Of a stretch of DNA of 64,000 bases, positions 1-64,000 are shown piece after piece. How positions within the stretch are numbered: the stretch's first letter is position 1; every line of letters starts with the position of its first letter. The stretch comes from Treponemataceae bacterium (GTDB taxonomy: Bacteria > Spirochaetota > Spirochaetia > Treponematales > Rectinemataceae): the NCBI GenBank assembly GCA_963678065.2, contig CAXXVZ010000004.1:256001-320000 (forward strand), read 5' to 3'. Under the pieces are notes generated by a model. That model made no database searches, was not told the DNA's origin, and was given only the letters and a program-made list of their open reading frames with translations. A program made the position numbers and the translations under genes.

Positions 1-66
1 GAGCACTTTCCGCATCGCGGCGTCGTCGTCGACGACGAGAATATGGCGCTTGTCCGTTGGATCCAT
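1..66 (-). CDS. Response regulator receiver-domain protein (5' end only; runs off window)
   Basis: Manual translation of the reverse complement from ATG at 66 gives MDPTDKRHILVVDDDAAMRKVL, the classic receiver N-terminus. AAGGAC lies upstream. Divergent from a histidine kinase. Confidence 0.8.
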   Translation of the reverse strand, partial: MDPTDKRHILVVDDDAAMRKVL

Positions 67-230
67 GGTTGTCCTTGTCCGTCGATTCCGGCTTTCGGAA
101 AATCACTGTCACTTTAGTGATCGTCATCTCACACTCATAGTTTAGTATAAAAATAATCTTTGAGGTACCACCTGCCGATAATTTCATCGTGATTTGTACA
201 AATAGCCCGATACCATTGGGTTTTTACATA

Positions 231-245
231 TGGTATAGTTTCTGC
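231..245 (+). promoter_or_regulatory. Candidate promoter of the histidine kinase gene
   Basis: TGGTATAGT fits an extended -10 (TGn-TATAGT). The same stretch also fits sigma54 GG-N10-GC spacing (TGGTAT-N5-CTGC). About 40 bp upstream of the start. Confidence 0.3.
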
Positions 246-283
246 GATCCGCCTGCGAGGCGGATGGGTTCAAGGGGGATTTG

Positions 284-3200
284 ATGATTCTGGACGCAAC
301 ATCGCTGGTGCCCGCACTGTCCTTCCTCATATACATCCCATTCGCCATTTTCGGACTCTACAATCACAAAGAAAAAGTAAATATCTATTTTTTGGTCTAC
401 ATGTCTTTCATGGCCCTGTGGAGCTTCGGCTCCTTCATGATGCACGCCAATACGGGCATCTTCACGCCCCTCATCTGGAACCGCGTCATGCTGATCGGCA
501 TGCTCGGGGGGCCGATCTCGATTTTCGGGACCCTCATGGGCCTGTCGGGCGCGGAGAAGCAGCGCTACAACACCATTCTCTACATCGGTTACGCGATCTA
601 CATCATCCTCCTGTACTTCAATCTCTCCGGAGGGATTGTCTCCGACGCCGGATTCGACGCGAACGGTTTCCACTACACCCTCGGCAAGGGTTCGTTCATC
701 GCCTACTCCCTCTCCTATTTCTATCTGATACTGACTATCTTCCTCCTCACCCGCCAGCTGAAGGCGAACACGAACCGTTTCGCCCGGAAGACCCTGAGAC
801 TCGTCACCGCCGGAGCCTTCATCATGCTGGTCGGCATCGCGGTAAACCTCTACGCCCCCCTCGGCCGCTACCCCATCGACCTCTTCTCCGCCACTATCAA
901 CGCGGCCATCATCTTCTATGCCGTCTACAAGTACCGGCTCGCAAACTACTCAGCCGTCGTCCTCAACATACTTCTGATCATCTTCGTGGCCGTCCTCAGC
1001 GCGCTGGTATTCGCGGTGATATTCCTCGTCGTCTTCCATCTCGAACGCGCTATCCCCTTTCAGAACATCTTCCTGTTATCCCTCATCCTCGGATTCATCT
1101 CCTCGGTGATTCTGTCGCCGCTGCGAAACACCACTCTCATGTTTCTGGAGAAGATATACGGCGGAAAGACATTCAACTATTACAAGGGCCTGCGCGACTT
1201 TTCGGCCAGTCTCACCTCCATCGTGGACCTCGAGACTCTCGGAGACCTCACGGTGGAGAAAGTGATGTCCACCTTCAGCCTGGAATGGGCCTGCATGCTC
1301 GTCAACGATTACGGTTCGCGGAGCTACAAGATCAATATGGCCAAAAACGTCCCTTTTCGCGGCGGGACGCTGGATGGGCACGTCCAGAATGTCTCGCTGA
1401 AGCGTTCGGAAGAGCTCACCAAGGAGTTCGGCAGCCACAGCACCCAGGTGAAAGACAACATTCCCGCGCACAGGTCGAAGGGCAGCCACAAGATACTCCT
1501 CACCTCGATGGATCAGGGCGAGGAGGAGGTCGAGGTCAGTCTCATCGTGCCTCTGCGCTTCAAGGAAAGGCTAAACGGCTTCCTCATTCTCGGCCCGCGC
1601 TCCGACAAGGACTACTACAACCAGTTCGACACCGACATCCTCCAGCTTCTTTCGGACCAGTGCTCAGTGGCCCTCGAGAACGCGATCTCCTTCGAGCGCC
1701 TGCGCCAGCAGCAGAAGCGCCTGCAGTACGTGAACAACGAGCTGGTCATCAGCCGCAACAAGCTCGAGGCTTTCTTCGACGGCATCACTACCCCGATCGC
1801 GATCCAGGACATCAACTACAACATCGTCGCGGCCAACTACGCCGCGAGGCGGTACTTCGAGCTCTCGGACGACAGCCTCGTGGGCAAGAAGTGCTACAAG
1901 GTCTTCTTCGACCGGGACCGGCCCTGCAACGAGTGCATGGCCCAGGACTGTCTCCACTCCCGCCTGCCCTTCACGGCCGAGCGTCAGGACGCGAAAGGCC
2001 TCATCACCTTCGCCCTCAACTTCTACCCCATTCCCGTGCCGAAGGATTCGACGATGATCTTCCTCGAGTTCTTCCAGGACATCACGAAGCAGAAAACCCT
2101 GCAGGAAGAGCTCATCCAGTCTGAAAAGCTCGCCGGAATCGGAACTCTCGTATCCGGAATAGCCCACGAGATCAACAACCCTCTGGGCGGAATCATCGGC
2201 ACGGCGGAGCTCATGCTCCCGGAAACCGGGGAGGGCACGAGTCTCAGAGAGTATACGACGGACATCATCAAATACGCCCAGACCGCCGCCGAGGTCATAT
2301 CCGACCTCATGACCTATTCGCGCAAGACAAAGACGGGCTCCGAACCGGTCGACGTCACCGAGATACTCGAGACCTCGCTCAAGCTGGCCATGCGTGGAAT
2401 CGATTTCGGCAAGATCACGATAAAGAAGAACTACAGCCAGATCGATCCGGTTCAGGCCAACTCGACCGAGCTCCAGCAGGTTTTCCTCAACCTCATCGTG
2501 AACGCCAGCCAGGCCATGGACGGGAAAGGGAGCCTCACCCTGGAATGCCTCCAGGAAGATGGCGACATCTTCGTTTCAGTCCGGGATACGGGACACGGCA
2601 TCGACAAGAAGAATCTCGACAAGATATTCAACCCCTTCTTCACGACGAAGGAGCCGGGAGCGGGCACGGGGCTCGGTCTCAGCATCGCCCACCACATCGT
2701 GTCCAAGCTGGGCGGCCGCATTCTCATCGACAGCAAGGAGGGAGAGGGAAGCATTTTCCGCGTCATGCTCCCGGCGGCCGGAGGAGACCGCGAGCGCCTG
2801 CGCTTCATCCACGCCACCGAGAAGCGCGAAGAGGAAGATTGTTTCTTCATCCAGCGAAAAGTTCTGGTCGGCGAGAAGGGTTACCAGGAAGAGACGATCA
2901 GGAGGAAGGAAGACGAGAGAGCCTTCCACGTCTCGGCCTACAAGGGCATGCAGCCGGTCGGTACGGTGACCCTCATCACGAAAAACATGGCGGGACACGT
3001 TCCGATAGAGGAGAATTTCGACATCAGTACCTGGCTCGACGACTCCAACTACGCGGAGATCGATCGCCTCGCTGTCATGAAGGAAGACAGGGGAGGTATC
3101 GTTCCCTTGAGCCTCATGACCCTCGCCTACCTCTACGCGCGAGCGGAAGGGGCGCGCAAGATCTTCCTCGATGTGTTCTCCGACGAGACGAAACTCATAA

Positions 3201-3451
3201 AGATGTACGAAAAACTCGGTTTCCAGACCATCGGGAACTACAGCGCGCCCCTGCCCTGCACGGTCATGATGATGGACCACCAGTCAGAGTACGAGAGCAA
3301 GGCGACGCGCATGGAACACTTCGTCAAGCCATTTTTCTCCCGCCTTCAGCCGAGGATCGATTTCCGGGGCCACGACAGGGAGATGGTTCAATCGGTGATC
3401 AACAGGATCTCGCGCAATTTTGCCAGGGAAACAGAGGGCGAACAGGAATGA
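284..3451 (+). CDS. Membrane sensor histidine kinase (multi-TM, GAF, PAS, HisKA, HATPase) with C-terminal GNAT/acyltransferase-like domain
   Basis: Hydrophobic N-terminus with many TM helices. GAF-like segment ([18 protein letters not shown]). H-box [11 protein letters not shown]-box [11 protein letters not shown]1 DTGHGI, F/G2 [15 protein letters not shown]-terminal [26 protein letters not shown]. Confidence 0.9.
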
Positions 3452-3548
3452 GCGGGACCGGACCGGAGCGCAGACCCTGAGCGCGGAAGGAACCGGCGCG
3501 GGAGCCGGGACGAGTGGGGCGGGCAAAACGCAGATACGGCAGAGGTAA

Positions 3549-3585
3549 AGAAGAGGGACCCGCCGGAATGGAGGGTCCCTCTTCT
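3549..3585. terminator. Probable bidirectional intrinsic terminator
   Basis: Perfect 13-bp inverted repeat AGAAGAGGGACCC / GGGTCCCTCTTCT between convergent genes. Confidence 0.7.
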
Positions 3586-3607
3586 AACGCTCAGCGCACA
3601 TCAACAA

Positions 3608-3650
3608 CCCCGTAGCGCGCTGCGGGGTATGAAACCCGCCTGCGAATCAG
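3608..3650 (-). repeat. Short hairpin repeat (REP/MITE-like), copy 1, most complete
   Basis: Minus strand reads cTGAttcgcaggcgggtttcataccccgcagcgcgctacgggg. It overlaps the corrinoid-protein stop codon and contains a hairpin CCCCGTAGC-GC-GCTGCGGGG. Confidence 0.75.
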
Positions 3651-4282
3651 GCTGCGGCAAAAATGGATGCGACGACTTCGGCCGCGCTCGCGGCATCGGC
3701 CGTATAATAATCGGCTCCGATGGACTGACGGTAGGAGTCGGTGACGGGGGCTCCTCCGATCATGATCTTGATGCTGCCGCGGATCCCGGCTTCATCGGCC
3801 TTCTGGATTATGTTCTTCATCTCGGGCATGGTCGTGGTGAGGAGTGCCGAGCACATGATGATGGACGCGCCCTGCTCTTTCGCGGAGGTGATGAACCTGT
3901 CCGCCGGAACATCGGTGCCGAGATCCACGACCTCGACGCCGCGGCCTTCGACCATCATCCGGACGAGGTTCTTGCCGATGTCGTGGAGGTCGCCCTTGAC
4001 CGTGCCGATGACGACCTTGCCCTTGGCCTTGACACCCTCGGAGACGAGGAAGGGTTTGAGGATGGCCATTCCGCCGTTCATGGCGCGCGCGGCGATGAGG
4101 ACTTCGGGAACGAAGACCTCATTCTTCTTGAACTTCCCGCCGATGACCGTCATGCCGTTCATGAGGGCGTCGAGAATCTCGCCCGCGCCGATCTTTGCGT
4201 CGAGGGCGGACTGGACTCTTTCCTTGGTTTCCTTCAGCTTGCCAGCCTGCAGGAATGTGGAAATCTCTTCGAGTACGGACAT
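3647..4282 (-). CDS. Corrinoid (cobalamin-binding) methyl-carrier protein, MtbC/MttC/MtaC-like
   Basis: Cap domain (EVFVPEVLIAARAM) and B12-binding motif GDLHDIGKN...SALLTTT...IGGAP; 211 aa. Confidence 0.95.
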   Translation of the reverse strand: MSVLEEISTFLQAGKLKETKERVQSALDAKIGAGEILDALMNGMTVIGGKFKKNEVFVPEVLIAARAMNGGMAILKPFLVSEGVKAKGKVVIGTVKGDLHDIGKNLVRMMVEGRGVEVVDLGTDVPADRFITSAKEQGASIIMCSALLTTTMPEMKNIIQKADEAGIRGSIKIMIGGAPVTDSYRQSIGADYYTADAASAAEVVASIFAAA

Positions 4283-4462
4283 GATTGCCTCCCAAATGAC
4301 CTTTCTGACGTTCTTCCGGAGGATGCTTCTGGCAGCATCTCTTTTTTCTTAATAATAATAAATGCGCATTTTCCGGCTGTCTCTCATTTTTTTATGAATT
4401 GCGACAGTCCTATCGTAAAATATTCGTATACCGCGGATTAAAGCCAAAGTATCATCGTGACC

Positions 4463-6325
4463 ATGGAACACCGAATTTCCGGCCTGCGCGGAGAGAAGCT
4501 TTTCGAAGCCCTCGTCAAAGCCGGCCTTCCCCTGGAATCGCCCTGCGGAGGCGCGGGAACCTGCGGGAAGTGCCGCGTCCGCGTCCTGTCCTCTGACCTC
4601 GATGAGCCTGCCGGCAGCTCCGCTTTCGCGGGCGGAGCCGATCCTTCGCAGGAAGCAAAGACCATCTGGACGGAGAGGCTCTCCTGCAAGACCCGCTTTG
4701 TCCGGGACGGCTTCGCCCTCGTCGACGTGGAGGAGAAGGCCATGCGCATCGTCGACCGCTTCGAGCTGCCCATGCCGGAGGGCGCCGCCGCGCTCAAGGT
4801 CTTCGATGTCATCCTGCCCGAGCCCCGGCTCGAAAACTCAGGGTCGGAGCTCGCGCGCCTGGAAGAAGCGACAGGCATCCAGGCGGGATCCTCCCTCGAG
4901 CTGCCGAGGGCGCTGGCCCAGGCATTGGCCAGGACAGGGACCGCGGAGCCCGGCGCCGCCGATACCGCCGCGCGGGAGCTCCGTCTCATCCTGCAGGAAG
5001 GGGGCCGGCTCTCCCTCGCTGGCGGCAAGGATGTTCCGGCCCTCGCCGCCGCCGTCGATATAGGGACGACGACAGTCGCCGTCCGCCTCCTTAACGCCGG
5101 AACGGGAGAGGCCATCGCCTCGGGAGCCCAGGCCAATGTCCAGAAATGGGCGGGGGCCGATGTCATCTCCAGGATTGGCACCTGTGCCTCCCCGGAAGCC
5201 TTTTCGCGTCTGTCCTCCGGCATCGCGGCCCAGATCGGCAAGATGATTCTCTCCCTCGCCGCAGGAGCGGGAAGAGCGGCTTCCGCGGTGAAGCGCATCG
5301 TCATCGCCGGCAACCCCACGATGCTCCACATCCTCGCCGGTGTGTATCCCGCGGGCATAGCGCGCGCGCCCTTCGTCCCCGTCTTCACGGGGGCCTTCGA
5401 CCTCGCGCCCGCAGACTCGCCGCTCGGCGGACTCTTCGGCGGAGACTGCCGGACCATCCTCGTCCCGGGCATCTCGGCCTACGTCGGCGCGGACCTCGTC
5501 GCGGGGGCTCTCGCCTGCGGACTCGGCCAGGGGCCATCGGAGAAGGAGCCCGCCCTCCTTCTCGACCTCGGCACGAACGGCGAGATCATGCTCTTCACGC
5601 GGGCCGGATCTTTGTGCACATCGGCCGCCGCGGGGCCGGCCTTCGAAGGCGCCTCGATCGAGTTCGGCCTACCATCCATCCCAGGCGCGATAGACCATGT
5701 GCGGCTCGAAAACGGCGGAATCGCGACGACCGTGATCGGCTCGGGCGCAGCGACGGGCATCTGCGGCTCGGGAATCCTCGACGCCGTCGCCGCCCTTCTG
5801 GACTGCGGGGCAGTGGACGAGACGGGCAGGATAGATCCGGATGGCGCTGCCGCAGCCGGAGCGGCCGGAGATCATGCCCATCTTGGCCCGGAGTGGCTCA
5901 CGGAATACAAGGGCAAGCCGGCCGTCATCCTCGACCGTACATCGCGAATTCTCATAACCCAGAACGATCTGCGACAGGTTCAGCTCGCCAAGGCGGCCGT
6001 CGCCGCGGGCGTGGATATCCTCCTCGCCCAGGCCGGACTGACGGCCCGCGAAGTGAGGACCGTCTACCTCGCGGGCGGATTCGGTTCCCGCCTGGACGCC
6101 CATTCGGCCCTGAGGATAGGATTGCTCCACAGGGACTTTGCCGGACGCATCGAGGCGGTGGGCAATTCTTCCCTGGCCGGCGCGGAAATCGTCGCCCTCC
6201 GCGGAAATGCCCTTGAAACCTGCTCCCGCATCGCGCGGGAATGCCGCGCGATCGAACTTTCGGGACGACTCGACTTCGTTTCCGCTTTCTCCGAAGCCAT
6301 GTTCTTTCCCGAATCCGAATACTGA
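4463..6325 (+). CDS. Corrinoid reductive activator (RACo/RamA-like ASKHA ATPase with N-terminal 2Fe-2S ferredoxin)
   Basis: CGGAGTCGKC...RLSC ferredoxin; DIGTTT, GADVISRI, DLGTNGE, AAGPAFEG, GICGSG, AGGFG and GNSSL motifs. Confidence 0.92.
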   Translation: MEHRISGLRGEKLFEALVKAGLPLESPCGGAGTCGKCRVRVLSSDLDEPAGSSAFAGGADPSQEAKTIWTERLSCKTRFVRDGFALVDVEEKAMRIVDRFELPMPEGAAALKVFDVILPEPRLENSGSELARLEEATGIQAGSSLELPRALAQALARTGTAEPGAADTAARELRLILQEGGRLSLAGGKDVPALAAAVDIGTTTVAVRLLNAGTGEAIASGAQANVQKWAGADVISRIGTCASPEAFSRLSSGIAAQIGKMILSLAAGAGRAASAVKRIVIAGNPTMLHILAGVYPAGIARAPFVPVFTGAFDLAPADSPLGGLFGGDCRTILVPGISAYVGADLVAGALACGLGQGPSEKEPALLLDLGTNGEIMLFTRAGSLCTSAAAGPAFEGASIEFGLPSIPGAIDHVRLENGGIATTVIGSGAATGICGSGILDAVAALLDCGAVDETGRIDPDGAAAAGAAGDHAHLGPEWLTEYKGKPAVILDRTSRILITQNDLRQVQLAKAAVAAGVDILLAQAGLTAREVRTVYLAGGFGSRLDAHSALRIGLLHRDFAGRIEAVGNSSLAGAEIVALRGNALETCSRIARECRAIELSGRLDFVSAFSEAMFFPESEY

Positions 6326-6353
6326 ACCGCGATGAGATGAAAGGAGATTGCCG

Positions 6354-7721
6354 GTGAATCACGAGTCCTTCGCCCCGGACGGACTGTCCGCCGATCCCGC
6401 TCCGAACGAAACCGCAGCTCTCCTGGAAAAGACCGCCCGGACGTATGCCCTGGCGACAAACACACCCTGCCACGCCGTCGACCCCGACGGACGTTTTTTC
6501 GGCTCCGACTCGAAATCCATACGCTGCGGGCTCTGCATGGCGACTGGCCCCTCAGGCTGCGACGACGAGCGCCCCTCCTCATCCTGCGACGAGGTCCTGC
6601 GCTACGGAATTCTTCAGGCGGAACGATTCGGCGGCGCCTATCTCTCTTTCTGCCCGAACAGCCTTCTCATTACCACGGCCGTCGTGCGCAAGGAGGCCGA
6701 AATCGTGGGCGCCCTCATCGCGGGCCCCGCCCTCCTCGTCGACAAGGACGAGCTCATCAGCGAGGAATTCGCGCGGATACACGGAGAGCTCGCCCCGGGA
6801 ATGCCGGGCCTCATGGACCGGCTCGCGACCATGCCGAGCCTCGACACTCTGCGGGCCAAGGCCCTCGCGGACATGCTCGAGGCGGCGGCCAGGGACGCGG
6901 GCGCGGAGCTCGAAGGCCGGGTCGATCCCAGGATCGAGGCCTCGCGCCGGAACGCGCGGATAGCCGAGTACATCCAGAGCCTCAAGGCGGCGGGCCTCGA
7001 CTCCGGCGACGGGGAGGAGAATCTGCGCGGCTATCCCTTCGAGAAAGAGAGGGAACTGGTCGCCTTGGTCGCGCGGGGAGACAAGGCCGGAGCGCGGAAG
7101 GTTCTGAACGAAATTCTCGGCGCGGTGTTTTTCGAGGGAGGAGGCGCCCTGCAGGGCGTTCGAGCGAGGGCTCTCGAACTCGTCGTCCTCCTGTCGCGCG
7201 CCGCGGTGGAAGGAGGGGCGACGGCCCAGGAAGTATTCGGGGCGAGCGAGGACTTCATCAAGCGCACGGCGACGGCGCGGAGCGTCGAGGATCTCGCCTC
7301 CTGGCTCGCCGTCGTGCTCAACCGCTTCACCGACTTCGTCTTCACCCTGAAGAGGGCGAAGCACGCGGACACCATCCGCAAGGCGGAACGCTTCATCAAG
7401 GAGCGCTACCGCGAGGAACTCACGCTGGAGGATGTCGCGAAGGAAGTCGGGCTTTCGCCCTCGTACTTCAGCTCGGTCTTCAAGAACGAAGTCGGGACGG
7501 GCTTCGCCGCCTACCTGAACGAGGTCAGGATCTTCAAGTCGAAGGAGCTGCTCAAGAACCGGGCCATCCCCATCGTCGAGGCGGCGGGCATGGTCGGCTT
7601 CCTCGACCAGAGCTATTTCAGCCGGGTCTTCAAGTCGATAGTCGGGGTGTCGCCGGGCGCCTACCGGAACGGGCGCTTCGCCCCCGACTCCGGGATAGAG
7701 ATACACGGAGAGAACGCATGA
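6354..7721 (+). CDS. AraC-family regulator with PocR ligand-binding domain
   Basis: N-terminal Cys-containing PocR-like sensor (CxxC..C..FCPNSL), YPFEKERELV linker, C-terminal AraC HTH (LSPSYFSSVFK...GFLDQSYFSRVFK). AAGGAG RBS before GTG at 6354. Confidence 0.88.
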   Translation: MNHESFAPDGLSADPAPNETAALLEKTARTYALATNTPCHAVDPDGRFFGSDSKSIRCGLCMATGPSGCDDERPSSSCDEVLRYGILQAERFGGAYLSFCPNSLLITTAVVRKEAEIVGALIAGPALLVDKDELISEEFARIHGELAPGMPGLMDRLATMPSLDTLRAKALADMLEAAARDAGAELEGRVDPRIEASRRNARIAEYIQSLKAAGLDSGDGEENLRGYPFEKERELVALVARGDKAGARKVLNEILGAVFFEGGGALQGVRARALELVVLLSRAAVEGGATAQEVFGASEDFIKRTATARSVEDLASWLAVVLNRFTDFVFTLKRAKHADTIRKAERFIKERYREELTLEDVAKEVGLSPSYFSSVFKNEVGTGFAAYLNEVRIFKSKELLKNRAIPIVEAAGMVGFLDQSYFSRVFKSIVGVSPGAYRNGRFAPDSGIEIHGENA

Positions 7722-8842
7722 GACTGCACATCGTCGGAGGTTTCCTCGGCTCGGGCAAGACGACTGCCATCGCGCGGGCCGCGAAACTTCTGGCCGGGCG
7801 CGGACTGAAGGTCGGAGTCGTCACGAACGACCAGGGCAAGAGCCTCGTCGACACAATCTTCATGGACTCTGCGGGCGCGCCGAGGACGGAGGTGACGGGC
7901 GGATGCTTTTGCTGTCGCTACGAAGATTTCACGGACAGACTCGCCGCCTTCGCCGCAGAGGAGAGGCCCGACTGGATCTTCGCGGAGGCCGTGGGCTCCT
8001 GCGCCGACGTCGTCGCCACCGTCGTGCTGCCCATCGCGCAGGCCATCAGGGGAGCGAGCTTCGGGGCGCTGGGATTCACGGGCGCACCGACTTTTTCCGT
8101 GCTCTGCGACTCCCGCCTGCTGCAGCGCAGGCTCCTCGGCCAGCCCCTGCCCTTCTCGGAGGACCTCACATACCTCTTCGACAAGCAGATCGCCGAGGCT
8201 GGCCTCATCGTCGCGAACAAGTCCGACCTCGTCGCCGACAACCAGGCCTTCCGCACCCTCTTCGAGGAGAAGTTCCCTGGAAGGCCCTGGCGCATGCAGT
8301 CCGCGAAGTCCGACGCGGACATCCTGGGCTGGACGACCGCGCTGGATCAGGCGGGCGCGGAACTCGCCGGCAGGCCCGAGGAGGTCGACTACGAGCGCTA
8401 CGGGCGCGCCGAGGCCGGGCTCGCCTGGGCGGACTCGGAGATCCTCCTCGAATCCGCGCCGGAAAATCCGGGAGTCGAGCTCGGGGCGGCCTTCCGCAGC
8501 CTCTTTCTCGCCCTCGTGGCGCGGGTGAAGAAGGAAATCGGCCCGGCCGGCCACGCGAAGGCCTTCGCGGGCGACGCTCGCGCCGGCGGGAAAATCAGCA
8601 TCGTCTCCGCGGGGACCGACGAAGGCATCAGGATGGAATTGCCCGAGTTCCACGACTCTCTGCCTGTCCTCCTCAACCTCAGGATCGAGGGATCGCCAGA
8701 GCGGCTGGAAGCCGTCATGCGGGCAGGACTCGCGGAGCTCGGCGCAAAGCTCGGGATCGCCGTCACCATCCGCTCGATGAGTGTCTTCAGCCCCTCGCCT
8801 CCCCTGGTGCCGGCGCAGAGGGTCGGGCAAACAAAGGCGTGA
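7718..8842 (+). CDS. CobW/HypB/UreG (G3E) family GTPase metallochaperone
   Basis: GGFLGSGKTT Walker A, GGCFCC metal motif, NKSD guanine motif; ATGA overlap with the upstream regulator. Confidence 0.88.
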   Translation: MRLHIVGGFLGSGKTTAIARAAKLLAGRGLKVGVVTNDQGKSLVDTIFMDSAGAPRTEVTGGCFCCRYEDFTDRLAAFAAEERPDWIFAEAVGSCADVVATVVLPIAQAIRGASFGALGFTGAPTFSVLCDSRLLQRRLLGQPLPFSEDLTYLFDKQIAEAGLIVANKSDLVADNQAFRTLFEEKFPGRPWRMQSAKSDADILGWTTALDQAGAELAGRPEEVDYERYGRAEAGLAWADSEILLESAPENPGVELGAAFRSLFLALVARVKKEIGPAGHAKAFAGDARAGGKISIVSAGTDEGIRMELPEFHDSLPVLLNLRIEGSPERLEAVMRAGLAELGAKLGIAVTIRSMSVFSPSPPLVPAQRVGQTKA

Positions 8843-8924
8843 CGGGGAACGGAATCCGGAGGGCCACAATCAGAGGGCCTGGGTCCGCGATCAGGGGTCT
8901 GGGGGCCGAGAGCCGCGCTCCGGA

Positions 8925-11201
8925 TCAGCCTTCCTTCCGGTTCAGGAGCCCGATGAGTTCATCCATTTTCTCCGGCGAAAACCGCCCTCCCGACATCCGC
9001 ACGATGTTGCGCAGCGGCATTTCGTCGACCATCGCGCCGATCATCAGGGCTTCGACGGAATCAGGATCGGAGTGCCCGAACGAGGCGAAAAGGGCGCCGC
9101 GTATGTCGGCGGCGAATTGCGCGCCGACCGGATGGGCCGCCAGCTCCGCGACTGAGCTATTGAGGTCGAACTCCCTCGCCGACTCCTTCGATGAGGCGAT
9201 GGAGATCCTCTTCGTCAGGCGGATATCCCGACTCGAGGCGCCGGCCATGATGTCGATCTTTCCCGTCTCGACCCTCCACCCGCGCAGGTCGGAGTCCCAG
9301 AACGCGAAGGCCCGTCCGGAAAGCGTGAAAACGACGGTCTTCTCTTCGCCAGGCTGGAGGAAAACCTTCTCGAAGGCCTTCAATTCCTTCACCGGGCGGG
9401 CGATGGAGGATCCTGGGTGCCCGAGGTAGAGTTGCACGACTTCCTTGCCGGGAACGCTCCCCGTATTCCGCACCCGCAGGGATACCTTCAGCGTATCCGC
9501 GTCGGAGATCGAATCCCTGTCCGTTTCGAGGCCTGAGTATTCGAAGCTCGTGTACGAAAGGCCGAAACCGAAGGGGAAGAGCGGCTCGATGGCCAGGGCG
9601 TCGTAGTGGCGGTACCCCACGAAGATGCCTTCCCTGTAATGGACTCTTCGCCCCTGTCCCGGGAAATCGAGGTAGGAGGAATTGTCCTCGAGCCGGCGCG
9701 GAAACGTTTCCGCGAGCTTTCCGCTCGGGTTCACGTCGCCGCTCAGGATATCGGCCACCGCGCCGCCCCATGCCTGCCCTCCGAGGTAGCTCTCGAGCAC
9801 CGCCCTCGCATCGCCGAGCCAGGGCATCTCGACGGGAGAGCCGTTGCTGAGAACGACGACTATGTTCTTCTGCGCTTCCCTGACGGCCGCCAGGAGGGCG
9901 GTGTGGCTCTCCGGAAGGCGGATGTGCTGCCGGTCAAAGCCCTCGGACTCGTAGCGGTCGATGAGGCCGATGAACAGCACCGCGACATCCGCCTCCCCGG
10001 CGACCCGTTTCGCTTCCTCGATCAGAGCCGCGTCGGGCTCGGGCATGCGCGGGTCGTAGCCGGGCGCGTATGTGAGGATCGCGGCTCCTCCGAACTTCTT
10101 TCCGATTTCTTCCACCGCGTCGTCTACGCAAGTCGGCGCGATGTGCGAGCTTCCTCCGCCCTGATAGCGGGGACTGCGCGCGAAGGCCCCGATCAGCGCG
10201 ATCTTCCCGGAACCGGCGAGCGGCAGGATGCCGTCGTTTTTCAGGAGCACCATGCATTCGCCCGCGATGCGCCGCGCCTCGGCGTGGTGCAGGTCCGCGT
10301 CGAATCGCGCCGCAGGCGACAGGTTCTCCGCGGCCATGAAGGTGACATTCAAGAGGCGTTCCAGCGCGCTGTCGAGGATCGCTTCGTCGAGCGCGCCCGA
10401 CCTGACTGCCTCGATGATGGCCTTGTCGTTGATGCCGCCGTTGCCGGGCATCTCGAGTTCCTGGCCGGCTCTGAGTCCTTCGACGCGGTCGTCGCAGGCG
10501 CCCCAGTCCGTCACGACGATGCCCTCGTGTCCCCATTCTTCCTTGAGGACTTCCGTGAGGAGCCATCGGTTCTGCGAGCAGTAGGCGCCATTCAGCTTGT
10601 TGTAGGCGCACATGACGGTCCAGGGCTGGCTCTCTTTGACCGCGGTCTCGAAAGCGGGCAGATAGATCTCGCGCAACGTCCTCTCGTCCACGACGACGTC
10701 GGTCAGCATGCGCGATTTTTCCTGGTTGTTCGCCGCGAAATGCTTGATCGAGGCGCCGACACCCTGCGACTGGACTCCCTTGATGTGGTGCTTGGCCATT
10801 TCGCCCGCGAGGAAAGGATCCTCCGACAGGTACTCGAAATTCCTGCCACAGAGGGGGCTCCGCTTGATGTTGACGGCGGGGCCGAGCAGCACGGACACTT
10901 GCTCCGCCTTGGCTTCGGCGCCCGCGCTCCGCCCCATGCGCTCGATCAGTTCCCTGTCCCAGCTCGCGGCGAGACCCACGCCCGAGGGGAAACAGGTGGC
11001 CGGAACGCTGGCGTTGAGCCCCACGTGGTCGGCGGCTGCGCTCTGCTTGCGCAGGCCATGCGGGCCATCGGTCATCATGATCGACGGGATGCCCAGGCGC
11101 GCGATTTCTTTGGTTGTCCAGAAATCCTTGCCCGAGCAGAGCGAACTCTTTTCCTCGAGCGTCATGCGGGAGATGATTTCCCTGATCTTCGCTTTATCCA
11201 T
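8925..11201 (-). CDS. Glycoside hydrolase family 3 beta-glucosidase (cytoplasmic)
   Basis: TDGPHG, GRNFEYLSEDP, IKHFAAN, VTDWG nucleophile motif, ESEGFDR, PFGFGLSYT, C-terminal Fn3-like domain. Confidence 0.95.
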   Translation of the reverse strand: MDKAKIREIISRMTLEEKSSLCSGKDFWTTKEIARLGIPSIMMTDGPHGLRKQSAAADHVGLNASVPATCFPSGVGLAASWDRELIERMGRSAGAEAKAEQVSVLLGPAVNIKRSPLCGRNFEYLSEDPFLAGEMAKHHIKGVQSQGVGASIKHFAANNQEKSRMLTDVVVDERTLREIYLPAFETAVKESQPWTVMCAYNKLNGAYCSQNRWLLTEVLKEEWGHEGIVVTDWGACDDRVEGLRAGQELEMPGNGGINDKAIIEAVRSGALDEAILDSALERLLNVTFMAAENLSPAARFDADLHHAEARRIAGECMVLLKNDGILPLAGSGKIALIGAFARSPRYQGGGSSHIAPTCVDDAVEEIGKKFGGAAILTYAPGYDPRMPEPDAALIEEAKRVAGEADVAVLFIGLIDRYESEGFDRQHIRLPESHTALLAAVREAQKNIVVVLSNGSPVEMPWLGDARAVLESYLGGQAWGGAVADILSGDVNPSGKLAETFPRRLEDNSSYLDFPGQGRRVHYREGIFVGYRHYDALAIEPLFPFGFGLSYTSFEYSGLETDRDSISDADTLKVSLRVRNTGSVPGKEVVQLYLGHPGSSIARPVKELKAFEKVFLQPGEEKTVVFTLSGRAFAFWDSDLRGWRVETGKIDIMAGASSRDIRLTKRISIASSKESAREFDLNSSVAELAAHPVGAQFAADIRGALFASFGHSDPDSVEALMIGAMVDEMPLRNIVRMSGGRFSPEKMDELIGLLNRKEG

Positions 11202-11254
11202 GCTGCCTCTCCTCGTCTACTGTACAAAAATCATTCGATCGAATCCGTTCCGGC

Positions 11255-12094
11255 TCAGGTTCGCCGTGCGGGGAATGTCCGACAGAGGAATTCGTCGATC
11301 CATCCGTCCAGGAATTCCCAGGTATGGCCACCCTCCGCTTCGTGCCATTCCAGTGCAAAGGGATCGCCGGGAAGAAAGGCGAAGTAGTCGCGCGTCCGGC
11401 GCGCGTTCTCCAGGAAGGGATCGTCGCGACCGCAGGCCATGAAGACGGCGGGCGCACGGGCTTCCGAAGAGAGGGCCCGGTCGGCGAGGTGGAAGATGTC
11501 GTTGGGCGATCCCATCAGCCGTGGAAGGTCGTAAATCGTCGCCGCTCCTCCGATGCCGAATGAGAGAAGAGGGACGCGTTCTTGAGCCGCCGGCATAGCC
11601 GAAAGGACTGCAGGGGACGGAGAAGGGCCTGCCGGGAAGTTGCCGCCCGAGAGGCAGGCGACGGCGCGATAGTTTTCGGGGAAGCTCAGCGCGATCTTGA
11701 GGGCGCCGTATCCTCCCATCCAGCCGCCCGCGATGACATTGTCTTCTCTCCGGGCGGAGAGGGGAAAGAAATCCCTGCAGATCGCGGGAAGTTCCCGCGA
11801 AACGAAATCGAAATACCGGAAGCCGTACTCCATGTTCGCGTAGAAGCTCGTCTCCGCGGCCGGCATGACGACGGCGACGCCCAGCTTTTCCGCGTATCGC
11901 TCGATGGAAGTGTTCCTCTGCCATGCGGTATGGTCCCCGCCTTCGCCGTGCAGGAGCCAGAGCACCGGCAGCGCAAGGGCCCCGGAATCCCTCGATCCGG
12001 CCAGGGCGCGGGCCGCCTCGAGGGGAAGCACCACGTCCATGCTCACGTTCAGAAGGAGAGTCTCGGAAAAAAAATTCGCGTGCAACAGCGCCAT
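11255..12094 (-). CDS. Alpha/beta-hydrolase esterase-family protein with nucleophile Ser replaced by Trp
   Basis: Paralogue of the neighbouring esterase (VLWLLHG, TSIERYA, CGRDDPF, GGHTWEF), but the elbow reads GGWMGG. Confidence 0.85.
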   Translation of the reverse strand: MALLHANFFSETLLLNVSMDVVLPLEAARALAGSRDSGALALPVLWLLHGEGGDHTAWQRNTSIERYAEKLGVAVVMPAAETSFYANMEYGFRYFDFVSRELPAICRDFFPLSARREDNVIAGGWMGGYGALKIALSFPENYRAVACLSGGNFPAGPSPSPAVLSAMPAAQERVPLLSFGIGGAATIYDLPRLMGSPNDIFHLADRALSSEARAPAVFMACGRDDPFLENARRTRDYFAFLPGDPFALEWHEAEGGHTWEFLDGWIDEFLCRTFPARRT

Positions 12095-12100
12095 GATTGC

Positions 12101-12904
12101 CTATCCTTGTCGTTCGAGAGGGATGGTCGCCAGAAACTTCCTGATCCATTCGTCCCAGAACTCCCAGCTGTGGCTCCCGGGAGGGGCGTGGAACTCGTAG
12201 CGGAAAGGATTCCCGGGGAAGGATTCCATGAAAGCCTTCAGTTCCAGAGCATTCCCGTAGGCGAAATCTTCGCTGCCGCAGGCGTGGAAAAATCGCGGGA
12301 GTCGCGACCCGCTCAGGACCGCGGCTTTTGCGAGGTGGTAGAGATCGTGCTCCGTCCCCGCGAGCGCAAGGGAATTCTCCACCCCGAACACAGTCATGTT
12401 GCGCTTCGCGATATCGAAGAACGCCGGAATGTTCCGGTTGAATATCGAGTTTCCCGCCGAGAATCCGCCTGCGGCCGCATACCGTCCGGGATGGCTGAGG
12501 GCTATTTTGAAGGCGCCGTAGCAGCCCATCGAAAGGCCCGCGATGAAATTGCGCGCAGGCTCGGCGGACATTTTCGGAAAGAGCGATCTGCATATCTCCG
12601 GCAATTCTTCGGCGATATAGGTAAAGTAGTCCTTGCCGTAGACCATGTCGGTGTAGGAACTGAGGGCGGCGGCCGGCATCACGACGGCCAGTCCGAGGGG
12701 GGCGACGTAGCGCTCGATCGCCGTCCGGCGCCGCCAGATCGTGTGGTCGTCAGTCGCGCCGTGCAGAAGCCACAACACGGGGTGCTCGGTGTCCCCCTTT
12801 GCACCGCTGACGCCCACGCCGCTCGCCCGCTGGGGGAGTATGACGTCGAAGGATACGTCCCCGCCCAGAGCGCGGGAGACGCAATGTACCTGGAATAATG
12901 CCAT
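12101..12904 (-). CDS. Alpha/beta-hydrolase esterase (acetyl esterase/tributyrin esterase-like)
   Basis: GLSMG nucleophile elbow, CGSEDF acid residue, GSHSWEFWD catalytic His. Confidence 0.9.
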   Translation of the reverse strand: MALFQVHCVSRALGGDVSFDVILPQRASGVGVSGAKGDTEHPVLWLLHGATDDHTIWRRRTAIERYVAPLGLAVVMPAAALSSYTDMVYGKDYFTYIAEELPEICRSLFPKMSAEPARNFIAGLSMGCYGAFKIALSHPGRYAAAGGFSAGNSIFNRNIPAFFDIAKRNMTVFGVENSLALAGTEHDLYHLAKAAVLSGSRLPRFFHACGSEDFAYGNALELKAFMESFPGNPFRYEFHAPPGSHSWEFWDEWIRKFLATIPLERQG

Positions 12905-12929
12905 GTGTCGCTTTCCTCCGTCAGTCGGC

Positions 12930-13820
12930 TCAGCCTTTGATGGAGCCGATCATCACGCCTTTCACGAAGTATTTCTGGACGAAGGGGTAGACACAGAGTA
13001 TCGGCACCGTCGATACCACGATCGTCGCATATTTTATCAGCGGTTTGTAGATGTCGAGATTGTCGGACACCATCTGCCCGGCCGAACTCATCCCGCTCGT
13101 CTGATTCTCGAGGAGTATCTCCCGCAAGAGGAGCTGCAGGGGATACATGCTCCGGTCCTTGATGAATATCGACGCGGAGAACCATCCGTTCCATTGCCCG
13201 ACTGCGTAGAAGAGGACGAGCACGGCGAAGGTCGCTTTCACGACGGGCAAGAGGATGCGGAACATGATCGTGAGGTCGCCGGCTCCGTCGAGCCGGGCCG
13301 ATTCCTCGAGGCTGTCGGGCACCGCGAGGAAGGCAGTGCGCATGATGATGATGTTCATGACCGAGAGGGCTGAGGGGATCAGGAGCGCCCACCGCGTGTA
13401 GATGAGGTGGAGGTTCCTCACAAGAAGGAAGAAAGGAATGAGTCCGCCGTTGAAGAGCATGGTGAAGGTCATGAAAAACATCAAAGCGCGGCGGTATTTC
13501 AGGCGCTTCCGGGACACGACGTAGCCCGCCGTCAGCGTCAGCACCGCGCTGATCGTCGTACCGGCGACGACGTAAAAGATCGTGTTGAGGTAGCCGGTGA
13601 CGATATTCGGATTCCGGAAGATCAGCCTGTAGCCGTTGAAACTCACTTCTCCCCGCGGCCAGAGCATGATCCCCGACATCGAATTGACGATTCCCGGTTC
13701 GCTTATGGACATGAAGAACACATGCAAAAGGGGCGCGATGCAAAAGAAGGCAATCGCCGAAAGGATCAATGTGTTCGTCCCGTCAAAAACCCATTTTCCG
13801 AAGCTTTTTCTTCCCACCAT
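12930..13820 (-). CDS. Carbohydrate ABC transporter permease (CUT1)
   Basis: EAA loop SLEESARLDGAG; FNGGLIP; YPFVQKYFVKGVMIGSIKG C-terminus. Confidence 0.95.
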   Translation of the reverse strand: MVGRKSFGKWVFDGTNTLILSAIAFFCIAPLLHVFFMSISEPGIVNSMSGIMLWPRGEVSFNGYRLIFRNPNIVTGYLNTIFYVVAGTTISAVLTLTAGYVVSRKRLKYRRALMFFMTFTMLFNGGLIPFFLLVRNLHLIYTRWALLIPSALSVMNIIIMRTAFLAVPDSLEESARLDGAGDLTIMFRILLPVVKATFAVLVLFYAVGQWNGWFSASIFIKDRSMYPLQLLLREILLENQTSGMSSAGQMVSDNLDIYKPLIKYATIVVSTVPILCVYPFVQKYFVKGVMIGSIKG

Positions 13821-13830
13821 CTCGCGTTCC

Positions 13831-14742
13831 TCAGAAAAGACTTGTTTCCGTGTATTTCCTGCTAAGGAAATTCGTGAACAGGAGCATCGCGGAGTTGATC
13901 ACGGAATTGAAAATTCCGACCGCGGTGCTGAAGCTGAAGTTCATGTCGAGAAGTCCCTTCCTGTACGTGAATGTCGAGATGATGTCCGAGGTCTCGTAGG
14001 TCGCGGGGTTGTACAGCAGCAGCACTTTTTCGAAACCGACGTTGAACATCATGCCCATCCTGAGGATGAGCAGGATCACGATCGTGGGCGCGAGGCAGGG
14101 AAGCGTGATGCTCCATGTCTGCCGCCACCGGCCCGCTCCGTCGATCTTCGCGGCTTCGTACAGTTCGGGATCTATCGAAGACAGGGCCGCGAGATAGATG
14201 ATGCTGTTGTAGCCCATGCCCTGCCACATGTTGGACCCGACATAGATGGGGCGGAACCATTCGGGATTGCCGAGGAGGTTACCCCTGGGACCACCGAAGA
14301 GGCGGACGAGCTGGGACAATACTCCGGTGCTCGCGCTGAATTCCGACACTATCCCGCAGATGACCACGAGCGAGACGAAGTAGGGCATGTAGCTGATGGT
14401 CTGTATCGTGCGTTTGAAGGCCTTGTTGATCACTTCGTTGAGCATGAGCGCGAAAATGATCGGGAGGGGAAAATTGAAGAAGAGATCGAAGAAGCTCAGG
14501 AGGAAGGTATTGCGGAAGAGACGCCAGAAATAGTAGCTGCCGAAGAAATCCGTGAAATTCTTCAGTCCGACCCAGGGGCTCTTGATGACTCCGAGACCAG
14601 GCTCGTAATGCTGGAAGGCCATGACGACTCCTGTCATCGGGATGTAGCTGAATATGATGAAATAGGCGAGTATCGGCAGAGCCATGAGGTAAACCGCCGT
14701 ATTCCTGCGGATGTCCAAAGCGAGGCTTCTGAAGAATTTCAC
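13831..14742 (-). CDS. Carbohydrate ABC transporter permease (LplB-like)
   Basis: IDPELYEAAKIDGAGRW EAA motif; GTG start at 14742 with GGAG RBS. Confidence 0.93.
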   Translation of the reverse strand: MKFFRSLALDIRRNTAVYLMALPILAYFIIFSYIPMTGVVMAFQHYEPGLGVIKSPWVGLKNFTDFFGSYYFWRLFRNTFLLSFFDLFFNFPLPIIFALMLNEVINKAFKRTIQTISYMPYFVSLVVICGIVSEFSASTGVLSQLVRLFGGPRGNLLGNPEWFRPIYVGSNMWQGMGYNSIIYLAALSSIDPELYEAAKIDGAGRWRQTWSITLPCLAPTIVILLILRMGMMFNVGFEKVLLLYNPATYETSDIISTFTYRKGLLDMNFSFSTAVGIFNSVINSAMLLFTNFLSRKYTETSLF

Positions 14743-14770
14743 ATCGTCTCCCGTATGAAGATTCATCGGA

Positions 14771-14801
14771 CCGGCCGATCCCCGTCGGAAGGATCGGCCG
14801 G
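14771..14801. other. Intergenic stem-loop between the SBP and permease genes (likely mRNA stabiliser or partial terminator)
   Basis: 11-bp perfect stem CCGGCCGATCC / GGATCGGCCGG. Confidence 0.55.
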
Positions 14802-14868
14802 CGCTGTCCGGAATCGCCCCATGCTGCGGCGCCAAACAGGGACGTCGCGGCCATGATGGGCGCATCCT

Positions 14869-16443
14869 TCACTTGCGGGCGTTGTACCGGTCGAGGGCGG
14901 CCTGCTGGATCTGCAGGGCGCGGTCGATCTTCATGCCGGAAATCTGTTTCACGAAATTGCCGAAGTTGGAGAGCGGCTCTCTGCCGATGATGAACTTCAC
15001 CGTCATCTCCGTCACGTAGGTCGTGATGTCGGGCATGATGTTGCTGTTCTCGGTGGCTTCGGTCTGCGTCAGCGTGATGGGAGGCATCACGTAGCTGATG
15101 TCGTCTTTGCTCCACACCTGCAGAGCCTTGAGCATCGCACTCTGGCCGGAGGCTTCGTAGACCTGCCACATGCGCTTGAAATCCACGACTCCGGGACCGT
15201 CCCAGCGCACGGACTTGGCGAGCGCCTGCTGGGCCGTGAGTCCGCTTGCAGGCTTGGTCACTTTCTCGGTGAACACCGGGATTCCGTTCTTGAGCGTGTA
15301 TGTGTCGCCTTCGGCGCCGTAATTGATGGTGTTGGACCCCTCGGTGGAGTACATCTGGTCGAGGTAGCGCACGGCCGCGACAGGATCCTTGCAGGCCTTC
15401 GTGACAGCCACCGCCTCGCGGACTTCGTACGAGGGGTAGTTGAAATGGATCTGCTGCCCGAGCGTCTTTTTCGGAGCCTGCACTGCCTGGAGATAGAACT
15501 CGGGATTGTTCTTCACATCGCCGCGGAGGACATAGGCGTTGGCTGTCCTTCCCCATATGGTCGGGAAGAGGCCGGCCTTGCCCGTCGCCACGAGGTTGGT
15601 GGGCGCGAGGATCTGGAAACCCGCATCGGTTCGTCCCATGAAATCCGGATCGAGCAGACCTTCCTTGTACCACTGGTTCATGAGCGTCAGGTAGTCCCGG
15701 TATGAGGGCTGCATCGGACCATAGTTCACCTTGCCCTTGACCTGGTAGAAATCGCCGCCGATATCGAAGGCCGAGATGATGTGGTTGTAGAGCGGGACGC
15801 CGGTGTTGTAGACCAGAAGCGGAGCCTCCGCTTTTTTCTTGTCCCGGAAGGTCTTGAGGACAGTATGCCAGTCGTCGAGCGTCACGGGCGCCTTGAGTCC
15901 CAGCTCGTCGAGCCAGTCCTTCCGGATGGCGTAGCCTGTCCAGGCGGGTTCGGCGCCGTCGGTGACATGGTACATTCCCCAGCGCTTGCCTGAGTCGGTG
16001 ACCGTCAGCTTGGCGATGTCGTCGTTCTTGGCAAGCCACTTCTTGTAGTTCGGGGCGTACTGGTCGATCAGCTTGGTCAGATCGAGATAGACCCCATCGG
16101 CGATCGCCTTGTCCGGTCCGCCCGGATAATACAGATTGCCTTCGCGCTCCTGGATCATGTCGGGCAGATCGCCGGAGGCCAGCATCAGATTGAAGTTCTG
16201 TATTTCCTGACCGACCGTCGGATGGATGAAATTGATGTGCACGCCGGTCTTCTTCTCGAATTCTTTCATGCTGGCGGTGTCGTTCCAGCTCTTCAGGATA
16301 TCCACGTGGGCGGGATTGAGTCCTACCCAATACGAAAATGTCGCCGGGGCGAGTTTCTGTACGGTAGCCGCCTGGGAATATCCCGCGACGGCCGCGACGA
16401 GGGCGAATGCCGCGATACAGAGAATGAGTTTCCGATTCTTCAC
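14869..16443 (-). CDS. Extracellular solute-binding protein of an oligosaccharide ABC transporter
   Basis: Signal peptide; NLMLASGDLPD, IRKDWLDELGLKAPVTLDDW, WYKEGLLDPDF. AAGGAGG RBS before GTG at 16443. Confidence 0.93.
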   Translation of the reverse strand: MKNRKLILCIAAFALVAAVAGYSQAATVQKLAPATFSYWVGLNPAHVDILKSWNDTASMKEFEKKTGVHINFIHPTVGQEIQNFNLMLASGDLPDMIQEREGNLYYPGGPDKAIADGVYLDLTKLIDQYAPNYKKWLAKNDDIAKLTVTDSGKRWGMYHVTDGAEPAWTGYAIRKDWLDELGLKAPVTLDDWHTVLKTFRDKKKAEAPLLVYNTGVPLYNHIISAFDIGGDFYQVKGKVNYGPMQPSYRDYLTLMNQWYKEGLLDPDFMGRTDAGFQILAPTNLVATGKAGLFPTIWGRTANAYVLRGDVKNNPEFYLQAVQAPKKTLGQQIHFNYPSYEVREAVAVTKACKDPVAAVRYLDQMYSTEGSNTINYGAEGDTYTLKNGIPVFTEKVTKPASGLTAQQALAKSVRWDGPGVVDFKRMWQVYEASGQSAMLKALQVWSKDDISYVMPPITLTQTEATENSNIMPDITTYVTEMTVKFIIGREPLSNFGNFVKQISGMKIDRALQIQQAALDRYNARK

Positions 16444-16641
16444 GTCCGAATCCTCCTTGGTGCCGTCCTTGGACGGTCCTTCGCGATTGTAGGGGCGCTT
16501 TTCCGAATCCCGGAAGAGACACATTTTTCGCTGCGACAGAATTTGATACTTTCGTGAATTCCCGCCGGAAACGGGCGATTTCGCCGAAACCGGCTTTTCG
16601 GGGCATTGACTCCGGGCGAAAAGCGAATTATAGGCAGCTGC

Positions 16642-18042
16642 ATGAACCAGAATCTTTTTGCCGCCGTCCGGAATGCGTTCCCTGAAAATCTCGACTCGGT
16701 CGCTATCGAAACGGCCGACGGTCCCGATGCCCCGAGGACATGGTCATGGGCCGACATCGACCGGGAAACCGCCCGGATCGCCAACCTGATCGACTCGCTC
16801 CGGATTCCCGCGTCGAGTCGCATCGCCGTGCAGACGGAAAAATGCGTCGAGGCACTCATCCTGTATCTGGGTATCCTGAGGGCGGGCCACGTCCACCTCC
16901 CCCTCAACACCGCATACCGTGCCGCGGAGATGGAGTATTTCCTTTCCGACGCGGAGCCGGCCGTCGTCGTCTGTTCAGGCGTCAATCTGGGATGGATCGC
17001 CCCCCTCGCGGCGAAGGCCGGCTGCCGGCACATATTCACGCTGAACGAGGACGGTTCGGGGAGCCTGGCCGAGTGCGCGGCGGCCTTCGGCGTCTTGCAG
17101 GAACCGGCAGCGCGGAAGGCTGAGGATCTCGCGGCCATCCTCTATACGAGCGGAACCACCGGCCGGAGCAAGGGGGCGATGCTGAGCCACGGAAACCTGC
17201 TCTCGAACGCCCTGGTCCTCAAGGAATACTGGGGATGGCGAAAGGACGACGTCCTCATCCACGCTCTGCCGATTTTCCACGTGCACGGGCTCTTCGTCGC
17301 CTCGCACGGCGCTCTATTCTGCGGCGCGAGGATGATCTGGTTCGGAAAGTTTTCCGCGCCCGCCGTCCTGTCCCGCCTGCCGGAGGCGACCGTTTTCATG
17401 GGCGTGCCGACGCTCTACGTGCGTCTCCTGTCCGAGCCTTCTCTGACCCGCGAGGCCTGCAGGAAGGTCAGGCTCTTCATCAGCGGTTCGGCTCCCCTCG
17501 CCATCGACACCTTCGAGGAGTGGAAGTCGCGCACGGGCCACACCATACTGGAGCGATATGGAATGAGCGAGACACTCATGCTCACCTCGAATCCCTACCG
17601 GGAGGAAGACGGAGAGCGGAGGGGCGGCACGGTCGGATTCCCCCTCCCGGGGACAGGGCTCCGCATCGTCGGGGAGGGAGAAATCGGGGGAATCGAAGTG
17701 CGCGGTCCGAACGTGTTCTCCGGATATTGGCGGATGCCGGAGAAAACCAGAGAGGAGTTCACGGCCGATGGCTGGTTCAAGACAGGCGTCGCCGCCGCAG
17801 TGGTGCCGCGGCAGGGATCGGTCCTCGATCCCGACCGGATACGCGATTTTCTCAGGACGGAAATTGCGGGATTCAAGGTTCCGAAGAGAGTGTTCGTGAT
17901 TCCGGAGCTGCCGAGGAATACGATGGGGAAGGTGCAGAAGAATCTGCTGCGCGAGCGCTACCGGACAGTATTCTCCGCTTTCTCCGGGACGGAGACGCAC
18001 GAAGGACAGGTTCGACCGGAACCAGGCCAGTCAGGTCTGTAA
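16642..18042 (+). pseudogene. matB: Malonyl-CoA synthetase (MatB)-like acyl-CoA ligase with internal in-frame deletion
   Basis: YTSGTTGRSKG, LPIFHVHGLF, ERYGMSET and PRNTMGKVQK are present. GWFKTG runs straight into VAAAVVP, losing the TGD Asp and the GRxKD hinge. Confidence 0.7.
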
Positions 18043-18109
18043 CGAGGGTGGAGCTGATCAGAGAGGGAGTGATCGGCGGAGTCGGCCTCCCGCCTCGCCC
18101 CTCGCTGGA

Positions 18110-20452
18110 TCAGCCGAGGTCGCGGAATGCTGCGGGCGCCACTCCCTCATAGCGCTTGAAAGCCCTCGCCAGGGTGATCCGGCTCCCGCAGCCGACTTTC
18201 CCGGCGATTTCCTCGATGCTCAGTCTGCCTTCCCGTATGAGGGCCTCGGCCTCCCTGACACGGAGGATGTGGATGTAGTCCAGGAGTCCTACCCCGGCAT
18301 CCCTCTTGAAGGTGCGCGACAGATGGGGCAGGCTGACTCCGAAGCGATCGGCGATCGAGTTCACGCTGAGATTGCGGTCGCGGAAATTCTCCTCGACATA
18401 CCTGGCCACCGCGTCTTTCAGATTGACGGCGGGATCGGTCTTTCTTTCGCGGAAGTGCGATTCGAGCCTGATGAAAATTTCATCCACCTGCCGCTGCAGT
18501 TCAGGGATCGATTTCACGCGCGAGAGGCGGTCGACAGGATTCAGCTCCTCCATGAATCCCGGATTCAGGGAGGGACGGAGTTCGAACAGGATTTCCGACA
18601 CCATGTTCATCACGCCCGACATGCGCAATTTCGCCACCTGCAGGGACATTCCATTCTCCCCGGGCCCGCTCGCGAGGTAGCGGCGGACCTCGGTGGCCAC
18701 GGCGGGAAAGTCTTCGGCGTAGGCCCGTTCGGCGATCAGACGGTGGAGGGCGAGGCTTCCGCCGGGCGAGGTCACGGGACCCGTCATGTCGACGCTGTCG
18801 GCCAGGATGGTGACGTTCTTCTTCTCGAACAGGCCTATGGATTCGACGATCCTGTCGACTTCGGCGGCGGCGAGGGGCAAGGCCGAGAGGGTTTCGTAGA
18901 CGGCGCTCACGGCGAAGGAAAGCCCGATGTCGAACTTGTCGCGGAACAGGGCCCGGACTTTCACGGCGATCGTCACCATCTCGTCCATGGTCTCTTCCCA
19001 TCCCGGATCGGAGTCCTTCGTGACAGAAAGGTCGACCAGGCACATCGTCACGCCTTCGACATCCGTCGCGTAGGCGCGGTGGCGCTCCCCTGCGAGTTCC
19101 TCGAGAACACTCCGCAGCATGTACCCCACGAGGGCCACGGCGTCGGACTCTCCGGGCGGGCTCTGGCCCTCGATGGTCGCTCCCCTCTCATCGACGAGGA
19201 CCGCGATGAGGAGGAAATTTTCGGTGGGAAAAGCGATGCCGCATGCCGCGCAGGACTCGAGCAGGCTCGCCGTCTGGGAGGGGTGACTCCGGACAAGACG
19301 CGCGAGAAGGCTCCCGCGCACGGTCTCGTTCTGGCTGCGGATCGTCTCCTCGAGGTCCGCGTTTTCCTGGAGAAGCCGCTTGAGAGCCTCTTCCAGAAAG
19401 GGAAAATCCTTGCCGGCGCTCGTTTCGTCCCCGCCGAGCCGGTCGAGGAATATCTTCGTGAGGCGGCGGATCGGCGTATAGTTCTTCATCGCCATGAAAT
19501 ACGACAGCAGGAAACCGCCCGTGAGGCAGAAAATGACATAGCCCAGCATCACCCGCCTGATGAAGACGATGCTGCGCTTGTAGATGTCGGCGGGGATCAG
19601 GCTGACGTACCGGAGATCGGCCGCGTCGGAGCCTATTCCCGCCATGATATGGCGTTCCCCGCCGAGTCTCTTCTCGCGCATGCCGTACTGTTTCGACAGT
19701 GAACCGTATGCCAGCCAGGCCGGAGGGCTCGATCCGTCAGGGTCGCTGCGGAAGATGCCGTCGGGGGCCGAGATGACGAGCTTCGCGCGGCTGTTCCACC
19801 GCACCGTGTCCAGGAGTTCCGAAAGATTGCGGCCGTCGATCTTGATGGCCAGAACCGCGGGGACGCGGTCGATCCCCTCGAGGATGAATTTCTGCGTGAA
19901 CACGAACGAAGGGTTGACAGCCGGGCTTGAGGGCCGCAGCGCGAGGATGCGACGGTATCGTCCCGACCTGAGCATCGCTTCCCACTCCGACATCGGCATG
20001 CCGAAGCTCGTTCCCGCCGTCAGCTCGAATTCGTCCCCCTTGTAGCGGCTGACGTCCGAGAGCACATAGCCCGTTTTCGGAAGATACAGGTAGATGCCCT
20101 CGATGAAGGAATTGACCAGCTTGGCCTGCTGCAGAAGGTTCTGGACCTCCTTCATGGACATCCGCTGGAAGGGCGAGACCGGAGGGTTGGCGATCGCGAC
20201 GGATTGGACTTTCTCGTTGATCGAGAGCTGATCGGCCGTGATGAAGAGTTCCTTGAGTTTCGCATCGACGACTTGTCTCAGCAGCATCAGGGATGCCTTG
20301 TTGGCCTGCTCGGTCTCTTTCGCGATCATCGAGACGGAGGCGATGTAGATCATGAAGCTCACGGCGAGCGGCGCGAGGAAGAGAAGGGAGTAGGAGACCA
20401 GGAGATTGCGGAATGTCTGGAGTGTGAAGAGGAAAAAATTGCGCTTCTGCAT
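18110..20452 (-). CDS. Large membrane-anchored AraC-family regulator (YesS-like, extracytoplasmic sensor)
   Basis: Two TM helices flank a sensor domain; C-terminal HTH (HLSRTFKR...RAFKRYEGVAPAAFR); 780 aa; upstream of the sugar ABC genes on the same strand. Confidence 0.88.
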   Translation of the reverse strand: MQKRNFFLFTLQTFRNLLVSYSLLFLAPLAVSFMIYIASVSMIAKETEQANKASLMLLRQVVDAKLKELFITADQLSINEKVQSVAIANPPVSPFQRMSMKEVQNLLQQAKLVNSFIEGIYLYLPKTGYVLSDVSRYKGDEFELTAGTSFGMPMSEWEAMLRSGRYRRILALRPSSPAVNPSFVFTQKFILEGIDRVPAVLAIKIDGRNLSELLDTVRWNSRAKLVISAPDGIFRSDPDGSSPPAWLAYGSLSKQYGMREKRLGGERHIMAGIGSDAADLRYVSLIPADIYKRSIVFIRRVMLGYVIFCLTGGFLLSYFMAMKNYTPIRRLTKIFLDRLGGDETSAGKDFPFLEEALKRLLQENADLEETIRSQNETVRGSLLARLVRSHPSQTASLLESCAACGIAFPTENFLLIAVLVDERGATIEGQSPPGESDAVALVGYMLRSVLEELAGERHRAYATDVEGVTMCLVDLSVTKDSDPGWEETMDEMVTIAVKVRALFRDKFDIGLSFAVSAVYETLSALPLAAAEVDRIVESIGLFEKKNVTILADSVDMTGPVTSPGGSLALHRLIAERAYAEDFPAVATEVRRYLASGPGENGMSLQVAKLRMSGVMNMVSEILFELRPSLNPGFMEELNPVDRLSRVKSIPELQRQVDEIFIRLESHFRERKTDPAVNLKDAVARYVEENFRDRNLSVNSIADRFGVSLPHLSRTFKRDAGVGLLDYIHILRVREAEALIREGRLSIEEIAGKVGCGSRITLARAFKRYEGVAPAAFRDLG

Positions 20453-20515
20453 TGTCTCAATCCTGCCCCGGGGCCAATCCTAACCGTCCGGCGGCCCGCC
20501 CGCAAGCTTTTAGTT

Positions 20516-20851
20516 TCACGCGGAGTCGACGCCGGCATCCGCGTCCCGGTCCGGAATCCCGATTCCCAGAAGCGCCGAAGCGAGGCTCTTGCCGTGCGCG
20601 TCGATCGCCAGGGATCGGGTCACGCCGCCGCCCAGCGCCTTCTTCATGACAAAATTCAGCGCGCCGAGTTTCGGAAGCTCGTAGCGGACAACCTCACCTT
20701 CGACGATCCCGGAGAACCACTTTCGGACTCTGTCTGCGGTGAGGAATTCCGCGATGCGGAGGTAGTCCGCCATGTCGAAGGCGATGACCGAGATGTTCGA
20801 AATGTCGCCCTTGTCGCCAGCCCTGGCGTGGGCGATTTCTCTGAGTATCAC
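20516..20851 (-). CDS. AtuA-related small ferredoxin-fold protein
   Basis: LREIAHARAGDKGD...VVRYELP...ALGGGVTRSLAIDAHGK motif; overlaps the AtuA gene stop. Confidence 0.85.
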   Translation of the reverse strand: MILREIAHARAGDKGDISNISVIAFDMADYLRIAEFLTADRVRKWFSGIVEGEVVRYELPKLGALNFVMKKALGGGVTRSLAIDAHGKSLASALLGIGIPDRDADAGVDSA

Positions 20852-22236
20852 TTTGATCCCCTTCCCGCGCGGACTTCCCCGCAGTGCGCCGCGATCGCGA
20901 CATCATTCCTGTCGATGAAGATGGAGGCCACGGAGATAACGTCCCGCAGGTATTTCCGCGCGCCTCCTCCGCCCGACGGACCGTTCAGATAGAGCGCCTC
21001 GACCTCGTTGCCTATTCTTTCCGCGTCGCGCCTGTCCGCGGCCCGCGCAGCGACGCGGAGACGGACCTCGCAGGGTCCCCGGACCCCGCCGTCCGACCGG
21101 GCGCACAGGCGCTCTCCCAGTCGGTCCCCGTAGAGTGAGTCGACCCCCATATGCTCGATCCGCAGCTCCTCAAGCGGGATGCCGAGATGCTCAAGCCGCC
21201 TGCGCACGACGGAGCCGGCGAGCGCGGCGCGCTCCCGGGCTCCGGGCCCGCCGTAGCTGATCTCGCCCTCGCCGATGAAGCCGTCCGAGTAGCCGACGCT
21301 GACTTTCAATAGCCCGCTCCCCGCCTTCCCCGTCGCCCCCCGCACGCGGACCCTGTCCTTGCCGGCCTGATCGACCGTGACGCCCCTGTAGTCGGCGACA
21401 CCGTCCGGCGTGTGGTAGTTCGCAGGATCGTGGATCTCATAGATGATCTGCTCCTTGCAGGTGGCGGGAGAGACGAGTCCCCCGCTTCCCTCCAGCTTGG
21501 TGATGACGAAATCGCCGCTCTCGTCGACCTCCGCGATGGGAAATCCTACGTTCCAGAGCTCGGGCACTTCCTTCCAGCCCGGGTCCGCGAAGTATCCGCC
21601 CGTCACCTGGGAGGAGCATTCCAGCATGTGACCTGCCAGGATTCCTTTCCCGATCCGCTCATAGTCATCCGGATTCCAGCCGAATCCGTACATCAGCGGA
21701 GCGAGGAAGAGCGAGGGGTCGGCTATCCTGCCGCCTATGACTATGTCCGCCCCCTGGCGGAGCGCATCGACTATGCCCAAGGAGCCGATGTAGGCGTTTG
21801 CCGATATGATGCGGGAGGCGATACTCTCGAGCCTCTCGCCCGTCTCGAGGATTTCGTTCCCGAGATAGCGGTCTATCCTCCCAAGAACATCGTCTCCCGT
21901 GATGGCGGCGACCCGGAATCCTTCCATGCCCAGCCCGGCGGCCATCGCGCGCACGAGCCCGGCCGCGGCAAGGGGATTCGCCGCCCCCATGTTGGTGATG
22001 ACGCGGACCCTGCGATCGCGCAGAAGAGGGAGCATCCGCTCCATCCGATATTCCAGCAGTTCGTTGTAGCCGGTGGAGGGATCCTTCAGTTTCTGCCGCT
22101 GCGCCAGGGCGATCGTCCTCTCCGCGAGACATTCGAAGCCGATGTAATCGAGATCGCCCCTTTCGATAAGATCCAGGGCAGGCTCGATCCTGTCTCCGCC
22201 GTAGCCCGCGCCCGAACCGATTCTGAGTGTCTTCAC
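20848..22236 (-). CDS. Acyclic terpene utilization AtuA family protein (DUF1446)
   Basis: RIGSGAGYGGDR, FECLAERT, ITNMGAANP, GHMLEC, EQIIYEIHDP; GTG start at 22236 with GAGGAG RBS. Confidence 0.9.
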   Translation of the reverse strand: MKTLRIGSGAGYGGDRIEPALDLIERGDLDYIGFECLAERTIALAQRQKLKDPSTGYNELLEYRMERMLPLLRDRRVRVITNMGAANPLAAAGLVRAMAAGLGMEGFRVAAITGDDVLGRIDRYLGNEILETGERLESIASRIISANAYIGSLGIVDALRQGADIVIGGRIADPSLFLAPLMYGFGWNPDDYERIGKGILAGHMLECSSQVTGGYFADPGWKEVPELWNVGFPIAEVDESGDFVITKLEGSGGLVSPATCKEQIIYEIHDPANYHTPDGVADYRGVTVDQAGKDRVRVRGATGKAGSGLLKVSVGYSDGFIGEGEISYGGPGARERAALAGSVVRRRLEHLGIPLEELRIEHMGVDSLYGDRLGERLCARSDGGVRGPCEVRLRVAARAADRRDAERIGNEVEALYLNGPSGGGGARKYLRDVISVASIFIDRNDVAIAAHCGEVRAGRGSK

Positions 22237-22305
22237 ACTGTCTCTCCTCGCGATATTTTCAGGGGAATTATCATATTCGTCCAATATATTTTTCTGATCA
22301 AACTA

Positions 22306-22320
22306 ATATGTTTGAAGTAT
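22306..22320. promoter_or_regulatory. Putative LysR recognition box
   Basis: ATA-N9-TAT (T-N11-A) in the AT-rich spacer between divergent atuA-like and LysR genes. Confidence 0.45.
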
Positions 22321-22373
22321 AATTTGAAGAATCTTCCGACAGACTGTCGCGGGATCGGAGATGGAGGCAGAGA

Positions 22374-23258
22374 ATGGAACTCAGGCATTGCAGGTATTTC
22401 ATCGCCGTGGCCGAAGAGCTGAGCTTCACAAAGGCCGCCGGCCGCCTCGGCATATCCCAGCCGCCGCTCAGCCAGCAGATCCGGAGTCTGGAAGAGGAAA
22501 TCGGGGTGCCGCTCTTTGTCCGGACCAAGCGCTCGGTGAGACTGACGGAGGCAGGGCGTCATTTTCTCGAGAAAGCATACCGAATACTCGGGGAGACGGA
22601 TCGAGCCGTGCAGGCGGCCAGGAGGGCGTCCCGGGGCGAGATCGGCGATCTGACGGTAGGCTTCGTCGCCTCCGCCGCCTTCGATTTTCTGCCGAGGGTC
22701 GTCGCGCAGTTCATGGCCCGGTACCCCGACGCGAAGCTGGAGTTGCGCGATCTTACAACGGTCGAACAGCTCCGGGATCTGGCGGAGGGCAGGATCGAAC
22801 TCGGCCTGATGAGGCCGCCGGTGGACGATCCGGAACTCCGGCAGGAACCCGTGATCCGGGAAGAGTTCGTGGCTGTCCTGCCTTCGAACCATCGGCTGGG
22901 ATCGCTCGCGTCGGTCGATCTCCGCTCTCTGGCCGAAGAATCCTTCATAATGGTTCCGGGCCGGGTGGCGCCCGGGCTGCGCTCCCAGACGGAACGTATA
23001 TGCCGCTTTGCGGGATTCGAGCCGCGAGTGCGTCTCGAGGTGGGGCAGCTCGATCTGGCGGTGAGCTTCGCGGCGGCGGGATTCGGCGTGGCCCTGCTGC
23101 CCGCTTCCATAGCCCTGTTCCGGCACGCGGGTGTCCTCTTCCGCCCGCTTGCAGGCCTCGCGGAGCGGGCGGAAATCGTGGCGGTATGGAAGCCCGGGGA
23201 GGAGTCCCCTACCCTGGTCAACTTCATGGAGATGGCGAGGTCCGCGGCGAAGCTCTGA
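22374..23258 (+). CDS. LysR-family transcriptional regulator
   Basis: MELRHCRYFIAVAEELSFTKAA...SQPPLSQQIRSLEEE..LFVRTKRSVRLTEAG. Confidence 0.97.
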   Translation: MELRHCRYFIAVAEELSFTKAAGRLGISQPPLSQQIRSLEEEIGVPLFVRTKRSVRLTEAGRHFLEKAYRILGETDRAVQAARRASRGEIGDLTVGFVASAAFDFLPRVVAQFMARYPDAKLELRDLTTVEQLRDLAEGRIELGLMRPPVDDPELRQEPVIREEFVAVLPSNHRLGSLASVDLRSLAEESFIMVPGRVAPGLRSQTERICRFAGFEPRVRLEVGQLDLAVSFAAAGFGVALLPASIALFRHAGVLFRPLAGLAERAEIVAVWKPGEESPTLVNFMEMARSAAKL

Positions 23259-23279
23259 TTCGCAGGCGGGTCCATACCC
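23255..23279 (+). repeat. Short repeat family, copy 2
   Basis: cTGAttcgcaggcgggtccataccc, identical (25/25) to 63371-63395; overlaps the LysR stop codon. Confidence 0.85.
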
Positions 23280-23323
23280 CTCAGGATGTCGGAAAAATCG
23301 CTTTCAAGCCCCCGGAGGCGCCG

Positions 23324-23998
23324 CTAAAGGCAGGCTATCGGCGCGAGCTCCGGCAAACTGGCTTCGTAGCGGGTTTCAAGAAGATAGCGGGCGAGGTCGA
23401 AGACGGGCGCGCGGGCCCTGCACACGATGCCGGAATCCGATGTGGCGATGGCATCCCCCTCCCACGACGCGACGGGGCCATCCGCGCTGTGCACGAGGAA
23501 CACCTCGCCCTCGATTCCGCGGGCGGCGAGGAGCCCCCTCAGGGCGAGAGCGTGGGACGCGCTCCGGGAGACGGGTTCGTCGATATAGATGGCGGCGTAG
23601 GCGACGGCGAGCCGGGCAAGAGTCTCGCAGAGCCGGCTGGCCACATCGAGGAACTGGGACGAGTCCGCCACGCGTCCGTGGGCTCCGCCCGCGTCGCGGA
23701 GAAAGCCGTCGGTTGAGATGAACAGGGGATGTCCGCGCAGATAGTTCATCACGGTGAAAAGAACGTTGTAGCCGTCGATTGCGATGCGCGATCCGGCCGG
23801 CAATGTGGAGACGAGGCGCGTGGCGTTCCGGACAGAGACATCGCCCGGCATGATCCCGCGGAAAAGAACCATGCGCTCGGTCTTGCCCAGACGGTACCGA
23901 TCGCCGACGAGCTTGAGACTCGCCGCGAGGGGGTAGCCTCTGTCGAGGAGAAGGCGGTAGTCGCGCGCCGCCCGCACGAAATCTTCGGAAAACATCAT
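23324..23998 (-). CDS. DUF434-domain protein with PIN-like C-terminal part
   Basis: LLLDRGYP..SLKLVGDRYRL; IDGYNVL..DGFLRD..TSDSGI acidic PIN-like motifs. Confidence 0.75.
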   Translation of the reverse strand: MMFSEDFVRAARDYRLLLDRGYPLAASLKLVGDRYRLGKTERMVLFRGIMPGDVSVRNATRLVSTLPAGSRIAIDGYNVLFTVMNYLRGHPLFISTDGFLRDAGGAHGRVADSSQFLDVASRLCETLARLAVAYAAIYIDEPVSRSASHALALRGLLAARGIEGEVFLVHSADGPVASWEGDAIATSDSGIVCRARAPVFDLARYLLETRYEASLPELAPIACL

Positions 23999-24090
23999 GC
24001 AGGTCCTCTCCGCACAGCGGGAAAAAGGGGACTGCCGAGGAATTGCTTCCCCGGCAGTCCCCCTGGGAGCGATCGATCACATGAGGCCGA

Positions 24091-25287
24091 TCACCACTGG
24101 GGAGGATAGAAGGTGGCGACGTCCTTGGCGGTGATGATGTGCTGGGGCAGGTTGCGGCGGACCTCGACGGCCAGGCCGTTGAACCAGTCGGAGGCGGTCT
24201 TCACGGCGAGGGCGCCGTCGCCTTCGGCGGTCTGGTAGGTGATGGCGAAGAGCCTTCCGTCCTTGACCTGGTCCATGCCGATCTTGGAGTTGCCGGCGGC
24301 CACGACGACGACGTCCGAGCGTCCGGCCTTCTTGAGGGCCTCGGCGATGCCGAGGGCCTGGGCGGAGTCATCGGCGGCGAAGACGCCCTTCAGCTTGGGA
24401 CCGAAGCGGGTGAGCCAGTCGGAGACGAGCTGCATGGTCTTGTCGGCTTCGAAGCCGGGAGCCTGCTTGTCGAGGGTCTTGATCTCGGGGGCGTAGGTGG
24501 CCAGCTCGGAGATGGGGCCGAAGCAGCGGGCGAAGTAGGGCGAGCCGCCGGGGGCGTGCTGGACGTAGGCGACGCCGATTTCCGCGGCGCCGGGGTTGCG
24601 GCGGCGGAGCTCGTCGGCGAATACCCTGGAGAGGAGGCGCATCTGGCCGAAATCATCCGGGCCGGTCCAGGCGATGGCGTAGTTCATGGCCTCGGCTTCG
24701 GGGAGGGTGTTGAAGAGGATGAGGGGAATGCCGGCCTGGTTGATCTTGCGCGCCTGCTGGGGAGCGGTCTTGGCGTCGAGCGGGATGAGGAGGATCATGT
24801 CGGGCCTCTCGTTGATGGCCTGATCGATCATCTGGTTCTGGACCGCGAGGTCCCAGTTCGGAGAGAGGGCCTTGAAGCTCATCTTGTAGGCGTCGGCGAC
24901 TTTCTTGGCGCCCAGGGTGCAGGCCGTGGTCCAGGGATGGTCGCCGTGGACGATGAAGATCACTTTCTTCCCGATGGCGCCGTCGGCGGGGGACTTGGGA
25001 ATGTTCACTTTCTTGGTGTTCCAGCCGGCCCACTCCATGTCGTACCAGTGCATGGGATCGGTTTCGGGCAGGGAATCGGCGTTGGCGGGACGGACGGGAA
25101 CCTTGCGGTTGTCCGTGGAAGCCTTGAGAAGGGACTGGGTGTCGGCGGCCTTGAGCACGCTCGTGTCGACCTTGAGGGAAGCTGCGAGATTGGCTTTCTG
25201 GGCCGCACTGAGATTCTGCGCGAATCCCGTGGCCGCGACGACCATCATGAGGGCGATGGCGGCGAGGGCGATGAGAGATTTCTTCAT
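24091..25287 (-). CDS. Monosaccharide ABC transporter substrate-binding protein (RbsB-like, CUT2)
   Basis: Signal peptide; QNQMIDQAINERPD, INQAGIPLILFN, GVFAADDSAQALG; AGGAGG RBS. Confidence 0.9.
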   Translation of the reverse strand: MKKSLIALAAIALMMVVAATGFAQNLSAAQKANLAASLKVDTSVLKAADTQSLLKASTDNRKVPVRPANADSLPETDPMHWYDMEWAGWNTKKVNIPKSPADGAIGKKVIFIVHGDHPWTTACTLGAKKVADAYKMSFKALSPNWDLAVQNQMIDQAINERPDMILLIPLDAKTAPQQARKINQAGIPLILFNTLPEAEAMNYAIAWTGPDDFGQMRLLSRVFADELRRRNPGAAEIGVAYVQHAPGGSPYFARCFGPISELATYAPEIKTLDKQAPGFEADKTMQLVSDWLTRFGPKLKGVFAADDSAQALGIAEALKKAGRSDVVVVAAGNSKIGMDQVKDGRLFAITYQTAEGDGALAVKTASDWFNGLAVEVRRNLPQHIITAKDVATFYPPQW

Positions 25288-25416
25288 CCGAATGCCTCCT
25301 GGAAAAGTGATGTTCCTCCCGGTATCACACCCGACGGGCGATCCGGTTATGGAATCCGAACGGTATCGCGGGTCCTGCGGAGAGGTGGATACCCACCCAC
25401 CCGCGAAAATCCGCGT

Positions 25417-26436
25417 TCAGGCCCTCGGCCGCGTCTCCAGCTCCTTCATGAGCTGGGGTCTGCGTCCGAGGGTCCGCTCGTGCTTGTAGAGGACATAGGC
25501 CTCGTAGAGCACGACGAGGGCGAGGATGAGTCCCGCGAAGAATATCTTCACCTCGTTTCCGAGGCCGAAGAGAATGATCCCTGTGTACAGCATTTCGAGA
25601 GAGAGGATGGCCACGACGGTCTTGAGCACGCCGCCCTTGCCCCCCGCCATCGAAGTGCCGCCGATTATGGTCGCGGAGATGACGTACATGAGGGACTGGT
25701 CGCCGAGCTTCAGGGTGGCGGCGCTCGATTCCATCGCGAAGAATATCCCGCCGATCGCGGCCATCGCTCCTGAGAGAACGAAGGCTCCGATCGTGTAGTT
25801 GTCGGTCTTGATGCCGGCGAGCCAGGCTGTGTTCCTGTTTCCTCCGACGAGGTAGAAATTGCGGCCGGTCCGCGTCTTTCGGAGGAATACCTCGGCGAGA
25901 ATCACGAACAGGGCCGTTATGAGCACGCGGGGGGTCACGAGGGGGAGGAGCATCTTCGCGAGGAAGTCCGAGACCGCGAAGGCGTCCTCGGAGGAGAGGC
26001 TCACGGAGTTGCCCCCCGTGAACTGGTAGATGGCGCCCTGGAGAATCGTCATCGTGCCGAGGGTGACGATGAAGGAATTGATTTTCGCCTTGGCCACGAG
26101 AAGGCCATTCACGAGACCGACCAAGGCGCCTGCCGCGATCGCGAGGGGGACAGAGCCGAAGTAGCCGAGTTGCTCCTTCATGCCGAGGCCGATGACGCCC
26201 GCGAAGGTGATGACCGTGCCGATCGAGAGGTCGAGCTGGCCGCAGATCATGACGATCGTGAATCCGATCGCGACGCAGGCGTTCATGCCCACCGAGCGCA
26301 TGATGGTGGTCAGGTTGAATACGTTGAAGAACTTCGGAGCGAAGAGCGACATGAACGCGAAGACCGCGATGAAGAGGATGAAGATCCTGTACTTGTCTCC
26401 CCAGGAGAGGAGTTTGCTTTTGTCTATTTTACGCAT
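25417..26436 (-). CDS. Monosaccharide ABC transporter permease (RbsC-like)
   Basis: GQLDLSIG, INSFIVTLGTM, GGNRNTAWLAGI, IIGGTSMAGGKG. Confidence 0.93.
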   Translation of the reverse strand: MRKIDKSKLLSWGDKYRIFILFIAVFAFMSLFAPKFFNVFNLTTIMRSVGMNACVAIGFTIVMICGQLDLSIGTVITFAGVIGLGMKEQLGYFGSVPLAIAAGALVGLVNGLLVAKAKINSFIVTLGTMTILQGAIYQFTGGNSVSLSSEDAFAVSDFLAKMLLPLVTPRVLITALFVILAEVFLRKTRTGRNFYLVGGNRNTAWLAGIKTDNYTIGAFVLSGAMAAIGGIFFAMESSAATLKLGDQSLMYVISATIIGGTSMAGGKGGVLKTVVAILSLEMLYTGIILFGLGNEVKIFFAGLILALVVLYEAYVLYKHERTLGRRPQLMKELETRPRA

Positions 26437-27580
26437 CGTCGCGCCCCAGGCTTCGCAAGGATTTGGCATTGATTCCGACGACGATGATGAAGATGGCGCC
26501 GCGTATCATGTCCTGTGAGAATGTCCCGATACCGAGAAGGGTCATGATGTTGTTCATCATGCCGATGACGAGGGCGCCGCCGAGGACGCCTACGATGGAG
26601 CCGCGGCCGCCCGCGAGGGTCATGCCGCCGATGACGATGGCGGTGACCGCCTTGAAGTCGTAGCCAGCGCCGTTGTACCAGGCTCCGACGCGTCCGAGCG
26701 AGGTCACCGTGAGTCCGCCTATCGTCGCCGCGAAGGCGGAGATGACGAAGGCCGCGCCTATGATCCTCTCGACGTTGATGCCCGAATATTTGGCCGTCCG
26801 TTTGGCCGAGCCCGTCAGCTTGAGGCGCGCGCCGAAGACGGTCTTTCCGAGCACGAATTGTCCCGCGACGACCATGGCGACGAGCATGATGACGGGGAGA
26901 CCGACGATGTCGAATAACCTGTAGCGGAAAATGCCGTCGAACATCCTGTTGGTCCACTCGCTCGCGCCCGTCATGTCGGGGTAGATCTGCTTGTTGACCC
27001 AGACGAGGCGGATTACGCCCATGGTCACGTAGTTCATCGCGAGGGTCCAGATGATGGGGTTCGCGCCGAACTTGCCTACGACGAGGCCGTTCACGAGACC
27101 GATGAAGAGGCCGACCGCGAGGGCGAGGGCTATGGCGGGCCAGAAGCCGTATTTCAGCATCTGGATGCAGACGATGCCGGTGAGGGCCATCGTCGTCGGG
27201 ACGGACATGTCGGAGAAGTTGCCCGAATACGTGACGAAGGCGATGCCGACGGCGACGATGCCGAGCATGGCCACTGCGTCGACGATGTTCATCATGTTCT
27301 GTGCGGACAGGAATCCCCGGATAACGCCCGTCGCCTGGAGAACACCGCCCAGCGCGAGGAAGAGGATCGCGATGCCGTATATGCCGGCCGTGCTGACGAT
27401 CCTTCCCATGCGGTTCGAACCCGTGGAGCGCAGATCCACTGCGCCCGGGGCCGCCGCGCCGGCCGGCGCGGCCTTCGCCTTTGCCGGCGCGGCCTTTGTC
27501 TTCGCCTTTGCCGGCGCGGCCTTTGTCTTCGCCTTCGCCGCCCTGCCCCGCGAGGCACCAGAGGAGGTTTTTGCAGCCAT
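26429..27580 (-). CDS. Monosaccharide ABC transporter permease with Ala/Lys-rich repetitive N-terminal tail
   Basis: AKYSGINV, AIVIGGMTLAGGRGS; ATG at 27580 coupled to the ATPase stop. Confidence 0.9.
   Translation of the reverse strand: MAAKTSSGASRGRAAKAKTKAAPAKAKTKAAPAKAKAAPAGAAAPGAVDLRSTGSNRMGRIVSTAGIYGIAILFLALGGVLQATGVIRGFLSAQNMMNIVDAVAMLGIVAVGIAFVTYSGNFSDMSVPTTMALTGIVCIQMLKYGFWPAIALALAVGLFIGLVNGLVVGKFGANPIIWTLAMNYVTMGVIRLVWVNKQIYPDMTGASEWTNRMFDGIFRYRLFDIVGLPVIMLVAMVVAGQFVLGKTVFGARLKLTGSAKRTAKYSGINVERIIGAAFVISAFAATIGGLTVTSLGRVGAWYNGAGYDFKAVTAIVIGGMTLAGGRGSIVGVLGGALVIGMMNNIMTLLGIGTFSQDMIRGAIFIIVVGINAKSLRSLGRDDA
27462..27535. repeat. 27-bp in-frame tandem repeat (2 perfect copies plus partials)
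   Basis: TTCGCCTTTGCCGGCGCGGCCTTTGTC at 27474-27500 and 27501-27527; encodes AKAKTKAAP repeats. Confidence 0.9.
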
Positions 27581-29085
27581 CACCTGCCCCCTTCGCCGTT
27601 GGCCGCGAGCAGAACCGATTCCTCGGAGCACTCTTCGTACTTCATCTCGCGGGTGAACCTTCCGTTGCACATGATCATGACCCTGTCGGAGAGGCCGACG
27701 AGTTCGGGCAGATCCGAAGAGATGAGGATGACCGAGGTTCCGGCCCGCGCGAGCTTTTCGATCGACTGGTGGATGATCATCTTGGCGCCGATGTCGACGC
27801 CGCGGGTCGGTTCGTCCAGAATGAGAACCTTGGGTGAACTCGCGAGCCACTTCGCGAGGAGTACCTTCTGCTGGTTGCCGCCCGAGAGGTTGCCGACGGT
27901 CCGCGAAGGATCGGGCGGGTAGATGGCGAGTTCCTTTATGAGCGAGTCGACCGTGGTCCCACCCGCGCGCTTCGAGTAGACGGAGAATTTCGAGAGGCGG
28001 TGGATAATGGGCGAAAGAATGTTGTCGTCGACGGCGAGCCTGAGGGCGAGCCCTTCGACCTTGCGGTCCTCGGTAAGGTAGGCGATGCCCTCGTCGACGC
28101 GCGAGGCCATCGAGCGGCCTTTTACCCGCTTTCCATCCAGCTCGACCGCGCCTTCGTCGGCCCGGTCGAGGCCGACGAGTACGCGGGCCAGCTCCGAGCG
28201 GCCGGCTCCCGACAGGCCGCAGATACCCATGATTTCGCCGCGCCTGACCTCGAAGCTGACATCGTGGAAGAAGCCGTAGCGCGTCAGCTTCGCGACCTTG
28301 AAGCGGGATGGACCGATGGCGCGCTTGTCGCGGTTGTAGAATTCCTTGACAGAGCGGCCGACCATCATCTGGACGATCTCTTCCCGCGTGACTTCGACGA
28401 TCTCCTTCGTGGCTACCTTCTTTCCGTCGCGCATCACCGTGACGCGGTCGGCTATCCTGAAGATCTCCGGAAGATGGTGCGAAATGAAAACGATGGCGAG
28501 ACCCCGCTTCCTGAGAGTGTCGATGATTCCGAATAACCTCTCGACTTCCTCGCGGGAGAGCGCGCTCGTGGGTTCGTCCATGACGAGAATGCAGGGTTTC
28601 GTTCCGAGGACCTTCGCGATTTCGACGAGCTGGGCCTCGTGCTGGCTGATGTCCTCTATGGGAAGTCCCGGGTCGAGTTCGAGGCCGACCGAAGCGAGGA
28701 GACGTCTGGCCTCGGCATCGGCGGCCGCGCGGTCGAGAAGCCCGCGTTTTTTCGGAAGCCTGCCTGCGAGAAGATTCTCAGTGATGCTGATGGGCCTCGC
28801 GAGACTCAGCTCCTGGTAGATCATTCCGATGCCGTATTTTCGGGCCTCGGAGGGAGAGTGCAGGAGAACCTTCTTGTCGTTGATGAAGATGTCTCCGGTG
28901 TAGTCGTCGAATGATCCGGCGAGCATCTTCATGAGGGTCGATTTGCCCGCCCCGTTTTCCCCGACGAGGGCGTGCACTTCGCCCGCGTAAACCTGGAAGG
29001 TGACGTTGTCGACGGCTATCGTTCCCGGATAGCGTTTGCCGACTCCTTTCATCTCCAGCGCGACCCCTATCTCGTGTTCGCTCAC
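27580..29085 (-). CDS. Sugar ABC transporter ATP-binding protein (RbsA-like, two ABC domains)
   Basis: GENGAGKSTL, LVMDEPT, LSGGNQQKV, ILDEPTRGVDIG; GTG at 29085 overlaps the upstream TGA. Confidence 0.95.
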   Translation of the reverse strand: MSEHEIGVALEMKGVGKRYPGTIAVDNVTFQVYAGEVHALVGENGAGKSTLMKMLAGSFDDYTGDIFINDKKVLLHSPSEARKYGIGMIYQELSLARPISITENLLAGRLPKKRGLLDRAAADAEARRLLASVGLELDPGLPIEDISQHEAQLVEIAKVLGTKPCILVMDEPTSALSREEVERLFGIIDTLRKRGLAIVFISHHLPEIFRIADRVTVMRDGKKVATKEIVEVTREEIVQMMVGRSVKEFYNRDKRAIGPSRFKVAKLTRYGFFHDVSFEVRRGEIMGICGLSGAGRSELARVLVGLDRADEGAVELDGKRVKGRSMASRVDEGIAYLTEDRKVEGLALRLAVDDNILSPIIHRLSKFSVYSKRAGGTTVDSLIKELAIYPPDPSRTVGNLSGGNQQKVLLAKWLASSPKVLILDEPTRGVDIGAKMIIHQSIEKLARAGTSVILISSDLPELVGLSDRVMIMCNGRFTREMKYEECSEESVLLAANGEGGR

Positions 29086-30329
29086 TTCGCGCTCCCGTTG
29101 AATTGTGCGATCGCATCGTACATCGCGATGATGTTGGCGGGCGGGACATCGGGCAGGATGTTGTGGACCGTGTTGAACACGAATCCGCCGCCGGCCGAGA
29201 ATATTTCGAGCCTGCGCTTCACCTGCTCCGCGACCTGCGCGGGTGAGCCTGAATTGAGCACCTCGCGCGTGTCGACGCCGCCGCCCCAGAAACAGATATC
29301 TTTCCCGAATTCTTTTTTGAGTTTTTCCGGCCCCATGTCCTTCGCGTTCGTCTGGACCGGATTGAGAATGTCGTAGCCCACATCGATGAGGTCGGGCATG
29401 AGGCTGTAGAGCGATCCGCATGAATGAAGGAAGGTCTTCATGGAGCTGTGCTTCTTCACGTAGGCCACGAGTTCGGCGTGACGGGGCTTGAAGAGGCTCC
29501 GGTAGGTATCCGGGTTCATGAAGGGCCCCCCGTCGTGGCCGAGATCGTCCCCGAAGCGGATGATGTCGGCCACGTCGCCGACGGCCTCGCAGACCTTCTC
29601 CAGAGTCGCGAGGTGGCTCTCCATGAGGGCGTCCAGAAGCCGACCGACCTCTTCGGGCTCGCACAGGAGGTCCATGAGGAAATTGTCGATGCGCCGGAGG
29701 AAGGTCCCCCACTCGAAGAGGTTGCAGCCGGCGACGATCACGAGGGCGCGGTCGGACTTCGCCTTGAGCGCGAGCGCACGGGCGCGGAGATCCGCCCAGA
29801 AGTCATCGGCGGCGGCGTGATTCCAGGGCGAGTGCACGAGGGCGGACCAGAGAACCGCGCCCATCGCCTCTGGCAGGCCGGAATACTCGGCGGGATAGCC
29901 TTCCAGGTATGGAAAGCAGCGCTGGTCGTAGAAGGTCGCGCCCGCAGGCCGCTCGGCGATGAGCCGGCCAGAGCGATCGCAGGCGTAGAAGGAATCGCCG
30001 CGCCGCACCGGCTTGAACCAGGCCGGGTACTGCACCTTCCAGCCGCCGGGAAGCTCGATGTCGCTCCAGTCCGAGGGACTTTCGTCGAAGGCGCGCCCTA
30101 TGTCGACCACATCCACGCCGAAGCGGCCTAAGGCCCAGTCGTCGGGCTGGGCGAGTTCCTGCACGACGTCGTAGACTTTCACGGGCAGGTCGGAGTGTCC
30201 CAACTCGGCCGCGAGGCGCGAATAGGCGATCGCCGAGATGCCGGAGCTCGGCGTGGCTCCGAGGTCGACCGGAACTTTGTCCGGCTCCCGGTGCTCCACG
30301 GCCGAGAGGATGCGTTCGCGGGAAGTCAT
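29082..30329 (-). CDS. Uroporphyrinogen decarboxylase-fold (MtaA/CmuA-like) corrinoid methyltransferase
   Basis: MTSRERI..EPDKVPVDLG, FGDDLG, HSCG, LNPVQ, FWGGGVDT, FVFNTVHNI. Confidence 0.85.
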   Translation of the reverse strand: MTSRERILSAVEHREPDKVPVDLGATPSSGISAIAYSRLAAELGHSDLPVKVYDVVQELAQPDDWALGRFGVDVVDIGRAFDESPSDWSDIELPGGWKVQYPAWFKPVRRGDSFYACDRSGRLIAERPAGATFYDQRCFPYLEGYPAEYSGLPEAMGAVLWSALVHSPWNHAAADDFWADLRARALALKAKSDRALVIVAGCNLFEWGTFLRRIDNFLMDLLCEPEEVGRLLDALMESHLATLEKVCEAVGDVADIIRFGDDLGHDGGPFMNPDTYRSLFKPRHAELVAYVKKHSSMKTFLHSCGSLYSLMPDLIDVGYDILNPVQTNAKDMGPEKLKKEFGKDICFWGGGVDTREVLNSGSPAQVAEQVKRRLEIFSAGGGFVFNTVHNILPDVPPANIIAMYDAIAQFNGSAK

Positions 30330-31612
30330 CAGGCTTTGCCCACCTGGCCGGCATCGACGACATCACCGGCGGCGCCCGATGCATCGCCGGACGGACCGCC
30401 CGCGGCGAAGGCCCCGCGCCCGGCCGATTTTCCGGCGCGGAACAGGTCCATCTCGGGCATGTCGTACTCGCCGAGCTCGAGAGGATATTTTCCGTATTTC
30501 TTCACGAGATCGACGACGAAGCCGTAGCGCTCGGCCGAGACATTGCTCGGCACCGAGTGGTCGGACTGCACGATGTAGCCGCCGCCCTTGGCCGCGTTGA
30601 GCTTTCGCATAACCTGGGCTTTCAGCTCGTCCAGGGAGGCGTTCGCCCAGGCGAGAGCGTCGATATTGCCGCAGAAACCCATCTCGTGGCCGTACTGCTT
30701 GCGGATTTCGACGACATCGAGGCCGGACTTGGCCTCCAGGGGATTGTAGGCGTCGAGGCCTATCTCGATGAAATCGTCGTAGATCATAGTCGCGTTGCCG
30801 CAGCCGTGGTAGATGACGGGGATGCCTGCATCGTGGCAGACTCTGATCTGCTCCTTCACGATGGGCTTGAAATGCTCGCGCCAGAATACCGGCGAAAAGA
30901 GCATGCCGTTGCGGTAGGCCACGTCGCCCCAGATGACCATGCCGTCGAGCATGCCGTCCGCGGCCTTTATCTGGGCCTTCGTCATCTCGGCGAGGAAGCT
31001 GCCGACCCTCTCTATGAAGGCGCCCAGCTCATCGGGATACAGGCCCATCCACATGAAGGTGTTCTCGCTGCCGATGATGCGCCAGAGCTGCTCGTGACCC
31101 TCGCAGATCGAGCCGTAGACGGGGAAATCGGGATGAATGCTCTTGACGGTGTCGATCCAGGCGGGGGAATTGCGGGTGATGACGTCGCCCACGCCGGCGA
31201 GCTGGTTGTCGCCGGCACAGAAGTAGCGCCTGTCGTCCCAGGGATCGTCGAACTGGAAGGCCTCCATCTTCTCGATCGAGTCCGTGCCGAAGGACTCGAA
31301 GTAGGGCATCTGCGTGCCGAGCTTCTTGCGGATGACGGCCTCGTACCCGGTCCTGAGGATGATGTCGTCCTCGTGCTCGGAGAGGATTTCGAAGGGTTTG
31401 ATGTGCGGGTCCATGTTCGGGGTCGTGGATACCCAGTCGAGGTCGTAGTAGCGGTAGACGTCCACGTCGTCCGCGAGCCCGAGCTCCTTTCTCCATCGCT
31501 GGATGAAGGTCGTCCAGAAAAAATCGCTCACGGGAACCCTGTCCGCCTCTTCGTGGCGCAGGGTCGCGTTCATCCTTTCGAGCTTCTGCAGGCACTTCTC
31601 GGTTCTCTTCAT
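30329..31612 (-). CDS. Uroporphyrinogen decarboxylase-fold methyltransferase-like protein
   Basis: EADRVP, WGDVAY, YHGCGN, YNPLEAK, GNID, GGYIVQSDHSVP. Confidence 0.85.
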   Translation of the reverse strand: MKRTEKCLQKLERMNATLRHEEADRVPVSDFFWTTFIQRWRKELGLADDVDVYRYYDLDWVSTTPNMDPHIKPFEILSEHEDDIILRTGYEAVIRKKLGTQMPYFESFGTDSIEKMEAFQFDDPWDDRRYFCAGDNQLAGVGDVITRNSPAWIDTVKSIHPDFPVYGSICEGHEQLWRIIGSENTFMWMGLYPDELGAFIERVGSFLAEMTKAQIKAADGMLDGMVIWGDVAYRNGMLFSPVFWREHFKPIVKEQIRVCHDAGIPVIYHGCGNATMIYDDFIEIGLDAYNPLEAKSGLDVVEIRKQYGHEMGFCGNIDALAWANASLDELKAQVMRKLNAAKGGGYIVQSDHSVPSNVSAERYGFVVDLVKKYGKYPLELGEYDMPEMDLFRAGKSAGRGAFAAGGPSGDASGAAGDVVDAGQVGKA

Positions 31613-31670
31613 CGCGTTTCGTCCTTATTCTTCGCCATTCTTCGCCGCACGCGCGTTCATCCCCGCGCGC

Positions 31671-31994
31671 TCAGTCCTGGTGAAAGACTTCTTCCATGGT
31701 GGACCACCATTCGCCCTCGGCCCTGTTCGCGACAGGCTCCTGCATCGGCATCATGATGTCCCACCATTCCTGTGTTTTTTTGTCGGCGGCCATTCTGGCC
31801 ATATCGGCGGCGAAATCGCTGCCCGTGTACTCGAAATACGCGAAGAGCGTGCCGTCTTTGTGGTATATGGAATAATTTTTGATATTGCAGGCGCTGATCA
31901 TGGCGGCGACCTCGGGCCACACCGAAGCGTGAAATTTCTTGTATTTCTCCAGTACACCGGGCTTTATACCAATTATCTGACCGTAGCGAACCAT
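31671..31994 (-). CDS. rhaM: L-rhamnose mutarotase family protein
   Basis: YKKFHASVWPEV..IKNYSIY..LFAYFEY..TQEWW..MEEVFHQD; GGAGG RBS before ATG at 31994. Confidence 0.85.
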   Translation of the reverse strand: MVRYGQIIGIKPGVLEKYKKFHASVWPEVAAMISACNIKNYSIYHKDGTLFAYFEYTGSDFAADMARMAADKKTQEWWDIMMPMQEPVANRAEGEWWSTMEEVFHQD

Positions 31995-32026
31995 GGCGAC
32001 CTCCGCGGACTCGGCATCTATAGAAA

Positions 32027-32112
32027 ATGCTAACACGTTTTTCCAATCTGTCAAGCAAATTTAGTAAAATAGTGCTTGACAAATCAGCAGTATTGATAAA
32101 ATAATTTATCAA
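32027..32112. promoter_or_regulatory. Divergent sigma70 promoters and operator-like palindrome
   Basis: Inverted TGTCAAGCA/TGCTTGACA gives TTGACA on both strands. Minus strand TTGACA-16-TAGCAT; plus strand TTGACA followed by TGaTAAAAT. Palindrome TTGATAAA-N4-TTTATCAA at 32093-32112. Confidence 0.6.
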
Positions 32113-32132
32113 CCATTCATGAGGGAGTCGGA

Positions 32133-33239
32133 ATGAAAGTCACACTGCGCGATGTCGCGCTCGCGGCCGGGGTGTCCATGACAGCCGCGTCCATGGCCCT
32201 GTGCGAGACCGGAAGGCTCTCCGAAGAGACCAGGGAGAAGGTCAGAAGCGCCGCCCGCGAACTTGGGTACAAGACCAAATCTCTCGCTCCTCTCAGGATG
32301 GAGGAGGGTCCCGCCGTCGGAATCCTCATGAGCATCGACATCGAGTGGGCTTTCATATTCCACTTCATCCGTCCGATCATCGAGGAAATCGGCTCGACCC
32401 TCGCCGGCCACGGACTCACGACGATTCTCATTCCCATCTCGCGGCGCGACAATGCCGACGATATCTACACGAAAATCCAGAAATCCCGCTCCATCGCCGT
32501 CGCGGCCCTCCACTACGGGAACGAAACCCTCTTCGAGAAGCTCGAAAACGCAGGAACACCCGTCGTTCTCATCATGAACAGCAACTTCCAGGACCGCTTT
32601 TACTCAGTCTGCGTCGACGACTACCAGGGTGCCTACGAGGGCACCTGCAGGCTCATCCGGCGGGGTCACAGGACCATCGGGTACCTCGAATGCGTCAGGC
32701 AGGATCTGCCCCAGCTCCTCGTCGACCGGTTTTTCGGCTTCCGCAAGGCCGTAGAGGAATACGGACTCGACTTCGACGATTCCCTGAAGGCGCGGGTCGA
32801 GCCCGAGGACATGTCCGGCCTCGCCCAGAGACTCGAGCGCATGCTCGCCGACAATCCCGGCCTCACCGGCATCTTCGCTCTCGACGACGATCTCGCCCTG
32901 CGGATCGTCGTCGCCCTGTCCATGATAGGCAAGCGCGTTCCGTCCGACCTCTCGCTCATCGCCCCCGGAGACGTCCTCGACTACGAGCTTCCGCACGTTC
33001 CCCGCATAAGCACCATGCGCATCGACACGGCCTACATGGGGAAAATAGCCGCCCAGATGGTCCTCAACAGAATCCAGCACAATCCGCAGGAACTGCACGT
33101 GCTCAAGGTCAAGCAGCAGCTCGTGCGCCGCGGCTCGGTCGCGACGGGACCGGCCGGCCTCTCTCCTGGAGAGGAGACGGAAAATATCGATGCGATCCGT
33201 CAAATTTATCCTGTTGAGCGCTCGGGGATACGGGTCTAG
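32133..33239 (+). CDS. LacI-family transcriptional regulator
   Basis: VTLRDVALAAGVSMTAASMAL..LSEETREKV..ELGY; GHRTIGY; periplasmic-binding-fold C-terminus. Confidence 0.95.
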   Translation: MKVTLRDVALAAGVSMTAASMALCETGRLSEETREKVRSAARELGYKTKSLAPLRMEEGPAVGILMSIDIEWAFIFHFIRPIIEEIGSTLAGHGLTTILIPISRRDNADDIYTKIQKSRSIAVAALHYGNETLFEKLENAGTPVVLIMNSNFQDRFYSVCVDDYQGAYEGTCRLIRRGHRTIGYLECVRQDLPQLLVDRFFGFRKAVEEYGLDFDDSLKARVEPEDMSGLAQRLERMLADNPGLTGIFALDDDLALRIVVALSMIGKRVPSDLSLIAPGDVLDYELPHVPRISTMRIDTAYMGKIAAQMVLNRIQHNPQELHVLKVKQQLVRRGSVATGPAGLSPGEETENIDAIRQIYPVERSGIRV

Positions 33240-33316
33240 ACTAGGTACAGAGGGCTCCGCCGGAAGGACTCGGGCCCGCCCCGCACGCCCTACCGGAAGC
33301 CCGCAAGGAGACAGTC

Positions 33317-34615
33317 ATGCTGCACGATCCGGGAAGTTATTCGCCTCCTCTCGTCATCGATTCCATCGAACTGGACGCCGATGAAAAGGATGTCCTGAAG
33401 CGGCTCGGCGCGGAAATCGCAGGAATCGCCGACCTGCCCGTCCACGCCGAAAAGGCTGGGCTGTGGCGAAAGCTGAACGATCTCGATCCAGAAAGACCGA
33501 TGGTCTGGATCAACGAGATCCCCTGGCACGAGATGAATGTCGGCGACGAGCTCAGCCTGCGCTGCCGTGATCCCTGGGCCCGCGAGCTCGAGACGCGTCT
33601 CAGGAGGACGATCTACCAGTGGAAGCACATGCCGGCGGACATGATCGTCAATCCCTGGCTGGACTGCCCGCTCGCTGTACACTCCACGGACTTCGGCATC
33701 ATCGAAGATGTCGATATCGTCAGGACGGACTCAGGAAACGACATCTACTCGCGCCACTTCAACATTCAGATCCGGGAACCCGAAGACATAGAAAAAATAC
33801 GGATGCCGGTGGTGACTCACCAGGAAAAGACGACGGAAGTCAGCTTCGCGGTCATGCGGGAACTCTTCGCCGGCATCATCGACGTAAAAAAGGTCGGCCA
33901 GACCCACATCTGGTTCACTCCCTGGGACTACCTCATCAGGTGGTGGGGGATAGAGGAGGCCATGATGGACCTCGTCATGAGGCCCGAGATGGTTCACGCC
34001 GCGGTGGACCGCATGGTCGACGCGTGGATGAGGGAGCTGGATCAGTTCGAGGCGCAGAATCTCCTCTCGCTCGACTGCGACAACACGCGGATCGGCTCGG
34101 GCGGTTACGGCTATGTATCCGCCCTGCCGGGAGAGGATTTCAATCCCGCCCACGTGAGGCCGCGCAACATGTGGGGATGCTCCAACGCGCAGATATTCTC
34201 GAGCGTGTCGCCCGAAATGCACTGGGAGTTCGCCGTCGAGCACGATCTTCGCTGGCTCGCCCGCTGGGGCTTGACGTATTATGGCTGCTGCGAGCCGCTG
34301 GACCGGAAGGTCGACATTCTCAGGCGCATCCCGAATCTGCGAAAAGTGTCCGTGAGCCCCTGGAATGACCTTCCGCGGATGCTCGGGGCGATAGGCGGCG
34401 ACTACGTGGCCTCGGTCAAGCCGACCCCAGCCTGCTTCCTGGACGAGGGCTGGAATCCCGGGGCGGTGACGAAAAATCTCGCCGATACTGTCGAGCTCGC
34501 CTCGCGCACGGGGACGCCTGTCGAGTTCATCATGAAGGACATCAGCACGGTGCGCTACCATCCGGAGCGCCTGTGGCGGTGGTCAGAGCTCGCCATGAAG
34601 GCGGTCGGGGCCTGA
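33317..34615 (+). CDS. Uncharacterised protein, probable distant URO-D/methyltransferase TIM-barrel
   Basis: EIPWHE N-terminal motif; WGIEEAMMDLVMRPEMVH and VSPEMHWEF resemble URO-D helices; YYGCCEPL metal-ligand-like motif. Confidence 0.6.
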   Translation: MLHDPGSYSPPLVIDSIELDADEKDVLKRLGAEIAGIADLPVHAEKAGLWRKLNDLDPERPMVWINEIPWHEMNVGDELSLRCRDPWARELETRLRRTIYQWKHMPADMIVNPWLDCPLAVHSTDFGIIEDVDIVRTDSGNDIYSRHFNIQIREPEDIEKIRMPVVTHQEKTTEVSFAVMRELFAGIIDVKKVGQTHIWFTPWDYLIRWWGIEEAMMDLVMRPEMVHAAVDRMVDAWMRELDQFEAQNLLSLDCDNTRIGSGGYGYVSALPGEDFNPAHVRPRNMWGCSNAQIFSSVSPEMHWEFAVEHDLRWLARWGLTYYGCCEPLDRKVDILRRIPNLRKVSVSPWNDLPRMLGAIGGDYVASVKPTPACFLDEGWNPGAVTKNLADTVELASRTGTPVEFIMKDISTVRYHPERLWRWSELAMKAVGA

Positions 34616-34794
34616 AGTCGACTCTTCATCGGGCCGACCGGGCCACAGCGGGCAGTGGCGCGAGTGCCGCCAGGAAGGCCTCATCATGGCGGCCGGCCGT
34701 GACAGCTCCGGGAGGCCCGGTGTATAGTCGGCCGTAGCTCCCGGACCGCAGGGCGGCGATCGGCGGCGGCAGACCGGGATCGGAGGCATTCGGC

Positions 34795-35379
34795 ATGCTC
34801 ACTCTGACGATGACGGCGGGCGGACTCGCGGGCTTTGTCCTCATGTTCGCCTTCGACTGGATGACGACGAACAAGACAGGCAGATCGAGGGGGTTCGTCG
34901 GCCTCGCGGGCCTGTCTCTCCTCGTCGCGTCGACGCTCGCCCTCCTCGCGGTCACCGTCGACGCGCAGAGAATGCTGTCGGCGCCGGGAATCGCCTTCAC
35001 GACCCTCGGCCTGGCCTTCTTCGGACTGCTCGCCTACTCTCTCTTCTTCGAGCTGCCGAAGGAAACCTACGCGGGAGAGGACCCGCGCCACCTCGTCGTC
35101 GATACGGGGACATGGGCCCTGTGCAGGCATCCGGGTCTTCTCTGGTTCGCGCTGGGTTACGCCTCTCTCGCTCTCGCGGCGAGGTCTTTCCCCTTCTCGG
35201 TCGCGGCCATCGTCTGGACTGTCGCCGACATCGTGTATGTCATCCTTCAGGAGCGGTTCTTTTTCCGGAAAATCTTCGCCGACTACGAGCGCTACGCCGC
35301 GACTACGCCGATGCTCATCCCGAACCGGGCGAGCGTCGAAAAATGCCTCGCCACGATCGGGAGGAAGTCCCGCCCATGA
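34795..35379 (+). CDS. Integral membrane SAM-dependent methyltransferase (ICMT/PEMT family)
   Basis: Several TM helices; LVVDTGTWALCRHPG and QE..F...YERY..TTPMLIP family motifs. Confidence 0.75.
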   Translation: MLTLTMTAGGLAGFVLMFAFDWMTTNKTGRSRGFVGLAGLSLLVASTLALLAVTVDAQRMLSAPGIAFTTLGLAFFGLLAYSLFFELPKETYAGEDPRHLVVDTGTWALCRHPGLLWFALGYASLALAARSFPFSVAAIVWTVADIVYVILQERFFFRKIFADYERYAATTPMLIPNRASVEKCLATIGRKSRP

Positions 35380-35413
35380 ACCGTGACTCTATCGCTTGCA
35401 TCTCCGGTATCGC

Positions 35414-36178
35414 TTACACCTCCGGGCGCAGGGTCAGGACTCTGTCGTTGTCGTATGCCGGATCGATCACGTAGCCGGGCGGCACATGGAGAAATTCATT
35501 TTCGTCGACGCCGCCTGCGAGGAGGGCCCCGAGGAGGCGCATCGATCCGGGGATGAGGACAAACTCCTTTCCTTCGTCCGCCGCCCTCTGCCGCATCTCG
35601 TCCGCGTGTCCGAGTCCCGAGGTTTCGGGGATTTCGATGTAGCGGAGCTCGGTTTCGTGGAGTTCCGGATGGAGGGTCTCCCACACGTAGGCCGCGTTCT
35701 CCTCTCCGTATTTTTCGACGAGTTCGGCGTACTCGAGGCCTATACCCGTCGTCTGCCCGAGGATAGAGCTCCGGAGATAGGTGGAACCGCGCTCGATGTA
35801 GCCTGAGGAGGTCCAGGAGGCGCTGGGATTGTCCCCGAAGCGGGCGAGGAACTCGGTCTTCGAGCCGAGAAGGACGGTGCAGCAATCGTGGGCGCGCGGG
35901 ATGATGAGGGGGATCTTCCGGGCCGCGATGCCGGAAAGGCCATTGCCGCAGAGCCCGTAACCGAGGAGGATGGCGTCGTAGCCCCTCCCCCCCCGAAGCG
36001 CACCTTCTCCACCGGAGGCGGCGTCGATCCGCGCCTGGAGTGCTTCGCGCAGAGTCGAGGGACTCTCGTGGAGTCCGAGTTCCAGAAACTCGGGATCGAC
36101 GATGGCGTGCGTGCGGGACAAAAGTATACACAGTTCACGCTGGAATACGTTGCAGGCTATGAGTTTGTATTTTTTCAT
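35414..36178 (-). CDS. DUF1638-domain protein
   Basis: LIACNVF..LELGLHESP..YDAILLGYGLCGNG..PRAHDCCTVLLGS..YGEENA motifs. Confidence 0.88.
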   Translation of the reverse strand: MKKYKLIACNVFQRELCILLSRTHAIVDPEFLELGLHESPSTLREALQARIDAASGGEGALRGGRGYDAILLGYGLCGNGLSGIAARKIPLIIPRAHDCCTVLLGSKTEFLARFGDNPSASWTSSGYIERGSTYLRSSILGQTTGIGLEYAELVEKYGEENAAYVWETLHPELHETELRYIEIPETSGLGHADEMRQRAADEGKEFVLIPGSMRLLGALLAGGVDENEFLHVPPGYVIDPAYDNDRVLTLRPEV

Positions 36179-36414
36179 GCTTGGTTCTCCGCTTCAGTTG
36201 GCGCAGTCTCTGCACGTTCAGCCAGAATCGCGTCCGGCCCTCCTTTTTATACTGAATCATGCTACGATTCAAGGAGATCCGCCTAAAGGCGGCCATGTCT
36301 ATTTTTGAAATCTTCCCGGGCAAGTCAGGTTCACCCTCTCAGGTCCGCCCTTTTGTAAAAACGCAGCGCCGCAGCCGCGCAGCCGGCCGCGGCGCCCTAT
36401 TGGGAAACTGAAGA

Positions 36415-38202
36415 CTACCTTTTCCAGGCCGAGCCGGCCGCTGTCGTCGCGATCATCGTCTTGAGCGCGGTGTCGGCGAGATTGAGTCCTGCCGCCCAGT
36501 GTTGCCTGGAGAACGCGTCGAGAGTGGCCTGGGCCGCCATCGTCTTGCCCGCGGACTTCAGTTCGACGTAGTTCTTCTCCATGGCGGGAATCTCCGTGAA
36601 GAGAGCCTTTTCATAGGGATCGAACACGCTTCTGATGCCGTCGTGGTACATTGTGTAGCAGCCGAATGCCAGCTTCGATATCGTCAGGAACTTCGAACCG
36701 GCTTCCGGTGTGGAATATCTCGTGTCCACCGAGGAAGTGCCGACATAGAAGGGAATATAGAGGCTGTTACAGGGCTGGTTGTAGGCGTGGAGCATGAGGC
36801 CAAGCTCGTTCGGGACATCCGGCCGGGCCATAAGGATCGCGGTCGAGGCCGTTATTCCCTCAAAGGCGTGATGGCAGATCGCGCGGGGGAATACCGAGAC
36901 TTCAACCGTGTCTTTCGTCGGGAATTCAGTCACCCACTCCTGCCGGTCGTTCACGTAATCGGAGCTATAGTAGGGAATCTGATTCAGCTTCAGCACCTTG
37001 CCGCTCGGAAGCGTATAGGTGTCGTAGTGGTCCCGGGCGCAGGGCATCAACGTCTGCGCTGAGATGTTTCCGGATATGCCTTTCAGGAGCTCCATGGCCC
37101 GCTGATAGCGCATCTCGGTGTTGTAGAGCGTCTCGGCGGCCGGCCGCGAGGCGATGTCGTCGTTGCTTTCAGGATAGAGTATCGTTGTGCCATAGACGGC
37201 CCTGAAGTTGATCTTGGTGACATCGTCGCCGATCCATCCCTGAGACTTCGCGAAGGGAAACAGGTCTTCCGAACAGATTTCGTAGTCATCCGTGATCTGA
37301 AACTGGTTGGACCTCGCCGTGTAGCAGTCCTGATATCGCCGCGCAACCCAGCGCTTTCCGCTTATCTCGACGACCCAGAGTTCCTGGGGATCGCCTATCT
37401 CGAACATGATGGCGTTCCATGCCTGGCCGTACTTCTCGGTGAGCTTCGTGAGTATCTGTACGCCTTCGCGCGCCGTTTTCGCCCGCTCAAGGACAATGCG
37501 CACATAGTCGTTGTCGTGAAGCCCGTCCGTGAAGGTCAGCTCGTCCCGCGTGGGCGCGTCGTTGTCGGACACGATGACCTGGAATTCGTTGATGCCCATT
37601 CCGTATCCCCAGCGCCCGGCGGAGCGGGAGCCGGCGAAGGAGTAGGTGCGGGAGGCCTGCGGAATGTCGATATAGGCGGCTTTATAGAGTTCGGTCGAGA
37701 TGTGATCGCTGCCCTCTTCCTTAGCGACTTCGGAGATCGTGTTCGGCCCCAGATCGCGGTTCTTCGATATGATGCTTCCCGCGCCCGCCGCCAGAACTTT
37801 GCCGTTGGCGATGAAGGTCGTGCACTCTCCGACAAAGCCCGTCATGAGCCTGTCGGCCGTGTTGTATACGAGGATATCTTCATAGGGTATTCCCGATCCA
37901 TCGGCGACGCCGTACATCCATTCCACTTTTTCCGGCAGAATCTGCATCGCGAGAGCTTCACACGCTCTCGACGCCGCGAGTACCGTGGCGTAATCCGCCC
38001 CGTGGGTTTGGGCGGCTAGCTTCATTTGTGAGATATGCTCCTGAATCTGGGCCTGCTGGGAAGAGCCGATTGCAAAACCTGCCTGATACGATGAGCTCTC
38101 GGCCGCTCCGAGGGGCAATGCCGCCAGAAGCAACATCAACACGGACGCCAGCACCGCGATGCCGAACGTCAGTTTCGCGTTGCGTGCGCGGTTCACCAAC
38201 AT
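36415..38202 (-). CDS. Secreted Ntn-hydrolase cysteine peptidase/acyltransferase (C45/C69-like)
   Basis: Signal peptide; GE|CTT autoprocessing site; KNRD, GINEFQV, LERAKTAREG, IGDPQELWVVE, SNQF; AGGAGG RBS. Confidence 0.8.
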   Translation of the reverse strand: MLVNRARNAKLTFGIAVLASVLMLLLAALPLGAAESSSYQAGFAIGSSQQAQIQEHISQMKLAAQTHGADYATVLAASRACEALAMQILPEKVEWMYGVADGSGIPYEDILVYNTADRLMTGFVGECTTFIANGKVLAAGAGSIISKNRDLGPNTISEVAKEEGSDHISTELYKAAYIDIPQASRTYSFAGSRSAGRWGYGMGINEFQVIVSDNDAPTRDELTFTDGLHDNDYVRIVLERAKTAREGVQILTKLTEKYGQAWNAIMFEIGDPQELWVVEISGKRWVARRYQDCYTARSNQFQITDDYEICSEDLFPFAKSQGWIGDDVTKINFRAVYGTTILYPESNDDIASRPAAETLYNTEMRYQRAMELLKGISGNISAQTLMPCARDHYDTYTLPSGKVLKLNQIPYYSSDYVNDRQEWVTEFPTKDTVEVSVFPRAICHHAFEGITASTAILMARPDVPNELGLMLHAYNQPCNSLYIPFYVGTSSVDTRYSTPEAGSKFLTISKLAFGCYTMYHDGIRSVFDPYEKALFTEIPAMEKNYVELKSAGKTMAAQATLDAFSRQHWAAGLNLADTALKTMIATTAAGSAWKR

Positions 38203-39568
38203 AGAACACCTCCTGGGAAAACATTGTATGAATTGAGGCATTTTCAATAGTACTATCGAGGGAATGCCTCATATCTGCGACAGGAATGATTGTAAATCCA
38301 TGTCTCTGAATAAGCAATGAATTTTTATCCAAATTGAGAAAAACCGATGCTCTTTCAAAGATCTTGCGATGGATGAATTTTCATGAAAAGCGGGGTCAGA
38401 CGTATACGGGGGCAGGTCCAATTTTCAATAAATCCACTTCAGACTGACTTTTGAAAGTCCCTCTGGTAAAAACTGATTAAAAAACGGAAACTATGTAAAG
38501 AAGACTATTCTGATCTTCGGCATACAGCGAGGTGAGAGCGATGCGAAAAACACTGCGCGTTTTGAATGTAGAGGATTCGGAAGACGATGCGTTTCTGTTG
38601 AGGTGCGCTCTAGAGAAAGGTGGCTATGAATTGGAATTTGAGCGGGTTGAGACTGCGGACGCAATGCAGTCAGCTCTATATAAAAGGCATTGGGACTTGA
38701 TAATATCCGATTATAGACTTCCAATGTTTAGTGGACCTGCAGCCCTTGCCCTCTTGAAAGAAACATCAATGGACCTTCCCTTCATCATCGTCTCAGGGGC
38801 GATCGGGGAAGAGACAGCGGTCGCGGCAATGAAAGCTGGCGCTCATGACTACATCATGAAGGGTCATCTTCAACGCCTTATCCCGGCTATAGAAAGGGAA
38901 CTCCAAGAGGCGATAGTCAGAGAAGAACGCAGGAAAGCCCAAGAGGAACTCAAGGCTAACAAAACCCAACTGTCCAACGCTCTGGAAATAGCCCACCTTG
39001 GCCACTGGGAATATGACATTTCCAGCGACATTTTTTTATTCAACGAGCAATTCTATAAACTTTTCCGGACTACCATTGAGAAAATTGGCGGATATATCAT
39101 GAGTTCTGCGGAATATATCAGTAGATTGGTTTATCCAGAAGATGCCGCAATCGTCAGAAGAGAGATCCAGAAAGCTATCCAAACCACCGATCCTGAATAT
39201 GGCCAACAGGTCGAGCATCGTATCCTCTACATAGACGGGACAGTTGGTTATATAACTATGCGCTTATTCATCGTCAAGGACGCTCAATGCAAGACAATCA
39301 AGATAACCGGAGTGAACCAAGACATCACAGAACGGAAAAAAGCGGAAATGGCTCTTCGAAAGAGCGAGGAGAAATATCACTCACTTTTCGATAGTTCCAT
39401 AGATGCTATCCTGCTGACCCAAATCGATGGCTCCATTCTCGATGCCAATCCTTCTGCCTGCAAACTGTTCGGAAGAACGCTGGAAGAGATAAAAAAAATC
39501 CGAAACGTTGATCTTGTAGATACAACCAATCCGCTTTTTCATTCCACCTTTGAAAAGAATGAACTTTT

Positions 39569-40963
39569 GAGGCTCTTTCAAAAGTCATGAGATGAACGAA
39601 TTTTAATGAAAAGCGGGGACAGAACCTGTATGATGATGTTGCAACACAAACGTCACCAGGAGGAGCCCCCGCTGATGAAAACCATACCAGAAATACTGGG
39701 CGGAGCGCAAATACTTTTGCCGATTTCCTACGATATCCAGCGATGTTTCGAAGAATATCTCACCGACGAGCATCGCTTTTTTATCGCCCTGCTCAGAGTC
39801 ATTGAAGATGCTCAGCCACGGATTACATCACCATGTGCACGGACTGGCCGTCCTCCACATCGGAACGAACCGATCATGCGGGCGTTTTTCGCCCGAACGG
39901 TATTCCACATAGCGACAGTCACGGACCTTAGGAACAGGCTGATCAACGATCCGAATCTGCGGAGGATATGCGGCTTCACCTCCGTTCCAAGCTCTGCGAC
40001 CTTTTCGCGTCGCTACGCGGAGTTTTCAAAAAAGACTCCGCTGATTCAGACTTTGAATACCATGGTGAAGGATTGTCATGACGGCCATATCGTCGGACAC
40101 ATAAATCGGGATGCGACGGAGATACGAGCACGAGAAAAACCTGTACCTGCCAAACGTGAAGCTGTTTCTTCCGTGACACCGCAACGGAAACGAGGTCGTC
40201 CCCGAAAAGGAGAAGTTCGGCCTGTGAAGGAGCCGACACAGATAGAAAAGCAAGTCGGCCAAAGCGTCAGGAAATCCTTGTCAGAACTATCCAAAGACTG
40301 TGCATGGGGATGCAAGAAGAACAGCCAGGGGAATAGGGAAACATGGAAAGGATACAAGTTGCACCTTGATGTCAGCGACACAGGATTCCCTATTTCAGCA
40401 GTCGTAACCGGCGCCAATGTTCATGATTCGCAAGTAGCGATTCCTCTGGAAAAGATAACAGAGAAAAAGGTCCGACATCTGTATTCAGTCATGGACGCTG
40501 CATACGATGCGGATCCCATCGCGACCTATATCCAGGGACGTGGGCGTGTTCCGCTGATTGATCGGAATACGCGTCGTGGGACGGAACGGGAACCATTTTC
40601 GCCGTCACAGAAGGAGCGGTACACAATCAGGACAACGGTTGAACGTGCAAACTCGCATTTGAAGGATTGGCTCATACCGGGTCAGATATTTGTACGGGGA
40701 TTTGAGAAAGTATCATTCCTGCTCATGTGCGGGGTAGTGGTTCTGGCGGCCGTCAAGGCTTTGCAGTACTTCATCCTTCCCGAACTGCAGAAATCGTAAC
40801 CGGGCAATCCGGCAGAACCGGATTTTGTAGGGGTAGTCCATCTTTTGCACTGAAAAGAGAGCCCTTTTTACTGCACATGTAATTTTTACTGTGCAAAAAC
40901 GAAGCTTCAGTTACAATAACTCGCTTTTTTACAAAGCGGATTACGAAGTTTTGAAAAAGCCTC
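39569..40963 (+). mobile_element. Insertion sequence, 1395 bp (IS1182/IS5-like DDE)
   Basis: TIRs GAGGCTCTTTCAAAAGT and revcomp GAGGCTTTTTCAAAACT (15/17 match); flanked by TTTT at 39565-39568 and 40964-40967; single transposase ORF. Family assignment is tentative. Confidence 0.92.
39675..40799 (+). CDS. DDE transposase
   Basis: PSSATFSR, RDATEI, WKGYKLHL, GANVHDS, MDAAYD, RTTVERANSHLK; AGGAG RBS. Confidence 0.92.
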   Translation: MKTIPEILGGAQILLPISYDIQRCFEEYLTDEHRFFIALLRVIEDAQPRITSPCARTGRPPHRNEPIMRAFFARTVFHIATVTDLRNRLINDPNLRRICGFTSVPSSATFSRRYAEFSKKTPLIQTLNTMVKDCHDGHIVGHINRDATEIRAREKPVPAKREAVSSVTPQRKRGRPRKGEVRPVKEPTQIEKQVGQSVRKSLSELSKDCAWGCKKNSQGNRETWKGYKLHLDVSDTGFPISAVVTGANVHDSQVAIPLEKITEKKVRHLYSVMDAAYDADPIATYIQGRGRVPLIDRNTRRGTEREPFSPSQKERYTIRTTVERANSHLKDWLIPGQIFVRGFEKVSFLLMCGVVVLAAVKALQYFILPELQKS

Positions 40964-43480
40964 TTTTAAATGCAGAAACGACGGAAATTACGATGATTCG
41001 CGCCGATAGAGAGAAGTTTCAAGCGGAAGTAGCATCAACAGTCTTCGTCGATGCAAGTGGTTTGAGAAAAACCAGCATGATCATCAGGGACCTGACCGAA
41101 AGGCGCAGAGCAGAACAGAATTACCAGAGGCTTTTTCATGAAATGTTGGACGGTTTCGCGGTTCACGAAATAATTTGCGGAGCGGATGGAAAACCTAGAG
41201 ACTATCGCTTTCTTGCAGTAAACCCTGCCTTTGAACGGATGACTGGCTTAATTGCAGAAAACATCATCGGCAAGACCGTCCTCGATGTTCTGCCGGGCAC
41301 CGAACAGTCCTGGATTGATACCTATGGTCATGTCGCTTTGACTGGCGAACCGGCTTTCTTCGAAAATTATTCGAAGAATCTGGATAAGTTTTTTGAGGTA
41401 ACTGCCTTCCAACCCATGCCTAATCACTTCGCCTGCATATTTGTCGACACTACAGAACGAAAGCGAACAGAAAGAGCGCTTCGGGAGAGTGAAAAGAAGT
41501 ATCGGCTTATCACCGAGACTATCGCAGATGTGGTTTGGACTTCGGATCTGGACTTCAAGATTACCTATATAAGTCCATCTGTGGAAAAAATGTTTGGCGA
41601 ACCCGCCGATGCTTATAAAAAGCGGTCGATGGAAGAGAGGTTCCCTCCGAAATCACTCAAGCTACTAAAAATGTTTTTTTCTGAAGAGCTTGAAAAAGAG
41701 AAAGATCCCGCTATCGATAAAGATAGATCGCGACTCATTGAAGTAAAAAGCTTCCGAGCCGATGGCACTACTTTCTGGGTATCCATGAACGTATCTTTCA
41801 TTCGAGACGAGAATGGAACGATTGCCGGATTACACGGGGTATCGTGTGATATTTCCGACCGCAAGAGAAATGAGGAGGAGATCCTCCACAACGAGGCAAG
41901 GCTGGAAGGATTGCTACGGATTGCTCAATACAAGGCTTCGTCGATCCAGGATCTTCTTGACTATGCCCTGGAGGAGGCGATCAAGCTGACGGACAGCCAG
42001 CTTGGGTATATCTATTTTTATAATGACCAGAGCAAGGAATTCACGCTCAACACATGGTCGAAAGAAGTGATGAAAGAATGCAGCGTCCGCAATGCGCCGA
42101 CCATCTATCAACTAGAAAAGACAGGGATCTGGGGTGAAGCCGTAAGGCAGGCAAAGCCAATCATCGTCAATGATTTCCAGTCACCCCATCCATTAAAAAA
42201 AGGTTATCCGGAAGGTCATGCGCGCCTCTATAAATATCTGACCGTTCCTATCTTCTCAGCCGACCGGATTGTGGCAGTAGCGGGAGTAGCGAATAAATCG
42301 GATGATTACATCAACACCGATGTCAGGCAGTTGACGCTGCTGATGGACTCTGTCTGGAGGATCCTGGAAGCGAAAAGATTGACGGAGGAACTGCTCATGA
42401 CAGAGGGCAGATATCGAAGCATCTTTGACAACGCCCAGGAAGGCATCTTTCAAACGAACAAGGAAGGCAAATTCCTTACCGTCAACAATGCCATGGCTAC
42501 CATGCTAGGCTATGATTCTCCCAAAGATCTCATGTCCGTCATCATCGATGTTGCCCATCAGGTATTCGTCAATCCTGAAGATCAACGGCACTTGCTGAAG
42601 GACATTGATGATCGGAATTCCGTGACAGGATATGTATGCCAGCATTACCGTAAGGATAAAAGCATCATCTGGGTATCGATAGATCAACATGCCGTCTACG
42701 ACAACGGGGGCAATACTCTTTATTATGAAGGGTTCTGCGAAGATATCACCGAACGCCGAATGAACACCGAGCGCATGAGAAAAGCCCTGGGAGCCACCGT
42801 CTATGCCATATCTGCCGCCGTCGAAGCCAGGGATCCCTATACTGCAGGCCATCAGAGACGAGTGGCGAATCTGGCCCAGGCAATAGCTGCGGAAATCGGT
42901 CTCTCCGCGGACCAGATCGAGGGGATTCGCTTGGCTGCCTCCATCCACGATCTCGGTAAGCTATCTGTCCCAGCCGAGATTCTCACTAAACCTAAAAAGC
43001 TATTGGAAACTGAATTCGACTTGATCAAGATTCATCCCCAAGCGGGGTACGATATTTTGAAGGATATCGAATTCCCATGGCCAATTGCCAGGATGGTCCT
43101 CGAACACCATGAACGAATGAACGGATCCGGTTATCCGAACAATCTGATCGGCGATCAAATTCTTATGGAGTCCCGGATCTTGGCGGTCGCTGATGTTGTG
43201 GAGTCGATGGCTTCCTACCGTCCGTATCGCCCAGCTTTGGGAATTGATGCAGCCCTGGAGGAGATCGAGAAGAACAGGGACATACTCTATGATAGAGAAG
43301 TCGTTGAGAATTGTGTGAAATTGTTTCGCAACAAGAACTTTATCCTGGTATAGTCAACGACCGTCCGCAAAGCAGGTGAATTTTTGCTCGTAAAATGGCA
43401 GGATCGATTTCGCGATGGACTTAGCCGTTGAAGGGTAGTACTGTTCCCCATGTCTGCCAGGCATGGATAGGGGGAATCTG

Positions 43481-44239
43481 ATGATCAGCGATCAGAATGA
43501 AACACCGACAACCTGCGACATAGCGAATTTCACCATCCAGGAAGTAACGGAATGCGGCAGAGCGGTGAGAACCATAGGGGCGGGGGCTTCAAGTATGGAG
43601 GAGGTGGCAGGAAGAATCGTAAGATACCTGTACGACACTCTGATCGATGGACAGACTGGCGAACGGGCTTGCCCGCTGATCCGTTTCTTCAAGACACAGT
43701 CCTATGAAGGTCTCCCCAGTGAACTACAAGCTTTTGCCGAAAAAATGCTTAGGGAGAGCCTTCCCACGCCTGGGGTGAAATGCCTGACCCTTTTGGGAAC
43801 TGCCGGGGACAATCCGGAATGGAATTCGAGAGGGGCCTCGAGGGGACATCAGGCGATTCCATTGCCAAGCGAGGAAGTGGTGCATCAGATTCCCATGATA
43901 CGAAATCTTATCAAGCAGTTGGGGCTGAGCGTGAAATCGGTCGTAAAACCGGACCCGGCCCTCCTGTTGGATATGGAGCAGAAAACCTATGGAGTGTTTT
44001 TTGTTCCGGAAGCGCTCGGCAGTCCTTATATCCCTGCCCAAAAAGAATTTGTCATCCGCCATGGCATACGATCGGTATTGGGATTCGGCGGAATGCTGCC
44101 ATCGCTGGATATCTTTGTGATTATCCTCTTCCTCAGGAATTCGATTTCCAGGGAAACGGCCGATCTCTTCAAGAACCTGTCGCTGAACATGAAACTGGCG
44201 GTGTTGCCTTTTGAGAAAAGGGTGTTTGCCTGCCCGTAA
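43481..44239 (+). CDS. Conserved hypothetical protein, possible GAF-like sensor
   Basis: 253-codon ORF with ACPLIRFFKT, CLTLLGTAG..W..R..S.GHQAIPL, GSPYIPAQ.EFV..HGIRSVLGFGG; alternative start at 43463. Confidence 0.7.
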   Translation: MISDQNETPTTCDIANFTIQEVTECGRAVRTIGAGASSMEEVAGRIVRYLYDTLIDGQTGERACPLIRFFKTQSYEGLPSELQAFAEKMLRESLPTPGVKCLTLLGTAGDNPEWNSRGASRGHQAIPLPSEEVVHQIPMIRNLIKQLGLSVKSVVKPDPALLLDMEQKTYGVFFVPEALGSPYIPAQKEFVIRHGIRSVLGFGGMLPSLDIFVIILFLRNSISRETADLFKNLSLNMKLAVLPFEKRVFACP

Positions 44240-44279
44240 AAGGTTGCGTGCCGATGACGGCGGAAGGAGCAGGAAATAT

Positions 44280-46133
44280 ATGGAGAATGGCGAACCTACG
44301 GCCGTTGAGAATCAGCTGCTCAGGTCTCAAATAGCGGCTCTGGAACAACTGCTCGACGTGTACGAAAAAAGCGTATTGGAGAAGGCGCACGAGCTTTACG
44401 AGGAGATTGCCAAGCGCAAGCAAATTGAAGAATCTTTGCGGCAGTCCGAAGAGAGATATCGAACCATAATGGACGAGATGGAGGAATGGTATTTCGAGAC
44501 TGACCTGGCGGGCAATATCACCTTTTTCAATGATCTTTTTGCCAATTATTTCAACTATACTCGAAATAAATTATTCGGTGTGAATTTTCGAAATTTCATC
44601 ACGAAAGAAGACTCGGATTCGTTGTCCAGACTATTCCAGCATGTTTTCAAAACAGGCAGGTCTACAAAGAACTTCCCCTATGAATTTATCCGCACGGACG
44701 GCACGACAACATCCATCGAGTTCTCCATTTTTCCCAAACGGGACAAGGATGCCAGAATAATCGGTTTTCGCGGAGTTGGCCATGACATAACCGAGCGGAA
44801 ACGCGCCGAAGACCAGATTCAATACCTCGCCACGCACGATAGTCTGACAGGACTGCCTAACCGTTTGATGGTCAGCCAGATGCTCAACAACTCAATACAG
44901 TCCGCGCGGCTGCACAAACGACAGCTGGCGGTTTTCTTCATCGACCTTGATCGGTTCAAGCAAATCAACGATACCAAGGGTCACGATGCAGGAGACCAGC
45001 TGTTGCAAGAGGTAGCCAAGCGGCTTAAGAAATCGTTGCGCGCAGCCGATATCGTCGGTCGTCTTGGAGGCGATGAATTCATCATTCTCATTGAAAAAGC
45101 GGGGGAGCTGAACCAAGTCGCATTCGTGGCGCACACGATCCTGACGAACATCATCAAACCGATGGTTCTTCTGGGTGAAGAATGCCGTATGACAGCCAGC
45201 ATCGGCATAAGCATATACCCCAAGGATGGCGAGGACGAACAATCCTTGATGAAAAATGCCGACATAGCCATGTATTATGCCAAAGAAGAAGGCAAGAACA
45301 ACTACCAGTTTTACTCCAAAGAAATTCAATCGCAATCGATAGAACGCTTGTCCATCGAGACAAACATGCGTCTCGCGCTTGAACGTAAAGAGTTCTTCCT
45401 GCATTATCAGGCGAAAGTCGATATCGAGACGAACATGATTACTGGTGTGGAAGCGCTGCTGCGCTGGCAGAATCCATATCTTGGCTCTGTGACCCCCACA
45501 CAATTCCTCCCCGTGGCTGAAGAAACAGGCCTGATCATACCCATAGGCAAATGGGTAATTAAGACTGCTTGCGCTCAAAATACTGCCTGGCAGCGACAGG
45601 GGCTTCCTGCTATCCGCATGGCTGTAAATCTGTCGCTACGGCAGCTCATGGATGACAATCTGGAAAACGATATCAGGACAGCGCTGAAAGATACCGGCAT
45701 GGCACCAAACCTGCTGGAACTCGAAATTGCCGAAAGTACGTTGATGCATAATCCGGCGCTCATGATTTCCATATTGACGAAAATCAAACGCCTGGGTGTG
45801 CGGTTGGCCATTGACGATTTCGGCACCAGTTATTCTTCCCTTTCCCAGATCAAGCACTTCCCCATCGATACGCTCAAGGTTGACCGATCCTTCATCCGCA
45901 ACATTCCGAAAGAGACCGAAGACAAGGAGATCACCAAGGCTATCATTGCCATGGGCAAAACTTTAAGCCTGGCCGTTGTGGCCGAAGGCGTAGAGACGAT
46001 AGAACAAGTCAATTTCTTGAAAAATCACTCCTGTGGCGAGATGCAAGGGTACTACTTCAGCAAGCCCATTGTGGCGGAACATTTTGCTGAACTTCTGCGG
46101 AAACATACTTCTGTAGGATTGAATCAACTATGA
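44280..46133 (+). CDS. PAS-GGDEF-EAL diguanylate cyclase/phosphodiesterase
   Basis: HDSLTGLPNR, DLDRFK, RAAD I-site followed by GGDEF, VEALLRW, IDDFGT, LKVDRSF, VAEGVE, QGYYFSKP. Confidence 0.95.
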   Translation: MENGEPTAVENQLLRSQIAALEQLLDVYEKSVLEKAHELYEEIAKRKQIEESLRQSEERYRTIMDEMEEWYFETDLAGNITFFNDLFANYFNYTRNKLFGVNFRNFITKEDSDSLSRLFQHVFKTGRSTKNFPYEFIRTDGTTTSIEFSIFPKRDKDARIIGFRGVGHDITERKRAEDQIQYLATHDSLTGLPNRLMVSQMLNNSIQSARLHKRQLAVFFIDLDRFKQINDTKGHDAGDQLLQEVAKRLKKSLRAADIVGRLGGDEFIILIEKAGELNQVAFVAHTILTNIIKPMVLLGEECRMTASIGISIYPKDGEDEQSLMKNADIAMYYAKEEGKNNYQFYSKEIQSQSIERLSIETNMRLALERKEFFLHYQAKVDIETNMITGVEALLRWQNPYLGSVTPTQFLPVAEETGLIIPIGKWVIKTACAQNTAWQRQGLPAIRMAVNLSLRQLMDDNLENDIRTALKDTGMAPNLLELEIAESTLMHNPALMISILTKIKRLGVRLAIDDFGTSYSSLSQIKHFPIDTLKVDRSFIRNIPKETEDKEITKAIIAMGKTLSLAVVAEGVETIEQVNFLKNHSCGEMQGYYFSKPIVAEHFAELLRKHTSVGLNQL

Positions 46134-46170
46134 ACAGCCGGGATTCAGGAATCGATCGTTTTCATCGATC

Positions 46171-47013
46171 TCACTCCATATCATGGACTTTGTTCGGCTC
46201 AAAAGCAGTTCCTGTTTTTTTCCCATTCGCCTTCTTCAGAAGAAAATACAGAACTGCACCGGATATCGCGGCAAGGACAAAAAAAACGTCAATATATGTA
46301 TGCGCAAAGTTCCCTACCGCTTTCATATTCGCGGTGATAATCGCGAAAACATTCCATGCCATGTGAATGAGAATTGTTAACAAAAAAGATTCCGTAACAT
46401 AATACATCGATGAGATAATGAAGAACGATAGGACGATTGTGACCACAATCGAGAACGGATTCACAAATCGGTCAAAGTGCTGAATACCAAAAAAAATCGC
46501 ATTGAGCCATAGAAAATCTATGCTGGCGATTTTTACGCATCTGAAATATACATATCGAAAATAAAACTCTTCGAAGAAAGGCGCCAGGGCAATCATTGTG
46601 AATATTCTATATCTTGGATACAGTGTTTTGGGTGGCAACGCCCCCACAATAACCATCAAAGTACATGCACAAAAGGTTATTGCGGAAAAGAACAGAATAG
46701 TATTCGAGGCTTTCCACCCATGAATTTCATTCCTGATAACATTTTTTATGTACCCAGATGAGGAATTGCCATTCTTGACCAAAAGACGTTTTCCGACGAA
46801 AAAGAGAACGAGATACAACGAAATATTGACTCCGATGTTCATTATTGCATTTGTAAAATCGATATCCTTGCTTAATAGATTCTCGATCATAGAATGCGGA
46901 AAAAGTGCATATGCCGATTTCAGGCAAAGAACGATGATTGCGCCGAAAAGAAAGACAATAGAAAGAGGAAACAGTGAGAAGAAAAAATAATTTAAAAGTA
47001 TTGACTTTTTCAT
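46171..47013 (-). CDS. CPBP-family intramembrane glutamic metalloprotease (CAAX/Abi)
   Basis: APFFEEFYFR, FFGIQH and IHMAWN motifs; very hydrophobic; AT-rich. Confidence 0.85.
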   Translation of the reverse strand: MKKSILLNYFFFSLFPLSIVFLFGAIIVLCLKSAYALFPHSMIENLLSKDIDFTNAIMNIGVNISLYLVLFFVGKRLLVKNGNSSSGYIKNVIRNEIHGWKASNTILFFSAITFCACTLMVIVGALPPKTLYPRYRIFTMIALAPFFEEFYFRYVYFRCVKIASIDFLWLNAIFFGIQHFDRFVNPFSIVVTIVLSFFIISSMYYVTESFLLTILIHMAWNVFAIITANMKAVGNFAHTYIDVFFVLAAISGAVLYFLLKKANGKKTGTAFEPNKVHDME

Positions 47014-47027
47014 TATTGACCTTCTGG

Positions 47028-47056
47028 CCGCTTATGCCTTCATATTGCATAAGCGG
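47028..47056. other. Intergenic hairpin
   Basis: CCGCTTATGC-N9-GCATAAGCGG, a 10-bp stem upstream of the CPBP gene. Confidence 0.4.
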
Positions 47057-47180
47057 TCGATGTTGTATCCCTTTTATTATCTATCTAAATCTCTGTCGAA
47101 CTCAATCCAGAAAATAGATAAATTGACCCTCGCATTTCCCGTCTTAAGGCTTACTTCTATTCCCCATTGCGGAGGGAGGC

Positions 47181-48587
47181 TCAATGCGAGAGCTGGCCTT
47201 CTTTCAGGGCCGCGCCGAGGATTTTCTTCATGAGAGCCTCGAGCCTGAAGACCTCCCGCGTCTTCGCGCGCCCGAGAGCGAACCGATCTCTCCTTGCGCG
47301 CAGTTCGCCTGCGAGCTTCCTGAAGTCGAGCAAGCGGTAATCCACGCACTCTCCTTTCACCTTCCTCACGTAGAGGTAGACAGGAAGGATCTCGAGCGAG
47401 CTCACGCGGACGCATTCGGCGCCAGAGACTCCGGCGCTGCTGGCATTGCCGGCACTGGCGGCGCCGTCCGCACTGCCGGTTTTGTCTGCGCCGCCCGTCC
47501 TTCCCTTCGATATCCGTATGCGGGCGAGGCCTGAGAGGCGGGAATTGGGAAGGGTTCTGTGGATCGAGAGGAGGTCGCCGAGGGCGTAGAGGATGAGGCC
47601 CTCTTTCCGCACCCCCGTCGCCTTGTCCGTGTAGCCGTACTTTTCGACGGGCTGCACATTGTGCGGATGATTGCCGACGATGACGTCGATGCCGAGTTCG
47701 ATGAGCCTGTGGCCCATGTCGACCCCGTTCCGGACCGGATAGGACTCGAATTCGAGGCCCCAGTGAAGAAGGGCGACGACGGCGTCGGCCCCAGCCGCCC
47801 TCGCCTTTCTCACTTGCTTAGCTATCGGCGAGATGTCGGTGTCGGGCCTGTTGAGCCGCAAGTAGTTGGCCAGGTACTCCTTGCCCTCGGGCAGCTTGCT
47901 CCAGTTGACGGCGAAGGTGAAGGAGAGGAAGGCGATCTTGACGCCTCCTTTCTCCACCATCACGACGGCGTCCCTCTCCTCGGGGCTCCTGGCCGTCCCG
48001 ACGTGAGGGTATCCCCTGGCGTCGAGGAAGTCGAGGGTCTCGCGCAAGCCCGCCTCGCCCTGGTCCAGACAATGGTTGTTGGCGGTGGAGAAGAAGTCGA
48101 TTCCCTTTCCTCCGTCCGTGATCCTGTCGAACATCTCCGGGCTGTTGTTGAGGGCGCCGGCCACGAGGATACTCTTCGGGATGTAGCTCGGCGGCAGGGA
48201 TGGGGCGACGGGTGTCTCGAGGTTGGCGCAGGCGAGGTCGCCCGTGAAGTAGAAATCCCGGAGCTCGTCCCAGAGCGCGCCCGTCGTGTCGGGGCGCAGG
48301 CCCGAATGGGCGAGGATGTCGCCGCCCGCGCACAGGGTCATGCCCGCCGTCTCGACGAAGCCATCGCGGGGGCCAAAGTCGAGGTCCTGGCCCGCGAAGA
48401 ATTCCTCGAGGCCGGAGCCTGGCTCGGCCTTCTCGATGGGGCCGCAGTAGTACTTGTAGCCCCACCAGTACTTCTCGTCGAGACCCATGTGGGCGGCGTT
48501 TCCCTCGAGGGCGCGGGACGCGGCGAATTCCTTCCTGTGCCTGAGTCCGTAGAGCCAGCAGGATATCTTCACCTTCGTGTCGGCCAT
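47181..48587 (-). CDS. CapA/PgsA-family metallophosphatase-fold protein (no signal peptide)
   Basis: AGGDIL, ANLETP, STANNHCLDQG, LHWGLEF, IVGNHPH, YALGD; AAGGAGG RBS before ATG at 48587. Confidence 0.88.
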   Translation of the reverse strand: MADTKVKISCWLYGLRHRKEFAASRALEGNAAHMGLDEKYWWGYKYYCGPIEKAEPGSGLEEFFAGQDLDFGPRDGFVETAGMTLCAGGDILAHSGLRPDTTGALWDELRDFYFTGDLACANLETPVAPSLPPSYIPKSILVAGALNNSPEMFDRITDGGKGIDFFSTANNHCLDQGEAGLRETLDFLDARGYPHVGTARSPEERDAVVMVEKGGVKIAFLSFTFAVNWSKLPEGKEYLANYLRLNRPDTDISPIAKQVRKARAAGADAVVALLHWGLEFESYPVRNGVDMGHRLIELGIDVIVGNHPHNVQPVEKYGYTDKATGVRKEGLILYALGDLLSIHRTLPNSRLSGLARIRISKGRTGGADKTGSADGAASAGNASSAGVSGAECVRVSSLEILPVYLYVRKVKGECVDYRLLDFRKLAGELRARRDRFALGRAKTREVFRLEALMKKILGAALKEGQLSH

Positions 48588-48616
48588 CTCGCCTCCTTCG
48601 CCTCGCCGTCGGCTTG

Positions 48617-49336
48617 TCAGGCCTTCTTTTCCTTGGGCACCACCTTGATCTGGCCCTTCTTGTACAGGAACCTCGCCCCGAAGATGGTGATGGGGATGAG
48701 GATTAGTATGATCACCCCCTCCCAGCCTTTGATGGGGAACAGAAGGTAATGCACGATGGCGACGACGGCGAGCGGCAGGATCATGGCCTTCCACTGCCCC
48801 TGTATCTCGACCGTGCCAGCTTCGCCGCCCGCCATGAAAGCGACGATGAGGGCGCCGAACAGGGCCGGCAGCACGTTGCCGGTGGCTATCCTCACGCCGG
48901 GATTGGCGAACACGGGCGCGAGCGGCGTTAGGAGGAGGGCCGCGACGATGATGACAGCCGTCGTCACGATGGACGATATGGCCACCGATATGGTCGACAG
49001 CACTTCGCCTTCCTCGCTCGCCGGCAGGACGCCGGCGTTTTTGAGGGCGTTCATGGCGCAGGGCAGCTTGATGTTGGAGACGTTCCCTGCCTCGAAGGTC
49101 AGGTACGAAGCCCCGGAACCGAGCATGGGCACGAAGCTCACGATCTCGGAGATGGCGATCGGCGTGAGGATGAGAAAGAGTCCCATCGTCGCCTTGAGCA
49201 CGGTGGCCAAGGTCGGGAAGATGTCGTAGACCGCGCAGACGATGGTCGGTATGGCGAAAAGCATGAAGAAGAATATGGTGAAACTGATCCGCCCTACCCG
49301 GTTGATCCTGTTGAAATACTGTACTCTTGTTTCCAT
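48617..49336 (-). CDS. Integral membrane protein (probable partner of DUF5058)
   Basis: About 6 TM helices; SFVPMLGSGASYL..GNVSNIKLPCA..EGEVLSTISVA motif; co-transcribed with DUF5058. Confidence 0.75.
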   Translation of the reverse strand: METRVQYFNRINRVGRISFTIFFFMLFAIPTIVCAVYDIFPTLATVLKATMGLFLILTPIAISEIVSFVPMLGSGASYLTFEAGNVSNIKLPCAMNALKNAGVLPASEEGEVLSTISVAISSIVTTAVIIVAALLLTPLAPVFANPGVRIATGNVLPALFGALIVAFMAGGEAGTVEIQGQWKAMILPLAVVAIVHYLLFPIKGWEGVIILILIPITIFGARFLYKKGQIKVVPKEKKA

Positions 49337-49345
49337 GGCGTCCTC

Positions 49346-50062
49346 CTACTTCACCAGCCCTGTCCAGAGCACGGCGGAGCACATGCTCAGGATGAGGCTG
49401 AAGGCCAGGATGAAATTACCCATCCACGCGATTTTGTACTTCTTGGCGATGAAGGCCTGGAAAAGAGTCAGCACGATGCTCGTGATGAAGGTGGCGACAG
49501 CCACGAGGCCCTGCCCGAAGAAAGGCACGACGAAGACGGCGATGACGGCGAAATAGAGCACGGCGATGGCCACCGTGCCGAAGTCGCCGGCCTTGGCCTT
49601 CATCTTGACCGCGAGCGAATCCACCTTCTTGACGAAAATGATGTCCAGGATCATCGCGCCCGCCAGGCCTCCCGTCATGGCGTACATGATGGCGCCCAGC
49701 GGCTCGGGGCCGGCCTTGGCCGCGTCGGCGAGCTTGGCGAAGCCGAGGGCGCTCGAGGCCATGTTGGCCGCCATGAGCTCGTAGCTCACGCTGCCTATGA
49801 CCGAAAGCCTGAGCCAGGGCCAGGGTATGCCGAGGCTCGGCGCCAGGGCGGCGAGACCCAGGGCCACCGCGATGGACGGGGCTATGGTGAACACCGCCGA
49901 CGACTTGATCGTGCCGGATATCACCTTCTTCTCGATGCCCAGTTCCCTCGCCCGCTTCAGCGACATTCTGAGGAAGAGGATGCACTGCAGGATGACATAG
50001 GCGATGCCTATCCCGACGAGCACGAAGAGCAGGCCACCGTTGGCCACATCGAAGAATTTCAC
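49346..50062 (-). CDS. DUF5058-family membrane protein
   Basis: RARELGI..SSAVFTIAPS..LGIPWPWLRLSVIGSVSYELMAA motif. Confidence 0.82.
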   Translation of the reverse strand: MKFFDVANGGLLFVLVGIGIAYVILQCILFLRMSLKRARELGIEKKVISGTIKSSAVFTIAPSIAVALGLAALAPSLGIPWPWLRLSVIGSVSYELMAANMASSALGFAKLADAAKAGPEPLGAIMYAMTGGLAGAMILDIIFVKKVDSLAVKMKAKAGDFGTVAIAVLYFAVIAVFVVPFFGQGLVAVATFITSIVLTLFQAFIAKKYKIAWMGNFILAFSLILSMCSAVLWTGLVK

Positions 50063-50087
50063 TGTTCGCCTCCTTATATCGATACTG

Positions 50088-51539
50088 TTAGGGATTGCCG
50101 CTGTGCATCGATCTGAGCACGTCGTCGGGGTGAATCGCTTCGGGAATGGGACAGGAGTAGCCGGCTACCTTGGAGGCGAGTTCCTCCGCTGCCCGGCGCG
50201 ATATGTCGGGATCGAGAAAGGCTTTTGCCGCCGCCAGGCCGAGGATGCGCCCCGCCGCCAGCATGCCTTTGTGCCCGATGGGCGAACCCGCCTGCGCGGA
50301 GTTCTGCCAGGAGTGGGCCTGCGTGCCCAGAGCGGCCGTCGCACAGACGACCTGGCCCGTCGGGACTATCTGGCTCACGTCGCCCACATCGGTGGAGCCG
50401 GGCATGCAGATGTCGCCCCTGAAGAGGGGGCCGATCACAGTGTCGAGGGGATCCTGCCCGATGGCCCTGAGGACGGCATCGCCCTGGGTGAACTTGATCT
50501 GGCCCATGATGGTCGCTATCTCTGTCTGGGTCAGGGTGGCGCGGAACTTTCCGGCCAGCTCGTTGTCGGCCGCGTCGAAGGCCGGTCCGCCTGATTCTTC
50601 CATGCATTTCTGCAGGAGCTCTCCCAGGACAAGGTTGGGAACGTAGTCGGACAGCCCCTGGGAAAAGGCGATCTCCAGCTTCGTGCCGGTCATGAGGGCG
50701 GCGCCGCGGGCCACGTCGCAGAGCCGCTCGTAGAGCTCCCTGGCCAGGGCAACGCGGGGGGCGCGGCAGAAGTAGAACACCTCTGCCTTGGCCTGCACCA
50801 CGTTGGGCGCGCGGCCGCCGGGGTTCGTTATGGCGTAGTGGAGGCGGGCTTCGGGCGCGATGTGCTCGCGGAGGTAGTTGGCCCCGACGTTCGTGAGCTC
50901 CACGGCGTCCAGGGCGCTGCGCCCGAGGTGGGGAGCGGCCGCCGCGTGGGAAGCTTTGCCCTCGAACCTGAAGTAGACTGAAAGGTTGGCCAAGGTTCTG
51001 GCCTGCCACACGGCGTTGATGTCGCTCGGGTGCCAGCACAGGGCGATGTCCGTGCCGCTGAAGACGCCGGCGCGGGCCATGAAGGTTTTCCCGCAGCCGA
51101 ATTCCTCGCCGGGGCAGCCGTAATAACGGATAGTGCCGGGGACTCCTTTCGCTTTCAAAAAGTCTTTGGCCACGACGGCGGCGGCCAGAGCCCCGACGCC
51201 AAGGAGGTTGTGTCCGCAGCCGTGGCCGGCGCCCTCCGGCACGAACTCCCGCTTCTCAGGGAGGGATGCGACCTGGGAGAGGCCCGGCAGGGCGTCGTAC
51301 TCGCCGAGAATGGCCACGACCTCGCCGCCCGAACCGTAGCTCGCCTCGAAGGCCGTCTCCATGCCTGCCACGCCGCGCCTGACCGAGAAGCCTTCCACCT
51401 CGAGGGCGGCGGCCAAAGCCGCAGCCGAGCGCTTCTCCTCGAAGCCCGTCTCGGCGAAACCCCATATTTCGTCGCTCAAGCCTTCGAACTTCGTTCTGTT
51501 CCTCTCGACGCTCCCGAACACGATCTCGCTTTCGTTCAT
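50088..51539 (-). CDS. M20 amidohydrolase, p-aminobenzoyl-glutamate hydrolase subunit B (AbgB)-like
   Basis: LGEYDALPGLSQ, GHGCGHNLLG, GCPGEE, WHP, ASHAAAAPHLGRSALDAVEL, GSTDVGDVS, HSWQ. Confidence 0.9.
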   Translation of the reverse strand: MNESEIVFGSVERNRTKFEGLSDEIWGFAETGFEEKRSAAALAAALEVEGFSVRRGVAGMETAFEASYGSGGEVVAILGEYDALPGLSQVASLPEKREFVPEGAGHGCGHNLLGVGALAAAVVAKDFLKAKGVPGTIRYYGCPGEEFGCGKTFMARAGVFSGTDIALCWHPSDINAVWQARTLANLSVYFRFEGKASHAAAAPHLGRSALDAVELTNVGANYLREHIAPEARLHYAITNPGGRAPNVVQAKAEVFYFCRAPRVALARELYERLCDVARGAALMTGTKLEIAFSQGLSDYVPNLVLGELLQKCMEESGGPAFDAADNELAGKFRATLTQTEIATIMGQIKFTQGDAVLRAIGQDPLDTVIGPLFRGDICMPGSTDVGDVSQIVPTGQVVCATAALGTQAHSWQNSAQAGSPIGHKGMLAAGRILGLAAAKAFLDPDISRRAAEELASKVAGYSCPIPEAIHPDDVLRSMHSGNP

Positions 51540-51626
51540 TCGGCGTGCCTCCCGCGCTGTCCGCGCGGCCCCGAGATTGACAGCGGCGAGCAGGAGGTGG
51601 ATACTCTGCTCGTGCACCGTTGCAGG

Positions 51627-51710
51627 AATTTCAACGAGTGTCCAAATTATAAGCCAACTATACGTCTGCAAAACTGAGCTGTCAAGAAAATTCCAACAAG
51701 CGTCGAAATT
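51627..51710. promoter_or_regulatory. Two TetR-type operators flanking a sigma70 promoter for the amidohydrolase operon
   Basis: AATTTCAACGAGTGTCCAAATT (51627-51648) and AATTCCAACAAGCGTCGAAATT (51689-51710) are 18/22 identical imperfect palindromes. Minus-strand TTGACA-17-TATAGT (51685-51657) lies between them. Confidence 0.7.
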
Positions 51711-51744
51711 GCTGCTGCGTGAGTTATCGGAACAGAGGTGAAGG

Positions 51745-52431
51745 ATGTCATACAAGAAGAGCGGCGAGACCCGCGACCGTATTCTGAAGGCCGCGGCCAG
51801 GATCTTCGCCGAGCGCGGCTACTACGAGACGAGCATAGGCGATATCGCCAGAGAGGCCGGGATAGGCAGGGCCTCGTTCTACTACTATTTCGACGACAAG
51901 GAGAAGACCGCCCGGGCACTCTTCGATTCCTACGTCGACAGGATCAACGCCGCCGCCGACGCCGCAGTCCCGGTCAATGCGTCCGGGGACTCGTCTGAGG
52001 ACGCTCCCCTCGACGACCCGGGGCGGCTCATGCTCAGCGCCTTCGTGAAGTATATCCTCATGTTCAAATACATCGCCCTCAACAAGGCCACGCACGCTGT
52101 GTACTACGATCTCGTCAACTTCGCCGACTACGACGAGGCCAACATCGAGCGACTGAAACGCACCGTCTTCAAGGACACGGTGCGCCTGGCGGCGGCCTAC
52201 GGCGCCAGGCTGTCGGAGGCTGACCTCGTCGCCTTCATCGTGACGAGCAATTCCCTGGCCAAGGCTCTTTTCAAAGCCACAGTGAACGGCATCCTCGATT
52301 ACAGCCTCGAGGAGGCAATGGACAGCTTCTGCAGGCGCGCCATCCTGCCGGACATCCACATGCCCGAGACGGAGTACCGCGCCATCATGGCCGAAGCCTT
52401 CAGGATCTGCGGCCGGATAGCCCTGGATTGA
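51745..52431 (+). CDS. TetR/AcrR-family regulator
   Basis: TRDRILKAAARIFAERGY..IAREAGIGRASFYYYFDDKE. Confidence 0.95.
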   Translation: MSYKKSGETRDRILKAAARIFAERGYYETSIGDIAREAGIGRASFYYYFDDKEKTARALFDSYVDRINAAADAAVPVNASGDSSEDAPLDDPGRLMLSAFVKYILMFKYIALNKATHAVYYDLVNFADYDEANIERLKRTVFKDTVRLAAAYGARLSEADLVAFIVTSNSLAKALFKATVNGILDYSLEEAMDSFCRRAILPDIHMPETEYRAIMAEAFRICGRIALD

Positions 52432-52564
52432 GAGCGCCCCCGCCTTGTTTTATGTACTCCCATCTGGAGATGATGGCGCCACACTAGGTTTTGCGGGATA
52501 ATTGGTAGATTGACGGTTGAACTGTCATCCGGTCCGGGATCGCCTCTGCATGTGGAGGAAACCA

Positions 52565-53842
52565 ATGTACGATACATTCCTCACGAAGATAGCGTGTCGA
52601 TACGATCGATCCAAAGTATCCGATATCGAAGCGGGCATACTTGCGGAATTCAAGAGAAACGAAGGACTCTTCTCCAACCTGCCTGAAGGCGCCCGCATCG
52701 CCGTCGCGGTCGGAAGCCGCGGAATTGCGAATCTGTCCCTTATCGTCCGAACGGTCGTACGGGAATTGAAAAGGATGGGTGCCAGGCCGTTCATCATGCC
52801 GGCGATGGGGAGCCATGGGGGAGCGACAGCCGAAGGTCAGGCCGCCATCCTGCGCGAGTACGGAATCGACGAGGATGCGATGGCGGCGCCGATAGTCTCG
52901 TCGATGGAGACTGTCGAACTGCCTCCGACGGAGGGCGGCACGAGGGTTTTCATGTCGAAGGACGCGTTCTTGTCCGACGGAGTCTTCCTTGTCAACCGGA
53001 TAAAGGTGCACACGGACTTCCACGGAGAGTACGAAAGCGGCCTGGTGAAGATGTCGGTCATCGGCCTCGGGAAGCATGCGCAGGCGCTTGAGATACACGG
53101 AGCCGGAGTCAGAGGATTGCGGGAATTGATCGTCCCTGTCGCGCGCACGGTGATCGGGTCCGGGAAAATACTCTGCGGCCTCGGCATCGTCGAAAACGCG
53201 TACGACGAAACTGCGGTCCTGCGGATCATCCCGGCCAAGGACATGCTGGCAGAAGAAAAGAACCTGCTCGTCCTTTCCAGGGCACGCATGCCGCGGATCC
53301 CGACCGATCCTCTCGATGTCCTCATCGTCGACGAGATGGGGAAAGACATAAGCGGTGTCGGCATGGATCCGAATATAATCGGGAGAATACGGGTCAGGGG
53401 ACAGGATGAACCGGCCGGGCCGAGGATATCGTCGATCGTGGTCTGCGACCTCACGGCGGGATCGCAGGGAAACGCGCTGGGAATAGGCCTTGCGGACCTG
53501 ACGACGCGGGCCTTGTCCGAGAAAATCAATTATCCGGCGACCATGGAGAACGCGGTCACAAGCACATTCCTCGATCGTGCGAAGATTCCCCTTGTAGCCG
53601 AGAATCCGCGCCGCGCGGTGGAGATCGCGCTCAGGGCCGCTTCTATTCCCGAAAAAACTCCCGCGAGAATAATGCGTATAAAAAACACCCTGAAGATCCA
53701 CGAATTGTACGTTTCGCAGGCGCTTCTGGGAGAACTCGGATCCAGAATGGATATCGAGATCATGAATATCCGGATTCCCCTGTTCGACGGCGATGAACTC
53801 TTCCCCTGTTTTGAAAAGGAAACGGCATGCACAGAGCCGTAG
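52565..53842 (+). CDS. Lactate racemase (LarA)-like domain protein
   Basis: IAVAVGSRGIAN, PAMGSHGGAT, NRIKVHTDF, ESGLVKM, GKDISGVGMD; GGAGG RBS. Confidence 0.75.
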   Translation: MYDTFLTKIACRYDRSKVSDIEAGILAEFKRNEGLFSNLPEGARIAVAVGSRGIANLSLIVRTVVRELKRMGARPFIMPAMGSHGGATAEGQAAILREYGIDEDAMAAPIVSSMETVELPPTEGGTRVFMSKDAFLSDGVFLVNRIKVHTDFHGEYESGLVKMSVIGLGKHAQALEIHGAGVRGLRELIVPVARTVIGSGKILCGLGIVENAYDETAVLRIIPAKDMLAEEKNLLVLSRARMPRIPTDPLDVLIVDEMGKDISGVGMDPNIIGRIRVRGQDEPAGPRISSIVVCDLTAGSQGNALGIGLADLTTRALSEKINYPATMENAVTSTFLDRAKIPLVAENPRRAVEIALRAASIPEKTPARIMRIKNTLKIHELYVSQALLGELGSRMDIEIMNIRIPLFDGDELFPCFEKETACTEP

Positions 53843-55086
53843 TCATCGCGGACGACCTCACGGGCGCGCTCGATGCCGGCGTCCGCTTCGCGGATACAGG
53901 AACCAGGGTTCGCGTTCTTTCCAGTTTTGCCTCGGATCAAACGATTTACGAAGCCCTGGACGATCCCGGCACACAGGTCCTGGTCGTGAACACCCGTTCC
54001 CGGCATGACTCCCCCGGGACGGCCGGAAGTCGCGTCCGCGCCCTCGCTTCGGCGATACGCGCTTTCCAGACAAGGAATGACGAAAAAATCCTCGTCTACA
54101 AGAAATGCGATTCAACCCTCCGGGGGAACATCGGAGCCGAACTCGAGGCTCTGGCATCGGTCTTTCCGGAATCGGGGATGGCCTTCATACCGGCCTTCCC
54201 GGAGCTCGGCCGCACGACGAAGAACGGGATACACTTCGTGCGCGGCGTGCCGGTCGCACTCACATCGTTCGGGGCCGATGAGCTGAATCCCGTCCTTTCC
54301 AGTTCGATCCCGGAAATAATCGGAAGCCAATCGGAAATCCCCGTTCACGTCTCCTCGGTGAGCGCATTCTGCTCAAAACCGGTTTCTGCGCTTGAATCCG
54401 GAGGGATCATCGCGATAGACGCGACTTCAGACGCGGATTTCGAGCGCATCGCCGATGCGCTGTCGGAAACGGAGACCGCCGCGGGATTCCCACTCCTCGC
54501 AGGCAGCGCCGGCTTCGCCTCGCGGTTGCCAGGCCTGTGCGGGATGCCAAGGAGCGCCCGGCCCGGATGCCCGCTCTCCGGTCCCTTCCTCGTCATGATC
54601 GGCTCGAGAAACGAGGTTTCGAGGGCCCAGGCCGATCTCGCCATCGAGAGCGGCTTTGAAGAGGTTGTATTGCCGGCGCGCACAGAAATCGGAGTATCTC
54701 TGCCTGAGGAAACCGAGGCGATCGAACGGACGGCGACTATCGTAGTCGCGGGGAAGGACTGCGTCGTCCGGACGCAGGATCCGGGAATCCCCGCCGCCGT
54801 GCGGCTATCCATGGCCGAGCTCGTCGCCGCGGTCTTCAGGAGGACGGGGCGTTTCTCGCTCGTCGTGTCCGGCGGCGACACGCTCGAAGCGGTTCTGGAC
54901 ATCCTGGACATTCCGGGAACCGCGCATATCGAACCGAAACGCGAACTCGCACCCGGCATAGTCTTCGCCGAAGCCGAAACCCGGGCCGGAATGCTGCCGA
55001 TCATCACCAAGGCCGGCGGTTTCGGCGCAAGGGATCTATTGCTCCATCTGAAGAACCTGGAGGAGAAACGGACATGCTCTGTGTAA
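53827..55086 (+). CDS. Four-carbon acid sugar kinase (DUF1537; DtnK/DenK family)
   Basis: IADDLTGALD, YKKCDSTLRGNIGAE, PAFPELGRTT, SGGDT, TKAGGFG. Confidence 0.92.
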   Translation: MHRAVVIADDLTGALDAGVRFADTGTRVRVLSSFASDQTIYEALDDPGTQVLVVNTRSRHDSPGTAGSRVRALASAIRAFQTRNDEKILVYKKCDSTLRGNIGAELEALASVFPESGMAFIPAFPELGRTTKNGIHFVRGVPVALTSFGADELNPVLSSSIPEIIGSQSEIPVHVSSVSAFCSKPVSALESGGIIAIDATSDADFERIADALSETETAAGFPLLAGSAGFASRLPGLCGMPRSARPGCPLSGPFLVMIGSRNEVSRAQADLAIESGFEEVVLPARTEIGVSLPEETEAIERTATIVVAGKDCVVRTQDPGIPAAVRLSMAELVAAVFRRTGRFSLVVSGGDTLEAVLDILDIPGTAHIEPKRELAPGIVFAEAETRAGMLPIITKAGGFGARDLLLHLKNLEEKRTCSV

Positions 55087-56075
55087 CGATGGGCGATTCC
55101 AGCGGTGTCGGCCCCGAGATACTGCTCGCCGCGGCGGCGAAAGGCGAACTGTCCGGCGAGTTCGTCGTCGTAGGCGATCTTTCCGTATTGAGCGCCTGCG
55201 CGCACGCGCTTCGCCTCGATCTGAAAATGAGACCGATCGGGGATCCGGCCGAGTACCTGCCGGGATTCCTGAATATCATAGATCTGCGGCTCCTCGGAAA
55301 GGAAGAAATCACTCCCGGGGCCCTGTCGAAGCGCTCGGGCCTGGCCGCGCTTCGGTACGTGGAGATGGCGACGCGCCTCGCGATCGGGCGTAAAGTGGAT
55401 GCCCTTGTCACCTTGCCGATGAACAAGGAAGCCACACGACTGAGCCATCCGTCGTTTTCCGGCCATACTGAATTCATTGCAGAACTCTGCGGTGAAAGCA
55501 GTTTTACGATGATGCTGGCCTCGGATCGCCTGTGCGTGACGCATGTCAGCACACACGTATCGATGACACAGGCGATCGCGCTCGTCCGCAGGAGACGTAT
55601 CGAATCAGTCATCGGGCTCACCCATGAGGCGCTATCCCGATTCATACTCCGACCCAGGATCGCGGTCGCCGGTTTGAATCCGCACGCCGGGGAGAACGGT
55701 TCGTTCGGAAGGGAAGAACTCGATGAGATCAGGCCGGCAGTAGAGGCCGCCAGATCGATGGGATGGGATGTGACGGGGCCGGAGCCTCCGGATACGGTTT
55801 TCTTCCGCGCGACGCGTGGCGCTTTCGACGCAGTCGTCTGCATGTACCACGATCAAGGCCACATTCCGATGAAACTCCTCGATTTCGAAGGCGGCGTGAA
55901 CATCACGTTGGGATTGAAGGTGATCCGCACTTCCGTCGATCACGGCACGGCCTTCGACATAGCGTGGAAGGGGAAAGCGTCCACCGCCAGTTTCGTCGCG
56001 GCCTTCGAGTACGCGAAGAAACTTGCCGGGCCATCTTTCGGCATCCGTCCTTGCGCTGCGGCGCCCTTGAGATAA
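55074..56075 (+). CDS. pdxA: PdxA-family dehydrogenase (likely PdxA2, D-threonate/erythronate 4-phosphate dehydrogenase)
   Basis: MGDSSGVGPE, GHTEF, GLNPHAGE, MYHDQGHIP, RTSVDHGTAFDIA; immediately follows the DUF1537 kinase. Confidence 0.92.
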   Translation: MLCVTMGDSSGVGPEILLAAAAKGELSGEFVVVGDLSVLSACAHALRLDLKMRPIGDPAEYLPGFLNIIDLRLLGKEEITPGALSKRSGLAALRYVEMATRLAIGRKVDALVTLPMNKEATRLSHPSFSGHTEFIAELCGESSFTMMLASDRLCVTHVSTHVSMTQAIALVRRRRIESVIGLTHEALSRFILRPRIAVAGLNPHAGENGSFGREELDEIRPAVEAARSMGWDVTGPEPPDTVFFRATRGAFDAVVCMYHDQGHIPMKLLDFEGGVNITLGLKVIRTSVDHGTAFDIAWKGKASTASFVAAFEYAKKLAGPSFGIRPCAAAPLR

Positions 56076-56086
56076 GGGGAAAACCT

Positions 56087-57133
56087 ATGGAAATGACTGA
56101 ACTTGGCAAGACTGGTCTCGCAGTGTCCCGTACGGGCTTCGGGGCGATCCCGATCCAGAGGCTCACGGAAGCGGAGTCGACGAGGCTCCTCAGGGCGGCT
56201 CTCGATGCGGGGGTGACGCTGTACGATACCGCGCGGGGCTACACGGACAGCGAAGAGAAGATCGGGAAAGCGTTCAGGCATGAGCGGGACCGGATCGTCA
56301 TAGCCACGAAGACACCGTCGACGGAGCCGGAAAAGATTATGGCAGACCTGGAGACGAGCCTTCGGAACCTTCATACCGATCAAGTCGACATCTACCAGTT
56401 TCACAACCCTAAATCGCTCGATCTCGTGACCGGACCCGCCTACGAGACAGTCCTTCGCGCCAAAGAGCAGGGAAAAATCCGTTTCATCGGCATCACGAAC
56501 CATTCGCTCGACGTGGCGGGCGCGGCCGCCGAACTCGGTCTCTTCGACACTGTCCAGTATCCCTTCAACTATCTCTCGACCGAGCGGGAGAGGGCGTTCG
56601 TGGAACGTTGCGCGACACTCAATGTGGGTTTTCTCGCCATGAAGGGAATGTCGGGCGGTCTCATCACGGACGCGCGCGCCTCCTTCGCCTTCCTCAGGCG
56701 CTTTCCCGGCGTCATTCCGCTCTGGGGTATGCAGAGACAGGAGGAGCTCGCCCAATTCGCCCTGCTCGAGCGCAATCCGCCCGCCTTCGACGATCCTGAG
56801 ATCCTCGCGGCGATCGGGCGGGATCGCCTTGAATTGACAGGCTCGTTCTGCAGGGGTTGCGGCTATTGCCTGCCCTGTCCCGCGAATATCGCAATCCCCA
56901 CCGCCGCGCGCATATCGCTCCTCCTCAGGCGCATGCCGGTGGCTCGCTTCATGACTGACGAATTCCGTGCGGAAATGGCGCGCGTAAAGGACTGCATCGA
57001 GTGCCGCGCGTGCGCGTCGCGCTGTCCCTACGGTTTGGAGCTTCCCGCTCTCCTCAAACGGCAACACGGGATTTTCGAGGAATTCTGGAATGAGAAGCAT
57101 TCCGCAAAGGATATGGAAGTTTTGTCCTCGTGA
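56087..57133 (+). CDS. Aldo/keto reductase with C-terminal 4Fe-4S dicluster
   Basis: LGKTGLAVS..GAIPIQR, DTARGY..SEEKIG, IATKT; CRGCGYCLPCP and CIECRACASRCP. Confidence 0.92.
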   Translation: MEMTELGKTGLAVSRTGFGAIPIQRLTEAESTRLLRAALDAGVTLYDTARGYTDSEEKIGKAFRHERDRIVIATKTPSTEPEKIMADLETSLRNLHTDQVDIYQFHNPKSLDLVTGPAYETVLRAKEQGKIRFIGITNHSLDVAGAAAELGLFDTVQYPFNYLSTERERAFVERCATLNVGFLAMKGMSGGLITDARASFAFLRRFPGVIPLWGMQRQEELAQFALLERNPPAFDDPEILAAIGRDRLELTGSFCRGCGYCLPCPANIAIPTAARISLLLRRMPVARFMTDEFRAEMARVKDCIECRACASRCPYGLELPALLKRQHGIFEEFWNEKHSAKDMEVLSS

Positions 57134-57240
57134 TCGGCAAGGGTATGGAAAGCGGAAATATCCGGATGTCGGGATCTCCGATATTCCGGATGAGGAAGGG
57201 CATTGGTATGCGCGAGGGATCGAAGCGGAAAGACCGGACG

Positions 57241-57279
57241 AGGGAAAGGGGCTGCCCTTTTTGGACAGCCCCTTTCCCT
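57241..57279. terminator. Probable bidirectional terminator
   Basis: AGGGAAAGGGGCTG..CAGCCCCTTTCCCT 14-bp stem between the convergent AKR and fucI genes. Confidence 0.7.
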
Positions 57280-57351
57280 TGGAGGACTTGGAGCGGAGAG
57301 CCCGGCCGCGATCCCGCCAGAGGCGGAATCGCGACGCGCCCATTCTGCTAT

Positions 57352-59172
57352 TTATCGCTTCGAGTAGAGCGGCCCTAACGCGGCACAGGCGCGGAAATCG
57401 GAACCTTCGGGGTCCATGCCCATGGCGCTCCAGTAGCTCGGGCGGAAAATGCTGGCTTCGTCGACGTTGTGCATGCAGACCGGGATGCGCAGCATGGCGG
57501 CCAGGGCGATGAGGTCGGCGCCGATGTGGCCGTAGCTGATCGCGCCATGGTTTGCGCCCCAGTTGGCCATGACGGAGTAGACGTCCTTGAAGGGGCCCTC
57601 GCCGGTCAGGCGGGGGGCGAACCAGGTGGTCGGCCAGGTGGGATCGGTGCGGAGGTCGAGTTTGTCGTGGACTTCGCCGGGCAGGGTCGCGGTGACGCCT
57701 TCGGCTATCTGGAGGACGGGGCCGACTCCCTTCACGAGGTTGATCCTCGTCATGGTGACGGGCATGCCTCCCTCGGTGAGGAAGTCGGAGGAGTAGCCGC
57801 CTCCGCGGAAGTAGCCGAGGCTCGCGTAGCGCCAGCTCGTCGCGTCCAGGCATGCGCCGGCCTCTTCGGGGCTGATCTCCCAATACGGTTTCATGGCGGG
57901 CTTTCCGTCCACGCGCTGCTTGCCCGTGCCGTCCATGGTGGTGGCGCCCGAGTTGATGAGATGGATGAAGCCCTTCGCCGCCGCTCCTTCAGGCTTCCAG
58001 CCGGTGACGCGCTCGACTGCCTCGGGGCTCCAGTAGGTGCGCACGTCGGAGAAGATCTGTGCGGTGCCGGTGAGGAGATTTCCGAAGAGCATGGCGACGC
58101 CGTTCAGGGAGTCGTTCTCGGTCGCGACGACATAGGGCGCCCGGATTCCGGTCCAGTCGAAGCTGGAGTTGAGGATAGTCTCGAGGAAGTCGCCGTTCGG
58201 CATGTGGTCGGTCCAGGCGCGCTGGCCCTGGAAGCCCGCGAGGATGGCATTGTGGCCGAGAGCCTCTTCCTTGAGCCCTTTGCGCTTCAGGTCGGGGTTG
58301 CCGACCATGAGATCGCGCACGATCATGGCCATCTTGACGCTGGTCGCCCAGGCCTCGTCCTTGCGCTTGCGCGAGTGCTGCTTCTCGGGCGGATTGTTGT
58401 CCGGGCCCTCTTTGCAGTTCGCCTTCACCCACTCCATCGCGCGCTTGAACTCGGCGTCGGAGTAGATTTTTTCGTCCATGCGGCGGATGAGTTCGCTCAT
58501 GTCGACGAATTCGTTGCGCATGCCGAGCCAGGACTGGAAGAAGTCCGAGTCGACGATGGAGCCGGCGATGCCCATGGAGACGGAGCCGACCGAGAGGTAG
58601 GACTTGCCGCGCATCCAGGCGACGGCGAGGCCGGCGCGCGCGAAGCGGATGATCTTTTCGGCGACGTCGGCGGGGATCGAGCCTGTGTCGGAGAGGTCCT
58701 GGACGTCGTGGCCGTAGATGCCGAAGGCGGGCAGACCCTTCTGGTTGTGGGCCGCGAGGACGGCGGCGAGGTAGACGGCGCCGGGGCGGTCGGTGCCGTT
58801 GAAGCCCCAGACAGCCTTGACGGTCATGGGGTCCATGTCCATGGTCTCGGAGCCGTAACACCAGCAGGGCGTCACGGTCAGGGTGACGGCGACACCTTCG
58901 CGCAAGAATTTCTCCGCGCAGGCCGCGGCTTCGGCGACGCCGCCGATGGTGGAATCCGCGATGACGCACTCGACGGCCATGCCATTCGGGTGCTTCAGGG
59001 TCTTGGCGATGAGTTCGGCCGCGGCGCGGGCCATGCCCATCGTCACCCCTTCGAGGGACTCGCGCACGCCGCCCAGGCGGCCGTCGATGGTCGGCCGCAA
59101 GCCGATTTTGGGAAGTCCGCCCTTGAGCCTCATGACGGGTTCTTGCGTTGTGAGAGAAGAAAGATCAGCCAT
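57352..59172 (-). CDS. fucI: L-fucose isomerase
   Basis: [55 protein letters not shown]. Confidence 0.97.
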
Positions 59173-59245
59173 TCCGATACCTCCATGATCCTGGATTTGC
59201 CGGAAGGATTCCGGCGATTGTCATTCGTTCCATATGTGCTCGCCT

Positions 59246-60241
59246 TCAGTGGCGTATGAGCCTTGTGGGCATGCGCAGTATCTCCGGGAAGGGCGGGCCG
59301 CCCTCGTTGATGCGGTCGACGAGGAGTCGGGCCGCGGCCTTCCCCATCTCGGCTATGGGCTGGGAGACGGAGTAGCGGCAGTTCCGCATGAGAGGCGCGT
59401 ATGGCATCTCATCGAAGGCGGCGAAGGTCACCCGATCACGGAAGGCCGAGCCTTCCGTCATAAGATAGTTCGTCGCCCCGAGGTGCGTGTCCGCGTTGAC
59501 GATGAAGTACGCGCGGGGTGGATCGGCTTGAGTCAGCATCTCCCTCATGGCCCGGTAGCCGGAATCGATGTGGAGCGGGCCGAAGCGCGTGAAAGCGGGT
59601 TCCACGCCGAGTCCGGCCTCGTCCATCGCCCTCTTGTAGCCGACATAGCGCTCGCGGGCCGTGGACACGTCGAGACTGCCGCCGATGAAGCCGATGCGGG
59701 AAAAGCCATCGGAGATGAGGGCCCGCGTCGCCTCGAAGGCTCCGCGCTCGTTGTCGGAAACCACTGCATCGGCTTCGACATCGCGCACGCAGCGGTCGAT
59801 GAAGAGGACGGGCGTTCCCGTCCCGATAAAGGAGCCGAGATGCCGGCCGCTATCGGTCGCGGGTATGATGACGAGGGCGTCGACGAGGCGCTCGAGCAAC
59901 AGCCTGACCCGTTTCTTCTCCTCCTCGGCGCTCTCGAGCGAAGAGCAGACGAAGATGCTGTAGCCCGATTGGGCGAGTTCGCGCTCGAGGTTTTCTGCGA
60001 GCAGCATGAAGAAGACCGAGTCGAGGGCGGGGGCGATGACGCCGACCGTGTGGGTCGATCTGGTCTTGAGGCTCCGCGCCACCTGATTCATGCGGTAGGA
60101 GAGACTCTCCACGGCGGAGCGGACTTTACGCCTGACTTCCTCCGAAGCGCGGGGATCGTCGTTGAGTACGCGTGAGACTGTCGCCGTGGACACCTCCGCG
60201 AGGGCGGCGACATCCCGGATCGTCACATTCTGTTTTTTCAT
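59246..60241 (-). CDS. LacI-family transcriptional regulator
   Basis: VTIRDVAALAEVSTATVSRVLN..NQVARSLK; sugar-binding C-terminal fold. Confidence 0.95.
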   Translation of the reverse strand: MKKQNVTIRDVAALAEVSTATVSRVLNDDPRASEEVRRKVRSAVESLSYRMNQVARSLKTRSTHTVGVIAPALDSVFFMLLAENLERELAQSGYSIFVCSSLESAEEEKKRVRLLLERLVDALVIIPATDSGRHLGSFIGTGTPVLFIDRCVRDVEADAVVSDNERGAFEATRALISDGFSRIGFIGGSLDVSTARERYVGYKRAMDEAGLGVEPAFTRFGPLHIDSGYRAMREMLTQADPPRAYFIVNADTHLGATNYLMTEGSAFRDRVTFAAFDEMPYAPLMRNCRYSVSQPIAEMGKAAARLLVDRINEGGPPFPEILRMPTRLIRH

Positions 60242-60360
60242 GCGGCCGCTCCGGCCATGTCAGGCTCGCGCCTTCGTGCTTCGCCGCAAAAGGCGATACC
60301 GGACTCGACGGGCGATGTCCCGGCCATGTATAGTCTGGGCAGAAGTGAAGGAGTGTGGGT

Positions 60361-60789
60361 ATGGACAATACAGCCGAACAGTTCTGGAAAAACTTCGAGA
60401 TGGAGACAGGCGAGAAGCTCGATGTGGCTTCCATGGGGCAGCTTTTCGAACCGGGCGACACGCGGGGCGAGTGGGGTCTCATCTTCCTGACGGACATGAC
60501 GCTGCGTTACCGGCACATGCCCTCCCAGAACTCCATACTCTCGCTCTTCAGCATGCGTCCAACTCCTTCGTCGACGAGCAAAGAGGTCGACCTCGTCTTT
60601 CCCTACGCCTCGATCATCTCGATCGAAACACCCCAAAGGACCTGGAAGGACAAGCTGTTCGGCTCTCCCTTCCAGCGCTTCACCGTCACCGTGACGACAG
60701 CCGGGGGAACGGAACGGAAGCTCACATTGAGCAGCGATCCCTCCCACAAGCTGGCCGAAAAACTCCGCGGACATTGCGGAAAATCCTGA
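60361..60789 (+). CDS. Hypothetical protein (possible PH-like fold)
   Basis: AAGGAG RBS and ATG at 60361; host-like codon use; GEWGLIFLTDMTLRY pattern. Confidence 0.6.
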   Translation: MDNTAEQFWKNFEMETGEKLDVASMGQLFEPGDTRGEWGLIFLTDMTLRYRHMPSQNSILSLFSMRPTPSSTSKEVDLVFPYASIISIETPQRTWKDKLFGSPFQRFTVTVTTAGGTERKLTLSSDPSHKLAEKLRGHCGKS

Positions 60790-60865
60790 GCCAGGGCCGA
60801 AATACGGCTTCCTCTGTTGCCCGGTTATGACCGGGCTTCGTCCGCGCGGCCTCTGCCCCCGCCCT

Positions 60866-61309
60866 CTAGCGGTTTTTCGCCACAGGAATCACACCCTTTT
60901 TCAGGATGATGTTTCCGTATTTGACTGTCTCGCCCGTCATGACGACAGCGAAGGCCGCTTTCGTCCTCTCGTAGAAGGCGAAGCGCTCCAGCCGGGCGAT
61001 GGCCGGCGCCTCGGGCCAGTGCCTGTCTATCGCGGCGCGGTAGGCTCTCTCGACGTCAGGATCGAGCCCGTCTCCGGGAACGGGCGCCATCATCACGAGG
61101 GGAGCGTCGGAGTAGGAATCCGGATTCATGAGGGCGAAGATACCGTCGAGAAGCTCGGGGATCCGGATGCCGTCGGCCCTTATGACGCGGGCGTTGCAGC
61201 TGTCTCCGGGAAAAAACGCGTCGGCGAGGACTATCTCGTCGCCGTGGCCCATCCGGGCGAGCACCGAGAGAAGTTCAGGGGAAATGCAGGGCGCTATTCC
61301 GATCAGCAT
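60866..61309 (-). CDS. fucU: L-fucose mutarotase (RbsD/FucU family)
   Basis: [55 protein letters not shown]. Confidence 0.93.
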
Positions 61310-61334
61310 CGACACTCTCCTTAGATCCGAAAGT

Positions 61335-61362
61335 GGTTTCACACCCCGCAACTGCTGCGAGG
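61335..61362 (-). repeat. Short repeat family, degenerate copy in the fucU 5' leader
   Basis: Minus strand CCTCGCAGCAGTTGCGGGGTGTGAAACC aligns with plus-strand 3608-3636 CCCCGTAGCGCGCTGCGGGGTATGAAACC. Confidence 0.55.
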
Positions 61363-61390
61363 AGGATGAGATGACAGTCTCTCCGGGCAT

Positions 61391-61498
61391 ATTGTCCCTC
61401 CGTTCGGAAATTCTGTCAAGGAAAAAATGTAAACGATTACATGCTTTATTTTTTACCACATCGATAACAACATATGATCTATGTAAACGGTTTCACAT
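61391..61498. promoter_or_regulatory. fucU promoter and two LacI-type operators
   Basis: Minus-strand TTGACA-17-GACAAT (61419-61391); palindromes ATGTAAACGATTACAT (61427-61442) and ATGTAAACGGTTTCACAT (61481-61498). Confidence 0.7.
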
Positions 61499-61642
61499 GA
61501 ATGACGCAGCGTGGAGCTCGCACCCAAAGGTATCCGGGGCCGCCTCGAGCGTGAGATAAGCCGACACGCGAGTGGCCTTTCATTCCGGCTTTTGGGCCTG
61601 AAAGTCATGGACGCCTTTTCAGGCCTCGGATATATTCTTTCC

Positions 61643-62584
61643 ATGTTCGAGAACAGCACAAGCGGCAAGACCTTCCTCTGTGTCTGCCTCAATCCGGTTA
61701 TCCAGAAAACTCTCGTATTCGACAGGCTCGAGCCGGGAGAGGTCAACAGGACCGCCTCCTACCGGGTCGATGCCGCGGGCAAGGGCATCTGCCCGACCCG
61801 CGCGCTCACTCAGCTGGGCGAAAAAGCCATCCATCTGACCCAGCTCGGCGGCCCCACGCGGGACTGGTTCCTGTCGATGTGCGAGGCCGACGGTCTCACA
61901 GTCGAGCACGTCGAGTCGGGCTCGCCGATACGCTTCTGTACGACCCTCATAGAGCGGAAATCGAAAGAAGCTACGGAGCTCGTCGAGGAGGCGATTCCGG
62001 TAGCGGAGGGCACGGCGGAGCTGGTCCTCGAACGCTTCGAAGCGCTGATGCCGCAGGTCGACGCGGTCATGCTCTCGGGGACAGTGGCCGCGGGAATAGC
62101 CCCGGGCACGATGGGCCGGCTCGCCGCCCTCGCCCGCGCTTCCGGGAAACACCTCTACCTCGACATAAAAGGGAAGGACCTCCACGACTGCCTCCAATAC
62201 GGACCTTCCTGCGTGAAGCCGAACCTCGAGGAGCTGGCAGGGACCATGGGAATCTCCTACGCCGCGGTCAGGGGGGAGGATGAGGCCCGCAAACTCGTCG
62301 AGGAGGCGGGCAGAATCTTCCACGAACGCTACGGCACGCTCCTCGTCGTCACGCGCGGAGGAAAGTCCACCCTCTTCTGGGACGGATCGAAGCTCGGCGA
62401 ACGCGATGTCGATCCCGTCGACGTCGTCAATCCCATCGGCTCGGGCGATGCCTTCGGGGCGGGACTCGCACGCATGCTGGAAAGCGGTGCCAGTCTCGCG
62501 GAGGCGGTGGCAGAAGGAACGCGGCTCGGAGGCCTCAACGCCGCCCAGCTCAAACCCGGCTCGATACTGCCGGAAAGGACGTAA
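61643..62584 (+). CDS. 1-phosphofructokinase-like PfkB-family sugar kinase
   Basis: CLNPVIQKT, AAGKGIC, VKPNLEE, NPIGSGDAF; start codon uncertain. Confidence 0.88.
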   Translation: MFENSTSGKTFLCVCLNPVIQKTLVFDRLEPGEVNRTASYRVDAAGKGICPTRALTQLGEKAIHLTQLGGPTRDWFLSMCEADGLTVEHVESGSPIRFCTTLIERKSKEATELVEEAIPVAEGTAELVLERFEALMPQVDAVMLSGTVAAGIAPGTMGRLAALARASGKHLYLDIKGKDLHDCLQYGPSCVKPNLEELAGTMGISYAAVRGEDEARKLVEEAGRIFHERYGTLLVVTRGGKSTLFWDGSKLGERDVDPVDVVNPIGSGDAFGAGLARMLESGASLAEAVAEGTRLGGLNAAQLKPGSILPERT

Positions 62585-62588
62585 GGAC

Positions 62589-63374
62589 ATGGACGCGAAT
62601 CTCGACCTCATCAGGAGCAAGAGCGCCTTCATCATCGACATGGACGGCGTCATCTACCACGGGAACAGGCTCCTGCGCGGAGCATCCGAACTCGTGGCCT
62701 GGCTGCGCGCGGCGGGCAAGCGCTTCCTCTTCCTGACCAACTCGAGCGAGCGTTCGCCCGCGGAACTTTCGCAGAAACTCGCCCGTCTCGGCATCGAGGT
62801 CGAGCCTGAGCACTTCTACACGAGCGCTCTCGCGACGGCCGGCTTCCTCGCGAGCCAGCGACCCGGCGGTTCCGCCTACGTCATCGGCGAGCCGGGTCTC
62901 ATCAACGCGATGTACGAAGCCGGCTACACCATGAACAACGTGAATCCAGATTATGTCGTCGTGGGTGAGGCGAGATCGTACAGCCTCGACACGGTCGAAA
63001 AAGCCGTGAAGCTCGTCCTTGCGGGAGCGCGTCTCATCGGGACCAACCCCGACCTCACGGGGCCCGCGGAGGGAGGACTCGTCCCCGCCTGCGGCGCCCT
63101 CGTCTCGCCGATAGAGCTCGCCACCGGACGCAAGGCCTACTTCATCGGCAAACCCAACCCCCTCATGATGCGCCAGGCACTGAAGCGACTCGGAGCGACC
63201 CGCGAGGAGACGGCGATCATCGGCGATCGCATGGACACGGACATGATCGCCGGAATCGAGACCGATATCGAAACCGTGCTCGTTCTCTCAGGCGTAACGG
63301 GCCGCGACGATATAGGCCGCTTCGCCTACGCGCCGAAGCACATCCTCGAAGGAGTTTTCGAGATTCCGGACTGA
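62589..63374 (+). CDS. HAD-IIA phosphatase (NagD-like)
   Basis: DMDGVIY, FLTNSS, TNPD, IGKPNP, IGDRMDTD, LVLSGVT. Confidence 0.93.
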   Translation: MDANLDLIRSKSAFIIDMDGVIYHGNRLLRGASELVAWLRAAGKRFLFLTNSSERSPAELSQKLARLGIEVEPEHFYTSALATAGFLASQRPGGSAYVIGEPGLINAMYEAGYTMNNVNPDYVVVGEARSYSLDTVEKAVKLVLAGARLIGTNPDLTGPAEGGLVPACGALVSPIELATGRKAYFIGKPNPLMMRQALKRLGATREETAIIGDRMDTDMIAGIETDIETVLVLSGVTGRDDIGRFAYAPKHILEGVFEIPD

Positions 63375-63448
63375 TTCGCAGGCGGGTCCATACCCAGCAA
63401 GCTCTGCTTCGCTCTTTCTTGTGAAGTGACTATCGGGTATGGACCCGC
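63371..63448 (+). repeat. Short repeat family, copy at the HAD stop plus an inverted half
   Basis: cTGAttcgcaggcgggtccataccc at 63371-63395; GGGTATGGACCCGC at 63435-63448 is the exact reverse complement of 63382-63395. Confidence 0.85.
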
Positions 63449-63517
63449 ATACAATCCATTCCTTACAGAACGAACGATACCTCGGAGCTCTGCTCCGGGG
63501 TTCGTTCATTTCCGGTT

Positions 63518-64000
63518 TCAACCTATCCCGGAGAATGCCGCCTTGGTGGCCGCTATCATCTCACCGCGATGGCGGTCCATCGACGCGATGAGGGCCATCT
63601 GGGTCCTGGAACGGTCAAGATTGTGTCCGGGGCGGGAGATGTGGTAGTAGGTATCCCCCTCGAGATAGTCGGTGAGGAAGCGTATCCCCATGAGCATCGT
63701 GAGTATGCGTCCGCCTGCCGGAAGCAGCTCCCGCTCCATGGGGGTGAGAAAGCTCCCCCTGCCTCTGCCGCGGTCTGTCCCCGCTGCGTAGCCGCGGGCT
63801 ATGGCCTCGTACATGGGAAGAACGAACTCCATGCGCGAGCTGTCCGGGTCGTCCTCGGCCGTCGAGGCGGCGACGGTGCGGGCCAGATCTCCGAAGTCGT
63901 AGGCCGAGCTGCCCGGCATCACCGTGTCCAGGTCGATGAGGCAGATCGCCTCGTCGGTGGTCTCGTCCAGGAGCAGATTGTTCACCTTGGTGTCGTTGTG
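63518..64000 (-). CDS. Aminoglycoside phosphotransferase-fold sugar kinase (N-acetylhexosamine 1-kinase-like), 3' part
   Basis: HNDTKVNN (from the window edge), IDLDTVMPG, YDFGD, RFLTDYLEGD.YY, HNLDR. Confidence 0.85.
   Translation of the reverse strand, partial: HNDTKVNNLLLDETTDEAICLIDLDTVMPGSSAYDFGDLARTVAASTAEDDPDSSRMEFVLPMYEAIARGYAAGTDRGRGRGSFLTPMERELLPAGGRILTMLMGIRFLTDYLEGDTYYHISRPGHNLDRSRTQMALIASMDRHRGEMIAATKAAFSGIG

Follow-up and report, generated by a model that had tools for sequence, protein, structure and literature searches.

In Xanthomonas, the Rpf/DSF system consists of the sensor kinase RpfC, the REC-HD-GYP regulator RpfG and the synthase RpfF, which binds RpfC, while LuxM and LuxN follow the logic of an AHL synthase with a membrane kinase as receptor. 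In every quorum-sensing system known to us, the synthase is a different protein from the receptor. Most N-acyl amino acid synthases that are known come from metagenomic clones; FeeM is reportedly encoded beside its own carrier protein. To our knowledge, the products of these synthases have no known bacterial receptor and the HisKA_7TM sensor kinases no known ligand. PMC4897644 describes three conserved sequence motifs for N-acyl amino acid synthases and presents Nas343 and Nas354 as N-acyltyrosine synthases with a C-terminal PilZ domain; FeeL is named in PMC11685415.

Here we describe a gene of an environmental spirochaete in which a synthase-type domain and a HisKA_7TM kinase are present in one protein, an arrangement shared by about a hundred spirochaete species; elsewhere, neighbouring genes encode the two. 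Such a fused synthase and kinase gives a concrete, testable proposal for both the missing receptor and the missing ligand. Our literature search brought up no publication in which a kinase is fused to a GNAT or FeeM domain.

Domain order, gene pairing and integrity of the fusion

In the window, i.e. the whole stretch of 64,000 nucleotides that was analysed, positions 284..3451 of the + strand form a single open frame of 1055/1056 amino acids with its stop at 3449-3451. The ATG at 284, preceded by a GGGGGA ribosome-binding stretch, is more likely to be the start than the alternative TTG at 281. The ATG form is the 1055-residue database copy P0002, and residues are numbered here according to the 1056-residue TTG form, P0001. 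Open frame and Pfam together give the domain order HisKA_7TM, GAF, PAS, HisKA, HATPase_c and then a FeeM-type GNAT domain, all on the + strand. The HisKA_7TM membrane sensor module (residues 13-222; 317..946; 50.8 bits, cut-off 28.6) is followed by two more hydrophobic stretches, recognised in the sequence, up to residue ~290, and by a GAF-like region (residues ~316-467; 1226..1681) of which the GAF_2 and GAF_3 scores (24.9 and 21.2 bits) lie below cut-off in the window protein and above cut-off in relatives. The PAS domain recognised by Pfam (residues 493-605; 1757..2095) contains a Cys/His cluster in which C538, C549 and C552 are invariant in the family alignment and H559 is kept in at least 90%.

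The HisKA (DHp) domain (residues 622-683; 2144..2329; 45.5 bits) carries the phospho-acceptor H629 (nt 2165-2167) within AHEINNPL and precedes the HATPase_c ATP-binding domain (residues 728-832; 2462..2776; 85.3 bits). H629, N741, D769, G771, G773, G797 and G799 are all invariant in 40/40. With its H-box histidine and complete ATP-binding domain, the kinase part is assigned by sequence to the HisKA class. According to the preliminary description, about 220 residues follow the HATPase domain in the same frame, at the place where hybrid kinases usually carry a receiver domain. This was confirmed: Pfam finds no Response_reg domain in the protein at E<=1, and HATPase_c is followed by the FeeM/GNAT domain, whose first strand (residue 838, nt 2792) agrees with the domain start originally placed at 2790.

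The response regulator presumed to be encoded divergently is indeed there, with only its first 22 codons inside the window (1..66, - strand) and the remainder upstream of it (L004 10996-12066 = G000:C4:254996-256066). This protein of 356 aa combines REC (Response_reg, 107 bits) with HD-GYP (HD_5, 125.7 bits) and possesses LLDIRMP with the acceptor Asp, HDIGK and GYP; it is a predicted c-di-GMP phosphodiesterase. The pairing is conserved, as a REC + HD-GYP gene lies divergently upstream in 57 of the 60 related loci whose flank extends over at least 1300 nt. An ICMT-like membrane-protein gene accompanies the kinase/regulator pair in 55/80 loci, and in most related loci it sits between the two. 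It is absent from the window locus, where the gene positions leave a divergent intergenic region of ~215 nt (67..283) that is too short for one, and no acyl carrier protein or fatty-acid gene adjoins the kinase-GNAT gene in the window.

ATP-binding (CA) and GNAT domains are separated by a linker of five residues (2777..2791, + strand) without stop or frame change, too short to accommodate a stop codon together with a start codon and ribosome site between kinase and GNAT. The concern that a stop had been lost at about 2780-2800 was addressed with Logan contigs from four runs of four studies, one of which may come from the window's own source; these cross the junction (nt 2477-3449) with 0 insertions or deletions, excluding an assembly error. 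In two strain variants of the gene the listed substitutions are synonymous in 9/9 and 8/10 cases, the non-synonymous pair in the second being L757I and TGA>TAA, by which the stop is kept. In the RNA runs X19 and X20, only 0.12-0.15 of the words were present.

That homologues would carry the fusion as well, rather than two genes, was likewise borne out. A single closed frame of at least 1000 aa is present in 63 of the 80 related loci at species level, and 12 more run into a contig end; frame changes occur in L067 and L089, and an insertion element interrupts L101. When the C-terminal 217 aa were used to search proteins of 580-1848 aa, all 100 proteins found carried PF21926 together with PF02518. 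A split form, with a methyltransferase, a free FeeM-like GNAT and a 7TM-GAF kinase joined by stop/start overlap, was seen at one metagenome locus (L106), the single usable one of 8 from the metagenome scan. A few relatives of the domain are fused to REC (4 clusters) or to PilZ (P0125). A word-based search for short relatives returned chiefly fragments of the fused family, and one family of 293 aa. One carrier of the fusion, Rectinema subterraneum SURF-ANA1 (locus L031), is in culture.

Fold, family and putative active-site residues of the C-terminal domain

The FeeM-type GNAT domain spans residues 838-1010 (2792..3310, + strand) according to Pfam, AF2, Foldseek and profile alignment, and is followed in the AF2 model and the alignment by a C-terminal helical tail (residues 1011-1056; 3311..3448, + strand), which is weakly conserved (mean identity 0.37). 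All motifs that had led to its recognition are present, namely VGTVTLI (893-899), PIEENFDI (908-915) and AEIDRLAV (925-932), and further RGG (937-939), AYLYAR (949-954) and MYEKLGF (975-981). In the whole protein, the FeeM family PF21926 matches residues 875-986 with 38.6 bits (cut-off 27), and with the last 220 aa alone the match rises to 42.2 bits (E 8.9e-11); Acetyltransf_1 reaches 34-38 bits (cut-off 20.7). PF21926 also exceeds its cut-off in 8/8 related kinases scanned (31.9-50.2 bits), and the kinase-GNAT protein is its one match in the whole genome.

The AF2 model of the domain (pLDDT 86.3) retrieves at least 500 PDB GNAT chains with Foldseek at E<=1e-3 and gives VIA-align Z scores of 15-19 to 50 GNAT entries, so that its modelled fold places the domain in the GNAT superfamily, as had been expected. 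The three top structural matches, FeeM (2g0b, Z 19.2, 165 aligned), SACOL1063 (19.1, 140 aligned) and YjcF (18.9, 137 aligned), form a tie, and NatC, RimI and Ard1 also match (Z 16-18). In sequence searches, a profile that includes the nearest free-standing relatives (A3) reaches the FeeM chain at 5.6e-8, while FeeM was not reached at E<=1 in a PDB search with a profile of the fused family alone (A2). The best solved relatives by sequence are SACOL1063 (1.5e-15) and YjcF (1.9e-10), ahead of FeeM; because of this and the structural tie, FeeM-type chemistry is not proven. A profile of alignment A1 gave dominant kinase matches in the PDB and was uninformative on the GNAT part, and the protein Atlas, queried with the homologue P0028, yielded only GNAT clusters of a generic kind, of which two had FeeM on 24-33% of their members.

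The proposed likeness to FeeM is upheld by the Pfam match above cut-off, the Z score of 19.2 and the profile alignment. Two other affinities named in the preliminary description did not hold up: PF00765 (Autoind_synth) is not matched at E<=10, leaving for LuxI a weak profile match to BjaI (3.6e-5), and the exosortase-associated acyltransferase model is absent from the 15 NCBIfam matches at E<=10.

For FeeM, the residues Glu95, His145 and Phe148 are quoted second-hand. In the profile alignment, the glutamate of its LAEV motif (the published Glu95, one off in the chain numbering) falls on E926 (nt 3056-3058), a putative catalytic residue that is invariant in 40/40 and across the 18 rows of A3. 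According to PMC4897644, Nas354 requires its equivalent Glu103 for N-acyltyrosine production. The same alignment finds G-L-P-x-D/E and A-E-x-x-x-A common to the GNAT domain and FeeM, and P908 (nt 3002-3004), in the insert between strands 3 and 4, is again invariant (40/40). Free-standing relatives of ~190 aa, which lack any kinase, likewise possess this catalytic-type glutamate and a GLP-like insert.

The P-loop, R937-P942 (nt 3089-3106), reads R-G-G-I-V-P and is non-canonical. The canonical CoA pyrophosphate loop Q/R-x-x-G-x-G/A is found in 0/38 family members, none of which shows the G of position 4 or the G/A of position 6, and it is missing from the free-standing relatives too. P-loop changes of this kind mark carrier-protein-dependent GNATs such as SbzI and FeeM, as stated in PMC11685415. 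The loop has kept its canonical length in the kinase-GNAT protein, while the FeeM region is 8 residues longer in the profile alignment, so that acyl-CoA might also be used. On the conserved catalytic glutamate and the non-canonical P-loop we favour, without regarding the matter as settled, a predicted active acyl-carrier-type N-acyltransferase over an acetyl-CoA protein acetylase. At the level of sequence, the GNAT part is conserved to the same degree as the kinase core (mean identity 0.56 with 26/175 columns invariant, compared to 0.55 with 18/145 for the CA domain).

Proposed function and alternative readings

Our best explanation, which we advance tentatively, is a predicted active N-acyltransferase coupled, in one conserved polypeptide, to a kinase controlling c-di-GMP. 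The GNAT domain would likely acylate an amino acid or similar amine with a fatty acyl group, the probable donor being acyl-ACP. Phosphorylation of the divergently encoded REC + HD-GYP regulator would likely be carried out by the kinase, and this phosphotransfer would alter c-di-GMP. The five-residue tether to the ATP-binding domain might render kinase state and acyltransferase activity interdependent; a complex prediction of the kinase core (596-835) with the GNAT part (836-1056), each supplied with alignment A4, scored 0.00, which bears neither way on docking. The product could serve as a structural aminolipid or as a signal, diffusible or membrane-borne, that the 7TM module of the same protein senses, and the arrangement offers a possible route tying c-di-GMP to a lipid-derived molecule in free-living spirochaetes. 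The existence of a cultured carrier makes the proposal testable at the bench.

An extension of this proposal, which we hold to be rather unlikely, makes one protein both maker and receptor of a lipid signal in a self-contained autoinduction circuit. An N-acyl amino acid would be made by the FeeM-type domain and, in most relatives, modified by the ICMT-like membrane enzyme, perhaps to a methyl ester; the product would enter the membrane and be sensed by the 7TM module, upon which the kinase would switch the HD-GYP regulator and reset c-di-GMP. The split cassette of methyltransferase, GNAT and 7TM kinase might then be the ancestor or a sister form. Such a circuit, if true, would be of a kind not described.

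It is also doubtful that the GNAT domain serves as an input or regulatory module rather than as a productive enzyme. In that role it would bind acyl-ACP, acyl-CoA or an amino acid and thereby bias the adjacent ATP-binding domain, so that the kinase would receive a second input, from the cytoplasm, as a read-out of lipid or nitrogen metabolism. A tether of just five residues would suit this role in a protein that already stacks several sensor modules (7TM, GAF, PAS with its Cys cluster), and a CoA-gripping P-loop altered in 38/38 members is as expected on loss of turnover; however, the same altered P-loop is reported for active carrier-protein-dependent GNATs (PMC11685415). An input module also does not account well for a catalytic-type glutamate and GLP-like insert that are invariant in 40/40 and kept by the short free-standing relatives, which have no kinase to regulate.

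We consider it quite improbable that the domain acts on proteins as an acyl- or acetyltransferase and, by modifying a lysine in either the partner regulator or the kinase, supplies the phosphorelay with a second covalent mark. The GNAT is tethered to the CA domain, beside which the regulator docks, the N-terminal and lysine acetyltransferases NatC, RimI and Ard1 are among the structural matches, and for response regulators acetylated by a neighbouring GNAT a precedent exists in P. gingivalis, where Pat is co-transcribed with RprY (PMC5706477). Against this, the acetyl-CoA P-loop is non-canonical in 38/38, RimI scores 25 bits only with a cut-off of 86, at the family level FeeM, rather than a protein acetylase, matches best, and the nearest relatives either stand alone or are joined to REC or PilZ, with no obvious protein substrate. 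Finally, an assembly or annotation artefact, in which a stop between separate kinase and GNAT genes was lost, finds no support beyond a few broken related loci (L067, L089, L101) and is ruled out by the contigs from four studies and the 63/80 closed frames, besides the lack of space in the linker.

Comparison with described systems

Returning to the predicted N-acyltransferase coupled to a kinase, its closest described counterparts include FeeM (2G0B) and the other type I long-chain N-acyl amino acid synthases (PF21926). FeeM has the same GNAT fold, the extra insert and the first C-terminal helix (Z 19.2, 165/184 residues), its insert motif GLP-x-acidic and active-site glutamate align, and the P-loop is non-canonical in both, although identity to the GNAT domain is only 18%. 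FeeM is a free-standing enzyme, whereas the present domain forms the C-terminal end of a membrane histidine kinase. SACOL1063 (5JPH) and YjcF (1Q2Y) are the top sequence matches among solved structures, mainly over helices 1-2 and R-K-V-F-V-x-E-x-G. Together with ElaA (5Z6N; VIA-align Z 16.5) they are small free-standing GNATs of unknown or weak amino-acid acetylating activity which, unlike the kinase-GNAT protein, possess a canonical R-G-x-G-x-G P-loop and lack the ~19-residue insert between strands 3 and 4 and the C-terminal helix. LuxI-type synthases (BjaI, 5W8C) belong to the same superfamily and have E-x-x-R-L-A on strand 4, yet differ in the Autoind_synth family, which the GNAT domain does not match.

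Nas343 and Nas354, likened here by description and not by sequence, resemble the fusion in that a FeeM-type synthase is covalently tied to a signalling domain from the c-di-GMP network; PilZ and FeeM are also combined in the relative P0125. In these proteins the enzyme comes first and a small-molecule receptor domain second; here a complete sensor kinase precedes the enzyme and the c-di-GMP link is the partner HD-GYP regulator. In overall layout the locus recalls Rpf/DSF, with a multi-pass membrane kinase, a REC + HD-GYP regulator and a physically coupled fatty-acyl enzyme. RpfF, however, is of the crotonase family and bound to RpfC non-covalently, whereas the GNAT is fused in cis, and RpfC is of the hybrid type, with REC and HPt domains that are absent from the present kinase. 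With the regulator in common, and the crotonase synthase and hybrid kinase not, Rpf/DSF serves as an analogy for this locus rather than as the system to which it would belong.

Domain layout and the fold of the C-terminal domain

The kinase-GNAT gene occupies 281..3451 of the window (+) as a single open frame of 1056 codons, with its likely start at the ATG at 284, where a GGGGGA stretch lies just 5'; the database copy of the protein (P0002) has 1055 aa, and residue numbers used here follow the TTG form (P0001). Pfam identified HisKA_7TM at residues 13-222 (50.8 bits), a weak GAF at 316-467, PAS at 493-605, HisKA at 622-683 (45.5 bits), HATPase_c at 728-832 (85.3 bits) and FeeM (PF21926) at 875-986 (38.6 bits against a cut-off of 27), the latter overlapping Acetyltransf_1 (34.4 bits on the whole protein), and found no receiver domain. 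With the last 220 aa alone, FeeM reached 42.2 bits (E 8.9e-11) and Acetyltransf_1 38.3 bits, and Autoind_synth gave no match at E<=10. By Pfam's own criterion the C-terminal domain is a member of the FeeM family. NCBIfam returned weak generic GNAT matches alone, with RimI on top (25 bits against a cut-off of 86). A preliminary description had read 2790..3451 as a GNAT/N-acyl-synthase-like domain following a sensor histidine kinase, and all motifs that it quoted were found in the protein where it had placed them.

The PAS domain contains a Cys/His cluster (window 1892-1957, residues 538-559), of which C538, C549 and C552 are invariant in 40/40 proteins, H559 is kept in at least 90% and C557 in the majority. 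Its residues could coordinate a metal or an iron-sulfur cluster, so that the kinase could sense redox or oxygen; four-cysteine PAS sensors, e.g. NreB, offer an analogy.

An AF2 model of residues 817-1056, built with 38 sequences (pLDDT 86.3, pTM 0.81), shows a GNAT fold, followed by two additional helices. Foldseek ranked YjcF (E 8.8e-10), FeeM (1.3e-9) and SACOL1063 (4.8e-9) as its top three, and VIA-align gave tied Z scores for FeeM (19.2; 165 aligned, rmsd 2.4), SACOL1063 (19.1; 140) and YjcF (18.9; 137), although the FeeM match also takes in the insert and the first of the two added helices. A sequence profile of the fused family alone, compared with solved chains, found SACOL1063 at 3.7e-10 and did not reach FeeM; once free-standing relatives were included, it matched BjaI at 3.6e-5 and, more strongly, the chain of FeeM at 5.6e-8. 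The domain is rare, as a full HMMER search against 1.84 billion representatives returned only 85 proteins at E<=1e-3. Outside the fused family, the nearest relatives stand alone, with lengths of about 190-200 aa and 27-35% identity, and 22 of the 27 relatives scanned pass the FeeM cut-off. Common to the relatives are the insert (G-L-P-I-E-like, with P908 invariant), an A-E-x-x-x-L-A strand and a C-terminal Y-E-K helix.

In the profile with free-standing relatives E926, which is invariant in the fused proteins (40/40), aligns with the glutamate of FeeM's LAEV. For FeeM, Glu95 is described as the proposed active-site residue, and changing the equivalent Glu103 of Nas354 to Ala abolished activity (PMC4897644). 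The domain thus keeps the one residue shown to matter, and its chemistry is a prediction. The GNAT part is conserved to the same degree as the kinase core, with a mean pairwise identity of 0.56 and 26/175 invariant columns compared to 0.55 and 18/145 for the CA domain. The CoA pyrophosphate loop reads R-G-G-I-V-P, and the canonical Q/R-x-x-G-x-G/A P-loop occurs in 0/38 family members; such changes are described as characteristic of carrier-protein-dependent GNATs, e.g. SbzI and FeeM (PMC11685415). Joined to the ATP-binding domain by a five-residue tether, the fused domain would transfer a fatty acyl group to the nitrogen of an amino acid or amine, and because of the P-loop the donor would probably be acyl-ACP. 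That the domain is instead a non-catalytic ligand sensor seems unlikely to us. We give still less weight to a protein acyltransferase with the regulator or the kinase as its substrate, for which the Pat/RprY pair of P. gingivalis is described as a precedent (PMC5706477) and against which the P-loop speaks, as it disfavours acetyl-CoA use.

Integrity and spread of the fusion

The fusion of kinase and GNAT is real, since related loci carry it in closed frames and contigs of several studies bridge the junction; an assembly artefact can practically be dismissed. Logan contigs from four runs of four studies, one possibly the window's own source, span nt 2477-3449 without indel, and among the listed substitutions in two variant contigs 9/9 and 8/10 are synonymous, the other two changes in the second being L757I and TGA>TAA, which keeps the stop. 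The last 217 aa, searched against proteins of 580-1848 aa, matched 100 proteins at E<=1e-3 from 390 candidates, and each of them (100/100) contains both PF21926 and PF02518. Almost all have lengths of 1000-1100 aa, the most distant is 41% identical, and their names point to Spirochaetota MAGs.

A locus survey with one genome per species (185,579 species) gave 98 stretches encoding a relative, of which 80 were kept. A single closed frame of at least 1000 aa is present in 63/80, and 12/80 run off the contig. Among the remaining five, L067 and L089 have frame breaks, L080 has a frame of 385 aa, and in L101 (830-3304) an ISL3-like transposase gene stands in the kinase's place, leaving a 213-aa GNAT remnant. 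The fifth, L037 (5267-7816), encodes an 850-aa variant with REC, HisKA, HATPase and FeeM; its core is 65% identical to the window's kinase-GNAT, its receiver-like stretch is 40% identical to the REC of the partner regulator (tblastn), another kinase-like stretch precedes, and the MAG's label, Solidesulfovibrio, may be a binning error. Within the phylum, 10/301 sampled genomes (9/126 genera), the window's own included, carry the family, as do 10 of 18 other genomes of the window's own family and none of 12 from other families of the same order. A cultured carrier is Rectinema subterraneum SURF-ANA1 (L031).

Genomic neighbourhood

Upstream on the opposite strand, in a gene inside which the window begins, a 356-aa REC + HD-GYP regulator is encoded (Response_reg 107 bits, HD_5 125.7 bits) with intact acceptor, HD and GYP motifs and a start-to-start gap to the kinase of about 215 nt. 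Among the related loci, 60 extend 1300 nt or more beyond the kinase on its upstream side, and 57 of these have the same regulator on the opposite strand; it is absent at that place in L033, L055 and L059, and ExbB/ExbD genes replace it in L033 and L059, the two exceptions scanned.

Between kinase and regulator, 55/80 loci (drawn from L023-L102) have a gene for an ICMT-like multi-pass protein of 180-215 aa with an R-H-P-G-F motif, of which every match to Pfam ICMT, PEMT and DUF1295 stays below cut-off. Its AF2 model (pLDDT 93.9) is closest to sterol reductase, Ma-ICMT, ICMT and SRD5A (Z 11.8, 10.5, 9.9 and 8.9), with the next rows at Z 7.8 or lower and Foldseek E values of 0.07-0.15 only. The protein likely belongs to the ICMT/sterol-reductase superfamily, an assignment that is not secure for a helical protein. 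The window's locus has no such gene; in this genome the best match, 27% identical, is a paralogue in an unrelated setting (34795-35379, +; PEMT 20.4 bits, under the cut-off of 25). Particular to the window is the module in its minimal form, which comprises the regulator and the kinase-GNAT gene and lacks the ICMT-like one.

The further surroundings, a PALP enzyme, an AraC regulator and cytochrome bd upstream and a corrinoid protein with its activator downstream, are unrelated. Corrinoid-dependent methyltransferase gene sets lie at 3647-8842 and 29085-31612. The former has, by names from reading the translations, a B12-binding protein (3647-4282, -), a long ferredoxin/ATPase-like activator (4457-6325), an AraC regulator and a CobW-like GTPase; the latter has two URO-D-like methyltransferase genes and is listed with a DUF1638 gene (35417-36178). 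A REC-PAS gene (38532-39590) is followed by a DDE transposase gene (39606-40799).

Proposed mechanism and related systems

We propose a normal HisKA kinase whose state would be governed by the membrane and cytoplasmic sensor modules; by phosphorylating its REC + HD-GYP partner it would alter c-di-GMP breakdown. Since enzyme and kinase are part of one chain and one dimer, the state of each likely affects the activity of the other. The whole scheme, from kinase through regulator to c-di-GMP, with a fatty N-acyltransferase as fused domain and the two activities interdependent, is tentative, with chances slightly short of even. The boldest reading, in which the product is also the ligand of the same protein's 7TM module in a one-protein autoinduction loop, is unlikely. 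Of the preliminary description the observation, a kinase-GNAT fusion, stands, and the interpretation is borne out in part.

Relatives include REC-FeeM proteins (P0114 and three further clusters) and a PilZ-FeeM protein (P0125). For the receiver of the REC-FeeM proteins, the closest family consists of proteins of about 534 aa in which a receiver is joined to a beta-ketoacyl-ACP synthase II (P0238-P0256, P0350), one of them named Candidatus Omnitrophota; they are response regulators, and a fatty-acid synthesis enzyme would be their output. A split form occurs in one metagenome locus, L106 (2-12025), where genes for a SAM methyltransferase, a free GNAT (28% identical to the window's domain, E 3e-22) and a HisKA_7TM-GAF kinase run in one direction, the stop and start of the last two overlapping. 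The sensor half of this kinase aligns with residues 8-477 of the window's kinase (21% identity, E 4e-13). Two more HisKA_7TM kinases and a NAD_binding_4 reductase are divergent from the split cassette, and fatty-acid genes (FabF, FabK-like, FabG) adjoin it.

Members carry the NCBI and JGI labels 'GNAT family N-acetyltransferase' or 'histidine kinase', and our literature searches found no paper on a kinase-FeeM fusion. HisKA kinase, HD-GYP regulator and FeeM-type synthase, the parts of the system, are each of a known kind. In function Rpf/DSF is the nearest analogue, where a membrane kinase acts together with an HD-GYP regulator and a kinase-binding fatty-acid signal synthase; there the synthase is a crotonase that attaches non-covalently, and the kinase, RpfC, is a hybrid. 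In architecture the nearest precedent is NAS-PilZ, enzymes described as producing N-acyltyrosine in an account that also mentions a cAMP-activated NAS (PMC4897644).

Follow-up and report, generated by a model that had tools for sequence, protein, structure and literature searches.

The 64,000-nucleotide stretch of a Treponemataceae genome analysed here (the window) contains an operon that is predicted to remove the methyl group from O-methyl-L-fucose in a corrinoid-dependent manner; the sugar would be fermented and the methyl group oxidised or passed to methionine. We place the probability of this reading at about 0.65. The initial annotation had proposed O-demethylation of sugars at this locus, and the proposal is supported on genomic and structural grounds, namely by genes, folds, conserved residues and linkage across genomes that were directly observed.

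The operon lies on the minus strand and starts with a RhaM-fold mutarotase (31671..31991; Pfam rhaM, 1.6e-34), followed by two URO-D/MtaA-fold proteins that are predicted to be methyltransferases I, UroA (30329..31612; Pfam URO-D, 2.2e-22) and UroB (29082..30329; Pfam URO-D, 1.1e-21). These are succeeded by a monosaccharide CUT2-type sugar ABC ATPase with two ABC_tran domains (27580..29085), whose GTG start overlaps the UroB stop, by permease 1 (26429..27580, with its start at 27580; BPD_transp_2, 3.5e-32) and permease 2 (25417..26436, with a start that overlaps the permease 1 stop; BPD_transp_2, 1.3e-32), and by a CUT2-type sugar-binding protein (24091..25287; Peripla_BP_4, 2.7e-33), which has only distant matches in the PDB (best E 2e-20). 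Direct reading of the sequence shows that the junctions from UroA through permease 2 overlap by 1, 4, 1 and 8 bases, while gaps of 58 and 129 bases separate the mutarotase from UroA and permease 2 from the binding protein, respectively. Divergent from the operon, on the plus strand, are a LacI-family regulator (32133..33239; LacI and Peripla_BP_3 domains), a divergent URO-D-fold protein, UroC (33317..34615), recognised from its structure model and the Atlas and predicted to be a third methyltransferase I, and a PEMT-like membrane protein (34795..35379; Pfam score 20.4 bits, below the cut-off of 25). A convergent gene on the minus strand encodes a DUF1638 protein (35414..36178; Pfam DUF1638). 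Every gene named in the initial annotation was recovered at its position and strand. Upstream of the mutarotase, promoter-like -35 (32049-32054) and -10 (32027-32032) boxes on the minus strand (element 32027..32070), putative in function, align in 10 of the 13 upstream regions compared. An A/T-rich near-palindrome directly upstream of these boxes is a candidate LacI operator.

The URO-D barrel is detected in UroA and UroC by structure models and in UroA and UroB by the Pfam URO-D profile. The UroA model (pLDDT 88.6) yields Z-scores of 26.7-28.9 against URO-D and MtaA structures. The His-x-Cys motif, which the initial annotation had singled out for inspection, is invariant in both UroA and UroB, and is accompanied by a distal Asp and His: D230, H269, C271 and H352 are retained in all of 38 UroA sequences, and D262, H302, C304 and H389 in all of 21 UroB sequences, suggesting that these residues likely constitute a metal site. 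UroC has no Pfam or NCBIfam match; the top Foldseek matches of its model (pLDDT 86.1) are URO-D and MtaA (TM 0.4-0.5), and in the Atlas it falls among URO-D clusters (0.97-0.98). It carries Gly-Cys-Cys-Glu in place of His-x-Cys, and Y322-G-C324-C325-E326 and K407-D408 are invariant in 59 sequences. As had been anticipated, these proteins are not HemE: UroA and UroB score 23.0 and 24.5 bits against TIGR01464 (cut-off 303; the top match in the entire genome reaches 100 bits), UroC does not match it, and the N-terminal arginine-rich substrate motif that we take to be characteristic of HemE has no match in any of the three. Membership in the MtaA/CmuA family was likewise rejected, with scores of 27.6 and 45.6 bits for UroA and UroB against TIGR01463 (cut-off 235) and no match for UroC. 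Identity to MtaA in structure alignments is very low, at 14-16%, with HemE structures scoring equal or higher. The third, distal ligand position in UroA and UroB is His, as opposed to Cys in the MtaA-like group, whose zinc ligand set we take to be His-x-Cys and a distal Cys. In a tree that took in the paralogues of the genome and the locus proteins only, UroB groups with Acidobacteriota proteins encoded beside a corrinoid protein, DUF1638 and RACo.

A sugar specificity is suggested by the mutarotase and its genomic associates. The closest PDB match of the mutarotase is the L-fucose mutarotase 7BYU/7BYW (E 1.2e-32, residues 2-106), whereas rhamnose mutarotases in the PDB are matched at E 1e-7 or weaker, and its score against the L-rhamnose mutarotase model TIGR02625 is 47.9 bits, below the equivalog cut-off of 99.6. 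The previous label of rhamnose mutarotase therefore has to be replaced; by sequence the protein is closest to the L-fucose mutarotase type, which is its predicted activity. It sits next to the UroA orthologue at 22 of 39 loci. The window also encodes a single-copy L-fucose isomerase FucI (57352..59133, minus strand; NF008220, 1077 against a cut-off of 775 bits) and a FucU-type L-fucose mutarotase (60866..61309, minus strand; NF011949, 184.8 against 141 bits), both 21-25 kb from the locus; no fuculokinase was firmly identified. FucI is widespread in the family irrespective of the operon (25/36), and no more than 24 of the 51 carrier genomes yielded it.

Among the 24 non-spirochaete UroA loci of at least 11 kb, nine contain GH29, against 0.6 expected from genome-wide counts, an excess inflated by kinship and by the clustering of carbohydrate genes; GH29 or GH95-like genes occur in 15, any fucose marker in 17 and none in 7. 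A fucosidase lies within the examined stretch in only one of nine UroA-bearing relatives. A separate search with UroC covered 80 metagenome loci, of which 19 have a GH29-like gene nearby and 20 the mutarotase. The sole UroC paralogue of the genome overlaps a GH29 gene. As GH29 and GH95 enzymes are reported to be inactive on 2-O-methyl-fucose (PMC12282258), such neighbours mark a fucose context and not a methyl group. In the planctomycete G548 the operon order is mutarotase, GH139, RhaT-family transporter and UroA; its GH139 protein matches PDB 9HYQ with E 1.5e-250 and retains the catalytic residues named in PMC12282258. Just nine of the 60 carrier genomes were found to have GH139, the 2-O-methyl-fucosidase family; it was detected neither in the source genome nor in the eight carrier relatives searched. 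From the substrates listed in the initial annotation, fucose-type sugars are thus favoured and rhamnose is a secondary candidate, while xylose is without support.

Candidates for the remaining components of a corrinoid methyltransferase system are encoded elsewhere in the window and genome. A stand-alone corrinoid protein (3647..4282, minus strand; B12-binding cap and binding domains), one of two in the genome and the putative methyl carrier, has an invariant D98-x-H100-x-x-G103, the cobalt-binding His motif. Near it are RACo, the ATP-dependent corrinoid reductive activator (4457..6325, plus strand; Fer2, Raco_middle and RACo_C_ter), and, behind RACo, a PocR-type AraC regulator and a CobW-like GTPase (6354..8842, plus strand; Pfam), which also adjoin RACo in relatives. 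The corrinoid protein and RACo are 18-20 kb from the operon; their previous assignment to the same system is borne out, since RACo is single in the genome and stands beside the operon in relatives. DUF1638 is likewise present in a single copy, lies at most three genes from RACo in seven related loci, and shows co-fitness with a RamA-like protein (PMC5764234). It is likely a partner in corrinoid reactivation. A pterin-binding transferase (G000:C4:68964-69986; Pterin_bind; best NCBIfam match NF005719 at 189 bits, cut-off 259) clusters with MetF and EtfAB, and in the relative G213 also with RACo. In the source genome the carrier, the activator, the candidate methyl-folate transferase and MetF are scattered; Fhs and FolD are also present for methyl disposal, and CobS is encoded as well. 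No acetyl-CoA synthase was found in it, so the host is not an acetogen.

UroA has orthologues next to fucose genes in Spirochaetota, Acidobacteriota and Planctomycetota, so the association holds across three phyla, as a check on neighbourhood conservation had called for. Gene order is shared by seven of nine UroA-bearing relatives, with one of the others cut by a contig end and the other having UroA and UroB swapped, which indicates that the arrangement exceeds chance; a LacI gene occupies the equivalent divergent position in six of the nine. RACo is present in 36 of 39 UroA genomes. Among relatives it is found in 10/10 carriers against 9/51 non-carriers, in an acidobacterial class sample in 4/4 carriers against 49/147, and in all five planctomycete carriers tested (of nine). 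It lies within 25 kb of UroA in six of the ten carriers among relatives. In G213 a single stretch joins the operon to genes for a corrinoid protein, EtfAB, MetF, the pterin-binding transferase, RACo, DUF1638 and CobW, and in locus L034 a B12-binding gene directly precedes UroA. The co-occurrence with RACo may partly reflect a general methyl-scavenging lifestyle, given that the source genome encodes at least 38 URO-D-fold paralogues.

We propose that a methylated sugar would release LacI and be brought in by the ABC system, with the mutarotase setting its anomer. UroA, UroB and UroC would probably differ in specificity, each handling its own methyl position or a closely related sugar. A metal bound by Asp, His, Cys and His would activate the ether oxygen, allowing the Co(I) of the corrinoid protein to accept the methyl group, and RACo, aided by DUF1638 and CobW, would restore oxidised cobalt to Co(I). 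The pterin-binding methyltransferase could then move the methyl group onto tetrahydrofolate, from where it might proceed to formate via MetF with EtfAB, FolD and Fhs, or to methionine via MetH, while free L-fucose would enter FucI.

The UroD superfamily contains characterised methyltransferases I (PMC13222342; PMC10418091). In the corrinoid-dependent aryl methyl ether O-demethylases OdmB, VdmB, MtvB and MtoB and the chloromethane system CdmBCA, such an enzyme works alongside three partners, namely a corrinoid protein, an activator and a further transferase (PMC13222342). The source genome has counterparts of all four O-demethylase parts, with a predicted role for methyltransferase I and a sub-cut-off candidate for methyltransferase II. 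Whereas the aryl O-demethylases and CdmBCA act on methoxylated aromatics or haloalkanes, the context here is sugar import and fucose, implying that the bond would be the alkyl methyl ether of a sugar. MtaA (PDB 4AY7/4AY8) shares the barrel (Z 26.7, rmsd 3.2 over 313 residues) and has His-x-Cys at the aligned position; whereas MtaA unloads the corrinoid, the operon enzymes are predicted to load it. In non-methanogens, type 1 mlp clusters also bring a corrinoid protein and Ram/RACE together with several members of the UroD superfamily (Kountz and Balskus, PMC10418091). They are defined by at least two Mlps that are more than 25% identical to MtaA-type enzymes (SCMT) and that run in the direction of carrier and activator no more than 2 kb away. 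The present operon differs in its 14-16% identity and in the distance of at least 18 kb to carrier and activator. The suggested role of those clusters is methyl-sulfur or methyl-selenium metabolism, and the terms "sugar", "carbohydrate" and "DUF1638" are absent from the main text of PMC10418091. P450ZoGa (PMC6292453) is a cytochrome P450 that demethylates 6-O-methyl-D-galactose and clears the blocking O-methyl group for monosaccharide catabolism, but it is an oxygen-dependent monooxygenase acting on a different sugar, while the proposed system would be oxygen-free and keep the methyl group on a carrier. The GH139 2-O-methyl-L-fucosidase BT0984 (PMC12282258) supplies a natural candidate substrate, free beta-2-O-methyl-fucose; it releases the sugar without demethylating it, and the string "demethyl" is absent from that paper's main text.

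The same corrinoid chemistry could have O-methyl-L-rhamnose, a methylated L-galactose or a methyl-xylosyl-fucose fragment as its main substrate, which we consider unlikely. An L-rhamnose isomerase and a RhaD-like aldolase are indeed encoded some 10 kb beyond the left edge of the window, every one of the ten carriers among relatives has RhaA, which in G202 is separated from UroA by 9 kb, and RhaT-family transporters flank UroA in four loci; against this, RhaA has no match in 89 loci and is common in the family anyway (26/36), and there is no rhamnosidase among the Pfam matches of the scanned neighbours. The GH95-like neighbours match only distantly (best E 1e-22), in a family that includes L-galactosidases, and pectin is known to yield a 2-O-methyl-xylosyl-fucose disaccharide (PMC10154630), but GH29 is the dominant glycosidase around UroA and UroC, and the mutarotase is of the fucose type. 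It is distinctly unlikely that the URO-D-fold proteins act without cobalamin on a fucose derivative, as a metal-dependent hydrolase, lyase or decarboxylase step or by MetE-like direct methyl transfer to a thiol, with the RACo link being a by-product of lifestyle. The fold is also used by HemE, MetE and an acetophenone carboxylase subunit, the His at the third ligand position departs from the MtaA-like group, most acidobacterial loci are without a corrinoid gene within 10 kb, and the search for RACo found none in three of the 39 carriers, including one 7.2 Mb assembly. However, RACo is present in all carriers of two unselected samples against backgrounds of 18% and 33%, it is linked in 6/10 carriers, the complete methyl-transfer set is contiguous in G213, and the grouping of UroB with proteins whose genes adjoin those for a corrinoid protein, DUF1638 and RACo also points to cobalamin.

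Corrinoid methyl transfers are reversible in principle, and MtaA, the closest solved methyltransferase, removes methyl groups from the corrinoid. Methyl-tetrahydrofolate might accordingly supply methyl groups to imported fucose, which would be used in surface glycans or act as a sink, and a PEMT-like methyltransferase stands behind UroC. We regard this reverse direction as very improbable, since importers, fucosidases, a mutarotase and a repressor as neighbours form a catabolic layout, and no glycosyltransferase or nucleotide-sugar gene appears among the Pfam matches of the neighbours. The PEMT-like gene is itself not conserved, having no match in any related locus examined, and with its sub-threshold Pfam score it is probably a passenger outside the system, contrary to its earlier inclusion as a membrane methyltransferase.

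Sugar catabolism is blocked by O-methyl groups, and the sole sugar demethylase found in the literature searched depends on oxygen (PMC6292453). That literature yielded neither a corrinoid-dependent O-methyl-fucose demethylase nor any enzyme for the methylated fucose of pectin and other glycans in anoxic habitats. If O-methyl-L-fucose demethylation is the correct reading, sugar ethers would join aromatics, amines, methanol and halides as substrates of corrinoid methyltransferases, large unnamed families such as UroC, which is without a Pfam model, would gain a role, and Acidobacteriota and Planctomycetota would have a reason to retain corrinoid carriers and activators. A broader and more tentative idea, possible but not favoured, is that UroA, UroB, UroC and an often-accompanying fourth family form a position-specific, B12-dependent and oxygen-free toolkit of sugar O-demethylases for methylated fucose in three phyla, the other ~35 URO-D-fold paralogues being largely demethylases for other methylated sugars that share one activator and two carriers. 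Were this so, methylated glycans would provide non-acetogenic fermenters of anoxic waters, peat and sediments with C1 units as well as sugar. UroC relatives number at least 4,931 among 8,000 scored candidates.

The initial annotation listed a minus-strand operon comprising a mutarotase, UroA (30329-31612) and UroB (29082-30329), both URO-D-fold proteins predicted to be methyltransferases I, a sugar ABC ATPase, two permeases and a binding protein, and this gene list is correct. The tight packing ascribed to it takes the form of overlaps of 1, 4, 1 and 8 bases from UroA through the second permease. The plus strand carries LacI, a third URO-D-fold protein, UroC (33317-34615), and a PEMT-like gene, with the DUF1638 gene (35414-36178) convergent to them. 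The claimed distances also stand: the corrinoid protein (3647-4282), which is the methyl carrier, and RACo (4457-6325), its reductive activator, lie 18-20 kb from the operon locus, and the L-fucose isomerase FucI and mutarotase FucU 21-25 kb from it. The source genome (5.27 Mb in 5 contigs, with the window on contig 4) is 99.94% complete and 6.7% contaminated. The closest named homologues belong to spirochaetes, and the host is probably one too. In a search among relatives UroA was found in 10 of 61 genomes, this one included. The gene neighborhood proved to be conserved, with the same order in seven of the nine other carriers; one of the remaining two loci stops at a contig end, and in the other UroA and UroB are swapped. 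Genes at these loci were defined with a codon-based gene caller rather than as raw open reading frames. Contigs from four lake-water RNA libraries, all of a single study, overlap parts of the 24-36 kb region and leave most of the flanks uncovered; having been retrieved with this stretch itself, and being strandless and possibly DNA-derived, they are not counted as evidence. The operon system is a genuine and conserved one that is biochemically uncharacterised.

Several other features of the window accompany this locus. The first permease begins with an Ala/Lys-rich repeated extension, specified by short tandem repeats (27448-27540). The interval that separates the corrinoid genes from the operon (8925-20452) encodes an AraC regulator, an ABC importer of the oligosaccharide type, a pair of esterases and a GH3 glycosidase. 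A block at 38001-48000, with a GC content of 0.47-0.50 versus about 0.62, encodes a DDE transposase and PAS, HD and GGDEF-EAL proteins, and is probably an acquired island. The gene at 281-3451 shows an unusual fusion of a seven-helix histidine kinase to a C-terminal GNAT/FeeM-like domain.

The Pfam URO-D model matches UroA and UroB, and the predicted structure of UroA (pLDDT 88.6) recovers URO-D structures with Z-scores of 27.6-28.9 and MtaA with 26.7, the next fold scoring 16.6. True HemE identity, the outcome that the initial annotation regarded as fatal to its proposal, is excluded for UroA and UroB, which reach at most 24.5 bits versus a cut-off of 303; UroC likewise does not reach the HemE cut-off. 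Membership of the MtaA/CmuA group was rejected (UroA and UroB at most 45.6 versus 235 bits), as was assignment of the operon to the type 1 mlp clusters by the criteria of PMC10418091. UroC gave no match in family-model searches or in a PDB sequence search, and a profile comparison with UroA recovered no relation (probability 0.5%). Its predicted model (pLDDT 86.1) has URO-D and MtaA entries as the top structure matches, with Atlas in agreement, and on the basis of this model and the Atlas placement UroC is predicted to be a URO-D-fold protein. The cultured bacterium Anaerohalosphaera lusitana encodes a UroC that is 67% identical.

Four residues are invariant in each of two of these proteins, namely D230, H269, C271 and H352 in UroA (38/38 aligned sequences) and D262, H302, C304 and H389 in UroB (21/21). 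The invariant stretch of UroC, present in 59/59 aligned sequences, is Tyr-Gly-Cys-Cys-Glu. Across 53 aligned URO-D-fold proteins the distal position is His in UroA and UroB and Cys in the MtaA-like group. The conserved UroA and UroB residues probably constitute a metal site, which would suit ether-oxygen activation; methyltransferases I do not always require zinc (PMC13222342).

The genome encodes at least 38 URO-D-fold proteins, two of them just beyond the window ends (C4:252012 and C4:320837), as against a single RACo, a single DUF1638 protein and a pair of stand-alone corrinoid proteins. Nothing in the genome scores above the HemE cut-off. RACo is present in 36 of 39 genomes with UroA. Among the relatives it occurs in all 10 carriers versus 9 of 51 non-carriers, lying within 25 kb of UroA in six of the 10; in an acidobacterial class sample, itself centred on a carrier, it occurs in 4/4 carriers versus 49/147 others, and also in all five planctomycetes tested out of nine. 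Two relatives bring these genes together. In G213 a single stretch of about 35 kb encodes the corrinoid protein, EtfA, EtfB, MetF, a pterin-binding transferase, a PocR-AraC regulator, RACo, DUF1638 and CobW, followed by UroC, LacI and the operon, and G194 has an unbroken series of LacI, UroC, DUF1638, a URO-D protein, RACo, PocR-AraC and the transferase. DUF1638, the likely reactivation partner, shares fitness and distribution patterns with a RamA-like reactivator in PMC5764234. Four of five acidobacterial RACo regions combine a UroB sister group with the corrinoid protein, DUF1638 and RACo (three with homocysteine methyltransferase, one with MtaB), and the remaining region holds a cluster for acetyl-CoA synthase. 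The module of soil and peat acidobacteria (L071, L072, L073 and L075), with its stand-alone homocysteine methyltransferase or MtaB, suggests a routing of methyl groups straight to methionine.

In its working principle the operon system would resemble the four-component corrinoid O-demethylases, and it is predicted with good confidence to demethylate a methylated sugar of some kind in a corrinoid-dependent way. The literature searched, which excludes most subscription papers, contained no corrinoid-dependent sugar demethylase; the one sugar demethylase that surfaced is a P450 (PMC6292453).

We predict, with a probability of about 0.65, that the operon specifies a B12-dependent O-methyl-fucose demethylase pathway. 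The best match of the mutarotase in sequence comparison is a solved L-fucose mutarotase (E 1e-32), versus 1e-7 or weaker for rhamnose mutarotases, and such a gene adjoins UroA in 22/39 genome-scan loci, 9 of the 12 fetched next and 8/9 planctomycete loci. Among 24 non-spirochaete UroA loci of at least 11 kb (a count leaving out five shorter than 6 kb and all spirochaete-type loci) the fucosidase GH29 occurs in nine; the count rises to 15 once GH95-like genes are included and to 17 for any fucose marker, the other seven having none. Genome-wide counts predict GH29 in 0.6 loci versus the nine observed, a contrast inflated by kinship and carbohydrate-gene clustering. A search with UroC alone gave 80 metagenome loci, many of them short: 19 have a GH29-like gene nearby (some matches only 24-32% identical), 20 the mutarotase and seven a RhaT-family transporter. 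The sole UroC paralogue of the window's genome (45% identical) overlaps a GH29 gene; its locus (C2:333692-344439), a second one of this kind, also encodes two more URO-D proteins, an ABC importer of the oligosaccharide type and a GHL6/fucosidase-like hydrolase, and may handle methylated fucosyl oligosaccharides. The planctomycete G548 has the order mutarotase, GH139 (2-O-methyl-fucosidase), RhaT-family transporter and UroA. Its GH139 matches PDB 9HYQ (E 1.5e-250), one of two PDB entries in PMC12282258 and presumed to be BT0984, since its residue numbering agrees with an offset of one; by our reading of the alignment against that paper, the residues conserved in the G548 protein include the Gln-Asn pair, the catalytic Glu and two of the triad's three Trp. 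GH139 is present in 9/60 carrier genomes versus 2/151 of the acidobacterial sample.

Other observations count against this reading. GH29 and GH95 do not attack 2-O-methyl-fucose, as stated in PMC12282258, the fetched stretch contains a fucosidase in only one of the nine relatives, and rhamnose genes are also close by in the window's genome and in the relative G202. Presence of FucI versus RhaA by genome fails to discriminate fucose from rhamnose; both genes are common in the family. A general link to pectin RG-II is unsupported, with GH139 in few carriers and not found in the window's genome, and GH95-like neighbours were rejected as GH139. By PDB sequence search no solved structure is close enough to the binding protein for its ligand to be deduced. 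The sugar is most readily read as fucose-like, with the methyl group and its position suggested by the enzymes.

In L025, L027, L028 and L064 UroA adjoins a RuBisCO-like protein and a kinase, relatives of OiaX/OiaK from the apionate catabolic pathway that both score below cut-off, together with a racemase-like gene and a GH127-like hydrolase; the hydrolase of L025 was rejected as an aceric acid hydrolase (87 bits versus a cut-off of 950; best PDB match 5OPJ). Adjoining fucI in the window, a sugar-acid catabolic operon (52565-57133) encodes a nickel-pincer isomerase (group 22, above cut-off), a DUF1537 kinase, a PdxA-like dehydrogenase and an Fe-S aldo-keto reductase.

A 2-O-methyl group blocks the isomerase, and for this reason demethylation of a 2-O-methyl-fucose would come first. 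FucI and FucU exceed their family cut-offs; no fuculokinase was firmly identified in the genome. On contig C4 (68964-74218) lie genes for a pterin-binding transferase, MetF, EtfB and EtfA together with a second PocR-AraC, and Fhs, FolD, MetH and CobS are also encoded; acetyl-CoA synthase was not found in the genome. By the known methyl branch, methyl-tetrahydrofolate would likely be oxidised to formate with a gain of ATP or used for methionine.

Related loci show further variants. Of 89 loci, about 18 combine UroA or UroC with a fourth URO-D family (L009:11179-12222 and relatives); the window's locus lacks this family, whose nearest copy in that genome is at C2:337837 (33%). In L006 (2858-5116) LacI is fused to a C-terminal URO-D domain in a protein of 752 aa, with similar long LacI frames in L005, L008, L087 and L092; this fused repressor may sense either the substrate in its methylated form or the corrinoid protein. 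In another fusion that recurs beside such loci (L008:5279-7003 and L070:13144-14823), an AraC domain is joined to a sugar-binding domain that shares about 40% identity with the binding protein of the window.
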